Program-made: the position numbers and the translations under genes
Notes under the pieces: generated by a model
The model's input: the letters and a program-made list of their open reading frames with translations, nothing else
Database searches by the model: none
Told to the model about the DNA's origin: nothing
Assembly (NCBI GenBank): GCA_051313645.2
Contig: JBNRSN020000071.1
Location: 1,550,001-1,614,000, forward strand
DNA from: Centroscyllium fabricii
Taxonomy: Eukaryota
Direction: 5' to 3'
Length of the DNA: 64,000 nucleotides
Shown: one piece after another, positions 1 through 64,000 of the stretch
How the letters are laid out: each line of letters begins with the position of its first letter
Numbering within the stretch: the stretch's first letter is position 1

Positions 1-3000
1 CAACATCCGGAATCTCAATCACAACATCCGGAACCTCAATCACAGCATCCGGAATCTCAATCACAACATCCGGAATCTCAATCACAACATCCGGAACCCC
101 AATCACAGCATCCGGAACCTCAATCACAACATCCGGAATCTCAATCACAACATCCGGAACCTCAATCACAGCATCCGGACCCTCAATCACAACATCCGGA
201 ATCTCAATCACAACATCCGGAACCTCAATCACAGCATCCGGAATCTCAATCACAGCATCCGGAACCTCAATCACAACATCCGGAACCCCAATCACAGCAT
301 CCGGAACCTCGAACAAAACATCCGGAATCTCAATCACAACATCCGGAACCTCAATCACAACATCCGGAACCTCGATCAAAACATCCGGAACCTCAATCAC
401 AACATCCGGAACCTCAATCACAACATCCGGAACCTCAATCACAACATCCGGAACCTCAATCACAACATCCGGAACCTCAATCACAACATCCGGAACCTCG
501 ATCAAAACATCCGGAATCTCAATCACAACATCCGGAACCTCAATCACAACATCAGGAACCTCGATCACAGCATCCGGAACCTCGATCAAAACATCCGGAA
601 TCTCAATCACAACATCCGGAACCTCAATCACAACATCCGGAACCTCAATCACAGCATCCGGAACCTCAATCACAACATCCGGAACCTCGATCAAAACATC
701 CGGAATCTCAATCACAACATCCGGAACCTCAACCACAACATCCGGAACCTCAATCACAACATCCGGAACCTCAATCACAGCATCCGGAATCTCAATCACA
801 ACATCCGGAACCTCAATCACAACATCCGGAACCTCAATCACAACATCCGGAACCTCGATCAAAACATCCGGAATCTCAATCACAACATCCGGAACCTCAA
901 TCACAACATCAGGAACCTCGATCACAGCATCCGGAACCTCAATCACAACATCCGGAACCTCGATCAAAACATCCGGAATCTCAATCACAACATCCGGAAC
1001 CTCAATCACAACATCCGGAACCTCAATCACAGCATCCGGAACCTCAACCACAACATCCGGAACCTCAATCACAACATCCGGAACCTCAATCACAGCATCC
1101 GGAATCTCAATCACAGCATCCGGAACCTCAATCACAGCATCCGGAACCTCAATCACAGCATCCGGAATCTCAATCACAGCATCCGGAACCTCAATCACAA
1201 CATCCGGAACCTCAATCACAGCATCCGGAACCTCAATCACAACATCCGGAACCTCAATCACAACATCCGGAACCCCAATCACAGCATCCGGAACCTCAAT
1301 CACAACATCCGGAACCTCAATCACAACATCCGGAACCTCAATCACAACATCCGGAACCTCAATCACAACATCCGGAACCTCAATCACAACATCCGGAACC
1401 TCAATCACAACATCCGGAACCTCAATCACAACATCCGGAACCTCAATCACAACATCCGGAACCTCAATCACAACATCCGGAACCTCAATCACAACATCCG
1501 GAACCTCAATCACAGCATCCGGAACCTCGATCACAGCATCCGGAACCTCAATCACAGCATCAGGAAGCTCAGTCACAGCATCCGGAACCTCGATCACAAC
1601 ATCCGGAACCTCGATCACAGCATCCGGAACCTCAATCACAGCATCAGGAAGCTCAGTCACAGCATCCGGAACCTCGATCACAACATCCGGAACCTCAATC
1701 ACAACATCCGGAACCTCGATCACAACATCCGGAACCTCAATCACAACATCCAGAACCTCGATCACAACATCCGGAACCTCGATCACTACAGCCGGAACCT
1801 CGATCACTACAGCCGGAACCTCAATCACAACATCCGGAACCCCAATCACAAGATCCAGAACCTCGATCACAACATCCGGAACCTCGATCACTACAGCCGG
1901 AACCTCAATCACAACATCCGGAACCCCAATCACAAGATCCAGAACCTCGATCACAACATCCGGAACCTCAATCACAACATCCAGAACCTCGTTCACAACA
2001 TCCGGAACCTCAATCACAGCATCCGGAACCTCAATCACAACATCTGGAACCTCAATCACAGCCTCCGGAACCTCAGTGACAGCATCCGGAACCTCAATCA
2101 CAGCATCCGGAACCCCAATCACAGCATCCGGAACCTCAATCACAACATCCGGAACCTCGATCACAGCATCCGGAGCCTCAATCACAACATCCGGAACCTC
2201 AATCACAGCCTCCGGAACCCCAATCACAGCATCCGGAACCTCAATCACAACATCCGGAACCTCGATCACAGCATCCGGAGCCTCAATCACAACATCCGGA
2301 ACCTCAATCACAGCATCCGGAACCCCAATCACAGCATCCGGAACCTCAATCACAACATCCGGAACCTCAATCACAACATCCGGAACCTCAATCACAGCCT
2401 CCGGAACCTCAATCACAGCATCCGGAACCTCAATCACAGCATCCGGAACCTCAATTACAACATCCGGAACCTTAGTCACAACATCCGGATCCTCAATCAC
2501 AGCATCCGGAACCTCAATCACAGCATCCGGAACCTCAATCACAGCCTCCGGAACCCCAATCACAGCATCCGGAACCTCAATCACAACATCCGGAACCTCA
2601 ATCACAGCATCCGGAACCTCAATCACAGCATCCGGAACCTCAATCACAACATCCGGAACCTCAATCACAGCATCCGGAACCTCAATCACAACATCCGGAA
2701 CCTCAATCACAGCATCCGGAACCCCAATCACAGCATCCGGAACCTCAATCACAGCATCCGGAACCCCAATCACAACATCCGGAACCCCAATCACAACATC
2801 CGGAACCTCAATCACAACATCCGGAACCTCAATCACAGCATCCGGAACCCCAATCACAACATCCGGAACCTCAATCACAGCCTCCAGAACCTCAATCACA
2901 ACATCCGGAACCTCAATCACAGCATCCGGAACCCCAATCACAGCATCCGGAACCTCAATCACAACATCTGGAACCTCAATCACAACATCCGGAACCTCAA

Positions 3001-6000
3001 TCACAGCATCCGGAACTTCAATCACAACATCCGGAACCCCAATCACAGCATCCGGAACCTCAATCACAACATCCGGAACCCCAATCACAGCATCCGGAAC
3101 CTCAATCACAACATCCGGAACCTCAATCCAAACATCCGGAACCTCAAACACAGCATCCGGAACCTCAATTACAACATCCGGAACCTTAGTCACAACATCC
3201 GGAAACTCAATCACAGCATCCGGAACCTCAATCACAATATCCAGAACCTCGATCACAACATCCGGAAACTCAATCACAGCATCCGGAACCTCAATCACAA
3301 CATCAGGAACCTCAATCACAGCATCCGGAACCTCAATCACAACATCCAGAACCTCAATCACAACATCCGGAAACTCAATCACAGCATCCGGAACCTCAAT
3401 CACAACATCCGGAACCTCAATCACAATATCCAGAACCTCGAACACAGCATCCGGAACCTCAATCACAACATCCAGAACCTCAATCACAGCATCCGGAATC
3501 TCAATCACAACATCCAGAACCTCAATCACAGCATCCGGAATCTCAATCACAGCATCCGGAACCTCAATCACAGCATCCGGAACCCCAATCACAGCATCCG
3601 GAACCTCGAACACAGCATCCGGAACCTCAATCACAACATCCAGAACCTCAATCACAACATCCGGAACCTCAATCACAGCATCCGGAATCTCAATCACAAC
3701 ATCCGGAACCTCAATCACAGCATCCGGAACCTCAATCAAAACATCCGGAATCTCAATCACAACATCCGGAACCTGAATCACAACATCCGGAACCTCAATC
3801 ACAACATCCGGAACCTCAATCACAGCATCCGGAATCTCAATCACAACATCCGGAACCTCAATCACAACGTCCGGAACCTCGATCACAACATCCGGAACCT
3901 CAATCACAACATCCGGAACCTCAATCACAACATCCGGAACCTCAATCACAGCATCCGGAATCTCGATCACAACATCCGGAACATCAATCACAACATCCGG
4001 AACCTCAATCACAACATCCGGAACCTCAATCACAGCATCCGGAACCTCAATCACAACATCCGGAACCTCGATCACAACATCAGGATCCTCAATCACAACA
4101 TCCGGAACATCAATCACAGCATCCGGAACCTCAATCACAACATCCGGAACCTCAATCACAACATCCGGAACCTCAATCACAGCATCCGGAACCTCAATCA
4201 CAACATCCGGAACCTCGATCACAACATCAGGATCCTCAATCACAACATCCGGAACCTCAATCACAGCATCCGGAACCTCAATCACAACATCCGGAACCTC
4301 GATCACAACATCAGGATCCTCAATCACAACATCCGGAACCTCAATCACAACATCCGGAATCTCAATCACAACATCCGGAACCTCAATCACAACATCCGGA
4401 ACCTCGATCACAACATCCGGAACATCAATCACAACATCCGGAATCTCAATCACAACATCCGGAACCTCAATCACAACATCCGGAACCTCGATCACAACAT
4501 CAGGATCCTCAATCACAACATCCGGAACCTCAATCACAACATCCGGAACCTCGATCAAAACATCCGGAATCTCAATCACAACATCCGGAACCTCAATCAC
4601 AACATCAGGAACCTCGATCACAGCATCCGGAACCTCAATCACAACATCAGGAACCTCGATCACAGCATCCGGAACCTCAATCACAACATCCGGAACCTCA
4701 ATCACAGCATCCGGAATCTCAATCACAACATCCGGAACCTCAATCACAACATCCGGAACCTCAATCACAACATCCGGAACCTCAGTCACAACATCCGGAA
4801 TCTCAATCACAACATCCGGAACCTCAATCACAGCATCCGGAACCTCAATCACAGCATCCGGAATCTCAATCACAGCATCCGGAACCCCAATCACAGCATC
4901 CGGAACCTCAATCACAACATCCGGAACCTCAATCACAACATTCGGAACCTCAATCACAACATCCGGAACCTCAATCACAACATCCGGAACCTCAATCACA
5001 ACATCAGGAACCTCAATCACAACATCAGGAACCTCGATCACAGCATCCGGAACCTCAATCACAACATCAGGAACCTCGATCACAGCATCCGGAACCTCAA
5101 TCACAACATCCGGAACCTCAATCACAGCATCCGGAATCTCAATCACAACATCCGGAACCTCAATCACAACATCCGGAACCTCAATCACAACATCCGGAAC
5201 CTCAGTCACAACATCCGGAATCTCAATCACAACATCCGGAACCTCAATCACAGCATCCGGAATCTCAATCACAACATCCGGAACCTCAATCACAGCATCC
5301 GGAATCTCAATCACAGCATCCGGAACCCCAATCACAGCATCCGGAACCTCGATCACAACATCCGGAACCTCAATCACAACATCCGGAACCTCAATCACAA
5401 CATCCGGAACCTCAATCACAACATCCGGAACCTCAATCACAACATCCGGAACCTCAATCACAACATCCGGAACCCCAATCACAGCATCCGGAACCTCAAT
5501 CACAACATCCGGAACCTCGATCACAACATCCGGAACCCCAATCACAGCATCCGGAACCTCGATCACAACATCCGGAACCTCGATCACAACATACGGAACC
5601 TCAATCACAACATCCGGAACCTCAATCACAACATCCGGAACCCCAATCACAACATCCGGAACCCCAATCACAGCATCCGGAACCTCGATCACAACATCCG
5701 GAACCTCAATCACAACATCCAGAACCTCGATCACAACATCCGGAACCTCGATCACTACAGCCGGAACCTCAATCACAGCATCCGGAACCTCGATCACAAC
5801 ATCCGGAACCTCGATCACTACAGCCGGAACCTCAATCACAACATCCGGAACCCCAATCACAAGATCCAGAACCTCGATCACAACATCCGGAACCTCGATC
5901 ACAACATCCGGAACCCCAATCACAGCCTCCGGAACCTCAGTGACAGCATCCGGAACCTCAATCACAGCATCCGGAACCCCAATCACAGCATCCGGAACCC

Positions 6001-8410
6001 CAATCACAGCATCCGGAACCTCAATCACAACATCCGGAACCTCGATCACAGCATCCGGAGCCTCAATCACAACATCCGGAACCTCAATCACAGCATCCGG
6101 AACCCCAATCACAGCCTCCGGAACCTCGATCACAGCATCCGGAGCCTCAATCACAACATCCGGAACCTCAATCACAGCCTCCGGAACCCCAATCACAGCA
6201 TCCGGAACCTCAATCACAACATCCGGAACCTCAATCACAGCATCCGGAACCCCAATCACAGCATCCGGAACCTCAATCACAACATCCGGAACCTCAATCA
6301 CAGCATCCGGAACCCCAATCACAGCATCCGGAACCCCAATCACAGCATCCGGAACCTCAATCACAACATCCGGAACCTCAATCACAACATCCGGAACCTC
6401 AATCACAGCATCCGGAACCCCAATCACAGCATCCGGAACCTCAATTACAACATCCGGAACCTTAGTCACAACATCCGGATCCTCAGTCACAGCATCCGGA
6501 ACCTCAATCACAGCATCCGGAACCTCAATTACAACATCTGGAACCTTAGTCACAACATCCGGATCCTCAGTCACAGCATCCGGAACCTCAATCACAACAT
6601 CCGGAAACTCAATCACAGCATCCGGAACCTCAATCACAGCATCCGGAACCTCAATCACAACATCCGGAACCTCAATCACAACATCCGGAACCTCAATCAC
6701 AGCATCCGGAACCTCAATCACAGCATCCGGAACCTCAATCACAACATCCGGAACCTCAATCACAGCATCCGGAACCCCAATCACAGCATCCGGAACCTCA
6801 ATCACAACATCCGGAACCTCAATCACAGCCTCCGGAACCTCAATCACAACATCCGGAACCTCAATCACAGCATCCGGAACCTCAATCACAACATCCGGAA
6901 CCTCAATCACAACATCCGGAACCTCAATCACAGCATCCGGAACCTCAATCACAACATCCGGAACCTCAATCACAGCATCCGGAACCCCAATCACAGCATC
7001 CGGAACCTCAATCACAACATCCGGAACCTCAATCCAAACATCCGGAACCTCAATCACAGCATCCGGAACCTCAATCACAGCATCCGGAACCTCAATCACA
7101 GCATCCGGAACCTCAATTACAACATCCGGAACCTTAGTCACAACATCCGGATCCTCAATCACAGCATCCGGAACCTCAATCACAGCATCCAGAACCTCAA
7201 TCACAACATCCGGAAACTCAATCACAACATCCGGAACCTCAATCACAACATCCGGAACCTCAATCACAACATCCGGTACCTCAATCACAACATCCGGAAC
7301 CTCAATCACAACATCCGGAACCTCAATCACAATATCCAGAACCTCGAACACAGCATCCGGAACCTCAATCACAACATCCGGAACCTCAATCACAACATCC
7401 GGAACCTCAATCACAACATCCGGTACCTCAATCACAACATCCGGAACCTCAATCACAATATCCAGAACCTCGAACACAGCATCCGGAACCTCAATCACAA
7501 CATCCAGAACCTCAATCACAGCATCCGGAATCTCAATCACAACATCCAGAACCTCAATCACAGCATCCGGAATCTCAATCACAGCATCCGGAATCTCAAT
7601 CACAGCATCCGGAACCTCGAACACAGCATCCGGAACCTCAATCACAACATCCAGAACCTTAATCACAACATCCGGAACCTCAATCACAGCATCCGGAATC
7701 TCAATCACAACATCCAGAACCTCAATCACAGCATCCGGAATCTCAATCACAACATCCGGAACCTCAATCAAAACATCCGGAATCTCAATCACAACATCCG
7801 GAACCTGAATCACAACATCCGGAACCTCAATCACAACATCCGGAACCTCAATCACAACATCCGGAACCTCAATCACAGCATCCGGAACCTCAATCACAAC
7901 ATCCAGAACCTCAATCACAACGTCCGGAACCTCGATCACAACATCCGGAACCTCAATCACAGCATCCGGAACCTCAATCACAACATCCAGAACCTCAATC
8001 ACAACATCCGGAACCTCAATCACAGCATCCGGAATCTCGATCACAACATCCGGAACATCAATCACAACATCTGGAACCTCAATCACAACATTCGGAACCT
8101 CAATCACAACATCCGGAACCTCAATCACAACATCCGGAACCTCAATCACAGCATCCGGAACCTCAATCACAACATCTGGAACCTCAATCACAACATTCGG
8201 AACCTCTGTCACAACATCTGGAACCTCAGTCACAACATCCGGAACCTCAATCACAACATCCGGAACCTCAATCACAACATCCGGAACCTCAATCACAGCA
8301 TACGGAACCTCAATCACAGCATACGGAACCTCAATCACAGCATACGGAACCTCAATCACAGCATCCGGAACCTCAATCACAGCATCCAGAACCACAGTCA
8401 CTGCATCCAG
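1..8410. repeat. 21-bp tandem array (consensus ACAACATCCGGAACCTCAATC), 400 units in the window, running off the left edge
   Basis: Unit read directly. Unit starts fall on multiples of 21 at 0, 2079 and 8400, so phase is preserved. The two long TTSGTSI ORFs are translations of this array. Confidence 0.98.
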
Positions 8411-8666
8411 ATGTGGAGGTGCCAGTGTTGGACTGGGGTGGACAAATGTAAAAAATTACACAACACCAGGTTATAATCCAACAGTTTTATTTGAAATCAC
8501 AAGCTTTCGGAGCGCTGCTCCCCTTGATCAGTTGTGCAGAGGATTCAACACCAGGTTGACAAACTCTGTGCTTCTGACTTGCACCTGACAAAGGGGCAAC
8601 GCTCCAAAAGCTTGTGATTTCAAATAAAACTGTTGGACTATAACCTGGTGTTGTGACTTCTTACAC
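8411..8666. mobile_element. Penelope-like element remnant with inverted pLTR-type arms and degenerate hammerhead cores
   Basis: Starts ATGTGGAGGTGCCAGTGTTGGACTGGGGTGGAC, as does the insert at 40148. Inverted arms at about 8448-8531 and 8585-8666. CTGACAAAGGGGCAACGCTCCAAAA resembles a decayed CTGANGA...GAAA core. Flanked by cactgcatccag/cactgcattctg. Confidence 0.65.
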
Positions 8667-8871
8667 TGCATTCTGAAGCTCAACATTTCCCTTTGGTCTC
8701 CGTGACCAGAGCTGGACGCAGTCCTTGAGACAAAGTCCGACCAGTAATGTTTAAAGGTTAAACACGACTTCCTTAACTTGTCCTCTACTGTTCTGGCTAT
8801 ATAATTTAATGTTTACAGCCTGTAGCATGGTATTCCTTGAGTTGTGATTAAAATATCTATACAAGCTGGAT

Positions 8872-9262
8872 ATAGAAACATAGAAACTAGGAGCAGGAGT
8901 AGGCCATTCGGCCCTTCGAGCCTGCTCCGCCATTCAATGAGATCATGGCTGATCATCCAAACCCAGTACCCCACCCCTGCCCTCTCCCCCGATCCCTATC
9001 GAGCCTGCACCGACACATATCCCACCCTATCCCCGTAACCCCACATATTTAATCCCCCTAACACTAAGGGTCAATTTATCCTGGCCAATCAACCTAACCC
9101 GCACATCTTTGGACTGTGGGAGGAAACCGGAGCACCCGGAGGAAACCCACGCAGACACGGGGAGAATGTGCAAACTCCACACAGATAGTACCCGAGGCTG
9201 GATTTGAACCCGGGTCTCCAGTGCTGTGAGACAACAGTGCTAACTGCTGTGCCACCGTGCCA
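8872..9262 (-). mobile_element. tRNA-derived V-SINE (HE1-like) with CR1-type 3' tail
   Basis: A/B-box head GGCACGGTGGCACAGCAGTTAGC...GGTTCAAATCC, V-core TGTGGAGTTTGCACATTCTCCCCG, and a tail shared with the CR1 3' ends in this window. Confidence 0.85.
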
Positions 9263-9954
9263 CCCATATGCAATAGCACATCCTTTGCAGTTTACAGACT
9301 CCATGTTCGCAGGCCTCAAATGGTCACCCTCCTTGTCTAATGTCTATGGAAATCCAATTCTAGCTCTGATGGTCTGGGAGTTTTGACTTAAAACCAAACA
9401 ATTCAGTGGAAGCAGAGTATTCAACACCAGGTTGACAAACTCTGTGCTTCTGACTTGCATTATGTTAGCCAGAACAGAGATATTGGTCCAGAATTTAAGA
9501 ACCCATTTGGAATCACAAATTCTGGTTCAGGCAACCACAGGCCCAGGTCAGAGATTTCAGTGCCAACACTTTTCCTCCTGACCACGGTGCCAATTGAAAC
9601 CACATTTGGAAGATGATGCTTGCACACCTGCTCTGAAGAACTTGGGAGGAAGATGACCCAGCATTGTACCAAAGCCCCAATATTGCACCAGAGCCCCAAC
9701 AGCACCTTTAGAGTTCCAGCTGAAAACTCCCAGCTCATAGAATATCCTAACGGTTTCCTCTCAACCAACCGAGACAACACAGAGCCCTCTTTTCCTGGTG
9801 CTTTGGGGAAATATCTTTACTGTGAGCAAGTACGACATCCATCAGGTTCAGCTGTGTGACCTGAAGGGGCTGCATTTGTTTCTGAGACCTGGACTTCGGA
9901 CCCAATTCTGATGCACAGTGAGTGCAGGTGCGTCAAGCAAGATCACCCAACCTA

Positions 9955-10493
9955 CCTTCAAGAAGGAGTTGGATATATTTCTTGAGGCTGAAGGGATCAA
10001 GGGATATGGGGAGAAAGCAGGGACAGGGTACTGGGTTTGGATGATCAGCCAGGATCTCATTAAATGGCAGAACAAGCTCGAGGGGCCAAATGGCCTACTC
10101 CTGCTCCTATCTTCTATGTTTCTTTGATAGCTCGTGCAGGTGTGCAGAACTTGATCTGGCAGAGCAGGGGTGTCCAGAACCAGGGGTCACAGTCCAAGGA
10201 TAAGGGGTAAGCCATTTAGGACTGAGATAAGGAGGAATTTCTTCACCCAGAGAGTGGTGAACCTGTGGAATTCTCTGCCACACAGGGCAGTTGAGGCCAA
10301 TTCATTAAATATATTCAAGAAGGAGTTGGATATATTTCTTGAGGCTGAAGGGATCAAGGGATATGGGGAGAAAGCAGGGACAGGGTACTGGGTTTGGATG
10401 ATCAGCCAGGATCTCATTAAATGGCGGAACAAGCTCGAGGGGCCAAATGGCCTACTCCTGCTCCTATCTTCTATGTTTCTTTGATAGCTCGTG
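9955..10493 (+). mobile_element. Two tandem CR1 LINE 3' ends
   Basis: RTRGHS..RRNFFTQRVVNLWNSLP ORF2 C-terminus. The 3' UTR is present twice (about 9955-10137 and 10314-10494). Confidence 0.85.
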
Positions 10494-11054
10494 AGGTGAT
10501 GGATCAGGGCCACCTTCAGTCTGAACAATAAAACAACAAAATGTAGCACTGGCATTACATCATGGCTGATGGAAGATGATATTCTGGATAAATGAGATGA
10601 AATGGAATAAAGGTCTTGTGATTTGACAAAACTTCTCCCATAAGAGTCAAATTGAAGATCATGGGAGCATTGCATGTTAAATGCAGCTGATTATGGTAAT
10701 TTAAAAAAAATTATCTGGCAGGACAGGAAGCAGTGCTGATGATGGGACAAATAAAGAATTGCAATCTAATCTATGGGCTGGGCTGTAAGCAGAATGGGAC
10801 GGGGGAAATCAGATGATTCTCACATGATTTCAGGCAATCAAAGACTTGAATCAGGCATCTGCCCATCATTAACACCCGAGGCATGCGGAGAATAAATAAA
10901 TGGCTAACAATGCTTTTCCCCTACAGCACTACGATTCATCAGCACAAGAAGTACAATATTAGTCACACCCACACCAAAGCTCACATACACCCACCAACTG
11001 ACGCCTAAACACCCACACCCCTACCTAAACACACACTCGAGACAGGTGTAGTAC

Positions 11055-11257
11055 CTAAAATAGTCGCATGATGCTGCCAGAAGTATGCGGTGCGCTTCAA
11101 TGGGCTTCCCCTCTACGATCAGTATAACATCAAACAGGCTGGCACTGTTCCGGAGTGCGACTAGTCCATCCAGCAGAGACTGGGAGTGTGCTGAGCTGTG
11201 ATAGGTCTGGCTCACTTTTTTCTGACTCTGCTGTTTGTCCTCGTGCTCCTCTGCCAT
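11055..11257 (-). CDS. KLHL22: Kelch-like protein 22, first coding exon (N-terminus and start of BTB domain); exon spans 11055-11333
   Basis: MAEE...TYHSSAHSQSLLDGLVALRNSASLFDVILIVEGKPIEAHRILLAASCDYFR matches the remembered KLHL22 N-terminus. Acceptor ttttcAG at 11335-11334, phase-2 donor AG|GTAC at 11054, in-frame stop upstream of the ATG. An alternative ATG lies at 11263. Confidence 0.92.
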
Positions 11258-12879
11258 GGTCATTCGAATGATGTCGAGAACACCCAGCCTTCAGGAAACC
11301 GTGGGCCAACAGGTGGCTTTCACACTGTCTCTTCTGAAAAATATAAAAAATGCGCCAAAATCATTCAGCGGGCAAGAGACTGGGCGTCTGTGGCTAGAAT
11401 GTCACAAATAAAGACCAGAATTGTCTCTGGTTTGAACCTGTGTGTTTAGTTAGTTGACTGTGGCCAGGAGGACAGGTGCCATGAGTTAGTGAGGAGGGAG
11501 AATAAGCATCAGCCAGGGTTCCCACACCTAGCTCCTATTGTTTGACTCCTGTTGGAAAAGGGCACCTGTGGTCATCCGGTGAAGATTGTATCCACCATGG
11601 CTGTATCGTCCTTCCTGTGGTCAAATACCATACCCATATTCTCTCGACTCACGCACAAAGGATTGCTGTGTGAGAGAGGTACTCTAGGACGGTGGTGCCT
11701 TTGCACGAATCACTGCCTCAGGACGGAAGTGGAGAAAATGACGGGGCGAGGAAGAGAGAATGGGATAAAGATGAGGTTAGTGAAAGCCAAGTAGTAACAC
11801 CGTTTCCCCCGCCACCAGTTCCATTCCTCTCCCTGGCCACTGTCTCAGGCTGAACCTGACATTTCGCAACCTCTGCGTCCTATTTGACCCTGAGCTGAGC
11901 TTCCGACCTCAGATCCTCTCCATCACAAAGAACTCTGCGTTCCTCCAACTCTGCCCCACTTCATTCACCCCACCATTTGAGCCCAATCTTGTCCTCACCC
12001 AGCATCCACACACACTTCCTTGTCCATAAGAAAGCAGGGGCCCGTGCCCAGCTGACCTTGAGCCTCCGTACTGGGTGGACACCTTGGTTAAATGTATAGA
12101 CACAAAAGGCATCAAGGGTATGGGGAGAGAGCGGGAACATGGTATTGAGAGAGAGGATCAGCCATAATCACATTGAATGGCGGAGCAGGCGTGAAGGGTC
12201 GAATGGCCGACTCCTGCTCCTGTGTTCCTATGTTTCTATTGCTCCCTCTGCTGTCCCAGTTCTATCAGCTCAGTAAAGGCAGGGATGAACCTGGGACTTT
12301 CCTCACCGTGCACCGAGTCATCACAGGATCCTTCAACTCCAACATCATAACCTGTAACTTTATATCATTCTTACCCTTAAACTGGATGTTGGGAAGTTTA
12401 CCTTTAAACTACAATCCACAAACAGCATTAGTGTGAGGTTTCACGTCACACGGCCTTATTCAATCTCCACGAGGTCTAACTAGGCTACAGTGAAAAGTTT
12501 CTACATGCATGAAACCTCATCATCCCAGTAAAGTAAGCTCACCTTTTTTATTACTGTCTTCTCTTTCCCTGAAGGTGTCAACTCCTGATTAGTTTCATGG
12601 CCCACAGGCACCTCCTGCCTTCCCTCCAGTATCTCACCATAGTGGTATGAGGCTGTTCGACCTTGGGGGTCATCGTAGCTGGGAATATCCTCACCCAAGA
12701 TCCACACGCAGGCACTTTCCACCAGGGCCAATCACACAGTGACCAGGAGCCAGGACCCTGTCTGATTTTCCCATCCCAAGCCCAGGGAGAATACTGTCCT
12801 GCACTGCCATCAATGCTCAAATCAGCTTAAGTGCAGACTGGCCCTGGCTTTTGCCATGAAGGAATCTACATCAAGTAGA

Positions 12880-13275
12880 TTCCTACCATGGCAGCTGGTG
12901 GAATTTAAATTCAATTTAATTCTGGAATTAAATGTTAGTCTTAGTAATGGTGACCAGAATACCATTGTTGAATATTGCAAAAACCCATCTGGTTCACTAA
13001 TGTCCTTTAGGGAAGGAAATCTGCCGTCCTTACCCGGTCTGGCCTACATGTGACTCCAGACCCACAGCAATGTGGTTGACTCTTAATGCCCTCTGAAATG
13101 GCCCAGCAAGCCACTCAGTTGTAAACAACTGCTACGCAACATTGTGGGTGTACCAGCACCATATGGACTGCAGCGGTTCAAGAAGGCGGCTCACCACCAT
13201 CTTCTCAAGGGCAATTAGGGATGGGCACTAAATGCAGGCCTAGCCAGCCAGCGACGCCCACATCCCATCAACTAA
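12880..13275 (+). mobile_element. LINE-related 3' end or derived non-autonomous repeat
   Basis: GCAGCGGTTCAAGAAGGCGGCTCACCACCATCTTCTCAAGGGCAATTAGGGATGGGCA tail; inverted copies at about 20375-20830, 23720 and 30410. Confidence 0.65.
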
Positions 13276-14869
13276 TATTTTTAAAAAAATTATAAAGACA
13301 GTCTATATTGATTATTACAAATGCTTGCAATTTTTCTTCTGTTGGAATCCACATTATTGGGAAAATAAGCCTTTAAAGTGCATCCTGTTCAAATATGCAT
13401 CTAAAAAGTACTATCTATCTATAATTTTCTCTTTTTCATCTTCCTGCCACTCACTATATGAGGGGTCAGGCAGGCACCTTGCCCCCAACCTCTGCCAATG
13501 TTTGTCCTGAACCGGCTGGCATAAGAGCAACCTACTGTGATTGATCCACCAAGAATCGTCCCCTATCGGATTACCTAACGGTGCTTCCCTGCTGACTCGG
13601 TTGGAGAGTACACCAGGTAGGGAGCCAGGGACCTCTGCAGACTGTGTGTTCCCCTTACACTGGGTTTTAGCCCACCGATTTACGCTCATGGTTTCTTAAG
13701 TTTGAACAACAATAACTTGCATTTATATGGCGCCTGTAATGCAGTAAAATGTCCCAAGGTGCTTCACAGGAGCATTATCAGACAACAATTGACACTGAGC
13801 CACATAAGGAGATATTAGGACAGAAACACAGAAGATAGGAGCAGGAGTAGGCCATTCGGCCCTTCGAGCCCGCTCCACCATTTTTGATGAGATCATGGCT
13901 GATCATCCAAACCCAGCACCCCCCTCCTACCCTCTCCCCATATCCCCCAACACTAAGAACTATATCTCACACACATACTCATGGGCAATTTTTAGTATCT
14001 CCAATTCAGGTGTCTATAAGCTGGGTCAAAGCACCAGATTGCTGCTCACACAGGCTACTCCGAGAAATCAAAACTCACAGGATACAAGTTACTCAGCAAG
14101 TTGTTGTGATCTGGAAGGCGCTGCCTGAAAGGACGGTGGAAGCAGATTCAATAGTAACTTTCAAAAGGGAATTGGAGAAATAGTTGAAGGGGAAAAATTT
14201 ACAGGGATCTGGGGAAAGAGCAGGATTAATTCGATAGCTCTTTCAAAGAGCCGGCACACATAAAGGCTGAAGGCAGACAGGCAAGCACTTACTTTGGCAA
14301 TCCAAAGAAGAGCAAAAGGTACAGCAGGCACATATACTCAAACTACCCGGCGGTGTGAAATAACTCTGAAAATCCACCATGGTTGTAAATTCCACTTCGC
14401 AATACAGTCTGACACTATTATCACCATCAGAGAGCAGGAAGAACTATGCAGAAGGAACTTTATCTGCACAAAGTTCTCTAATAGGCCAAACTGTGGTAAA
14501 CCCCCAGTGATAGTTTCATTTTTACTTTCCTTTAACAAACAGTAGATAAAATGAAGGTCGACCTGAAACGTTAACTCTGTTTCTCTCTCCACCGATGCTG
14601 CCTGGCCTGCTGAGTTTCTCCAGCGTTTTCTGTTGGTATTTGGTCAAATAATGGTTTAAGATTTCAAGAGTGAATAACCAATACCTGCATTTCACATTTA
14701 AAAGGGGAGGTTACCTAACTTCAACAAAATAATTTTTAGCTTAAAATACAGTATATATAAAGTGCTCCCTCCAATGGGTAAGTGAGGTTATTACATGAGT
14801 ATGAGAGTCATACAGGAATTTCTCAGGTTATTTCCCTGGTTAATGTTGGATTAGTTGATCACAACAACG

Positions 14870-15175
14870 ACAACTGCATTTATATAGCACCTTTAATGTA
14901 GTAAAATGTCCCAAGGCGCTTCACAGGAACGTTAGCAAACAAAATCTGACACCGAGCCACATAAGGGGATATTAGGGCAGATGAAGGTTTTAAGAAAAGA
15001 CTTGCATTTAGATAGCACCTTTCACAACCACCGGACGTCCCAAAGCACTTTACAGCCAATGAAGTACTTTTTGAAGTGCAGTCACTGTTGTAATGTAGGA
15101 AACGCGGCAGCCAATTTGCGCACAGCAAGCTCCCACAAACAGCAATGTGATAATGACCAGATCATCTGTTTTAGT
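14870..15175 (-). mobile_element. Deu-SINE/L2-type 3' end fragments
   Basis: CTTGCATTTATATAGCACCTTT... tails recurring at 13717, 21245 and 22340. Confidence 0.6.
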
Positions 15176-15332
15176 GTTCACTCAGCATCACCAGGGACCC
15201 CACCCACCCCAGCCACAGACTGTTTGCCCCCCTGCCATCTGGGAGGCACTAGATGCATTCGTGCCCGCATGACCAGGCTCAGGAACAGCTTCTTCCCTCG
15301 GGCTGTTATCAAGCTGAACTCTGTCACTCACC

Positions 15333-15712
15333 GGGCGGCACGGTGGCATAGTGGTTAGCACTGTTGCCTTACAGCACTAGAGACCCGGGTTCAAATCCAG
15401 CCTCGGGTACTATCTGTGTGGAGTTTGCACATTCTCCCCGTGTCTGCGTGGGTTTCCTCCGGGTGCTCCAATTTCCTCCCAGTCCAAAGATGTGCGGGTT
15501 AGGTTGATTGGCCATGATAAATTGACCCTTAGTGTTAGGGGGATTGAATATGTAGGGTTATGGGGATAGGGTGGGATATGTGTCGGTGCACGCTCGATAG
15601 GGATCGAGGGATATGGGGTCAAGGCATGGATGATCAGCCATGATCTCATTGAATGGTGGAGCAGGCTCGAAGGGCCGAATGGCCTACTCCTGCTCCTATC
15701 TTCTATGTTTCT
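15333..15712 (+). mobile_element. V-SINE (HE1-like)
   Basis: Same head, core and CR1 tail as 8872-9262. Confidence 0.85.
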
Positions 15713-15900
15713 AACTCTGCCCACCATCGGCACCCCCACCCCGCACACTCTGCACTATCCGCCCATTCGCTTCCCAGCCCTTGCTCATCTGCTCTTTGAA
15801 CTGCTAGTTGCACCTTGCACTTAATAACTCTGCATACTCTGAGCTTGCTGGGATCAGTGCCCCATGCTGCCTCAGCTGCAGTCGCCTTGACCTACGGGCG

Positions 15901-17535
15901 CTGTGCTGTGTGTGTGTGCTGTGTGTGTGCAGTGTGTGTGCTGTGTGTGTGCAGTGTATGTGCTGTGTATGTGCAGTGTGTGTGCTGTGTGTGTGCAGTG
16001 TATGTGCTGTGCATGTGCAGTGTGTGTGCTGTGTGTGTGCAGTGTATGTGCTGTGTATGTGCAGTGTGTGTGCTGTGTGTGTGCTGTGTTGTGCAGTGTA
16101 TGTGCTGTGTGTGCAGTGTATGTGCAGTGTGTGGTGTGTGTGCAGTGTATGCGCTGTGTGTGTGCAGTGTGTGTGCAGTGTATGTGCTGTGTATGTGCTG
16201 TGTGTGCTGTGTATGTGCAGTGTGTGTGCTGTGTATGTGCAGTGTATGTGCAGTGTGTGTGCAATGTGTGTGCAGTGTATGTGCAGTGTGTGTGCTGTGT
16301 ATGTGCTGTGTGTGTGCAGTGTGCGTGCTGTGTATGTGTGTGCAGTGTGTGCTGTGTCTGTGCAGTGTATGTTTTGTGTATGTGCAGTGTGTGCAGTGTA
16401 TGTGCTGTGTGTGCAGTGTGTCTGCTGTGTATGTGCTGTGTGTGCTGTGTATGTGCTGTGTGTGCAGTGTGTCTGCTGTGTATGTGCTGTGTGTTGTGTG
16501 TGCAGTGTATGTGCTGTGTGTGCAGTGTGTCTGCTGTGTGTGCTGTGTGTGTTGTGTGTGCAGTGTATGTGCTGTGTGTGCAGTGTGTCTGCTGTGTATG
16601 TGCTGTGTGTGCAGTGTGTGTGCTGTGTATGTGTTGTGTGTGCAGTGTATGTGCAGTGTGTGCTGTGTGTGTGCTGTGTATGTGCTGTGTGTGTGCAGTG
16701 TGTGTGCAGTGTGTGTGCAGTATGTGCTGTGTATGTGCTGTGTGTGTGCAGTGTGTGTGCAGTGTATGTGCTGTGTATGTGCAGTGTAGATTTTGTGTGT
16801 GTGCTGTGTATGTGCAGTGTGTATGCTGTGTGTGTGCTGTGTATGTGGTGTGTGTGGTGTGTATGTGCAGTGTATGTGCTGTGTATGTTTTGTGTATGTT
16901 TTGTGTATGTGCAGTGTGTGTGCAGTGTATGTGCTGTGTGTGCTGTGTGTGTTCTGTGTGTGCAGTGTGTGTGCAGTGTATGTGCTGTATGTCTGCTGTG
17001 TATGTGCTGTGTGTGTGCTGTGTATGTGCAGTGTGTGCTGTGTATGTGCAGTGTGTGCAGTGTATGTGCTCTGTATGTGCTGTGTATGTGCAGTGTATGT
17101 TTTGTGTGCGTGCTGTGTATGTGCAGTGTATGTGCTGTGTGTGCAGTGTGTCTGCTGTGTATGTGCTGTGTGTGTTGTGTGTGCTGTGTATGTGCAGTGT
17201 GTGTGCAGTGTATGTGCTGTGTGTGCAGTGTGTGTGCTGTGTGTGTGCAGTGTATGTGCAGTGTGTGTGCTGTGTGTGTGCAGTGTATGTGCTGTGTGTG
17301 CAGTGTATGTGCTGTGTGTGCAGTGTATGTGCAGTGTGTGCAGTGTATGTGCAGTGTGTGTGCTGTGTGTGCAGTGTATGTGCTGTGTGTGTGCTGTGTG
17401 TGTGCTGTGTGTGCAGTGTGTGTGCTGTGTGTGTGCTGTGTGGGTGCTGTGTGTGTGCAGTGTATGTGCAGTGTATGTGCTGTGTATGTGCTATGTGGGT
17501 GCTGTGTTTAGTGCTGTGTGGGTGCTGTGTGTGCC
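15901..17535. repeat. Compound TG-rich microsatellite ((TG)n interrupted by CAG/CTG/TA)
   Basis: Read directly. The Cys/Val and His/Thr ORFs here are artefacts. Confidence 0.97.
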
Positions 17536-17707
17536 TCCACTGTTTGCACTTGCATTGTGTGTACTGTGACTGCTTCCGCCATTGTTGAATTTCAGTGTTG
17601 CATGTGCTGACTGTTTGTGCCATTTGCTGGGAGCTTGCGAGCTCACGTTTCGTTGTGCTGTGCTTGTGTACTGTGCAATGACAATAACGTTGAATTGAAT
17701 TGAATTA

Positions 17708-18270
17708 GTGATGTTGGTTGAGAGATAAATATTGTCCAGGACAGTGGGGATAACTCCCCTGTTCTTCAGATAGTGCCATGGGATCTTTTATGTCCACCTG
17801 AGAGAGCAAACGGGGCCTCGGTTTAACGTCTCATCCTAAAGACGGCACCTTCAACAGTGCAGCACTCCCTCAGCACTGCACTGGAGTGTCAGCCTAGATT
17901 TTTGTGCTCAAGTCTCTGGAGTGGGACTTGAACCTACAACCTTCTGACTGAGAGGTGGGGGTGCTGCCCACTGAGCATCTTAAAGGAGGAACCAGGGTTG
18001 TCACTTAGTCCTACCCAGTGACCTTTACAGATTTCCATGGCCCTGTCTGCTCTGTCAGATGGACGTAAAAGATCCCATGGCACTATTTTGAAGAAGGGCA
18101 GGGGAGTTCTCCCCAGTGTTGTGGCCAATATTCATCACTCAACCAACATCACTAAAACAGATGATCTGGTCGTTATCACATTGCTGTTTGTGGGAGCTTG
18201 CTGTGCCCAAATTGGCTGCCACATTTCCTACATTACAACAGTGACTACACTTCAAAAAGTTCTTCATTGG
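17708..18270. mobile_element. Two Deu-domain SINEs (SacSINE1/AmnSINE-like) in opposite orientation
   Basis: GGACGTAAAAGATCCCATGGCACTAT core on + at 18061 and its reverse complement at about 17770-17795. Confidence 0.7.
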
Positions 18271-18529
18271 GAAGATTCTACGATTTTTAATTTAGTACCT
18301 AGAGAAACAATTATGCTGAAACATGAAGTCCCTCATATTTGGCCATGAAAATAATGAGAGTGAAAAAACAGAACTGGAGACTAACCATTACCTCCCCACG
18401 TAGGGAACTGGTGTTGCATTTATACTGATATAACCTTAAAGGAACAGGGCCCAGATGTCACTGGGAACAAGGAAAGCATCTTTTTCAAATTAACTTTAGA
18501 AACTTTGTTGGTGGAAGTTTTCGGAAACA

Positions 18530-19289
18530 TCGGGGGGGGACTTTCATGTCCCCGTGAGGCGGGGTTTTGGGCGGCCCGGCCGGCAAAATAGCGCAACCGG
18601 CAGGTCCCGCCCCCCCCCCCCGCCCCTTTCTCATTTTCCCCCGCCCAGATTCCCCGCCCCGAAACCTTCCCGCTGCCAGCTGGCGGGGATGGGTTGTCAC
18701 CTCTTTAATGCCATTTTAAGGGCCCTCAGCCATTTTGCCCTGTTTCCTGCCCTAACCCCGCCACCCTAAACCCCGCTGGGTGAAACCCAGCGGGAGCACA
18801 GCGCTGATTATTACTTTCTCCTTCAAGATGTGAAGGACATGCTGCCAAATGCTTGGCATGCCTCCAGCACCTCAGAGGAGTAAGTAACTCCGCTGTGGCT
18901 GCAGCAGCTGTGAGCTGAAACTGAGAAATCTCAGTTCTGAACACTTCCTCACAGCGGTGCCGAGCTGTCAAGAATTCTGAGCCCGCCCGCCCACCTGTCA
19001 GTCAGCAGCACTTGACCGTTCCCATTGGTTCCACTCGACTGTGATGTCACAGTGGAGTGTTTCCATGAGAACTGTCAACAACCAGTGCTGGAACTGTCAA
19101 TCAAGCTGCTCGCAGCCCCGATGCAGCCCGACTCGATTGACCTAATTACCTCCCGCTGCCGCCGGCGGGGATTTAACAACCTCATTAAACTAAAATTGCG
19201 TGGCCTTCCCAGCTGTTTGGACAGGCGGAGCCGGAGGCGGCTCAGACCAATCCCCGCCAGGTTCCCGCCCTTCCGGCAAAATCCCCCCA
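18530..19289. mobile_element. Putative non-autonomous DNA transposon (MITE-like)
   Basis: GC-rich ends GGGGGGGACTTTC ... GGCAAAATCCCCCC resembling imperfect TIRs; no coding capacity. Confidence 0.4.
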
Positions 19290-19596
19290 TCATCTCTACA
19301 AAACAGTCACTGCTCTTTAAAAAAGAATTTCAACCTTGTGAGCACAGCACCTTACAGAAGTTAAACTAGAACAGGAGCGTCCAGGGGGAGGTCAAATGAA
19401 AAGGGGTCACCCAAGAGAAGTATAACTAGGATGGACGCTAGAAGTATGTTGGCTGTCGGATGTTTACACACAAGAAAGTGAGGTATAATAGATGTGGGGA
19501 AGAAATTTTAAACGCTATCGATCAATATTGTACACTGAGCTGTACAAAGAAACAGTTATCTAAAGACGTACATTATTTTCCTGCAGTTCAGACTAT

Positions 19597-20330
19597 GGGC
19601 TGGATTTTGCCAGCCCTGGGGAGGCGGGTTTGGAGGTGGGACTGCCAGGAAAATGGCAGAATCTGGGGGCGGGTGCCCATCCCACCCCCAACCCGCCTCC
19701 GTGCCATCTTCCCAGGAGGCGGGTAGCTGACCCGCGCCGGGTTCTGTCTCCTGGAGGAAGGGAATTACAGCCATTAACTGCGTGTTAACAGAGATGCGGG
19801 CTCCCTGACATTGGGAAACCCCGCCAGGGTCACCGAGGCCAGCAGGGAGTCGGAGGGGTGCAAACGTGCACTGTGGGGGCGAGTGATGGGTGCGAGTGTG
19901 GAGAGGTGAGTGTGTGAGGTGAGTGAAAAGTGATAGAACATGTTTACTTACCTTTGTTTCTTCCTGCAGGCTTCAACAGTTGGGGAACCGGAGACTCCCG
20001 CATCTCAATGGCAGAGATGACAGACGGCTGCTGCATTCTCCAAACGGAATACAAGGACTCATCAAACAACAGAGACTGTCAGTGTTTGACAGCTTCACAG
20101 AGCTGTCAAACCATGACAATTCATGTCAAACATTTTGACAGATGAAACGTCATACACTGATGTTCTCAGTAACCGGCTTCCCCTTAATTGGCCTGCTGAG
20201 CCCGCTGGGCGGGCTTAACAAGGTCAATCAATGAAAAATAGCGTGGGTTGGCCACAAGTCGATGGAGGCGGGACTAAATCCGACCAGCAGCAGCCCCGCC
20301 TCCAACGCGCCCCCTTTGGCAAAATCACCC
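19597..20330. mobile_element. Putative non-autonomous DNA transposon (Harbinger-like MITE)
   Basis: Imperfect TIRs GGGCTGGATTTTGCC ... GGCAAAATCACCC with GC-rich subterminal regions. Confidence 0.5.
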
Positions 20331-20374
20331 ACATTTATCTCAGGGACATTGCTGCCACATTAAGCAGTTGGGTT

Positions 20375-20835
20375 TTTTATTCATTGATGGGATGTGGGCG
20401 TCGCTGGCTGGCTAGGCCTGCATTTAGTGCCCATCCCTAATTACCCTTGAGCCGCCTTCTTGAACCGCTGCAGTCCATATGGTGCAGATACACCCACAAT
20501 GTTGCGTAGCGGTTGTTTACAACTGAGTGGCTTGCTAGGCCATTTCAGAGGGCATTAAGAGTCAACCACATTGCTGGAGTCACATGTAGGCCAGACCAGG
20601 TAAGGACGGCAGATTTCCTTCCCTAAAGGACATTAGTGAACCAGATGGGTTTTTGCAACAATCGACAATGGTATCATAGTCACCATTACTAAGACCAGCA
20701 TTTAATTGCAGAATTAAGTTGAATTGAATTTAAATTCCACCAGCTGCCATGGTGGGATTTGAACCCATATCCTCAGAGCATTTGACTGAGCCTCTGGCTT
20801 ACTAGTCTGGTGACATAACCACTACACCACCACCT
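20375..20835 (-). mobile_element. Inverted copy of the 12880-13275 repeat
   Basis: Reverse-complement similarity over about 400 bp. Confidence 0.7.
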
Positions 20836-21504
20836 CCTCTGTTAAGCAGTTGTTGGGGCAGATGGAGCCATGGTGAAACATCAGTCCACTCAGCACACAG
20901 AGGAATTCTTCTGCCGTCCCGTCCGCACTCAGCACCTGCAAGCCAAGGTGAGAAAGAAATATCATGGACAAGCACTGAGCATTCCTTCACTTTCTAGTGG
21001 TCATTTCCAGACTCATATCTGTTCGCGGTGCAAACTTTAGTAATATAGCTTTGAACTCCAGGTGGCAGAAAGTGGGCTTCGTCGGGTCACTAACTGTGTC
21101 GCTGTGCACGCTTCTGCTCAAAGATCTGATAATAATGTGGGGTTACGGGGATAGGGTGGGATATGTGTCGGTGCAGGCTCGATGGGCCGAAATGGCCTCT
21201 ATCTGCACTGTAGGGATTCGATGATTCTATGAGTAACAACAACAGCTTGCATTTATGTAGCCCCTTTAACCAAGAATAACATCACAAAGCACTTCGCAGA
21301 GATCCAATCAAAGAAATGGGCAGCAAGCCAGGAGCTATTAAGAGGGTGACTGAAAGCTTGGTTAAGGAGTTGGGTTTTAAAGGTGGAGAGGGAGTTGAAG
21401 AGGCGGAGGGGTTTAGGGAGGGAATTCCAGAGTGTGGGGCTTCAGTAGCGGAGGGCACAGCCGCCAATGATATATTTTGCATCATGTAATAACCCCTTTA
21501 ATAA

Positions 21505-22297
21505 ATAAGAACATAAGAAATAAGAGGAGTAGGCCAATCGGCCCCTCGAGCCTGCTCCGCCATTCAGTAAGATCATGGCTGATCTGATCCTAACCACCAA
21601 TCTACTATCACAGAACCATCTCCTGAATCTAACGGAATTAAACACACGAAATAGGAGCAGGATCAGGCTACACGGTCCCTGGGCCCGCTCCACTACCCAC
21701 AGGGCCATGACCGATCTGAACCTAGACTCATGTCCAAATTCCTGCCCGCTCCTCGTAACCCTTAAGACCCTTTTCCTTCTAGGAAACTGTCTATTTCTGT
21801 TTTAAATTTATGTAATGATGTTGCTTCTACAGCTTTTTGGGGCAGCATGTTCCATGGACCTACCACCCTCTGAGTGAAGTAGTTTCTCCTCATCTCAGTT
21901 TTGAAAGAGCAGCCCCTTATTCTAAGTTTATGCTCCATAGTTCTAGTTTCACCCATCATTGGGAACATCCTCCCTGCGTCCACCCAATCCAACCCCTTCA
22001 CAATCTTATATGTTTCAATAAGATCTCCCCTCATTCTTCTGAACTCCAATGAGTGGAGTCCCAATCTACTCAACCCCTCCTCATATGTCCAACCCCTCAT
22101 CCCTGGGATTAACCGAGTGAACCTTCTTTGTACTGACTCGAGAGCGAGTATGTCCTTTCTTAAGTATGGACACCAAAACTGTACGCAGTATTCCAGGTGT
22201 AGTCTCACCAATACCTTGTACAACTGAAGCAATACCTCCCTATTTTTATATTCTATCCCCCTAGCAATGAAAGCCAACATTCCATTGACCTTCTTGA
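21505..22297 (-). mobile_element. 5'-truncated CR1 LINE
   Basis: KKVNGMLAFIARGIEYKNREVLLQLYKVLVRLHLEYCVQFW...RRNYFTQRVV, followed by 3' UTR. Confidence 0.9.
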
Positions 22298-22334
22298 AAA
22301 TCTGTTTCCTTACAATACCACCTGCATTTAAAGA

Positions 22335-22745
22335 AAGAACTTGCATTTATATAGCACCTTTCACAACCTCAGGATGTCCCAAAGCGCTTTACAGCCAATG
22401 AAATACGTTTAAAGTGTCATCACTGTTATAATGTAGGAAACGTGGCAGCACATTTGTGCACAGCAAGATCCCACAAACAGTTTCAGTGATGTTGGTTGAG
22501 GGATAAATATTGACATGGACACCAGGGATAATTCCCCTGGCCTTGTTCGGATAGTGCCATGGGATCTTTTACATCCACCCGAGGGGGCAGAGGAGGCCTC
22601 GGCTTAACGTCTCATCTGAAAAACGCCACCTCTGACAGTTCCGCACGCCCTCAGTACTGCACTGGGAGTGTCAGCCTGGATTTTTGTGCTCAATTCCCTG
22701 GAGTGGGGCTTAAACCCACAACCTTCTGACCCAGAGGCGAGAGCT
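22335..22745 (-). mobile_element. Deu-domain SINE
   Basis: Same core and tail as the 17708-18270 copies. Confidence 0.7.
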
Positions 22746-23719
22746 TTTAAAATTTAAAATCTTTTAGAAACTTCCACAACACTTTTCACATTAACACCGA
22801 AAACACCAGAATCAGACCTACCCAACCACAAGATCTGATGAAGATTCTCCACCGGAAACATGAACTCCCCTCTTCTCTTTCTCAGATGCTGACAGATCTT
22901 CTGCGTATTTCCGATATCTTCTGTTTTTATTTCAGCAGTCACTGTTTTTCTTTTTAAATCTATAAGCACAATTTTCGATGGCACTGAACCCAAAAGAATG
23001 AAAGAACAACTGTTTCAGCAAGTACAAATGCTTACTATAGAGTCTGTCCAGTGTTAATTTAAAACATATTTTGTTCCCCAAACATTAAGTTGTTGAAGAA
23101 GCATTAAAACGCAGGACATCGTTGAGATTACATATTCCATATCTAGTTCATTCTCCCATCAGTGTTTCCCATATTATTTTTATATGCAGACATGAGTAGC
23201 ACATGTGTACTGGTCACGGGACCTCCCAAAGGCTGTAGCTTCCTTCATCCAGGATGCAAATATCCAGGTCTCTGAAGCTGAAGGGGAGTTGAGATCTGTT
23301 GTCCACTGGTCATGGCCAAAGCTATAGAAAAAAAAACAAGAGCCATATAAAGAAATGCAATCAGATTGACACAGTAACTACAGCAAAGAAACAGGCCATT
23401 CAGCCCTACTGGTCTATGCTGCTGTTTCTACTCCACACCAGCCTCCTCCCACTCTGGCCCCAGATCCCTCCATTCCTTTCACCCTCATGGATGCAACAAG
23501 CCTCTTCTTAAATGCATCAGTGCTCTCTGCTTCAAGCACTCCATGAGGCTGTGACTTCCACATTCTCACCACTCTCTGCGAAAAGAAAATCCTCTTAATC
23601 TTTATTTAATCTGTTCGCTATCTTATATTTATGCCCCCTTGTTTTGGACTCGCCCACAAGTGCTTCCCTACACCAACCCGATCAAACCAGTATGGGTCAG
23701 TGATGACGTAGCGGTTGGG

Positions 23720-24225
23720 AAATGGGATGTGGGCGTCGCTGGCAAGGCCAGCATTTATTGCCCATCCCTCGTTGCCCTTGAGAAGGTGATGGTGAGCCCA
23801 GTTCTTGAACCGCTGCAGTCCGTGTGGTGACGGTGCTCCCACGGTGCTGTTAGGGAGGGAGTTCCAGGATTTTGACCCAGCGACAATGAAGGAATGGTGA
23901 TATATTTCTAAGTTCAGGATGGTGTGTGACTTGGAGGGGAACTTGGAGGTGGTGGTGTTCCCATGCGCCTGCTACCCTTGTCCTTCTAGGTGGAAGAGGT
24001 CGTGGGTTTGGGAGGTGCTGCCGAAGAAGCCTTGTCGAGTTGCTGCAGTGCATCTTGTAGTTGGTACACACGGCAGCCACGGTGCGCCGGTGGTGGAGGG
24101 AGTGAATGTTTAAAGTGGTGGGTGGGGTGCCAAGCAAGCGGCCTGCTTTATCCTGAATGGTGTCGAGCTTCTTGAGTGTTGTTGGAGCTGCACTCATCCA
24201 GGCAAGTGGAGAGTATTCCATCACT
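23720..24225 (-). mobile_element. LINE ORF2 3' fragment
   Basis: MEYSPLAWMSAAPTTLKKLDTIQDKA; second copy at 30410-30880. Confidence 0.75.
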
Positions 24226-24740
24226 TAGTATGGGACAGGATATGAGCAGCTGATTAATGGACAAGTTGGAGGGTGGGAGGAAAACAAGGAGACCACTGGA
24301 AAGTCAAGGAGAAGTCGAGGATAATGGAGAAGTTGAGGATATGGGTGCTAGAAGCATGGATAAGGGTGTTTTTGGGGCTGATGCAAAGGCAGAGGTGGAA
24401 ATAAGCAGTCTTGGTAATGCACAGGATGTGGGATTTGAAGCTCAGCTCGTGGTCAAACAGAACTGTAAGAAAATTATTTTTCACACATAGAGCGATCAAC
24501 ATATGAAATAGGCTTCCAGGATGAATAGTGGAGGCGACTACCCTGGGATCCGTCAAGAAACAAATGAAGGCTGTTTTGGGGATACTAGGATCTTTCTGGA
24601 TGGATGAATTCAGATAGGTCAAATGGTTTCCTTCATCCCTAGCTATCATGTGACACCCAGGTTTCACCCAGTCTGGTTCAGCCTGAGCAAGTGGCCAGAG
24701 AGGTGGATGGAGTCAGTGGCAAGGGGTGGAGTTTACGGCA

Positions 24741-25140
24741 TTAGAACATAGAACATAGAAGATAGGAGCAGGAATAGGCCATTCGGCCCTTCGAGCCTGC
24801 TCTGCCATTCAATGAGATCATGGCTGATCATCCAAACCCAGTACCCTGTCCCTGCCCTCTCCCCATATCCCTCGATCCCTATCAAGCCTGCACCAACACA
24901 TATCCCACCCTATCCCCGTAACCCCACATATTCAATCCCCCTAACATTAAGGGTCAATTTATCATGGCCAATCAACCTAACCCGCACATCTTTGGACTGT
25001 GGGAGGAAACCGGAGCACCCGGAGGAAACCCACGCAGACACGGGGAGGATGTGCAAACTCCACACAGATAGTACCCGAGGCCGGATTTGAACTCAGGTCT
25101 CTAGTGCTGTGAGGCAACAGTGCTAACCACTATGCCACCG
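24741..25140 (-). mobile_element. V-SINE (HE1-like)
   Basis: Same head, core and tail as the other copies. Confidence 0.85.
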
Positions 25141-25819
25141 GGCTAGTTTTAATCACCTAGAGAGATTGGAAAGAAATAAGAACAGAAGAAATAGGAGCAG
25201 ATGTCCCAGGTGTTTCCCCCGTAATTGACCTGAGTTTGTGTTCTGGTTTTTCGCCTCTCCCAGGAGACTAGAGGAGTGTCTTGACTGATGTATAAGGTAT
25301 CACAACAGTATTGGACCAGCTACAAGGCCCAGCTGGTCTGCTGTCCGGCGTTTTTGTATATTTGTTCGTTTGTCTGTTGATGTCAGTAAGCCTGCCTGAC
25401 AGCACAAGAGATGGTCGAGGCTTCTCATCAGCATATATGTGGAAGCTGACCCCATGCCTGCGGATGATGACACCGAGGAGCAGTATGCAGACACGAGGGA
25501 GGGATGCGTGCCAGGGTCTCTGCAGGTGATGGTGCAGGGATGGGAGAAGCAGCCATTGCTGCAGCTCTGTTGGCTGCATTCAATCAAGAATGAGTGGAAT
25601 CACATGTTGTTTTCATATTTGTGCACAGCAATGAGATGAATGACAAGATAATCTGTTTTGGGGGCGTTGGTTGAGAGATAAAATTGTCAGCCCGGATACC
25701 AGAACTGCCTACCCTTCTTCGCAAAGGTCTCAGCTTAATGTCTCACCCGAAATACAATGTAGCACTCCCTCAGCACTGCTCTGTAATGTCATCCCAGATT
25801 ACATTCTCAGGTCCTGAAG

Positions 25820-26180
25820 TCATAGAAACATAGAAGATAGGAGCAGGAGTAGGCCATTCGACCCCTCGAGCCTGCTCTGCCATTCAATGCGATCATGGCT
25901 GATCATCCAAACCCAGTACCCTGCCTTCTTCCCATATCCCTTGATCCCTTTAGCCTCAAGAAATATATCCAACTCCTTCTTGAATATATTTAATGAATTG
26001 GCCTCAACTGCCTTGTGTGGTAGAGAATTCCACAGGTTCACCACTCTCTGGGTGAAGAAATTCCTCATCATCTCTGTCCTGAATGGCTTTCCCCTTATCC
26101 TTAGACTGTGACCCCTGGTTCTGGACTCTCCGACCATCGGGAACATCCTTCCTGCATCTAGTCTGTCCAGTCCTGCTAGA
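25820..26180 (-). mobile_element. CR1 LINE 3' end
   Basis: GLDRLDAGRMFP...RNFFTQRVVNLWNSLP plus 3' UTR. Confidence 0.88.
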
Positions 26181-26329
26181 ATTGAACAGTCTTGAACCCA
26201 CAACCGACTAACTTGGAGGCAAGAGTGCTCCAAAGTGAGCCAAGCTGATTGGCAATGTGCACACTTTCTGTTCCGATCGGTCAATATGTATTTGCACAGA
26301 ACACTGTAGGGATAAAATTCTGACTGGAA

Positions 26330-27480
26330 AAGGAAGAGGGGCTAAGGAATGGCAGGGGTGAAGGGAATTGGGTGTGGTTAAGGGAATGAGAGAGGCTATG
26401 AAAATGGGCAGGTTTAAGGGACCAGTAAGGGTTTAAGGGGTGGGGCAATGGGAATGAGAGGGGTTTAAGGGAATGGGAGGGGTTTAAGAAAGGGGCGGGG
26501 CCATGGGAAGAGATGGGGAAATGGGAGGAGTTAAGAAAGAGGTGAGACCATGGGAATGGGTTAAGGGGAGGGGCCATGAGAGGGGGTAGGGGGAATGGGA
26601 GGGGCTATGGGAATGGGAGGGGCCATGAGAGGGGGTAGGGGGAATGGGAGGGGCTATGAGAGGGGGTAGGGGGAATGGGAGGGGCCATGGGAATGGGAGG
26701 GGCCATGAGAGGGGGATGGGGGAATGGGAGGGACTATGAGGGGGGATGGGGAATGGGAGGGGCTATGGGAATGGGAGGGGCCATGAGAGGGGGTAGCGGG
26801 AGTGGGAGGGGCTGAGAGGGGGGATGGTGAATGGGAGGGCCATGAGAGGGGGCACAGGGAATGGGAGGGGCCATGAGAGGGGGTAGGGGGAATGGGAGGG
26901 GCCATGGGAATGGGAAGGGCCATGAGAGGGGGTAGGGGGAATGGGAGGGGCTATGAGGGGGGTAGGGGAATGGGAGGGGCTACGAGAGGGGGTAGAGGGA
27001 GTGGGAGGTGCCATGAGAGGGGGGATGGGGAATGGGAGGGGCCATGAGAGGGGGTAGGGGAATGGGAGGGGCCATGAGGGGGGATGGGGAATGGGAGGGG
27101 CCATGAGGGGGGTAGGGGAATGGGAATGGGAGGGGCCATGAGAGGGGGGATGGGGAATGGGAGGGGCCATCAGAGGGGGTAGGGGAATGGGAGGGGCCAT
27201 GGGAATGGGAGGGGCCATGAGAGGGGGATGAGAAATGGGCAGGGCCATGAGAGGGGATAGGGGAATGGGAATGGCCATGAGAGGGGGTAGGGGGGAGGGG
27301 CATGGGAGGGGCCATGAGAGAGGGGAGGGGGGAGGGGCCATGAGAGGGGGTATGGGAGGGGCCATGAGAGAGGGTAGGGGGGAGGGGCCATGAGAGGGGG
27401 TAGGGGGAATGGGAGGGGCCATGAGGGGGGATGGGGAATGGGCGGGGCCATGAGAGGGGGTAGGGGCCATGGGAATTGGT
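26330..27480 (+). repeat. G-rich minisatellite (GGGAATGGGAGGGGCCATGAGAGGGGGTAGG-like), G-quadruplex-prone on the + strand
   Basis: Read directly. Confidence 0.93.
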
Positions 27481-27778
27481 GGGTTTAATAAAGGGGCGGG
27501 TTTCGGAGAATAGGCGGGGTTAAGAGTGCTGGTGGGATTTAAATATTTAAATGGTTCTCAGAGTTACGTCAATTGCGCCCTTAAATAGTGGCAACTTGGC
27601 AAATCTTTTTGTTTCAAATCTGCAAACATTTTCAACAATGATACAAACTGGAAATGCATTGAAATAATCAAGACGGGGGCTGACAGAAATAAATAATTAA
27701 AAAATTAAACTACAGTTTTAAAAAAATGAGGCAGGCTTGCCCCAAAGCTATTCATGAAAATTTTTCAATAGCACTTAC

Positions 27779-27975
27779 CTTTATTTTATTAAAAATAATT
27801 CTTCGCGTGGTTTAATAGCGTGCAGCTGGCCCGAAGGCCCGAGCCACCCCGGGCTGGCCTGGCCTGAGCGCGGCGGCCAGGACGGCTCCCGCCGCCATTT
27901 TGATTTCCCTCCTCCCGCTCTCTGCTCACAAAATGGCGGCGGTGACGTAGTGTTTTTGCCGGCGCGCGGGCAGAG
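27779..27975 (-). promoter_or_regulatory. CpG-rich promoter and probable non-coding first exon of KLHL22
   Basis: Local CpG enrichment; YY1 motifs at 27891-27902 and 27929-27940; TGACGT at 27943; consensus donor AG|GTAAGT on the minus strand at 27778-27773. Confidence 0.65.
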
Positions 27976-27989
27976 AGAGCCTGGGGTCT

Positions 27990-29830
27990 GCGCACCCCCC
28001 AAAACCCCCAACTCTCTCCCTACAAATCCTCTCCCCAAAACCCGCACCCCCTACCCGCACAAACCCTCTCCCCACAAACCCTCATCCCCACACCACCCCA
28101 AACCCTCTCCCCACCCCCCACCCCGCCAAAACCCTTGCCCCCACATCCCCCAAATCCTCTCCCCACATCCCCCCAAACTCTCGGCCCCACACCCCCCAAA
28201 CTCTCGTCCCCACACCCCCCAAACCCTCTCCGCACACACCCCAAACCCTCTCTGCACACCCCCAAACTCTCTCCCCACACCCCCAAACTCTCGTCCCCAC
28301 CCCCAAACCATCTCCCCACACCCCCCCAAAACACTATCCCCACCCCCCATCAATACCCTCACCCCCAAACCCTCTCCCTGCCAAAACCATCCCCCCACCA
28401 CCCCCAAAACCCTCACCCCCACACCCCCAACCCTCTCCCCACCCCTTGCCCCCACACCCCCAAACCCTCTCCCCAACCCTGCCAAAACCTTCGCCCCCAC
28501 ACCCCCAAAACCCTCTCCCCCACACCCTCCCAAACCCTCTCCCCCACACACCCCAAAACCCTCTCCCCACCCCCCTGGCAAAACCCTCACCCCCAAACCC
28601 TCTCCCCGCCAAAACCATTGCCCCAACCCCCCAAAACCCTCGCCCCCCGACGACCCCCAAAACCCTCGCCCCAAACCCCCCCAAAACCCACACCCCCAGA
28701 ACCCTCGCCCCCACACACCCCAAACCCTCTCCCCAGCCCCGCCAAACCCCTTGCCCCCACAAACCCCCTCCCCACCCCCTGCCAAAACCCTCGCCCCCAC
28801 ACCCCCCAAAACCCTCACCCCCACACCCCCCAAAACCCTCGCACCCACACCCCCCAAACCCTCTCCCCAACCCTCGCCCCACCCCCCGCCAATACCCTCG
28901 CCCCCACACCCCCAAAAACCCTCGCCCCCACACACCCCAAAAACCCTCGCCCCCACACCCCCCAAAACCCTCGCACCCACACCTCCCAAAAACCCTCGCC
29001 TCCACACCCCCATAAAACTCTCGCCTCCACACCCCCATAAACCTCTCGCCTCCACACCCCCAAAAAACCCTCGCCCCCACACCCCCCAAAACCCTCGCAC
29101 CCACACCCCCCAAACCCTCTCCCCACCCCCCGCCAAATCCCACACCCCCAACCCTCGCCCCACCCCCCGCCAATACCCTCGCCCCCACACCCCCAAAAAC
29201 CCTCGCCCCCACACACCCCAAAAACCCTCGCCCCCACACCCCCCAAAACCCTCGCACCCACACCTCCCAAAAACCCTCGCCTCCACACCCCCATAAAACC
29301 CTCGCCTCCACACCCCCCAAAAAAAACCACACACCCCCAAAACCCGCACCCCCTACCCGCCCAAACCCGCACCCCCAAACCCTCTCCCCACCAAAGCCAT
29401 CGCCCCCTTTCCCCACCCCCTCCCAATCCCCTCTCCCCACCCCAGACACGTCCTTCACCCTCTCCCATCCACCCTCACCCACCCGCTCACCTCCACTCTC
29501 CTCGCACTCTTCCCGCCCGCTCCCCTCCTCACTCTCCCCTCCTCACTCTCCCCGCCCGCTCCCCTCCTCACTCTCCCCACCCGCTCCCCACTCTCCCTTC
29601 CTGCTCCCCTCACTCTCCCTGCCCGCTCCCCTCCTCACTCTCCCCGCCCGCTCCCCTCCTCACTCTCCCCGCCCGCTCCCCACTCTCCCTTCCTGCTCCC
29701 CTCACTCTCCCCGCCCGCTCCCCTCCACTCTCCTCGCACTCTCCCCGCCCGCTCCCCTCCACTCCCCAACACTCTCCCCGCCCGCTCCCCTCCTCACTCT
29801 CCCCGCCCGCTCCCCTCTGCATTTTCCCGC
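27990..29830 (+). repeat. C-rich low-complexity/minisatellite tract (G4-prone on the minus strand)
   Basis: Units such as CCCCAAAACCCTCGCCCCCACAC and CTCTCCCCGCCCGCTCCCCTCCTCA. The Pro/Gly ORFs are artefacts. Confidence 0.93.
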
Positions 29831-30409
29831 CTGCTCCCTCACCGTCTTCTCACTCCCGCTTTCTCACCCTCTTTTCTCACTCCCAGTTTTTCACCCCATT
29901 TTCTCACCATCTTTTCTATGTCCCCTATTTTCTCACTCCCCCTATTTTCTCACCCTCTTCTCACTCCTCCCATTTTCTCACCCTGTTTTCTCTTTCCCTG
30001 CCACTGTTTTCTCCCTCTACACCCTTGTTTCTCTCCCTCCTCGCTGGTTTGCAGAGTTCCATGTGCGAGGCAAGCGTGAATCACAAGGCGGCAATAGCTC
30101 CTTTGCTTCGATGCCACCTGGATGCCACACTGAGAACTCTGATGTGGAATTCACTTGCAGTATTCGTTTCTGCCTCAACCACTGCAAAATTTAAGCTTAT
30201 ACTGGATAGCTGGATGAGGTAAAGTTGTTGAAGGGAACAGACGAGTAAGTGGGATTCGGACTACTTCGCTCCATGGAGTGTAACCACAGAGCTGTACTGG
30301 TTGGGCTGAATGGTCTGTTTTGGTGTGACAGCAATGCTTCATTCCTAAAAATAGGGCTCAGGACCTTTACTAGAAATAGTTTGCGGTCAGCATCAGCTTT
30401 TTTTTAAAT

Positions 30410-30880
30410 TCATTCATGGGATGTGGGCATCAGTGGCAAGGCAATCATTTATTGTGCATCCCTGATTGCCCTTGAGAAGGTGGTGGTGAGCCGTCTTCTT
30501 GAACTGCTGCAGTCCATGAGGTGAAGGTGCTCCCATAGTGCTATTAGGGAGGGAGTTCTAGGATTTTGACCCAGCGACGATGGAGGAACGGCGATATATT
30601 TCCAAGTCAGGATGAGGTGTAACTTGGAGGGGAACTTAGAGGTGTGAGGGAGTGAATGTTTAAGGTGGCAGATGGGGTGCCAATCAAGTGGGCTGCTTTG
30701 TGTTGGATGGTGTCGAGCTTCTTGAGTGTTGTTGGAGCTGCACTCATGCAGGCAAGTGGAGAGTATTCCATCACACTCCTGACTTGTGCCCTGTAGATGA
30801 TGGAAAGGCTTTGGGGAGTCAGGAGGTGAGACACTCGCCGCAGAATAACCAGCCTCTGTCTGACCTGTTCTTGTAGCTTG
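30410..30880 (-). mobile_element. LINE ORF2 3' fragment with internal deletion
   Basis: LRRVSHLLTPQSLSIIYRAQVRSVMEYSPLACMSAAPTTLKKLDTIQ. Confidence 0.75.
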
Positions 30881-31496
30881 TGTTTATGAATCTCACCCCA
30901 CATATTTATACCATGTTGCGAGTTCTACAAAGAGAGCTTCTTCTAGAGGTCTTTTCGTCCACACAATGTTGGAGGGTTTTGCACTGAATACATTGATCTG
31001 GGGAAAGAAAATCATTGTGTGAAGGGATGACCAAGGTCCCTTTGAATCAGCACACATGCTACACCCTGAAAGGAAGCAGATTCAATAATAACTTCCAAAA
31101 GGGAATCAGATACATACTTGAAAAGGGAAAGTTTGCAAGTCTATGGGGAAAGAGCGGGGGAGTGGGGCTAATTGGAGAGCTCGCTCAAAGATCCGGCACA
31201 GGCACGATGGGCCTAAATGATGAGACACCAGGAACGATGAAGGAGCAAAGGGATTTAGGGGTCCATGTATAGAAATCACTAAAAGCTCGTGGACAGGCAC
31301 AAAAAATAATTAAAAAGGCTAATGAAATGTTGGCATTTATCTCGAGAGGGCTGGAAAACAAAGGGGTGGAAATTGCGTTAGTTATATAAAGCTTTGATTA
31401 GACTCCATTTAGAGCACTGTGTTCAGTTCTGGGCACCACACCTCAGGAAGGATACCTTGGAAGGGGGTGCAGTTGAAGGATTATGGACCTTTAGAT

Positions 31497-31768
31497 TGAT
31501 GCACAGTCAATTACGCCAGTCGATGATTAGATGTAATCGAGGTTTTTATTCACATAGAACAGGACACAGGTCCGACGATCTTCCAAGCCAAAGTGAGAGC
31601 ACTCCGGTGTGCTCTCCCTTTTATACCCAGCGGGCGGAGCCTGGGGAGGAAGCCGAGGAGCGGAGTCCTCCCAGGTGAGTCCTCCCTGGCAGGGAGACGT
31701 TACGTGCAGTTACAGGGAGGGGACACAAGGGGGAGACATATATATACAACATACAGTGGTTTACCACA
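31497..31768 (-). mobile_element. Solo LTR related to element C
   Basis: TG...CA ends on the minus strand, perfect 5-bp TSD tagat, similar to LTR 41725-42025. Confidence 0.88.
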
Positions 31769-32059
31769 TAGATACCAAAAGAAATTAAAAAGAAACCCTG
31801 GATTTCTCAAAAAACAGGATTTGATTGGAAGTATTAACAACAAAGGATCGGACACAGAATTGTTAACCTAACTGCTCAGAACGCTAAATGAGACGATGTA
31901 CTTTTGCGGAGATAAGGTCGAGATTGAAGAAGACAGCTGCCCCGCTAAACCTTGAGAAACTGTGCAAACATTAGAAATCTGCTTTTGCACCAGAGAGGGG
32001 GAGGATAGAAAATGACTGGGAAGATTGGTTTGTCGGCAGCCAGGGTGTAAAGAAAGGCT

Positions 32060-32422
32060 CTTTAATAGAGATGTTCAAGATGATGAAGGGGATCGATAGA
32101 GTAAACGTGCAGAGACTGTTTCCCCGGGTGGGAAGAACGACAACAAGAGGGCACGAGCACGAGCACAAGATTCAAGGAGGAAGATTCAGAAGGGATGGCA
32201 GGGGCAAGTTCTTTACACAGAGAGTGGTCGGGGAGTGGAATAGGCTACCATCTGAAATAGTGGATATGGACAGTCTGGGAGCTTTTAAAAGGATGATAGA
32301 TAGGTACATGGAGGGGAAGGAAGAGTAGGGGGGACAGGAAAAATCGGAGACGGACTAAGCGCGGCACTACATTGAGGGCCCAAGGGCCTGTACAGTGCTG
32401 TATGTTCTATGTTCTATGTTCT
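32060..32422 (+). mobile_element. CR1 LINE 3' end (different subfamily)
   Basis: TTTRGHE..GKFFTQRVVGEWNRLP, ending in (GTTCTAT)n. Confidence 0.85.
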
Positions 32423-35400
32423 AACCCTCCAAAGGAAGAAAAGGGTCAGTCGGCGGGGAAGAGCCCACCGTCCAAGAATAAACTTAAAATTCGAGCCAGG
32501 TTGTTCAGGGGTGATGTTAGAAGCACTTCTTCACACAAAGGTTAGTGGAAATCTGGAACTCTCTGCCCCCTAAAAGCTGTCGAAGCTGAGGGTCAGTTGA
32601 AAATTTCAAAACTGAGATTGATTTTCATTAGGCAAAGGTGTTAAGGATTACGGAACCAAGATGGGGTAGATGGAGTTAAGACACAGATCAGCTATGATCT
32701 AAGTGGATGACAGAATAGGCTCAAGGGGCTGAATGGCCTTCTCCTGTTTCCATGAATGGCCTCCTTCTGTGCTGTATGATTCTATGAGGCAAGCACTAAA
32801 GCCGCACTATGTTTTATCCAGCACTAAATTTACATCATTCTGTTTGAAAAGTTGGACAGAAAAGCTTTTGATTATTGCATCTGTACCTCAACTCCATTTA
32901 CCCGCCTTCGCTCCATATTATTAGATACCCTTACCCAACAAAAACCTATCGATCTCAGTCTTCAAAGCTCCAATTGTCCCTCAGCACCCACCGCCTTTCG
33001 GGGGGAGATAGCTCCAGATTGCCGCTCCCCTTTGTGTGACAAAGAGCTTCCTGATTTCACCCCTGAAGGGCCTAGTGCTAAGTGGATGAGGCAATCCCAG
33101 AGGGGTAAGGGAGCCAGGAGGAGTGTGGTAAATGTGTATTTACCATCTGTATATAATGCCCACACCAGTAATGACCTGACGGCATTACTGGCACGGTGGC
33201 ACAGTGGTTAGCACAGTTGCCTTACAGCACTAGAGACCCGGGTTCAAATCCGGCCTCGGGTACTATCTGTGTGGAGTTTGCACATTCTCCCCGTGTCTGC
33301 GTAGGTTTCCTCCGGGTGCTCGGGTTTCCTCCCACAGTCCAAAGATGTGCGGGTTAGGTTGATTGGCCAGGATAAATTGACCCTTAGTGTTAGGGTGATT
33401 GAATATGTGGGGTTATGGGGATAGGGTGGGATATGTGTCGGTGCATGCTCGATTGGGATCGAGGGATATGGGGACAAGGCAAGGACAGGGTGTTACCGAA
33501 TTAACGACCTCGGAGACGAGTTATTAAGAGGTGAAAACTATAGGCTTTTATTAGCTAAAGGTGGACATGCACCAGCTAGTCGACCGTCCCCAGGAATGGC
33601 TGGGGGAAGGGAGACGGCCGCTTATATACCTGGTCCTGGGAGGGAGGAGTCGCAGGCGGGGCCAGCATGTGCATGTCCAGGTAACTACACACAGATAACT
33701 ATTATACAACATAGTGAAAAGGTGATTACAGCAATATATACATATATATACAAAGAGTGGTTTACCACATTCACCCCTTCTTTAAAACGAAAGTCCGGCG
33801 GGGTGAATGCGACAGTTTAATTTATAAGTTCAGTCTTTCAGGCGGCCTGGTAAGCCTGGTTGACCGGCGCACCACTGGTGGTGGTGTCGGCGGACGTAAG
33901 ATAGCCGGTTGAGTTGGTCGTGGCGAGATCGGCGGGCGCACCTCTGGTGGTGTCGGCGGGCGTAAGATAGCCGGTTAAGTTGGTCGTAGCGAGATCGGCG
34001 GTGGCGGTCGGTTCCTCGTCGGTGCCCTTGCGGTGACGGTTGGCGGCGCGCTCTCCCCCTCGTCGTCTGACTCTTGGGGGCGTGCACTATGGAGCCATGC
34101 CGGGGACCATGCCGTGCTGCCTACAGGTGCCGGGTGGACGTACTGAGGTGCTGGAGTCTCGTACTGGGCAGCGTACCTTGGTGCCGGTGGCCCGGGGCGG
34201 GGGGGGGGGGGTGGTGGCTGGCAGACGCGGGTGCGCGGGCTGTTGGGCGGGGCTGGTTTTGGGGGCACCCGCTGGTGCCAGGTCCTTGATGGACACTGTG
34301 TCCTCCCTCCCATCGGGGTACGCCAAGTAGGCGTACTGGGGATTGGCGTGCAGGAGGTGGACCCGTCCGACCAGGGGGTCTGACTTGTGGCCCCTCACGT
34401 GCTTCCTGAGTAGGACTGGTCCCAGGGATGATAGCCATGACGGCAGCGAGGTCCCGGAAGCCGACTTCCTAGGGAAGGCAAAAAGTCGCTCGTGAGGGGT
34501 GGTGTTAGTGGCCGTACAAAGGAGTGACCGGATGGAGTGGAGCGCTTCGGGGAGGACGTCCTGCCAGCGGGAGACCTGGAGGCCTTTAGACCGTAGGGCT
34601 AACAGGATGGCCTTCCAGACCGTGGCGTTCTCCCTCTCTACCTGTCCGTTCCCCCGGGGGTTGTAGCTGGTAGTCCTGCTAGTAGCGATGCCTTTGCCTA
34701 GTAGGAACTGACGCAGCTCGTCACTCATGAAAGAGGCCCCCCGGTCGCTATGGATGTAGCTGGGGTAGCCGAACAGGGAGAAAATGCTGTGGAGGGCCTT
34801 GATGACTGTGGCAGAGGTCATGTCCGGGCAGGGGATGGCGAAGGGGAAACGCGAGTACTCGTCGATGACGTTAAGAAAGTACACGTTTCTGTTGGACGAG
34901 GGAAGGGGCCCTTTAAAATCAACGCTGAGTCGTTCAAAGGGGTGGGTGGCCATGATCAGGTGCGCCCGGTCTGGCCGAAAGAAGTGCGGCTTGCACTCCG
35001 CACAGACCTGGCAGTTCCTGGTCATGGTCTTGACCTCCTCGATGGAGTAGGGGAGGTTGCGGGACTTAACAAAGTGACCAACCTGGTGACCCCCGGGTGG
35101 CAGAGGTCGTTGTGCAGGGTTTGGAGACGGTCCACTTGTGCGCTGGCACATGTACCGCGTGATAGGGCGTCTGGGGGTTCGTTGAATTTCCCGGGCCGGT
35201 ACAAGATATAATAATTGAAAGCGGAGAGCTCAATTCTCCACCTCAGTATCTTGTCGTTCTTGATTTTACCCCGCTCTTTGTTGTTGAACATAAAAGCGAC
35301 TGAGCGTTGGTCCGTCAGCAGGGTAAATCGTTTGCCGGCCAGGTAGTGCTTCCAGTGACGCACTGCTTCAACAATGGCCTGGGCCTCCTTCTCAACGGAA

Positions 35401-35934
35401 GAGTGACGGGTCTCGGGGCCCTGGAGGGTACGTGAGAAGAAGGCCACGGGTCTGCCCGCCTGGTTAAGGGTGGCGGCCAGGGCAAAGTCCGATGCATCGC
35501 TCTCGACCTGGAATGGGACGGACTCGTCCACAGCGTGCATCGTTGCCTTCGCGATGTCGTCCTTAATGCCGCAGAACGCCGCGCGGGCATCTGCTGACCG
35601 GGGGAATGAGGTTGATTTAAGTAGTGGGCGAGCTTTGTCCGCATAGTTGGGGACCCACTGGGCATAACAGGCGAAGAACCCCAGGCACCTTTTGAGGGCC
35701 TTGAGGGAGTGGGGGAGGGGGAGCTCCATGAGTGAGCGCATGCGGTCCGGGTCGGGACCGATGACCCCATTCTCCACAACACTGCCGAGGATGGCGAGGC
35801 GGGTGGTCCTGAACACACATTTTTCTGTGTTATAGGTCAGGTTGATTGTTTTGGCGGTGTGGAGAAATTTCTGGAGGTTGACGTCATGGTCCTGCTGGTC
35901 GTGGCCGCAGATGGTCACGTTATCGAGATACGGG

Positions 35935-36221
35935 TGTGGTAACCATATATGTATAAATTACCACCGTAATATTGGTGCCAATATTACTAGTGTGCATAGC
36001 GGTCGGGTGCATGAGATGTTGCGACACTGTCGTGGGGCCAGGTCAGCCACACCTCTAACTCCTCCCCCAGGTGAGGCCCTTTATAGGTGAGGACTGACCG
36101 GACCCCGTCCATTCTGTACCTGTTGTTCGTTCAGAGTATAGCTCTTATGTAAGTCAATAAAAGCCTGTAGTTAAGGTCACTACTCGTCTTTGGCTTTATT
36201 GAGTTAATTGACGATACGTCA
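35935..36221 (+). mobile_element. Solo LTR E1 inserted in the RT of element D
   Basis: TGTGGTAACC...GATACGTCA, TSD acggg/acgga. It splits the FPYLDN motif and resembles LTR 39502-39802. Confidence 0.9.
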
Positions 36222-37365
36222 ACGGAAAAGTGGCCCGCAGCCCGTACTGATCGACCATTCGGTCCATCTCCCTTTGGAAGACCGAGAACCCATTCGTGAT
36301 GCCAAACGGAACCCTGAGGAAGTGATAGAGGCGACCGTCAGCCTCGAAGGCGGTATAGAGACGGTCCTCTGGGCGGATGGGGAGCTGGTGATACGCGGAC
36401 TTCCGATCTATAGTTGAGAAGACCCGAAACTGCGCGATCTGATTTACCATGTCCGCTATCCGGGGGAGGGGGTACGTGTCTAACTGTGTGAACCGGTTAA
36501 TGGTCTGGCTATAGTCCACTACCATCCGGTTCTTAGCTCCGGTCTTCACCACCACTACCTGCGCCCTCCAAGGGCTGTTACTGGCCTCGATGACCCCCTC
36601 CCTAAGAAGGCGCTTCACCTTGGACTTGATGAAGTCCATGTCCCCGGTACTGTAGCGCCTACTTTTGGTGGCGACGGGCTTGCAGTCCGGGGTGAGGTTA
36701 GCAAAGAGCGAGGGAGGGGTGACCTTAAGGGTCGAGAGGCCACAGGTAGCGCGCCGAGGGTGCTGCGAGGAGCGCTGGTTGCAGACCGTGAGCGGGGGAA
36801 GGGGCCCACCGTACGCCATGGTAACGCTCTGGTGGTGGCACTGGAAGTCCAGGTCCAGTAACAAAGGAGCGCAGAGCTGCGGCAGCACGAATAATTTAAA
36901 AGTGCTAAAGTGCACGCCCCGTACCGTTAGAGTCACCGCGCAACGTCCGGAGACGTCCGCGGATTCCGACTTTGATGCCATAGAGATCTTTTGGCTCGCC
37001 GGCATAACCTTAAGGGAGAGGCGCATTACCGTTTCTGGGAGGACGAAACTCGCCGTACTCCCGCTGTCGAAGAGGCACTCGATGTCCCGCCCGTTCACTT
37101 CCACCGTCATCATCGACCTGCTGAGTGGTTGTGCCTTGTTCTGATCCAAGGTGATGGATGCTAGTGTCGGGTCGGTCGACTCGTCTTGATCCGTAGAGAA
37201 GTCGTCTGGGGCCTGGCCCCAAGCTGGCTGCCGCCATGTGGTGTACTGCGGAGGGAGTGGCTGAGACCAAGATGACGTCTGCTGCCACGCGGTGGGCCGT
37301 GTTGAGGATGGCTGTGTCCAAGATGGCTGCCCCCACGGCCCACACGCGGCACTGCCCGGTTTCGA

Positions 37366-39802
37366 TTGCAAAGGGAGATGGACCGCATGGTTGACCAGAA
37401 CAGGTTGCAGGCCACCTTCCCCTACCTGGACAACGTGACCATCTCCAGCCATGACCAGCAGGACCACGATGCCAATCTGGCCAAATTCCTCCACACGGCA
37501 AAACGGCTAGATCTCACATACAACAAAGACAAGTGTGTCTTTAGTACAGATCGGCTCGCCATCCTCGGATACGTGGTGGAAAACGGGGTCCTCGGCCCCG
37601 ACCCACAGCGTATGCGCCCCTTACAGGAACTGCCCCTTCCTCACAACCCCAAAGCCCTGAAGAGATGTCTGGGATTTTTCTCCTATTACGCGCAATGGGT
37701 TCCCCAGTTCGCGGATAAGGCCAGACCGCTCCTTAAGGCCGCCGTCTTCCCCCTCTCGGTAGAAGCCCACACGGCATTCGCCCGGATCAAGGAAGATATT
37801 ATCAAGGCGACCATGCACGCCGTTGATGAATCCATCCCTTTCCAGGTGGAGAGTGATGCTTCGGATTTTGCCCTTGCCGGCACCCTGAATCAGGCAGGCA
37901 GGCCCGTAGCGTTTTTCTCCCGCACCTTACAGGGACCAGAAATTCGCCACTCTGCAGTGGAAAAGGAGGCCCAGGCCATCGTGGAGGCCGTGCGCTACTG
38001 GCGTCATTACCTGGCCGGTAAGCGTTTTACCCTGCTCACCGACCAACGGTCGGTCGCGTTTATGTTTAATAATAAACAAAAGGGTAAAATCAAGAATGAT
38101 AAGATCCTGCAGTGGTGGATCGAGCTCTCGACTTACGAGTACGACATTCTTTACCGACCAGGCAAACTCAATGACCCCCCGGACGCACTGTCCAGGGGAA
38201 CGTGCGCCAGTGCCCAGCTAGACCGGCTGAAGGAACTCCACGATCGCCTCTGCCACCGGGTGTCACCAGACTTGCCCACTTCGTAAAATCCCGTAGCCTC
38301 CCCTACTCCATCACGGAGATCAAGGCTATGACCCGAGAGTGCCCTGTTTGCGCCGAGTGCAAACGCCAATTTTTCAGGCCAGACACGGCGCATCTCATTA
38401 AGGCCACCCGCCCCTTTGAACGTCTAAGCGTGGACTTCAAAGGCCCCCTCCCCACCACCGACCGCAACTCGTACTTCCTCACGGTCGTAGACGAGTTCTT
38501 CCCCTTCGCCTTCCCCTGCCCAGATATGACGAGCGCAACGGTGATCAAACACTTCACCACACTGTTCGATATTTTCGGTCTCCCCAGCTACATCCATCGT
38601 GACCGGGGGGCGTCGTTCATGAGCGATGAACTGCGTCAGTTTCTGCTCCAGAAAGGGGTTGCCTTGAGCAGAACGACCAGTTACAACCCCCGGAGGAACG
38701 GCCAGGTAGAAAGGGAGAACGGGATCATCTGGAAGGCGGTCACCCTGGCCCTGAAGTCCAGAGGCCTTCCAGTGTCCCGTTGGCAGGCAGTCCTCCCTGA
38801 TGCGCTGCACTCGATACGCTCTCTGTTGTGTACGGCCACCAACGCCACACCTCACGATTTAATCTTTTCATTCCCCAGGAAGTCGACTTCGGGGACAGCC
38901 CTTCCACCGTGGCTCACGATGCCAGGGCCGGTCTTGCTTAGGAAGCACGTCCGCGGCCATAAGACCGACCCCCTGGTAGACAAGGTGCAGCTGCTGCACG
39001 CCAACCCGCAGTACGCGTACGTACATTTCCCGGACGGGCGCGAGGACACCGTCTCCATCAAGGACCTAGCGCCCGCCGGGAGCACCACAGCAGAGCCCCT
39101 GGTCGGGCAACAGCCCGCCCAGCCACTATATTTCGGCCACCTCCAGCCACTACATATCGACCACTGGCCGATACACGACCCACAACCCACCGGAGGCTGG
39201 CCGCCACTACCGTATAGTTCGGAGCCCCCGCCATTGCCAGCTGAGGACCAAGACTCGGATGACCAGCTGCAGGCACAGCAGCAACCGCAGGGCTCGGACC
39301 CACCACCACCACCAGCACCTACAGTACCGGCACCAGCGCTGCCGCCACCACCACCGGCTCCAGCGCCGCCGATGCTGCAGGAACCAGAACATTTGACAGA
39401 GACCCGGCGGTCCTCCAGACAGACGCGACCGCCGGATAAGCTAATCATGAACTGCTCTGTCCATTCACCCCGCCGGACTTGATTTTCAAAGAAGGGGTGA
39501 ATGTGGTAACCGTTATATGTACTATTATTACCACCCTAATATTGTTACCAATATTACATGTATGTATAGCGGTCGGGTGCATGATGCAACTGTCCTGTAT
39601 TGCGACACTGTCGTGGGGTCAGGTCAGCCACACCTCTAACTCCTCCCCTCAGGTGAGTGCCTTATAGGTGGGGACTGACCGGCCCCCATTCATTCTGTAC
39701 CTGATGTTCGATCGGAGCGTAGCTCCGTTGTAAGCTAATAAAAGCCTATAGTTAAGGTAACTACTCGTCTTTGGTTTTATTAAGACTATTGACGATACGT
39801 CA
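37366..39802 (+). mobile_element. 5'-deleted Gypsy element E2 (RT C-terminal half, RNase H, IN, PPT, 3' LTR 39502-39802) inside the gag of D
   Basis: ORFs 37366-38286 and 38202-39482 (one frameshift); PPT GAAGGGGTGAA; LTR abuts the N-terminal gag codons of D. Confidence 0.9.
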
Positions 39803-40147
39803 TGATGCGCCTGGTGTCTGGGGGTCCAGCTCGAACGTTGCTGGCTTGAGCATCGATTCCATCGTCAAATTTAGCTAATAAAATTGTTACCGAATTAACG
39901 ACCTCGTAGACGAGTTATTAAGAGGTGAAAACTATAGGCTTTTATTAGCTAAAGGTGGACATGCACCAGCTAGTCGACCGTCCCCAGGAATGGCTGGGGG
40001 AAGGGAGACGGCCGCTTATATACCTGGTCCTGGGAGGGAGGAGTCGCAGGCGGGGCCAGCATGTGCATGTCCAGGTAACTACACACAGATAACTATTATA
40101 CAACATAGTGAAAGGTGATTACAGCAATATATACATATATATACAAA

Positions 40148-40277
40148 ATGCGGAGGTGCCGGTGTTGGACTGGGGTGGACAAATGCAAAAAGTCACACAA
40201 CACCAGGTTTAAAGTCCAACGTTTTATTTAAAATAAAACGTTGGACTTTAAACCTGGTGTTGTGTGACTTTTTGCAT
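40148..40277. mobile_element. Penelope-like hairpin insertion in the 5' LTR of D
   Basis: Absent from the 3' LTR; perfect inverted repeat 40183-40277; duplicated catatatatacaaa on both sides. Confidence 0.8.
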
Positions 40278-40974
40278 ATATATACAAAGAGTGGTTTACC
40301 ACACAGGGTGCTGAGTTTGGATGATCAGCCATGATCTCATTGAATGGCAGAGCAGGCTCGAATGGCCGACTCCTGCTCCTATCTTCTATGTTTCTATCTG
40401 TGAATACCTGACGGCAGGAACTGCCCCACCTCTAACTCCTCCCCTCAGGTCGGAGTACATAGGTGGTTGCAGACCATCCCCCGTTCATTCACCGTCTTAA
40501 CCTCATCCGGAGACTAGCTCCAATTATAGTTAATAAAAGCCTTTAGTTGAGGTAACTATTCGTCTTTGTGTCTTAATTGACGATACGTCAATGAGCATTC
40601 ACGCTCCTGAGCCCACAGAAATAATTGGGAAAGCTAGTCCAGACCGCTGGTCGGCTGCTCAACACTCATTTCCACTGGGCCGAGCACACACCCCACCCAG
40701 TGGGAAACCAAAATTACATTGTGGTCCTAAATACAACATATCGGGGCTGAAATAACTTTCAATAAAAGGGCCATTCTCCTTTCTACTTGTGCAGTGAGAG
40801 CTCTCAGTTGCTTGCTGGTTCTCCTTGGTACGTTTCTACCGGTTTACTCTGTTGCTTTCTCACTTGGAGTTTTCCTACCCCTTTAATCACATTTGAACCG
40901 TTCAGTTAAATGATGCATTTTATTTTTACAAATATATTTGAGCTAATGAATACTTAAATATGACAGGCACCTTT

Positions 40975-41403
40975 CAGAGACATTTACAGCACAGAAGGAG
41001 GCCATTCGGCCCATCGTGTCCGTGCCGGCCAACAAAGAGTTCTCCACCTTAATTCCACTTTCCAGCTCTTGGTCTGTAGCCCTGTAGGTTCCGGCACTTC
41101 AAGCGCACATCCAAGTACTTTTTAAATGTGATGAGTGTTTCTGCCTCTACCACACTTTCAGGCAGTGAGTTCCAGACCCCCACCACCCTCTGAGTGAAAA
41201 GAGTTCTCCCCAAATCCCCTGTAAACATCCAACCAATTACTTTAAATCTGTGCCCCCTGGTTATTGATCCCTCTGCTAAGGGACATAGGTCCTTCCTATC
41301 CACTCTATCTCGGCCCCTCATAATTTTATACACCTCAGTAAGGTCTCCCCTCAGCCTCCTCTGTTCCAAAGAAAACAACCCCAACCTATCCAATCTTTCC
41401 TCA
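40975..41403 (-). mobile_element. CR1 LINE 3' end
   Basis: DRLGLFSLEQRRLRGDLTEVYKI...FTQRVVGVWNSLP. Confidence 0.88.
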
Positions 41404-41724
41404 AGCGCCTCAAAGTCCTTTCATGGACTTTGCCCTTTTAGCACATGCTAGGCACAAGACTTTTTAATTATTTTTATATTGTATACATATAGAAAAAGAC
41501 AGATTTATTATTACCCTGTATTCTTCAGTGTTATGCCCACTGCGTGTGAAGAAAATAGTCCAGCAATGGAGAAACGATGTCCAAGGTGGGCAAAAACTAG
41601 GACTTTATGCAGTAGTAAATTTACCAGTGGTCATGTCTGTGATGGACTAACTCGCAGGTATGGTGCTCAGGAGCTGGATCCGCCATTGTCAGTGTCTAGT
41701 GATCGAGCTTCAAGTGGTACACAC

Positions 41725-44700
41725 TGTGGTAAACCACTGTCTTGTATATATGTATATATGTCTCCCCCTTGTGTCCCCTCCCTGTAACTGTACTATAACC
41801 ATACTATAAAGTGCAACTCCTTGCCTTCTTGTCAGGGAGGACTCACCTGGGAGGACCCCGCTCTTTGGCTTCCTCCCCAGGCTCCGCCCACTGAGTATAA
41901 GAGTGCCAGCACACCTGAGTGCTTTCACTTCGGCTTGGAAGATCGTCAGACCTGTGTCCATTTCTATGTCAATAAAAGCCTCGATTACATCTGACCATCG
42001 ACTGGTAGTAATTGATTGTGCATCAATTTTATTGACATCGTTTCTACAAAAAAAAAGAGGATGGAAAAGTTCCTGAGACCCGACAGACTCGACCTCGTCC
42101 CGCGATCAGCAGGCGCTGAGCGGGCCTTCACGCACTGGGTCTCCTGCTTTGAAGCCTTCCTCGAAGAATCCCGCCTGACCGTGGACACAGAACAGCGGAA
42201 ACTCAAAGTCCTGCGGGCCCAGGTCAGCCCTGAGCTCTTCAGCTTGATCGAGGGCGAAACGACCTATAGGAACGCCCTGGACATCTTAAAAGCTCGTTTT
42301 ACTGCCCCGACGAACGAAATCTACACCAGGCATCTACTACTAAACAGGAAACAACAGCCTGGTGAGTCCTTCACGAACTTTATGGCAGCGTTGCGAACGC
42401 TCATGCGCGCCTGCAATTGTAGGCCGCTAACGGCCAACCAACACCAGGACATAATCCTCAGGGATGCACTGGTGGCTGGACTCAGGTCAACCTATACTCG
42501 CCAGCGGCTGCTGCAGCAGAGCAATATAGACCTGGCGGCGGCTGAAGCGCTAGCGGAATCGCTGGAGGCGGCGCACGTACAAGGAGAGGCCTACGACCAG
42601 CAAGGGGCGCGGGCGCTGACCCCGTGGGCGGGCGAGACGACCACCGCTGCGCCCCCACTCACGTCCGCAGCAGCGGCCCGACCCCAGAAGTGCTATTTCT
42701 GCGGGCAGACGAAACACCCCAGGCAGCGCTGCCCTGCAAAAGATGCGCTGTGATCCAGCTGCAGGAAGAAGGGACATTATGCAGCAGTCTGCAAGAGCAA
42801 ACCACCACCCCCCCCAGCAGCGCCGCGTGTGCTCCCACAGAGCCGCCATTTTGGGGCAGCCAGCACTCACCCCCACGTGGCGAACGTGGGGGCGGCCATT
42901 TTGGATCGGGCGGCCATCTTACACCCTCCACACGGCGAACACGGAGGCAGCCATTTTGCATCAGCGCCGCGTTTGCTCCCACAGGGCGGCCATTTTGAGG
43001 CCTACTCAGCCGCATGCTGTACTACTGGGAGTGATCCACGGGTTGACCTGCAACTCCCACAACTCGCATCGATCACGCTGGACCAGACCCAGCCCCACCA
43101 ACTGGCGCGATCCACCATGGACAATGAGGTAAACGGCCGTGCGGTTAACTGCCTTTTTGACTCGGGGAGTACCGAAAGTTTTATACATCCGGACACGGTA
43201 CGGAGGCTTTCCCTCATGGTACTCCCCGCGCGCCAGCGGATTCTAATGGCTTCCAACACCGCAACGGCGGAAGTCGGTGGTCTTTGCGTGGTTACACTTA
43301 AGGTGCGGGGTACTGTGTATAACCGTTTTAAACTGTTGGTCCTCCCCCACCTCTGCGCTGCCGTCCTACTGGGCCTTGACTTTCAGAGCCACCTCGACAG
43401 CGTGATCATGAAATACGGTGGCCCCCTCCCCCCGTTGACAGTCTGTAGCCAGCAGTTTACACAGCATGAACCCCACACCGTTTGCAGCCTGTTGACCCTC
43501 CCTCACTATTTGCTAACCTCACCCCCGACTGTAAGCCCATAGCTACAAAAAGCAGGCGCTACAGCGTGGGGGACAGACTGTTCATTAAGTCTGAGGTCCA
43601 GCGGCTACTGAGGGAGGGGATCATCGAGGCCAGCAACAGCCCCTGGAGAGCCCAGGTTGTAGTCGTCAAGAACGGCACCAAACACCGCCTGGTCATCGAC
43701 TACAGCCAGACGATCAACCGCTTCACTCAATTGGACGCATACCCCCTGCCTCGCATCTCAGACATGGTCAATGAGATTGCGCAGTACAGGGTGTTTTCTA
43801 CAATTGACCTGAAGTCGGCATATTATCAGCTCCCCATCCACCCCGGAGACCGCCACTTCACCGCCTTTGAGGCGAATGGCCGCCTCTACCACTTCCTGAG
43901 GGTCCCTTTCGGAGTCACCAACGGCATGTCGGTCTTCCAGCGGGAGATGGACCGGATGGTGGACCAAAACGGGCTGCTGGCTACCTTCCCCTACCTCGAC
44001 AACATCACCATCTGTGGCCACGACATGAGGGACCACGATGCGAACTTGGCCAGATTCCTCCACACCGCCAAGCGCCTCAACCTCACCTACAATGAGGAAA
44101 AATGCGTTTTCCACACCACCCGCCTCGCCATCCTGGGGTGCGTCGTGGCAAACGGGGTCATCGGCCCGGACCCCGAACGCATGCGCTCCCTCATGGAGCT
44201 TCCCCTTCCCCAGAGCCCAAAGGCCCTGAAAAGGTGCCTGGGCTTCTTTTCGTACTACGCCCAATGGGTCCCCCAGTACGCTGACAGAGCCCGCCCCCTA
44301 CTGAAATCCACCTCCTTTCCCCTGTCGAACGAGGCTCGGGCGGCCTTCGACAGCATCAAAGCAGCCATCGCCAAGGCGACCATGCACGCTGTGGACGAAT
44401 CCACCCCGTTCCAGGTGGAAAGTGATGCCGCTGATTTTGCCCTGGCCGCCACTCTCAACCAGTCTGGACGGCCGGTAGCCTTCTTCTCCCGCACCCTCCA
44501 CGGCCCCGAAATCAGGCATTCATCAGTGGAGAAGGAGGCCCAGGCCATCGTGGAAGCGGTGCGGCACTGGAGACACTACCTGGCCGGTAGAAGATTTACC
44601 CTGCTCACTGACCAGCGGTCGGTGGCTTTCATGTTTAGCAACAACCAGCGGGGTAAAATAAAAAAGACAAATTCCTACGGTGGAGAATTGAACTGTCCAC

Positions 44701-47155
44701 CAATAATTACGATATCTTGTACCGGCCCGGTAAACTCAATGAGCCCCCGGACGCACTATCCCGTGGAACCTGTGCCAGCGCACAAGTGGATAGACTGCAG
44801 TCCATCCACAATGACCTCTGCCACCCCGGAGTCACCCGGCTCTATCACTTCGTGAAGTCCTGCAACCTGCCCTACTCCGTTTCGGATGTCCGGTACATCA
44901 CCAGGCACTGCCCGACATGTGCGGAGTGCAAACCAATTTTTTTTCGACCAAGCAGAGCCAGTTTGGTCAAGGCCACCAGCCCCTTCGAACGACTGAGCGT
45001 CAATTTCAAGGGCCCCCTCCCCTCCACCAACAGGAACGGGTACTTCCTCACAGTCATTGACGAGTACTCACGCTTCCCTTTCGCAATCCCTTGCCCTGAC
45101 ATGACCACAGCCACGACCATCAGGTGTCTGCACAGCATCTTCACCATGTTCGGCTTCCCCAACTATATCCACACAGACAGGGGGTCGTCGTTCATGAGTG
45201 ATGAGCTGCGCCAGTACCTGCTGTCCAAAGGGATTGTGACGAGCAGGACCACTAGCTACAACCCCCGGGGCAACGGGCAGGTTGAGCGGGAGAACGGTAC
45301 CGTCTGGAAGGCCATCAGCCTCGCCCTACGGTCCAGGGGCCTCCCCGTCTCCCGCTGGCAGGAGGTCCTCCCAGATGCCCTCCACTCCATTAGGTCACTG
45401 CTCTGCACCGCCACCAATGCCACCCCTCACGAGCGGATGTTTTGCTTCCCCAGGATGTCTGCATCTGGGACCTCGCTGCCAGCGTGGCTGACGTCCCCCG
45501 GGCCTGTCTTGCTCCGGAGACACGTGAGGGCCCACAAGACAGACCCCCTGGTCGAAAGGGTACAGCTCCTCCACGCCAACCCCCAGTACGCCTACGTGGC
45601 ATTCCCGGACGGGCGGGGGGACACATGTCTACATTCGAGACCTCGTGCCCTCGGGTGCCCCAGAGACCACCGGCCCCCCCACCCCACCACCGTTCCCCTT
45701 CACGAGACGCTGTCGTCTGGTTCTTTTACAGCTCCTATAGACGGCATGTCGGAGACTCGGGATCGAACGATGCACAACACCCACCCCTCCACGACTGCAC
45801 CACCACCGACTTTGGAGGACACCACACAGCCGGAAGTCCTACAACCGCTGGAGCCAGCACGGCCGGCAACCCCAGGATCAACTCCAAGACCTGCACCGCG
45901 ATGGTCGCTTCGGCAGACCAGACCACCAGAAAGACTTAACCTTTGAAATAAAGGTTCTTCACCCTCGCCGTCATTTTTTTAAACAGGGGGTGAATGTGGT
46001 AAACCACTGTCTTGTATATATTGTATATATGTCTCCCCCTTGTGTCCCCTCCCTGTAACTGTATTATAACCATACTATAAAGGCTACAGAGTGACTTGGA
46101 CAGGTTAGGTGAATGGGCAAATGTATGGCAGATGGCGTACAATGTGGATAAATGTGAGGTTATCCACTTTGGTGGTAAAAATAGAGAGACAGACTATTAT
46201 CTGAATGGTGACAGATTAGGGAAAGGGGAGGTGCAACGAGACCTGGGCGTCATGGTACATCAGTCACTGAAGGTGGAAATGCAGGTACAGCAGGCAGTTA
46301 AGAAAGCAAATGTCATGTTGGCCTTCATAGCGAGGGGATTTGAGTACAGGAGTAGGGAGGTGTTGCTGCAGTTGTACAGGGCCTTGGTGAGGCCACACTT
46401 GGAGTATTGTGTGCAGTTTTGGTCTCCCAGCTTGAGGAAGGCCATTCTTGCTATTGAGGGAGTGCAGCAAAGGTTTACTAGATTGATTCCCGGGATGGCC
46501 GGACTGACATATCAAGAAAGACTGGATCAACTGAAGAATGAGGGGGGATCTCATAGAAACGTTTAAAATCCTGACGGGTTTGGACAGGTTGGATGCGGGC
46601 AGAATGTTCCCACTATTGGGGAAGTCCAGAACCAGGGGGCACAGACTAAGGATAAGGGGTAAGCCATTTAGGACTGAGATGAGGAGAAACTTCTTCACCC
46701 AGAGAGTGGTGAACCTGTGGAATTCTCTACCACAGAACGTTGTTGAGGCCAGTTCGCTAGATATATTCAAAAGGGAGTTAGATGTAATACTTACAACTAG
46801 GGGTATCAAGGGATATGGCGAGAAAGCAAGAATGGGGTACTGATGTAGCATGTTCAGCCATGAACGTGTTGAATGGCGGTGCAGGCTCGAAGGGCCGAAT
46901 GGTCTACTCCTGCACCTATTTTCTATGTATCTATGTATCTATGTAACTCCTTGCCTTCTTGTCAGAGAGGACTCACATGGGAGGACCACGCTCTTTGGCT
47001 TCCTCCCCAGGCTCCGCCCACTGAGTATAAGAGTGCCAGCACACCTGAGTGCTTTCACTTCGGCTTGGAAGATCGTCAGACCTGTGTCCATTTCTATGTC
47101 AATAAAAGCCTCGATTACATCTGACCATCGACTGGTAGTAATTGATTGTGCATCA
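41725..47155 (+). mobile_element. Full-length, decayed Gypsy element C (5' LTR 41725-42025; 3' LTR 45995-47155 interrupted by CR1)
   Basis: gag ATG at 42061 with zinc knuckle, PR LFDSGS, RT, RNase H, HHCC-DDE integrase. One premature stop and several frameshifts. TSD cacac/cccac. Confidence 0.93.
46081..46942 (+). mobile_element. 5'-truncated CR1 LINE inside the 3' LTR of C
   Basis: WQMAYNVDKCEVIHFG...LVRPHLEYCVQFWSP; the LTR sequence resumes at about 46943. Confidence 0.9.
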
Positions 47156-47364
47156 CCCACCCACCCTGATACCCACTGCATGTGAGCTGCAACCAGCAAC
47201 TGCTGCTTCTGTGAGAATGAGGAACGTTAGCCAGTGCCTTGCTTTTTGTGTCTTCCTACATTACAACAGTGACTAGTTGACTACATTTCAAAAGTACTTC
47301 ATTGGCTGTGAAGTGCTTACGGAGGTCCTGGAAGGTGCTTCTAGAAATGCAAGTCCTTTCTTTT

Positions 47365-48445
47365 ATCTGGTTGGCAGATAGAAAACAGAGAGTTGGAATA
47401 AACGGGTCATTTTCCGAGTGGCGGGCAGTGACTAGTGGGGTACCGCAAGGATAGGTCCTAGGACCCCAGCTGTTCACAATATATATTAATGATCTGGACG
47501 AGGGAATTGGATGTAATATCTCCAAATTTGCAGACGACACAAAGCTGGGTGGGAGGGTATGCTGTGAGGAGGATGTCGAGAAACTCCAATGTGATTTGGA
47601 CAGGTTGGGGGATTGGGCAGTTACATGGCAAATGCACTATAATGTGGATAAATGTGAAGTTATCCACTTTGGTGGCAATAACAGGAGGGCAGATTATTAT
47701 TTGAATGGCAATAGATTGGGAGATGGGGAAGTGCAAAGAGACCTGGGTGTCCTTGTGCACCAGTCACTGAAGGTAAGCATGCAGGTGCAACAGGCAGTTA
47801 AGAAGGCAAATGGTATGTTGGCCTTCGTGGCAAGAGGGTTCGAATATAAGAACAATGATGTCTTGCTGCAGCTCTACAGGACCTTGGTGAGACCACACCT
47901 CGAGTATTGTGTGCAGTTTTGGTCACCTCATCTGAGGAAGGACGTTCTTGCCATTGAAGGAGTGCAGCGAAGATTCATCAGGCTGATACCTGGGATGGCA
48001 GGAATGACATATGGGGAGAGATTGAGTCGATCGGGCTTATACTCACGAGTTCAGACGATTGAGAGGGGATCTCATTGAAACCTATAAAATTCTTTCAGGC
48101 CTGGACAGACTGGATGCAGGAACAATGTTTCCGATGAAAGGGGAATCCAGAACCAGGGGCAATAGTCTAAGGATAAGGGGAAAGCCATTTAGGACTGAGA
48201 TGAGGGGAATTTCTTCACCCAGAGAGTGGTGAACCTGTGGAATTCTCTGCCACAGAGGGTGGTGGAGACAGGTTCATTAAATATATTCAAGGAGTTGGAT
48301 ATATCTCTTAAGGCTGAAGGGATATGGGGAGAAGGCAGGGACAGGGTACTGAATCTGAAAGATCAGTCATGATCGAATTGAATGGCGGAGCAGGCTCGAA
48401 GGGCCGAATGGCCTACTCCTGCTCCTATCTTCTATGTTTCTATGT
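47365..48445 (+). mobile_element. 5'-truncated CR1 LINE
   Basis: SGVPQG, KFADDTK, VRPHLEYCVQFWSP and 3' UTR. Confidence 0.9.
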
Positions 48446-48704
48446 TAATTTTATCCATGTGCATCCACAGAAACTGAGACCACTTTCATCTAAACCAGAG
48501 ACAAATTGCTTTTCTATAACAAGGGGAAAGGAAAGGGGTGGAGGTTTTTCAACTCTTCATCCTCTGAAATGACATACCTCCTTGTACTGCCCACTCTGGA
48601 AAGACAAGACTGCTTCACCAGCACTGTAATAAAACAATCCATCCGGATATGGTACAAAGCAGTAATCAGTAGAATATGGGTTTACTCTCCACGTCTTAAG
48701 TCAT

Positions 48705-49790
48705 AACGGCACAGGAGGCCATTTGGCCCATCGAGTCCGTGCTGGCTCTCTGTAGAGCAATCCAGTCAGTCCCATTCCCCAGCTCTATCCCCGTAGCTCT
48801 CCAAGTTTATTTCCCTCAAGTGCCTATCCAGTCTCCCCTTGAAAACATTGAGTGTGTCCGCCTCCACCACCTCCGTCAGCAGCGAGTTCCAGGTCCTCAC
48901 CACTCGCTGCGTAAAAAGGTTTTTCCTCACCCCTCCCCCTGTATCTCTTGCCCAAAACCTTCAATCTGTGTCCCCTAGTCCTTGTACCATCAACTAGTGG
49001 GAACAGCCTTTCCCCGTCTAGCCTATCCAAACCCGTCATAATCTTGTACACCTCTATCAAATCACCCCGCAACCTCCTTTGCTCTAATGAAAACAAATCC
49101 AGCTTCTCCAACCTGTCCTTGTAGCTAAGATCCCCTGTCCCCGGAACCATTCTGGTAAATCTCCTCTGCACCCTCTCAAGGGCTTTCACATCCTTTCTAA
49201 AGTGTGGTGACCAGAACTGGACGCAATAATCCAGTTGTGGCCTAACCAGCGCTTTATAAAGGTTCAGCATAACCTCTCTAGTTTTGTACTCAATACCTCA
49301 ATTTATGAAGCCCAAGATCCCATATGCTTTGCTAACCACTCTCTCAATATGTCCCACCACCTTCAGGGACCTATGCACATTAACTCCCAGGTCCCTCTGT
49401 CCCTGCACATTCTTTAAAACTGTGCCATTAAGGGTATATTTCCACTCCCTGTTCCTTCTGCCAAAACGCATCACCTCACACTTCTCTGTATTAAATTCCA
49501 TCTGCCACTTGTCTGCCCATTCTGCTAGCTTTTCACTGATGTTAAACTGACTGGCCTGTAGTTACTAGGATTGTCCTTGCACCCTTTCTTGAACAATGGT
49601 GTCACAATATCCATTTTCCAATCCTCAGGCACCTCCCCCGCATCTAGGGAAGATTGGAAGATTATGGCAAGCCCTTCCGCTATCTCCTCTCCCAATTCCC
49701 TTAGCAACCTGGGATGCAGGCCATCTGGACCAGACGACTTTTCCACTCTAAGCATACCCAGCCTTTCCAGTACATCCTATCAATTTTCAC
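48705..49790 (-). mobile_element. CR1 LINE fragments with internal deletion
   Basis: GPDGLHPRLLREL...NYRPVSLTS joined to MEFNTEKCEVMRFG...VRPQLDYCVQFWSP. Confidence 0.88.
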
Positions 49791-50877
49791 CCCTTCCATT
49801 GCTTCTTCACTGTCATGTGCTATCCTTTAGTTAGCTCCATACTTGACTATTCCAATGCTCTCCTGGCTGGCTCCCATCCTCCATCATTCCCTCCCTAAAC
49901 CTCTGCACCTCTCACTCCGCCTTTAAGATGCTCCTTAAAACCTACCGATTTGACCAAGCTTTCAGTCACATGTCCTAATGTGTACTCCTTTGGCTCAGAG
50001 TCAATTTTCTTGTCTTATTGCGCTCCTGTGAAGCACCTGGTGACATTTCACTACGTTAAAGGCGCTGTACAAATACAAGAGTGACACACTAGACCAGAAT
50101 AGTCATCAAAGCAGACAGTGTAAGTTTATTCAAGGGACAGCGTTTGTGCAGGAGCGTTGAGGATGCCGTGGGATGTTTTACTGTGTTAAAGGTGCAATAT
50201 AAATGCAAGTTGTTGTATGCCATGAAGGTGGGTATGTGGGGTTAACCTCTGAAAATGTGATGAGCTTGTGACCAAAGATAGCCATTCCCAAGAATCCCTA
50301 TGTTCTCTTTACATGAGCTCTACCTTTTCTCCCTGCACCTCTCTCCCGATGGAGTCGTCTCCCTTACTGCGCAATTCCTTTCCTGGTGTGTGGTTCTGCT
50401 CCTATGTTGCTACGAGTTAGAGGATTTTATTGAAACCATCATGTATGGCGACAATCTCGGCACAACCTACCCCAATGCCTCCATTCTGTTGGCCAGCACA
50501 ATAAACACTGAGCAATGAACCTCAGTTGATTGGCTATCATTCATGTTGGGATCTTTAACCACGTGTCAGCAGAATGACTGTACAGTCTGCTACTGTTCGC
50601 ACGTGATAGCCAGAGATCATTGAATAGTGATCAAGAGCAGTTCTTCCCCCTGCCCAACCCAAGGGTGCTGATAACATCTGGAGAGGACCTGGTTTGTACC
50701 ACACCAAAACAGCCTTTATATCTGAACCATTGCCCATTGAATCAGTATCAGGGACAAAGTTTGATGGATCATTGGAAGTGTTTAATATTGGCTACAGTAG
50801 CATGATCAAGAACACGACTGCCCACCATGGCAGGGTACACAGGCATCAAGACACAAGGTTCTCAGTCCATCGTTTCG

Positions 50878-50950
50878 CTACAGAAAGGTCATGACGGTCC
50901 CATTTTTCCCAATCTGCCACTTCTCCACAGGGTAAAATCGAATCAGGATC
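50878..50950 (-). CDS. DDT: D-dopachrome tautomerase/decarboxylase (MIF family), last coding exon
   Basis: Translates (R)ILIRFYPVEKWQIGKNGTVMTFL*, versus remembered human [24 protein letters not shown]. Acceptor cttctttccAG at 50952-50951. Candidate AATAAA at 50431-50426. Too short for the ORF track. Confidence 0.93.
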
Positions 50951-51496
50951 CTGGAAAGAAGTTAAGAGTTTAGGGAACAGCAAATCATAGTTCCATTGTG
51001 TGTGTTTCTTTTAAGAGACAATTAATTGGGTAAATCAAGATTGTCCTTGTAGGCCATCTAGGACAATGGTACGGAGCCGCACGGGACATATACAAAGTTC
51101 AAATCAACACTCCCATTCATTTTCTTTTCCCAAGCGACTGATGCCAACACGTTCTGATGTTCTAATTTAGGATTTATGAGCCAACAGCCCTTTCAAAACC
51201 GCCAAGTCCACATAATCCAAGCCATCCAATATATAAAAGCAGAATTAGAATGGAGTTATCTCATCTTCATGACTGGATTTAATGTGGATACCCAAAGATA
51301 AACTGACAACGTAACATCCCCAGTCCTATGTCCACATGTGTTTCAGCCTTGCATAAAGTATCACAGGAGGAAAATCTGATCTGTTGAGCTTTCAATCCTT
51401 GGTCTGCGACTCGGCTGATCTCTGATAAATGACCACATTTTTCTCCACAATTTTCTGCTGTTCGCAAGACCCTGGTGCATGCTTAGTTGGGGGCTG

Positions 51497-52045
51497 GTCA
51501 CTCCCCACCCCTCTCCTGGACAGTCCGGTCACTCCCACCCCCTCTCCTGGACAGTCCGGTCACTCCCACCCCCTCTCCTGGACAGTCCGGTCACTCCCAC
51601 CCCCTCTCCTGGACAGTCCGGTCACTCCCACCCCCTCTCCTGGACAGTCCGGTCACTCCCACCCCTCTCCTAGACAGTCCGGTCACTCCCACCCCCTCTC
51701 CTGGACGGTCCGGTCACTCCCCACCACCTGTCCTGGACGGTCCGGTCACTCCCCACCACCTGTCCAGGACAGTCCAGTCACTCCCCACCACCTGTCCAGG
51801 ACAGTCCGGTCACTCCCCACCCCTCTCCTGGACAGTCCGGTCACTCCCCACCACCTCTCCTGGACAGTCCGGTCACTCCCACCCCCTCTCCTGGACGGTC
51901 CGGTCACTCCCCACCACCTGTCCAGGACAGTCCAGTCACTCCCCACCACCTCTCCTGGATGGTCCGGTCACTCCCCACCACCTGTCCAGGACAGTCCGGT
52001 CACTCCCCACCACCTGTCCTGGACACTCTGGTCACACCCCACCTC
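51497..52045. repeat. Minisatellite, about 31-32-bp unit (CACTCCCACCCCCTCTCCTGGACAGTCCGGT)
   Basis: Read directly; about 17 units. Confidence 0.95.
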
Positions 52046-53273
52046 TCCAGGATGGTTGTTCTTTGTGTGCAAGCCCGATGGCAAGTGTCAGTAGGCTATT
52101 GGACTGCAGAGGGCATCGTAGCAGAGTCCAATCATCACACCCACAGCTCAAAAGCATTGCCACCAGTGTAGCACCCCAACCACCAAATTATCTGCCATCA
52201 GCTAACTCATGGACCAGGGATCAAACTCAAGGAAAATCCGATTTTTCTACAGATAAAAAAACAGGACCAGGAGTGTGCCCCTGACTCCAGTCGCAATGGC
52301 CTCCCCGCCTCCCATATAGCCCGTTCCAAACTGCACCGCCCATCCCCAGACTTCACGAGGGATGCTACTCGAGAGGCAGATGGCCCGACATTGAGCTCTT
52401 GACTCGGGCGCCCTACCCGTGGAGGAGCGACCAGCGCCTATGGATGAGACTCGAGGGCCAATTTCCACCAATTCTCGGTTCGGGCACGCACTGGTCACAC
52501 AGCTCCAACTCTGGGCCAGAATACGGGCCCCAGACCAAAATCTACCTCATTATTTATTGTAGGGCATGATGCTTCTGTCATTACAAAACAGTGTTTCCTC
52601 TAACTGACTATGAGCACCACAGGGACCAGTAGTTTTTAAAATTAAACTAGAGATGTTGGTAGTGAAGCAGAAGAGCATATTTCTGCTGTTGTGCAAGATT
52701 TGACAATTTAACAGTATTAGACTCATATTTTTAACTCCCTGGCACTTTTTATCAAAGGATACTTTAAGTACATTTTTCTCCACTTGTTCACATCACCAGC
52801 TGTCTGAGTTTACCCTCTGACTGACATTCGCCATGTCCACATCAGGTAATTAGAATCCTGGACACATTTTTCTTCATTTGGACAACAATCCAAGTGTCAA
52901 CACGATGGTGGAAGGTGAGCAGACAAACATTGAGAGATTCTGAACAACTCACGTTGGAGGCGCCAAAGGAAAGCAAGCCAGGCATATTGTAGCTGATATG
53001 ATGAGTCTGAGGTGATTCAGAGCAAGCTAAATGAATAGTTTAACAACAAAGGTCTTGCCTTCAGTATCAACTTTGACTGGCAGCCGTGGCTCAGTGGGTA
53101 TCACTCTGGTCTGAGGCAAACAGGTTGTGGGTTCAAGCCCCCCTCCAGATTACTGAGCACAAAATCCAGCCTGACACTCTAGTGCAGTGCTGAGGGAGCG
53201 CTGCACTGTCCGACATGCCGTCTTTTGAATGAGACATTAAACCGAGGTCCCGTCTGCTCTCTCAAGTGGACGT

Positions 53274-56200
53274 TGACGTATTGTCAATATCTCAGAGTAA
53301 AAGACTCAACGAGTAGTTACCACAACTATAGGCTTTTAATCACTTACTTAGGAGCTACCCTCCGAACGAACATCTGAGCAGGAATGAGGGAGCCTCAGTC
53401 AGTCTCCACCTATAAAGGCCTCACCTGGGGGAGGAGTTAGAGGTGTGGCTGACCTGGCTCCCGACAGTGTTACAGGGCTGTGTATCACACATACAGAGCC
53501 AATTATTGGCAACAAGAATACAGTGGTATAACATAACATTATGGGTTACCACATTCACCCCTTCTTGAAAATTTTAAGTCCGGGGGGGGTGAATGGACCG
53601 AGCAGTTCAATATCAGCCTATCCGGTGGTCGTGCCAGCCTGGAGGACCGCCGGAGATCCGGTGATGATCCTTCATGGTCCGTGCTGCTCGAGTCCGCTGG
53701 TGGTGACAGTTGCCCTGGTGCCATGGTTTCGGGTGGTGATGGTCTCCGCTGGTCCGAGCTATCGGAGTGGTGGTCCTGGGTTGGCCACTGCTGGGGCTCT
53801 GGAAAACTCGGAGGCCATTGTAGGTGTAGGGGGTGTTCTGGATACTGTGGCTGAGCGGCCTGCTGGCCGACCAGGAGCTCTGCGGTGCTTCCTGCGGGCG
53901 CCAGGTCCCTGATAGATACGGTGTCCTCACGCCCGTCCGGGAACTGCACGAATGCGTATTGCGGGTTCGCATGCAGGAGCTGCACCTTGTCCACCAGGGG
54001 GTCGGTCTTGTGGCCACGGACGTGTCTCCTAAGGAAGACCGGCCCCAGTGTCGTGAGCCATGGAGGAAGAGCTGTCCCCGAAGTCGACTTCCTGGGAAAA
54101 GCAAAAATCAAATCATGAGGAGTTGCGTTAGTGGCCGTACATAGGAGAGAGCGTATAGAATGCAGCGCGTCTGGGAGGACTGCCTGCCAATGGGCCACTG
54201 GAAGGCCTCTGGACATCAGAGCCAGGGTGACAGCCTTCCAGATGATCCCATTCTCCCTTTCTACCTGGCCGTTCCCCCGGGGGTTATAACTGGTCGTTCT
54301 GCTCATGGCAACTCCTTTCTGGGGCAGAAACTGACACAGTTCATCGCTCATGAACGATGACCCCCGGTCGCTATGGATGTAGCTGGGGAGACCGAAAATG
54401 GCGAACAGCGTGGTGAAGTGTTTTATCACCGTTGCGCTCGTCATATCTGCGCAGGGGAAGGGGAACTCATCTACGACCGTGAGGAAGTATGAGTTGCGGT
54501 CGGTGGTGGGGAGGGGGCCTTTGAAGTCCACGCTGAGACGTTCAAAGGGGCGAGTGGCCTTGATGAGGTGCACCGTGTCTGGCCGGAAAAATTGGGGTTT
54601 GCACTCGGCGCAAACAGGGCACTCTCGGGTCATAGCCTTGATCTCCGTGATGGAGTAGGGGAGGCTACGGGATCTAACAAAGTGGGCGAGTCTGGTGACA
54701 CCCGGGTGGCAGAGGCGGTTGTGGAGGTCCTTCAGCCGGTCCAGCTGGGCACTGGCGCACGTTCCCCTGGACAGTGCGTCCGGGGGTTCATTGAGTTTCC
54801 CTGGTCGGTAAAGAATGTCATACTCGTAAGTCGAGAGTTCGATCCGCCACCGCAGGATCTTATCATTCTTGATCTTACCCTTCTGTTTATTATTAAACAT
54901 AAACGCCACCGACCGTTGGTCGGTGAGAAGGGTAAAACGCTTACCGGCCAGGTAATGACGCCAGTAGCGCACGGCCTCCACGATGGCCTGGGCCTCCTTT
55001 TCCACTGCGGAGTGGCGAGTTTCGGGTCCCTGTAGGGTGCGGGAGAAAAACGCTACGGTTCTGCCTGCCTGATTCAGGGTGGCAGCAAGGGCGAAGTCCG
55101 AAGCGTCGCTCTCCACCTGGAAGGGAATGGATTCATCAACAGCGAGCATGGTCGCCTTGATGATGTCTTCCTTTATCCGGGCGAATGCCGTTTGGGCTTC
55201 TACCGAAAGGGGGAAAACAGCAGCCTTGAGGAGTGGTCTAGCCGTGTCCGCGAACTGTGGGACCCATTGTGCGTAATAGGAGAAAAATCCGAGGCATCTC
55301 CTCAAGGCTTTGGGGTTGTGAGGTAGGGGCAGTTCTTGAAGGGGTCGCATACGCTGTGGGTCGGGGCCGAGGACCCCGTTCTCCACCACGTATCCGAGGA
55401 TGGCGAGCCGGTCTGTATTAAAGACACATTTGTCTTTGTTATACGTGAGGTCCAGCTTATCTGCCGTGTCGAGAAATTTGGCCAGATTGGCATCGTGGTC
55501 CTGCTGGTCGTGGCCGCAGATGGTCACGTTGTCCAGGTAGGGGAAGGTGGCCTGCAACTTGTTCTGGTCAACCATGCGGTCCATCTCCTGCTGGAACACG
55601 GACACTCCGTTGGTCACGCCGAAGGGGACCTGGAGGAAGTGGTAGAGCCGACCGTTCGCCTCGAAGGCGGTGTAGGGGCGGTCGGCTTTCCGGATCGGGA
55701 GTTGGTGATACGCTGACTTAAGGTCGATCGTGGAGAACACCTTGTACTGGGCGATCTGATTGACCATTTCCGAGATGCGGGGAAGAGGGTAGGCGTCGAG
55801 CCCGGTATAGCGGTTGATGGTCTGGCTGTAATCGATCACCAGCCGTTGTTTCTCGCCAGACTTTACCACTACAACCTGGGCACGCCAGGGGCTGGTGCTG
55901 GCTTCAATTATCCCCTCCTTCAGCATACGCCCGACCTCCGACCTGATAAACGTGCGATCCCCCACACTGTACCGCCGACTCTTGGTAGCAATAGGTTTGC
56001 ACTTGGGGTCGAGGTTGGCGAACAGTGAGGGGGGGTCGATTTTCAGGGTGGAGAGGCCGCAGGCCGGGCTCCGCTTTGGGAAGGGACTGTCCCGGCTACT
56101 GACGGTGAGGGGGGGCAAGGTCCCGCCGAACTCCATTGTCACGCTCTTGAGGTGGCACTGGAAATCCAGACCTAGTAAGGCTGGGGCACACAACTGCTGG

Positions 56201-57993
56201 AGGGTGTACAATTTAAAATTACGGTACACGCACCCCTTGACTGTGAACGTGACGGAGCTGTAGCCAGTGACGTCCGCGGTGTGGGACTTTGAAGCAAGGG
56301 AGACTTGGTAGTTTGTGGGCAGGATCTGCAGTCCGCAGCGCTGCACTGTATCGGGGTGCACAAAGCTCTCCGTGCTTCCAGTGTCAAATAGGCAATTAGT
56401 AGTATGGCCGTTTATTTTGATGCGCATTATTGAGTTAGACAGGGTGTGTGGCCTGTCCTGGTCCACTCTGGGTATGGCTGAAGCAGACGTGTGCTTTTGT
56501 GTGTGTGGGCCCCCTGCTGGTTGGGGCTGTACACAAAATGGCGGCGCCCCTGGCTCGCACATGGTGGGGCCCTGGGGACAAAATGGCGGCGCCGAGGGGT
56601 CACACATGGTGGGCCGCCGGGGGCGAGATGGCGGCGCCCGTGGTTCGCACGCGGCTGACCGCTGTGAGCGCGCTGGCAGCGCCCGTGGTTCGCACGCAGC
56701 GGGCCGCGGTGGCTGGGTTGGCGGTGCCCGTGGTTCGCACGCAGCGAGCCGCGGTGGTCGGGTTGGCGATGCCCGTGATTCGCACGCAGCCGGCCGCATT
56801 GGGTCTGCTGCTGGCGTTGGGGGGTCCCGCTTGGCCGGCCTTTGCCGCCTCGGGGTGGGAGATGGGGGCGCTTTCCTCCTACCCCCAGACCGTCGCTGGA
56901 TCGCGCTGCTATTGCAGCTTACCTGAGGTCTGTCGGAGCTTTCACAGGCTGCGCTGTTGTACCTGGAGTTGGGCGCTGTTGGTGCTGATCTGCAAGCCTT
57001 TGCGTAATGTCCCTTCTTGGCGCACCTCTCACAGGTCGCGGTCCTTGCTGGGCATCTCGCTCTCGGGTGCAGTCCCTGGCTGCAGAAGTAGCAGCGTTTG
57101 TCTTTTGTGGCTGTCACAGCCATCGTGGGGGTCTCGACCCGTCGTGGTGCTGCCCAGGCCTGGGTCCGTTGTGGCGTGGCCCACATGTCGTAGGCCTGCG
57201 GGTTTGTGCCGCTGTAAGCTTGTAGTTTGTTGCGTGCTCCTTCCACGGAGTTAGATATAGCAATCGCGTCTTCGAGGGACAAAGTGTCTTTTCCGAGCAG
57301 CCGCTGGCGGGCCTCCACGCACCTTAGTCCAGTTACATACGCGTCTCGGACGAGGAGGTTCGCCTCCTCTTCTGCTGTCCGGGCTTGGCAGCCACAGACC
57401 CGTACCAGGGCCTGGAGCGCTTGCTCAAATTGTTCATTAGTCTCACCCGGTAGTTGTGGTCTGGTCGCGAGCACATGTCTGGCGTAGACCGAATGGACCG
57501 GGCGCTCGTAGCATTTCCTCAGCTTTTCCACTGCCCCTGGGTAGGTTTTGGCGTCTCGGATGAGGGAGAATACTCGGCTGGAGATCCTAGACCGGAGAAC
57601 CTGTAGCTTGTTCCCGTCGGTTGTAGCCTTGGCGGCGTCCATATAGGCCTCCAGGAGACCGAACCAGTGTTCGAACGTGGTGGCGGCGGCAGGGTCCTGT
57701 GGACTGATATCCAGCTTTTCTGGCTTTACTGCACCGCTCTCCATTTTAAAAAACTTTAAGTGATTAAAATTGACGTATCGTCAATATCTCAGAGTAAAAG
57801 ACTCAACGAACATCTGAGCAGGAATGAGGGAGCCGCAGTCAGTCTCCACCTATAAAGGCCTCACCTGGGGGAGGAGTTAGAGGTGTGGCTGACCTGGCTC
57901 CCGACAGTGTTACAGGGCTATGTATCACACATACACAGCCAATTATTGGCAACAAGAATACAGTGGTATAACATAACATTATGGGTTACCACA
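53274..57993 (-). mobile_element. Full-length Gypsy element A (3' LTR 53274-53553, 5' LTR 57771-57993)
   Basis: TG...CA LTRs, near-identical apart from a 57-bp deletion in the 5' LTR; PPT; single ORF. Confidence 0.96.
53539..57744 (-). CDS. Gag-Pol polyprotein, 1401 aa (gag with two zinc knuckles, PR, RT with YLDN, RNase H, integrase)
   Basis: CYFC..H..C/CERC...GH...C, LFDTGS, FGVTNG/YLDN, ESDASD..EKE..TDQ..DALSR, HHCC and D,D35E motifs in Gypsy order. Confidence 0.93.
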   Translation of the reverse strand: MESGAVKPEKLDISPQDPAAATTFEHWFGLLEAYMDAAKATTDGNKLQVLRSRISSRVFSLIRDAKTYPGAVEKLRKCYERPVHSVYARHVLATRPQLPGETNEQFEQALQALVRVCGCQARTAEEEANLLVRDAYVTGLRCVEARQRLLGKDTLSLEDAIAISNSVEGARNKLQAYSGTNPQAYDMWATPQRTQAWAAPRRVETPTMAVTATKDKRCYFCSQGLHPRARCPARTATCERCAKKGHYAKACRSAPTAPNSRYNSAACESSDRPQVSCNSSAIQRRSGGRRKAPPSPTPRRQRPAKRDPPTPAADPMRPAACESRASPTRPPRLAACEPRAPPTQPPRPAACEPRALPARSQRSAACEPRAPPSRPRRPTMCDPSAPPFCPQGPTMCEPGAPPFCVQPQPAGGPHTQKHTSASAIPRVDQDRPHTLSNSIMRIKINGHTTNCLFDTGSTESFVHPDTVQRCGLQILPTNYQVSLASKSHTADVTGYSSVTFTVKGCVYRNFKLYTLQQLCAPALLGLDFQCHLKSVTMEFGGTLPPLTVSSRDSPFPKRSPACGLSTLKIDPPSLFANLDPKCKPIATKSRRYSVGDRTFIRSEVGRMLKEGIIEASTSPWRAQVVVVKSGEKQRLVIDYSQTINRYTGLDAYPLPRISEMVNQIAQYKVFSTIDLKSAYHQLPIRKADRPYTAFEANGRLYHFLQVPFGVTNGVSVFQQEMDRMVDQNKLQATFPYLDNVTICGHDQQDHDANLAKFLDTADKLDLTYNKDKCVFNTDRLAILGYVVENGVLGPDPQRMRPLQELPLPHNPKALRRCLGFFSYYAQWVPQFADTARPLLKAAVFPLSVEAQTAFARIKEDIIKATMLAVDESIPFQVESDASDFALAATLNQAGRTVAFFSRTLQGPETRHSAVEKEAQAIVEAVRYWRHYLAGKRFTLLTDQRSVAFMFNNKQKGKIKNDKILRWRIELSTYEYDILYRPGKLNEPPDALSRGTCASAQLDRLKDLHNRLCHPGVTRLAHFVRSRSLPYSITEIKAMTRECPVCAECKPQFFRPDTVHLIKATRPFERLSVDFKGPLPTTDRNSYFLTVVDEFPFPCADMTSATVIKHFTTLFAIFGLPSYIHSDRGSSFMSDELCQFLPQKGVAMSRTTSYNPRGNGQVERENGIIWKAVTLALMSRGLPVAHWQAVLPDALHSIRSLLCTATNATPHDLIFAFPRKSTSGTALPPWLTTLGPVFLRRHVRGHKTDPLVDKVQLLHANPQYAFVQFPDGREDTVSIRDLAPAGSTAELLVGQQAAQPQYPEHPLHLQWPPSFPEPQQWPTQDHHSDSSDQRRPSPPETMAPGQLSPPADSSSTDHEGSSPDLRRSSRLARPPDRLILNCSVHSPPPDLKFSRRGECGNP

Positions 57994-58574
57994 TTCGTAA
58001 AAGATCCCATGCTACTATTGGAGGAGCAGAGGAGTTCTCCCTGCTCTCCTGGCCAATATTTAATCGCTTAACCAACATCACAAAACTGGTCATTTTCTCA
58101 TTGCTGGTTGTAGGATAGGGCCGTGTACAAAATGGCTGCCATGTCCTTCCTACAATTAAAACAATGACTACACTTCAAAAGTACTTCATTCTGTAAAGCA
58201 CTTTGTGATGCCCTAGAGATGTGAAAAGTGTGCTAAATAAATCCAAGCGCTTTATGTGGGAAAGTGGAGTTATGGCAAATGGATTTTTATGCGTTGCTAT
58301 ACGGATGGTAAGTGCAACAATAATTGCAATTTTCTTTAAACTTTGACATTTGACCCTGCAAAGAAAGTAGCTCGGAATGTTTTCTATTCGTCATTCATTA
58401 CTTTTAGGTCACGAACACTGAGCTCTTGTATGCTCGGCATCTAATTGAGTCTTCCAATTTCATGCAGTCAGTGTGTAGGTCCTTTATTCCGAAAAATATC
58501 TCCCGACAGAAAAACATTGCCCAACAGCACCAGTGCTCCAGACTGAAAACTTCATGCCTGATTAATAATTGCGC

Positions 58575-61500
58575 TGACGTATCGTCAAAATCTCTTAATA
58601 GAAGACTGGACGAGTAGTTACCGTAACTATAGGCTTTTAATAACTTACTTTGGAGCTACCCTCCGAACAAACATCAGAACAGAATGAGGGAGCCTCGGTC
58701 AGTCCGCATCGAAAAAGGCCTCACCTGGGGGAGGAGATAGAGGTGTGTCTGACCTGGCTCCACGACAGTATTACAGCAGTATTACAGGGCTGTGTATCAC
58801 ACACAGCCAATTGTTGGCAACAATAATTCAGTGGTACATATACATATTATGGGTTACCACATTCACCCCTTCTTGAAAATTTAAAGTCCGGTGGGGGTGA
58901 ATGGACCGAGCAGTTCAATATCAGTTTGTCCGGCGGTCGTGTCAGCCTGGAGGACCGCCGGAGTTCCGGTGATGGTTCTTCGTGGTCCGTGCTGCCCGAG
59001 TCCGTTGGTGGTGACAGCGGCTCTGGTGCCGTGGTTTCAGATGGTGATGGTCTCAGATGGTCCGAGCTATCGGAGTGGTGGTCTTGGGCTGGCCACGGCT
59101 GGGGCTCTGGAAACCTCGGAGGCCATTGTAGGTGTAGGGGGTGTTCTGGATACTGTGGCTGGGCGGGCTGCTGGCCGACCAGGGGCTCTGCTGTGGTGTT
59201 TCCTGCGGGCGCAAGGTCCCTAATTGAAACGGTGTCCTCACGCCCGTCCAGGAACTGTACAAACGCGTATTGTGGGTTCGCATGCAGGAGCTGCACCTTG
59301 TCCACCAGGGGGTCGGTCTTGTGGCCACGGACGTGTCTCCTAAGGAAGACCGGCCCTGGTGTCGTGAGCCATGGAGGAAGAGCTGTCCCCGAAGTCGACT
59401 TCCTGGGAAAAGCAAAAATCAAATCATGAGGGGTGGCGTTAGTGGCCGTACACAGGAGAGAGCGTATAGAATGCAGCGCGTCTGGGAGGACTGCCTGCCA
59501 ATGGGCCACTGGAAGGCCTCTGGACTTCAGAGCCAGGGTGACCGCCTTCCAGATGATCCCATTCTCCCTTTCTACCTGGCCGTTCCCCCGGGGGTTATAA
59601 CTGGTCGTTCTGCTCGTGGCAACCCCTTTCTGGAGCAGAAACTGACGCAGTTCATCGCTCATGAACGATGACCCCCGGTCGCTATGGATGTAGCTGGGGA
59701 GACCGAAAATGGCGAACAGCGTGGTGAAGTGTTTTATCACCGTTGCGCTCATCATATCTGCGCAGGTGAAGGGGAAGCGGGAGAACTCGTCTACGACCGT
59801 GAGGAAGTATGAGTTGCGGTCGGTGGTGGGGAGGGTTCCTTTGAAGTCCACGCTGAGACGTTCAAAGGGGCGGGTGGCCTTAATGAGGTGCACCGTGACT
59901 GGCCGGAAAAATTGGGGTTTCCACTCGGCGCAAACAGGGCACTCTCGGGTCATAGCCTTGATCTCCGTGATGGAGTAGGGGAGGCTACGGGATCTGACGA
60001 AGTGGGCGAGTCTGGTGACACCCAGGTGGCAAAGGCGGTCGTGGAGGTCCTTCAACCGGTCTAGCTGGGCACTGGCGCACGTTCCCCTGGACAGTGCGTC
60101 CGGGGGTTCATTGAGTTTGCCTGGTCGGTAAAGAATGTCTTACTCGTAAGTCGAGAGTTCGATCCGCCACCGCAGGATCTTATCATTCTTGATCTTACCC
60201 TTCTGTTTATTATTAAACATAAAAGCCACCAACCGTTGGTCGGTGAGAAGGGTAAAACGCTTACCGGCCAGGTAATGACGCCAGTAGCGCACGGCCTCCA
60301 CGATGGCCTGGGCCTCCTTTTCCACTGCAGAGTGGCGAGTTTCGGGTCCCTGTAAGGTGCGGGAGAAAAACGCTACGGGCCTGCCTGCCTGATTCAGGGT
60401 GGCAGCAAGGGCGAAGTCCGAAGCGTCGCTCTCCACCTGGAAGGGAATGGATTCATCAACAGCGAGCATGGTCGCCTTGATGATGTCTTCCTTTATCCGG
60501 GCGAATGCCGTTTGGGCTTCTACCGAAAGGGGGAAAACGGCAGCCTTGAGGAGTGGTCCAGCCTTGTCCGCGAACTGTGGGACCCATTGTGCGTAATAGG
60601 AGAAAAATCCTAGGCATCTCCTCAAGGCTTTAGGGTTGTGAGGTAGGGGCAGTTCTTGAAGGGGTCGCATACGCTGTGGGTCGGGGCCGAGGACCCCGTT
60701 TTCCACCACGTATCCGAGATGGCGAGCCGGTCTGTATTAAAGACACATTTGTCTTTGTTATACGTGAGGTCCAGCTTATCCGCCGTGTCGAAGAATTTGG
60801 CCAGATTGGCATCGTGGTCCTGCTGGTCGTGGCCGCAGATGGTCACGTTGTCCAGGTAAGGGAAAGTGGCCTGCAACTCGTTCTGGTCAACAATGCGGTC
60901 CATCTCCCTTTGGAACACTGACACTCCGTTGGTCACGCCGAAGGGGACCCGGAGGAAGTGGTAGAGCCGACCGTTCGCCTCGAAGGCGGTGTAGGGGCGG
61001 TCGTCTTTCCGGATCGGGAGTTGGTGATACGCTGACTTAAGGTCGATCGTGGAGAACACCTTATATTGGGCGATCTGGTTGACCATTTCCGAGATGCGGG
61101 GGACGGGGTAGGCGTCGAGCCCGGTGTAGCGGTTGATAGTCTGGCTGTAATCGATCACCAGCCACTGTTTCTCGCCAGACTTCACCACTACGACCTGGGC
61201 CCGCCAGGGGCTGGTGCTGGCTTCAATTATCCCCTCCTTCAGCATACGCCCGACCTCCGACCTGATAAACGTGCGATCCCCCAAACTGTACCGCCGACTC
61301 TTGGTAGCAATAGGTTTGCACTTGGGGTCGAGCTGGGCGAACAGTGAGGGGGGGTCGATTTTCAGGGTGGAGAGGCCGCAGGCCGGGCTCCGCTTTGGGA
61401 AGGGACTGTCCCGGCTACTCACGGTGAGGGGGGGCAAGGTCCCGCCGAACTCCATTGTCACGCTCTTGAGGTGGCACTGGAAATCCAGACCTAGTAAGGC

Positions 61501-63397
61501 TGGGGCACACAACTGCTGGAGGGTGTACAATTTAAAATTACGGTACACGCACCCCTTGACTGTGAGCGTGACGGAGCAGTAGCCGGTGACGTCCGCGGTG
61601 TGGGACTTTGGAGCAAGGGAGACTTGGTAATTCGTGGGCAGGATCTGCAGTCCGCAGCGCTGCACTGTATCGGGGTGCACAAAGCTCTCCGTGCTTCCAG
61701 TGTCAAATAGGCAATCGATAATATGGCCATTTATTTTAATAGGCATTATCGAATTCGACAGAGTGTGTGGCCTGTCCTGGTCCACTCTGGGCATGGCTGA
61801 AGCCGACGTATACTTTTGTGTGTGGGGGCCCCTTGCTGGTTGGGGCTGTACACAAAATGGCGGCGCCCCTGGCTCGCACATGGTGGGGCCTTGGAGACAA
61901 AATGGCGGCGCCCCTGGCTCGCACATGGCGGGTCGCTGGGGACAAAATGGCGGCGCCGAGGGGTCGCGATGGCGGCGCCCGTGGTTCGCATGCGGCTGAC
62001 CGCTGTGAGCGCGCTGGCGGCGCCCGTGGTTCGCACGCAGCGGGCCGCGGTGACTGGGTTGGCGGCGCCCGTGGTTCGCACGCAGCGGGCCGCGGTGGTC
62101 GGGTTGGCGGTGCCCGTGATTCGCACGCAGCCGGCCGCGTTGGGTCTGCTGCTGGCGTTGGGGGGTCGCGCTTTGCCAGCCTTTGCCGCATCGGGGTGGG
62201 AGCTGGGGGCGCTTCCCTTCTACCCCCGGACCGTCGCTGGATCGCGCTGCTATTGCAGCTTACCTGAGGTCTGTCGGAGCTTTCACAGGCTGCGCTGTTG
62301 TACCTGGAGTTGGGCGCTGCTGGTGCTGATCTGCAAGCCTTTGCGTAGTGTCCCTTTTTGGCGCACCTCTCGCAGGTCGCGGTCCTTGCTGGGCATCTCG
62401 CTCGCGGGTGCAGTCCCTGGCCGCAGAAATAGCAGCGTTTGTCCTTTGTGGCTGTCGCAGCCATCGTGGGGGTCTCGACCCGTTGTGGTGCTGCCCAGGC
62501 CTGGGCCCGTTGTGGCGCGGCCCACATGTCGTAGGCCTGCGGGTTTGTGCTGCTGTACGCCTGCAATTTATTGCGTGCTCCTTCAACGGAGTTAGCTATG
62601 GCGATAGCCTCTTCCAGAGACAAAGAGTCTTTTTCGAGCAGCCGCTGGTGGGCTTCCACGCACCTCAGGCCGGTTACGTACGCGTCTCGGACGAGGAGGT
62701 TCGCCTCCTCTTCTGCTGTCCGGGCTTGGCAGCCACAGACCCGTACCAGGGCCTGGAGCGCTTGCTCAAACTGTTCGTTGGTCTCACCCGGTAGTTGTGG
62801 TCTGGTCGCGAGCACATGTCTGGCGTAGACCGAATGGACCGGGCGCTCGTAGCATTTCCTCAGCTTTTCCACTGCCCCTGGGTAGGTTTTGGCGTCTCGG
62901 ATGAGGGAGAATACTCGGCTGGAGATCCTAGACCGGAGAACCTGTAGCTTGTTCCCGTCGGTTGTAGCCTTGGCGGCGTCCATATAGGCCTCCAGGAGAC
63001 CGAACCAGTGTTCGAACGTGGTGGCGGCGGCTGGGTCCTGTGGACTGATATCCAGCTTTTCTGGCTTTACTGCACCGCTCTCCATTTCAAAATTTTTAAG
63101 TTATTAAAATTGACGTATCATCAATATCTCTTAATAAAAGACTGGACGAGTAGTTACCGTAACTATAGGCTTTTAATAACTTACTTTGGAGCTACCCTCC
63201 GAACGAACATCAGAACAGAATGAGGGAGCCTCGGTCAGTCCGCACCTATAAAGGCCTCACCTGGGGGAGGAGTTAGAGGTGTGGCTGACCTGGCTCCATG
63301 ACAGTATTACAGCAGTATTGCAGGGCTGTGTATCACACACAGCCAATTGTTGGCAACAATAATTCAGTGGTACATATACATATTATGGGTTACCACA
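58575..63397 (-). mobile_element. Full-length Gypsy element B, same family as A, decayed (LTRs 58575-58861 and 63111-63397)
   Basis: gag-pol broken into ORFs 61736-63085, 60622-61926, 60140-60709 and 58847-60055; TSD tgcgc/tgcgt. Confidence 0.95.
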
Positions 63398-63724
63398 TGC
63401 GTGTCGCCAGCATTCATCAACGATCTGGTGACGAAAGTGAAAAGCCAACCACACTGGGTTCAAATAGACGGCAGCATCAGCCAGAATTTCCAGTCACTGA
63501 TCAGAATTTTCAACGTCAAAAACGATGGATTTCTGGGTGCTCAAGCAAGTCCCAAACTGCAGATGTGTTTTTTTAAAACTGCTACGCAGAACACTCTGCA
63601 GATACACACTCGTGACTTTACAAATTGCATGGCCCTCGTCGTAGACAGTACTCCTATGAATATTGAACTGAGAAAATGTTACAGTTCATGAGTAAAATGA
63701 ATGAGTAGGTGCCTTTGGACACCC

Positions 63725-64000
63725 TGTGGTAAACCAGTTGTTGTTGTTGTTGTTATTCACTGTAGTTCATTCTTGCCTGTTGTATATAACCTGCCTGGGC
63801 ATGCCTCTGCTGACTCCGCCTCTGTGGCTCCACCCTCATGCCCTGGTATAAAGGCGACTGCTTTCCAGTCCCCTGGCATTCAGGACCGGTCAACCAGTAG
63901 AGGCATGCTCTCGATCTTTCGTAAATAAAAGCCCGTTAGTTACTTTCTTAACTCCAGTCTTTTGATAGTGATTGCGCATCAATTTTATTTACGAAAAGTT
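63725..64000 (+). mobile_element. 5' LTR (63725-63981) and leader of a further Gypsy element G running out of the window
   Basis: TGTGGTAAACC start, TATAAA, AATAAAAGCC, GCATCA end, then an ATTTTATT leader like those of the other elements. Confidence 0.85.

Follow-up and report, generated by a model that had tools for sequence, protein, structure and literature searches.

YLDN-bearing elements in the window

The stretch of 64,000 nucleotides that we analyzed (the window) contains a group of related LTR retrotransposons (Table 1). The copy at 55.5 kb is organized as a single 1,413-codon open frame on the minus strand (53539 to 57780), which encodes motif C of the reverse transcriptase (RT) as FPYLDN (55528 to 55545), contains two CCHC knuckles, and extends into the 3′ LTR. 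Pfam searches with this frame (E ≤ 0.001) recovered, in order, protease (residues 453 to 540), RVT_1 (640 to 798), RNase H (884 to 985), and rve (1076 to 1167) domains, and no match to env or a chromodomain. The integrase core of this copy is without five residues that 19/19 aligned relatives have and, taken together with the deletion in the 5′ LTR, this suggests that the copy itself is probably not functional. Its open frame is thus weak evidence of activity, and the claims made below rest on family-wide data. Contigs of four sequencing runs (three organism codes) show synonymous variation at 55528 and 55531; they have no listed difference at 55529 to 55530 (2% threshold), a comparison that may include the source sample and is not counted as support.

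Table 1. Features of the 55.5-kb copy and of related copies in the window
Feature	Coordinates	Strand	Remarks
gag-PR-RT-RNase H-IN single open frame	53539..57780	-	1,413 codons; ATG at 57744
RT motif A catalytic aspartate D686	55723..55725	-	Invariant in 126 aligned clade members
RT motif C FPYLDN	55528..55545	-	D750 codon 55531-55533, N751 codon 55528-55530; N751 = Ty3 D214, Ty1 D211
RNase H domain (PF17917)	54826..55131	-	Acidic D892, E927, and D954 invariant in alignment
5′ LTR (TG...CA) of the 55.5-kb copy	57771..57993	-	~80 nt deleted, including pairing segment; small hairpin at end
PBS position	57757..57770	-	No TGG; complementary to LTR segment ending in poly(A) hexamer
3′ LTR (TG...CA)	53274..53553	-	Preceded by polypurine tract, ~53554-53571
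13-nt LTR segment ending ATTAAA(A)	53334..53346	-	Complementary to PBS; TATA-like box ~80 nt and initiator-like motif ~50 nt upstream of segment 3′ end
Second full-length copy	58575..63397	-	Frameshifted; FPYLDN 60847-60864
LTRs of the 58575..63397 copy	63111-63397 and 58575-58861	-	96% identical
Divergent-subfamily copy	41812..47155	+	5′ LTR ends 42025; 3′ LTR from 45995, interrupted; FPYLDN 43986-44003
5′-truncated copy nested in the 33491..40147 element	37342..39802	+	FPYLDN 37417-37434; 3′ LTR 39502-39802
Copy with motif C split by a solo LTR (35936-36222, +)	33491..40147	-	YLDN 35919-35930
YLDN scan sites	37423 (+), 43992 (+), 60858 (-), 55539 (-), 35930 (-)		Six-frame scan

Scanning all six frames of the window for Y[LIVMA]D[DN], we recovered five sites, all of them YLDN and none YxDD, which bears out the observation of the first-pass annotation that every copy carries YLDN. 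At 35930, the motif is separated from the TFP that belongs before it by the solo LTR (~35936 to 36222); the LTRs of this interrupted element are 99.2% identical over 264 nt. The Asn codon is AAC in 5/5 copies; for the Asp just before it, four copies use GAC and one uses GAT. The RT proteins of the window are 81 to 93% identical to that of the 55.5-kb copy, and the corresponding DNA is ~70 to 94% identical.

The third position of the catalytic triad

The best sequence match in the PDB is the Ty3 RT (PDB code 4ol8; E = 3e−49), on which YLDN aligns with YLDD through a gap-free motif, so that N751 falls on Ty3 D214, the third position of the catalytic triad. The canonical YxDD triad is thus absent, motif C being YLDN. 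A comparable replacement of the third carboxylate of a right-hand polymerase by Asn is found in the GDN motif of the L polymerases of Mononegavirales, an unrelated enzyme group. In the Ty1 study (PMC2148107), D211N lowers kpol 223-fold and abolishes transposition, prefers Mn2+, and binds pyrophosphate ~170-fold more tightly, and its suppressors map to RNase H and restore only 5 to 10%; the first-pass annotation was right, by this source, that the mutant polymerizes in vitro and does not transpose. A second report (PMC5371799) describes Ty3 D214N as keeping polymerase activity with lower processivity and as lethal for transposition in vivo. These mutants share with the YLDN elements the same substitution at the same position and a polymerase that works in vitro, but they do not transpose, whereas the natural form accompanies >200,000 copies. 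Since both mutants are dead in vivo, the YLDN elements would need real compensation.

Prevalence of YLDN in the assembly

We searched the 7.2-Gb assembly with an exact 33-nt degenerate pattern and recovered 178,107 YLDN and 226 YLDD matches, N thus accounting for 99.87% of the motif matches. Two controls on the same pattern, each requiring the same single A-to-G change as YLDD, gave 359 (YLDS) and 693 (YLGN, which loses an essential Asp) matches, placing YLDD at or below the mutational background. The sequence context differs among the three sites, and we therefore read these counts as an absence of amplification of D rather than as counterselection against it. On a tree built with the D/N codon excluded, the first 20 YLDD matches were scattered among 60 YLDN copies (the first 60 nonoverlapping matches of one contig), 18 changes being needed, and they were no more intact than the latter (median open frames of 536 and 597 codons, respectively). 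No YLDD master, which would have spoken against the trait, was found for the YLDN family. We infer that, were D much the better residue in this background, the revertants that arise in a family of 200,000 copies would be expected to have multiplied, and none did.

A wider pattern recovered 218,502 DN and 422 DD matches from the whole assembly and exposed the one true YLDD family in it, with ~111 matches to FSYLDDITVCG (codons GAT-GAC). This family shows ~55% RT-RNase H identity to the YLDN family and has different LTRs (20 copies examined). In 20/20 copies examined, it is decayed, with open frames of 59 to 661 codons around the motif. It makes a poor candidate for a master or helper and a good natural control.

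Recent activity and purifying selection

Pairs of LTRs were found in 40/60 YLDN copies, with a median identity of 97.4% (range, 91 to 100%); 13/40 pairs were at 98% or more and one was at 100%. Exact 5-bp TSDs flank 35/42 testable copies, and 8/60 copies retain frames of 1,100 codons or more. Recent activity had earlier been read from near-identical LTR pairs and an open ORF; the first of these holds for the family, and the second, as an argument from the 55.5-kb frame, carries little weight.

The RT is under purifying selection. Computed as a ratio of means over 39 unbroken 165-codon RT stretches (38 from the sample of 60, of which 22 were dropped for stops or indels, with the window copy as the 39th), dN/dS falls from 0.235 between the closest pairs (≥95% DNA identity) through 0.165 and 0.137 to 0.06 between the most distant (<80% identity), in which dS is saturated in 112/306 pairs. 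The absence of such selection would have counted against the trait. The motif A Asp is kept in 39/39 stretches, and the Asn codon is AAC in 32 and AAT in 7, N itself being fixed by the search pattern. Together with the YLDN and YLDD counts, the control counts, and the scatter of the YLDD copies, these values support the earlier reading of YLDN as a fixed lineage trait across subfamilies and not a product of decay.

Phyletic distribution and D/N switching

The query and its best 120 homologs comprise 96 YxDN, 24 YxDD, and 1 other sequence (n = 121). The closest named protein matches are those of sharks and rays. DN is carried by named records of sharks, rays, a sea anemone, a tunicate, and a mussel, and the named DD records belong to a nematode, a psyllid, and a damselfly. 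Among 50%-cluster representatives that cover the motif, DN is present in 5/5 at ≥60% identity, 15/33 at 50 to 60%, and 10/39 at 40 to 50%, and in 0/72 of those below 40%. No relatives were found among viral contigs, and the ESM Atlas returned only generic RT/RNase H clusters.

In a tree of 247 RT-RNase H stretches from which the D/N column was removed, these sequences nest among YxDD LTR-type RTs and form a clade of 185 RTs (117 N and 66 D) on a long branch of its own. Parsimony required 18 D/N changes (shuffled mean, 54), or 14 when poorly supported branches were collapsed, and an IQ-TREE reconstruction of 97 thinned rows required 16, with nine independent D/N pairs on strongly supported branches. 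Single tips carry 8 to 13 of the 18 switches, and these may be mutations in dead copies. D is the basal state; at least one deep gain of N within the clade was followed by its loss in multimember lineages. The ~14 to 18 switches indicate that the clade tolerates either residue.

Clade-specific residues of the RT

The residues diagnostic of the clade are R633 and Q635 (in WRAQ, replacing WxxP), S652-T654-I655 (in DYSQTIN, replacing DYRxLN), T723, G725, and V726 (in motif B, NGV replacing NAP), G756, and, in RNase H, K971-N972. By HIV numbering, these would touch the template grip. They are common to DD and DN members. T753, two positions after N751, is present in 111/117 N rows, 38/66 D rows of the clade, and 0/62 outgroup rows, and we place it near N751 by β-hairpin geometry, as a presumed neighbor. 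It is found in both members of 16/18 independent pairs, and the switches thus happen on a T753 background.

Across the alignment columns, no residue tracked D/N significantly in independent pairs. For T753, the comparison was 1.2 versus 0.6 of nine pairs (median P = 1). RNase H N903 was considered as a suppressor, being present in 85% of N and 14% of D rows, but it failed in independent pairs, where it leans with N751 (2.9 versus 0.3 of nine pairs; median P = 0.25); the lean is of interest because the Ty1 D211N suppressors map to RNase H (PMC2148107). A lost K65 equivalent was also dropped as a candidate, position 640 being mostly K or R. A structure prediction, as proposed in the first-pass annotation, gave a confident AlphaFold model of an ordinary RT-RNase H (mean pLDDT, 91), whose best matches are the CaMV, Ty3, and MLV RTs. 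The compensating changes anticipated there are unproven: the RT of the clade is remodeled, but the changes in it are common to DD and DN members and none tracks the switches. The remodeled RT looks like a permissive background and not like a specific suppressor.

LTR-PBS pairing and priming

None of 47 anchored copies has the TGG of a tRNA-type PBS at the end of the LTR. Instead, the bases 3′ of the 5′ LTR pair with an internal segment of the LTR (60 to 75 nt in) whose end is formed by the poly(A) hexamer. Over seven positions beyond the hexamer in 42 distinct pairs, in which related copies are not independent, 250/294 are Watson-Crick pairs, versus 157 ± 7 after shuffling (maximum, 180; 2,000 shuffles) and 39 to 86 in slid registers. 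The 3′ end of the pairing segment faces U5, as required of a primer. Upstream of the end of the helix lie a TATA box (at ~82 nt) and an initiator-like motif (at ~52 nt), and the segment is predicted to be internal to R, ~40 nt downstream of the putative start site. The pairing likely serves self-priming, though the segment is predicted not to lie at the 5′ end of the RNA as in Tf1, which makes self-priming less certain than the pairing.

The helix was also searched for, by looking for pairing, in 79 metagenome loci, of which 33 had a known motif and a testable 5′ region (many belong to a single assembly and do not count as independent). Among DN loci, it was found in 26/27 at ≥9 nt and in 23/27 at ≥11 nt; among DD loci, it was found in 4/6, the two misses having ≤116 nt upstream. 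In the FSYLDDITVCG family, 4/7 LTR-paired copies have it, at 14 to 15 nt. The helix is thus a trait of the clade, present in DD and DN members alike, and the suggestion that N is linked to the unusual priming is not supported, even if no origin of N lies outside this clade.

A further reading is that N is a positive adaptation to self-priming or to an RNase H-coupled step, such as slower or nonreversible polymerization suited to an RNA-RNA primer helix. We regard it as unlikely: DD members keep the helix both in the metagenome and in this genome, reversions to D have founded multimember lineages, and Tf1-type self-priming elements have YxDD enzymes. Its appeal comes from the fact that every DN member whose 5′ region could be examined belongs to the clade that has the pairing, from the ~2,000-fold excess of the DN subfamilies over the DD family in the genome, and from the RNase H suppressors of Ty1 (PMC2148107) alongside the lean of N903.

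Relationship to known elements

The elements share with Ty3/Gypsy (Metaviridae) the gag-PR-RT-RH-IN order, TG...CA LTRs (TG in 40/42 and CA in 39/42 copies), a 5-bp TSD, and a polypurine tract, and their RT-RNase H fold matches that of Ty3 (4ol8; TM score, 0.71). They differ in having YLDN for YLDD, no tRNA-type PBS, and the WRAQ, DYSQTIN, and NGV motifs of their own. The Mag lineage (SURL and Mag A/B/C), Cigr-1, and MolGy likewise comprise small elements that have one ORF and two CCHC knuckles. In our tree, which contains no named reference, the sister group has motifs that we take to be of the Mag type, and Cigr-1, presumably with an ORF of ~1,210 aa and a 245-bp LTR, would fit the YLDN elements in size. 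It is possible that the clade corresponds to Cigr-1 or to one of MolGy1 to -16 (PMC6238403 and PMC3670739). The readable supplementary sequences contained no matching motifs, and cluster look-ups gave no name for the clade. No description of a YLDN/YXDN Gypsy RT was found in the literature searched; an earlier passing mention elsewhere is possible.

According to PMC7175516, the Tf1/sushi elements likewise have a PBS complementary to their own LTR RNA rather than to a tRNA, with stem-loops nearby, and in Tf1 the primer arises when RNase H cuts off the first 11 nt of the RNA, which pair with the PBS. Here, in contrast to those first 11 nt, the segment is predicted to end ~50 nt past the start, and, unlike the Tf1/sushi chromoviruses, the YLDN elements have no match to a chromodomain. 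Troyka elements (PMC12440569) are also LTR elements of aquatic animals with short LTRs and a single ORF. We considered and rejected this identity: Troyka has CG...CG termini, a 3-bp TSD, and a CX2CX8-10HX4C knuckle, whereas the YLDN elements have TG...CA, a 5-bp TSD, and CX2CX4HX4C, and 0/42 testable copies had an exact 3-bp TSD.

Interpretation and alternatives

The YLDN trait is real, fixed, old, and widespread. From the copy number and the selection on the RT, we infer that this is a Gypsy RT with Asn as the third triad residue that is active in cis with two aspartates, a reading to which we assign a probability of about 85%.

A very unlikely alternative, which the data largely refute, is that the YLDN copies are nonautonomous and depend for their copying on a YLDD enzyme acting in trans, whether that of a rare master of the same family or that of the separate YLDD family. 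The genome does hold 226 to 422 YLDD motif matches, and the 111 FSYLDDITVCG matches form a coherent family that shares the PBS-LTR pairing. However, same-family YLDD is rarer than the dead-enzyme YLGN control and scattered on the tree; the separate family is divergent, has other LTRs, and was decayed wherever examined; YxDN proteins are known from several phyla; and a passenger RT would not give a dN/dS of 0.06 to 0.24 with invariant D686 and D750.

Even less probably, the gene would encode Asn and the working enzyme would contain Asp. An AAC codon edited by A-to-I deamination to IAC is decoded as Asp, and deamidation of Asn yields Asp. However, the mRNA of an LTR retrotransposon is also its packaged genome, so that edited RNA would be passed on as GAC, and YLDD is below background; deamidation, for its part, is slow for Asn followed by Val or Ile. 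Decay after insertion, by methylation-driven deamination of the CpG in GAC-GAC, has a negligible chance of being the explanation: GAC-AAC, as seen in the main subfamilies, is the exact product of that transition, which could account for a few single-tip N proteins and may have seeded the D-to-N change, but it is excluded as the cause of fixation by the five of ten subfamily clusters that have GAT-AAY and hence no CpG, by the near-complete fixation of N in the face of LTR pairs that diverge only ~2.6%, and by the true YLDD family, which has turned to N in only 4 of the 100 matches listed.

In the YLDN enzyme, D686 and D750, the counterparts of the two aspartates that Ty1 and Ty3 cannot do without, are kept, and for an RT active in cis with two aspartates we propose that they would bind the two metals. 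The accessory role of the third position, in processivity and pyrophosphate handling, is the one measured in Ty1 D211N and Ty3 D214N (PMC2148107 and PMC5371799). In the YLDN elements, the Asn amide would fill that role within the clade-wide remodeled RT, candidate permissive changes being T753, WRAQ, DYSQTIN, and the motif B NGV. On such a background, D and N would be interchangeable over long times, giving the many switches. Minus-strand priming would be independent of tRNA, with the segment of the LTR ending at the poly(A) signal base-pairing with the PBS; cleavage at the 3′ end of this segment, which RNase H would probably carry out as it does in Tf1, would then supply the primer. The 5′ poly(A) signal would also be masked by this helix. 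As a trait of DD and DN members alike, this priming would leave N unexplained.

From the 218,502 motif matches and a unit length near 4.8 kb, we estimate that the YLDN family fills ~0.7 to 1.0 Gb (10 to 15%) of the assembly, in which haplotype duplicates may be included; it would accordingly appear to be among the largest LTR expansions. More tentatively, and at odds that we put below even, the whole could amount to an undescribed, phylum-spanning Gypsy clade with a two-aspartate RT and self-priming of its own kind, whereby R supplies its poly(A)-signal segment as the minus-strand primer, Asn is the fitter residue on this background, and the elements have built about a tenth or more of a 7.2-Gb vertebrate genome.

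The third RT aspartate is regarded as near invariant, and annotators use YxDD to call elements intact; by the present findings, a YxDN motif is no ground for calling a copy dead. The natural YLDN family contradicts the expectation from the two yeast model elements. The role of the third aspartate has long been open, the Ty1 and Ty3 mutants being active in vitro and dead in vivo (PMC2148107 and PMC5371799), and a clade that has switched repeatedly, so that its natural sister enzymes include both DD and DN forms, makes it testable without engineering. The covarying helix of poly(A) signal and PBS suggests a second and independent way to prime without a tRNA, and the large estimated expansion of the YLDN family is relevant to the large size of some shark genomes.

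The LTR-PBS helix

In the window, in genome copies of the family, and in metagenome loci, the poly(A)-signal segment of the LTR and the PBS position form a covarying helix of 11 to 19 bp, which is followed by a small RCC...GGY hairpin. The hexamer and the PBS vary together (AATAAA with TTTATT in 29/47 and ATTAAA with TTTAAT in 17/47), and the helix is kept across the window's YLDN family through its distant metagenome relatives.

Repeats and nested insertions

The stretch of the main copy's frame that separates the protease from the CCHC knuckles carries a tandem peptide repeat rich in proline and arginine (unit, ~AACEPRAPP); all 19 aligned non-shark relatives lack it. Another element of the family contains nested insertions, namely, a solo LTR of its own family that interrupts the RT active-site motif and a truncated family copy. 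The long 21-nt-period array (hundreds of copies) gives rise to long + strand open frames, and additional regions, tandemly repeated or of low complexity, have overlapping long open frames on both strands. Several families of short interspersed repeats (120 to 870 nt; identity, 75 to 95%) are likely SINE or LINE fragments.

Features of the window
Feature	Position	Strand
LTR segment of helix	53334-53346	-
PBS position of helix	57757-57770	-
Peptide repeat	56330-56930	-
Element with nested insertions	33491-40147	-
21-nt-period tandem array	1-8600	
Tandem or low-complexity regions	51429-52284, 15800-17700, 27750-30220	
Short interspersed repeats	8872-15713, 24748-26183, 46091-48447	

A YLDD family in the same genome

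The genome also contains a YLDD family that belongs to the Gypsy clade of the YLDN elements but is distinct from them and decayed (111 motif matches genome-wide; LTRs of ~225 bp). It is closest to homologue proteins P0089 and P0109, and the LTR-PBS helix is also present in it. This family is a naturally occurring DD control in the same host as the YLDN family.

Follow-up and report, generated by a model that had tools for sequence, protein, structure and literature searches.

The closest described counterpart of the structure discussed here comes from HIV-1 and SIV, in which the G-rich 3' end of the polypurine tract (PPT) and of the central PPT (cPPT) lies in a helix bounding a single-stranded, A-rich 5' end (PMC4439019, available portion). 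According to the same portion of that paper, the helix was found by SHAPE in three genomes, and pausing of reverse transcriptase (RT) was proposed, which would not explain the precise 3' cut. Sequence boxes upstream of the PPT are also on record, namely, the U-box/T-box of retroviruses and Ty1 and TCTT in the fission-yeast Tf elements (PMC10085805, available portion). For the other primer site, the primer-binding site (PBS), the nearest system is the self-priming 'pretzel' of Tf1 and sushi (PMC10085805 and PMC6317226, each in its available portion). Here, these systems are compared with an inverted repeat at the PPT of five retrotransposons in a 64,000-nt stretch of the Centroscyllium fabricii genome (contig JBNRSN020000071.1, positions 1,550,001 to 1,614,000), hereafter the window.

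The elements and their inverted repeat

The hairpin-bearing elements are single-ORF Ty3/gypsy LTR retrotransposons (Metaviridae). Element A has the Ty3/gypsy domain order PR-RT-RH-IN (Pfam), no Pfam match to chromodomain or env families was found in its ORF, and Ty3 Gag-Pol is the best PDB match; the RT motif is YLDN/YLDD. The LTRs (~250-325 bp, TG...CA) are direct, the PPT adjoins the 3' LTR, and the 5-bp target site duplication (TSD) is exact or has one change in most two-LTR elements, with only 3/5 positions matching in element A. The nearest named proteins (72-77% identical) are from cartilaginous fishes, and further ones are from sea anemone, mussel, nematode and insect. From the double zinc-knuckle spacing, the lineage is presumably Mag-like. 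Motif searches to name the clade, conducted in papers and supplements (including PMC6238403 and PMC12471100), gave no match. The cestode Saci2 elements have a 4-bp TSD according to the available portion of PMC12471100, unlike the 5-bp TSD of the present family.

An earlier note on this DNA had described a 10-bp inverted repeat between the PPT/LTR junction and an upstream arm in elements A, B, C, D and E2. All its hairpin coordinates are correct, and the repeat is real at all five sites (Table 1). It is exact over 10 bp in A, B, D and E2, with 24, 24, 22 and 22 nt between the arms, respectively, and comprises 9 bp including one G-U pair in C, with 19 nt between the arms. The positions given for A, B and D stand, but their order has to be read in reverse: these elements are on the minus strand, so their ranges start with the PPT/LTR junction, the upstream arm coming second. 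The stem had also been reported to be kept whether it lies inside the ORF (A, B) or after the stop codon (C); this holds for both settings, the full list being A, B and E2 inside the ORF and C and D after the stop. With the arm thus coding in some elements and non-coding in others, and with a C-run of varying length, amino-acid constraint on the arm was rejected as an explanation.

Table 1. Coordinates of the features within the window
Feature	Position	Strand	Remarks
Element A, ORF gag-PR-RT-RH-IN	53539..57780	-	1413 codons stop to stop
Element A, 3' LTR	53274..53553	-	
Element A, 5' LTR	57771..57993	-	Lacks the internal poly(A)-signal segment that the PBS would pair; the 3' LTR has it
Element A, upstream arm	53586..53595	-	Within the gag-pol ORF tail
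Element A, partner of the arm	53552..53566	-	PPT 53554-53566 and first TG of 3' LTR 53552-53553
Element A, loop	53562..53585	-	GGAC motif, T-rich tract, A-rich 5' part of PPT
Element B, hairpin	58860..58903	-	Junction 58860-58869, arm 58894-58903
Element D, hairpin	33768..33809	-	Junction 33768-33777, arm 33800-33809; past stop codon
Element E2, hairpin	39462..39503	+	Arm 39462-39471, junction 39494-39503
Element C, hairpin	45958..45994	+	9 bp, one G-U, five-G PPT
Element A, PBS-position sequence	57757..57769	-	Complementary to 3' LTR poly(A)-signal segment 53334-53346
Element B, 5' stem	63097..63183	-	Poly(A)-signal segment 63171-63183, PBS 63097-63109
Element C, 5' stem	41966..42038	+	Poly(A)-signal segment 41966-41977, PBS 42027-42038
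PBS-stem loci beyond the window			L225-L263, L032, L034, L042, L043, L098, L114, L118

The repeat exceeds local chance, as only 1 of 4090 10-mers in the internal region of element A has an exact complement within 60 nt upstream. Pairing of the PPT G-run with the arm is predicted with a probability of 0.88-1.00 in a 500-nt context. The stability of the 101-nt folds is not unusual (z -0.8 to -2.5), and Rfam gave no match at E<=1 within positions 53100-64000 of the window. Because all five elements belong to one clade, they are not independent observations.

Several other features of the window should be mentioned. A solo LTR of the A/B/E2 type (35935-36222, plus strand) is inserted in reverse in the RT of element D at the FP/YLDN codons, flanked by a 5-bp TSD with one change. 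The 3' LTR of element C is split by an insertion (46083-46941) with related sequence at 47591-48445 and elsewhere. A D-type LTR (39885-40147) is 99.2% identical over 264 nt to the 3' LTR of D (33491-33754), from which it lies ~6 kb apart in inverted orientation. The LTR end of the A/B/E2 branch (e.g., 57764-57787, minus strand) is spanned by a 7-bp hairpin with a 3-nt loop, the exact form of which is absent from other branches. Positions 1-8408 are occupied by a 21-bp satellite (~400 copies, 91% matches).

Conservation and distribution of the arm

The exact 10-bp pattern has 90,429 matches in the 7.2-Gb genome, a few of them loci counted on both strands, against 0 for the control; the matches are related by descent and not independent. 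For a sample that did not depend on the arm, the search used the PPT end together with the P-D/E-R-L codons upstream of it and gave 61,189 matches; among 30 loci taken from these, 14 have the perfect 10-mer and 22 the 8-nt core allowing G-U. Altogether, 221 copies were gathered, 187 of which had enough integrase to be placed in 24 groups. The arm was a requirement in the searches that yielded some of the copies, although the rarer subfamilies were first found in lists without it. Since a PPT-like end was part of every search pattern, families whose PPT is very different may have escaped detection. The 23 representatives of an earlier set form one clade (support 98), and the conservation alignment comprises 22 representatives, groups 5 and 20 being omitted. 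Three loci were excluded as lying outside the clade: L260 and L261, which lack a pol match, and L262, at 27% identity. The first two (G000:C1:28788469 and C2:142430518) represent a repeated non-pol family with a GC-rich palindrome beside a PPT-like word.

Across the diverged subfamilies of the host genome, the arm is kept above the neutral level, in keeping with the conservation that had been claimed for it. The eight arm-core columns, whose predicted partner is the PPT G-run, are 0.86-1.00 conserved among the 22 representatives versus a mean of 0.69 at four-fold sites (n=75; 17% of them >=0.86). The upstream spacer reaches 0.36-0.68, values understated by the gap-free alignment. Four-fold divergence is as high as 0.60 (A vs. 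D 54/91, A vs. C 53/88), and the LTRs of the D type have only 21-41 nt in common with those of the A/B/E2 type. A conserved stem of 10 bp, as originally proposed, was not recovered: only 6-8 bp are common, and the two outer pairs are kept in 9/22 and 6/22 representatives. Complementarity to the PPT exceeds that of shuffled sequences (p<=0.05) in 18/23 groups, which are kin and thus do not amount to 18 independent tests.

The stem often runs into the first U3 bases, and does so by two registers, either directly (A/B/E2, D) or with U+1 bulged. In the bulged register, typical of most other subfamilies, three arm bases pair with U3 positions +2 to +4; 89% of cells are paired in this register vs. 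84%, and the class has 4,440 genome matches. Extension into U3 is modestly above random (mean -4.4 vs. -2.7 kcal/mol; 8/22 at p<=0.1, non-independent). Both the integrase tree and LTR similarity place the D branch within the bulged-register subfamilies, yet it carries the unbulged 10-mer; thus, the unbulged state is convergent or has been repeatedly lost. Recombination of the whole 3' end as the source of the perfect arm of D is unsupported, as D-type LTRs match those of their integrase-tree neighbours; a short local template switch may account for it. In the C branch, a five-G PPT is accompanied by a five-pyrimidine arm in 6/7 copies of group 23, and the fifth pyrimidine is mostly absent from groups 12 and 14, which also have five-G PPTs. 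The earliest-branching groups, 1 and 2, have only ~6-7 bp.

Conservation of the arm cannot by itself be assigned to pairing, because the GGAC motif, predicted to be unpaired in the loop, is conserved to about the same degree (0.82-0.95). This motif occupies alignment columns +7 to +11, lies 25-28 nt upstream of the junction in most host groups and is altered in the C branch and group 18; we take a similar motif to be present in other gypsy elements, and several outside relatives show by eye an echo of the form RRAC(T/A). The similar conservation of arm and loop raises the possibility, in our view a rather doubtful one, that the arm belongs to a ~45-nt cis block (C-run, GGAC, T-tract and PPT) recognised as sequence by RT or Gag, and that its complementarity is incidental, having arisen once, e.g., by fold-back copying. 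Such a block would fit the arm-to-junction distance of 33-36 nt in 22/22 representatives, and sequence elements rich in T are on record from positions immediately upstream of PPTs (PMC10085805, available portion). However, of 4092 8-mers in element A, only 10 have an exact complement within 60 nt, pairing has been extended into U3 by two different registers, and the C-run of the A/B branch varies widely in length, with its TTCACC part persisting.

The covariation test suggested in the earlier note gave two-sided changes in 0/10 and 0/11 pairs, an absence that a sequence block would also predict; as the PPT side never varies, the test has low power and is weak rather than negative. A subfamily in which a change at PPT position -4 is compensated did not emerge from three pattern searches of the genome. 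The first yielded 72 matches against 9 for the control, most of them ordinary subfamily copies that had mutated; the second gave 33 loci, almost all of which belong to group 11 and carry a mutated PPT; the third gave 287 matches vs. 235 for the control. In groups 18 and 19, a stop codon within the arm breaks the stem, and there is no excess complementarity (p 0.89 and 0.86). Judged by eye, these two groups make up roughly half of the 100 matches listed out of 929; they thus number roughly in the hundreds and have expanded without the stem, another point in favour of recognition as sequence.

The single-base changes within the arm bear on whether RNA or DNA would fold. It is improbable, in our estimation, that the selected structure is a fold of minus-strand DNA formed after clearing by RNase H, in which the copy of the arm would pair with the template of the PPT and assist in removing the spent primer or prevent re-priming. 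The stem is also predicted in the DNA strand, and the T-to-C arm changes of groups 2, 6, 14 and 24, mismatches in RNA, would be G-T wobbles in minus-strand DNA. Conversely, the A-to-G and C-to-T arm variants, including that of group 11 (28 sampled copies), disrupt pairs in DNA and leave wobble pairs in RNA, and the folds predicted for DNA, at -9 to -14 kcal/mol over 101 nt, are weak. Changes compatible with wobble pairing are transitions, a frequent type of change in any case.

The earlier note had also considered a role in packaging or strand transfer, for which the stem might expose GGAC in its loop to a long-range or dimer contact. The motif is conserved there, GTC(T/C) is often found in a predicted U5 loop, and the C branch lacks both. 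Nevertheless, loop/U5 duplexes are hardly more stable in cognate than in non-cognate combinations (-5.65 vs. -5.48 kcal/mol, p 0.28) or with shuffled U5 (-5.36, sd 0.39). We consider a loop contact quite unlikely; a kissing interaction between the loop and U5 in particular was rejected, cognate duplexes being no better than either control.

Outside the host genome, 88 related loci were collected, and the junction could be placed in 49 of them, forming 30 clusters; junctions were set by a PPT-like motif and checked against the LTR pair where present, and some may be wrong. The PPT ends of these relatives resemble those of the host. Excess upstream complementarity occurs in 1/30 clusters, i.e., at chance level (mean z -0.23, Wilcoxon p 0.15). 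Hence, the hairpin is a feature of the host's branch and not of the clade, and its generality across the wider lineage is not upheld. In one contig of another organism, both arms are covered, with a single letter different and one gap; near-identical elements thus exist in a second organism. No relatives were found in viral contigs. The bacterial MAG records L111-L118 contain these animal-type retrotransposons, probably by contamination.

Pairing at the other primer site

Both primer sites had been proposed to lie in self-complementary RNA, and as predicted structures both do. The PBS was analysed in 22 elements with a 5' LTR, namely, 15 from the host genome and 7 from metagenomes or MAGs, the latter picked after the pairing had been noticed and thus showing presence, not frequency. 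A tRNA-type start is absent, as TGG does not occur in the first 5 nt after the LTR in 22/22 elements. Instead, the 12-15 nt that follow the LTR pair with the LTR's poly(A)-signal segment, at -13.2 kcal/mol for cognate and -4.6 kcal/mol for non-cognate combinations, the cognate pairing being best or tied in 19/22 (permutation p 1e-4). In a fixed register, an average of 11.5 of 12 positions are paired, and three types of Watson-Crick pair occur at position 8 and likewise at position 9. The compensatory changes extend over elements from the host and from outside it. Covariation is thus detected by this approach where both sides vary, which makes the PBS stem a positive control for the PPT stem. 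The PBS stem is well supported as a structure and is the stronger feature of the two.

In 10/22 elements, the poly(A)-signal segment lies ~81-85 nt downstream of a TATA-like word, which suggests, with the start site putative, that the partner of the PBS is internal to R rather than the 5' end of the transcript. Whether the stem functions as a self-primer we consider about an even question; it may also mask the 5' poly(A) signal. A more far-reaching and decidedly improbable scheme is that the folded RNA of a tRNA-free gypsy clade outside the chromoviruses supplies both of its primers. In this scheme, the PBS would capture the poly(A)-signal segment of R and mask the 5' signal, and a cut in the RNA duplex would yield an internal self-primer. 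The PPT stem of the host branch would be a second RNA:RNA substrate, putatively pre-nicked at the PPT/U3 edge before DNA is made. The primer cut of Tf1 needs RNase H; in the present scheme, the RNase H of the clade itself would also make the nicks in the PPT stem.

A possible role of the PPT stem and comparison with known systems

The earlier note had suggested that the stem may set plus-strand primer cleavage. As cleavage of the PPT takes place in an RNA:DNA hybrid, and as relatives without the arm keep a similar PPT end, a direct role in setting the cut is unlikely. The stem is probably a selected, lineage-specific, non-essential accessory element with a tuning function. By analogy with HIV/SIV, we marginally favour a reading in which the predicted RNA stem makes RT pause at the U3 edge and initiates processing of the PPT, the final cut not being set by it. 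On reaching the base of the stem there, RT copying the minus strand would pause and introduce RNase H cuts by which release of the PPT begins. The site of the last cut would, as before, depend on the sequence of the PPT within the RNA:DNA hybrid. The loop would contain the GGAC motif, the T-tract and the A-rich start of the PPT.

A helix at the PPT is as such already known from HIV/SIV, and the gypsy form described here is a variant. Among titles and beginnings of abstracts, mostly of non-subscription papers, no description of a PPT hairpin in gypsy elements or of a PBS:poly(A)-signal stem was found. As in the available account of HIV/SIV, the G-run is predicted to be paired and the A-rich 5' part of the PPT unpaired in the elements of the window; unlike HIV/SIV, the carrier is a Ty3/gypsy retrotransposon, and the structure consists of one short local arm restricted to a single host branch. 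With the U-box/T-box, as far as the available description goes, the present family shares a conserved T-rich tract directly 5' of the PPT; however, those boxes are sequence elements, and the complementary arm of this family sits further upstream. If the PPT stem acts, it would represent an independent origin of the HIV/SIV PPT helix, the role of which was left open in the available portion of PMC4439019. Stems that are strong, bulged, wobble-containing or broken occur naturally in this genome with the PPT invariant, which makes the idea of RT pausing testable on short RNAs. Taken alone, the PPT stem is a modest, lineage-specific feature. The covarying PBS stem matters more, as it points to tRNA-independent priming in a widespread animal gypsy clade outside the chromoviruses. 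Judging by what is available of PMC10085805 and PMC6317226, this clade resembles Tf1 and sushi in lacking a tRNA-type PBS and in pairing the PBS with its own LTR-derived RNA, and differs from them in that the partner is the poly(A)-signal segment, seemingly internal to R, and in that no chromodomain is matched.
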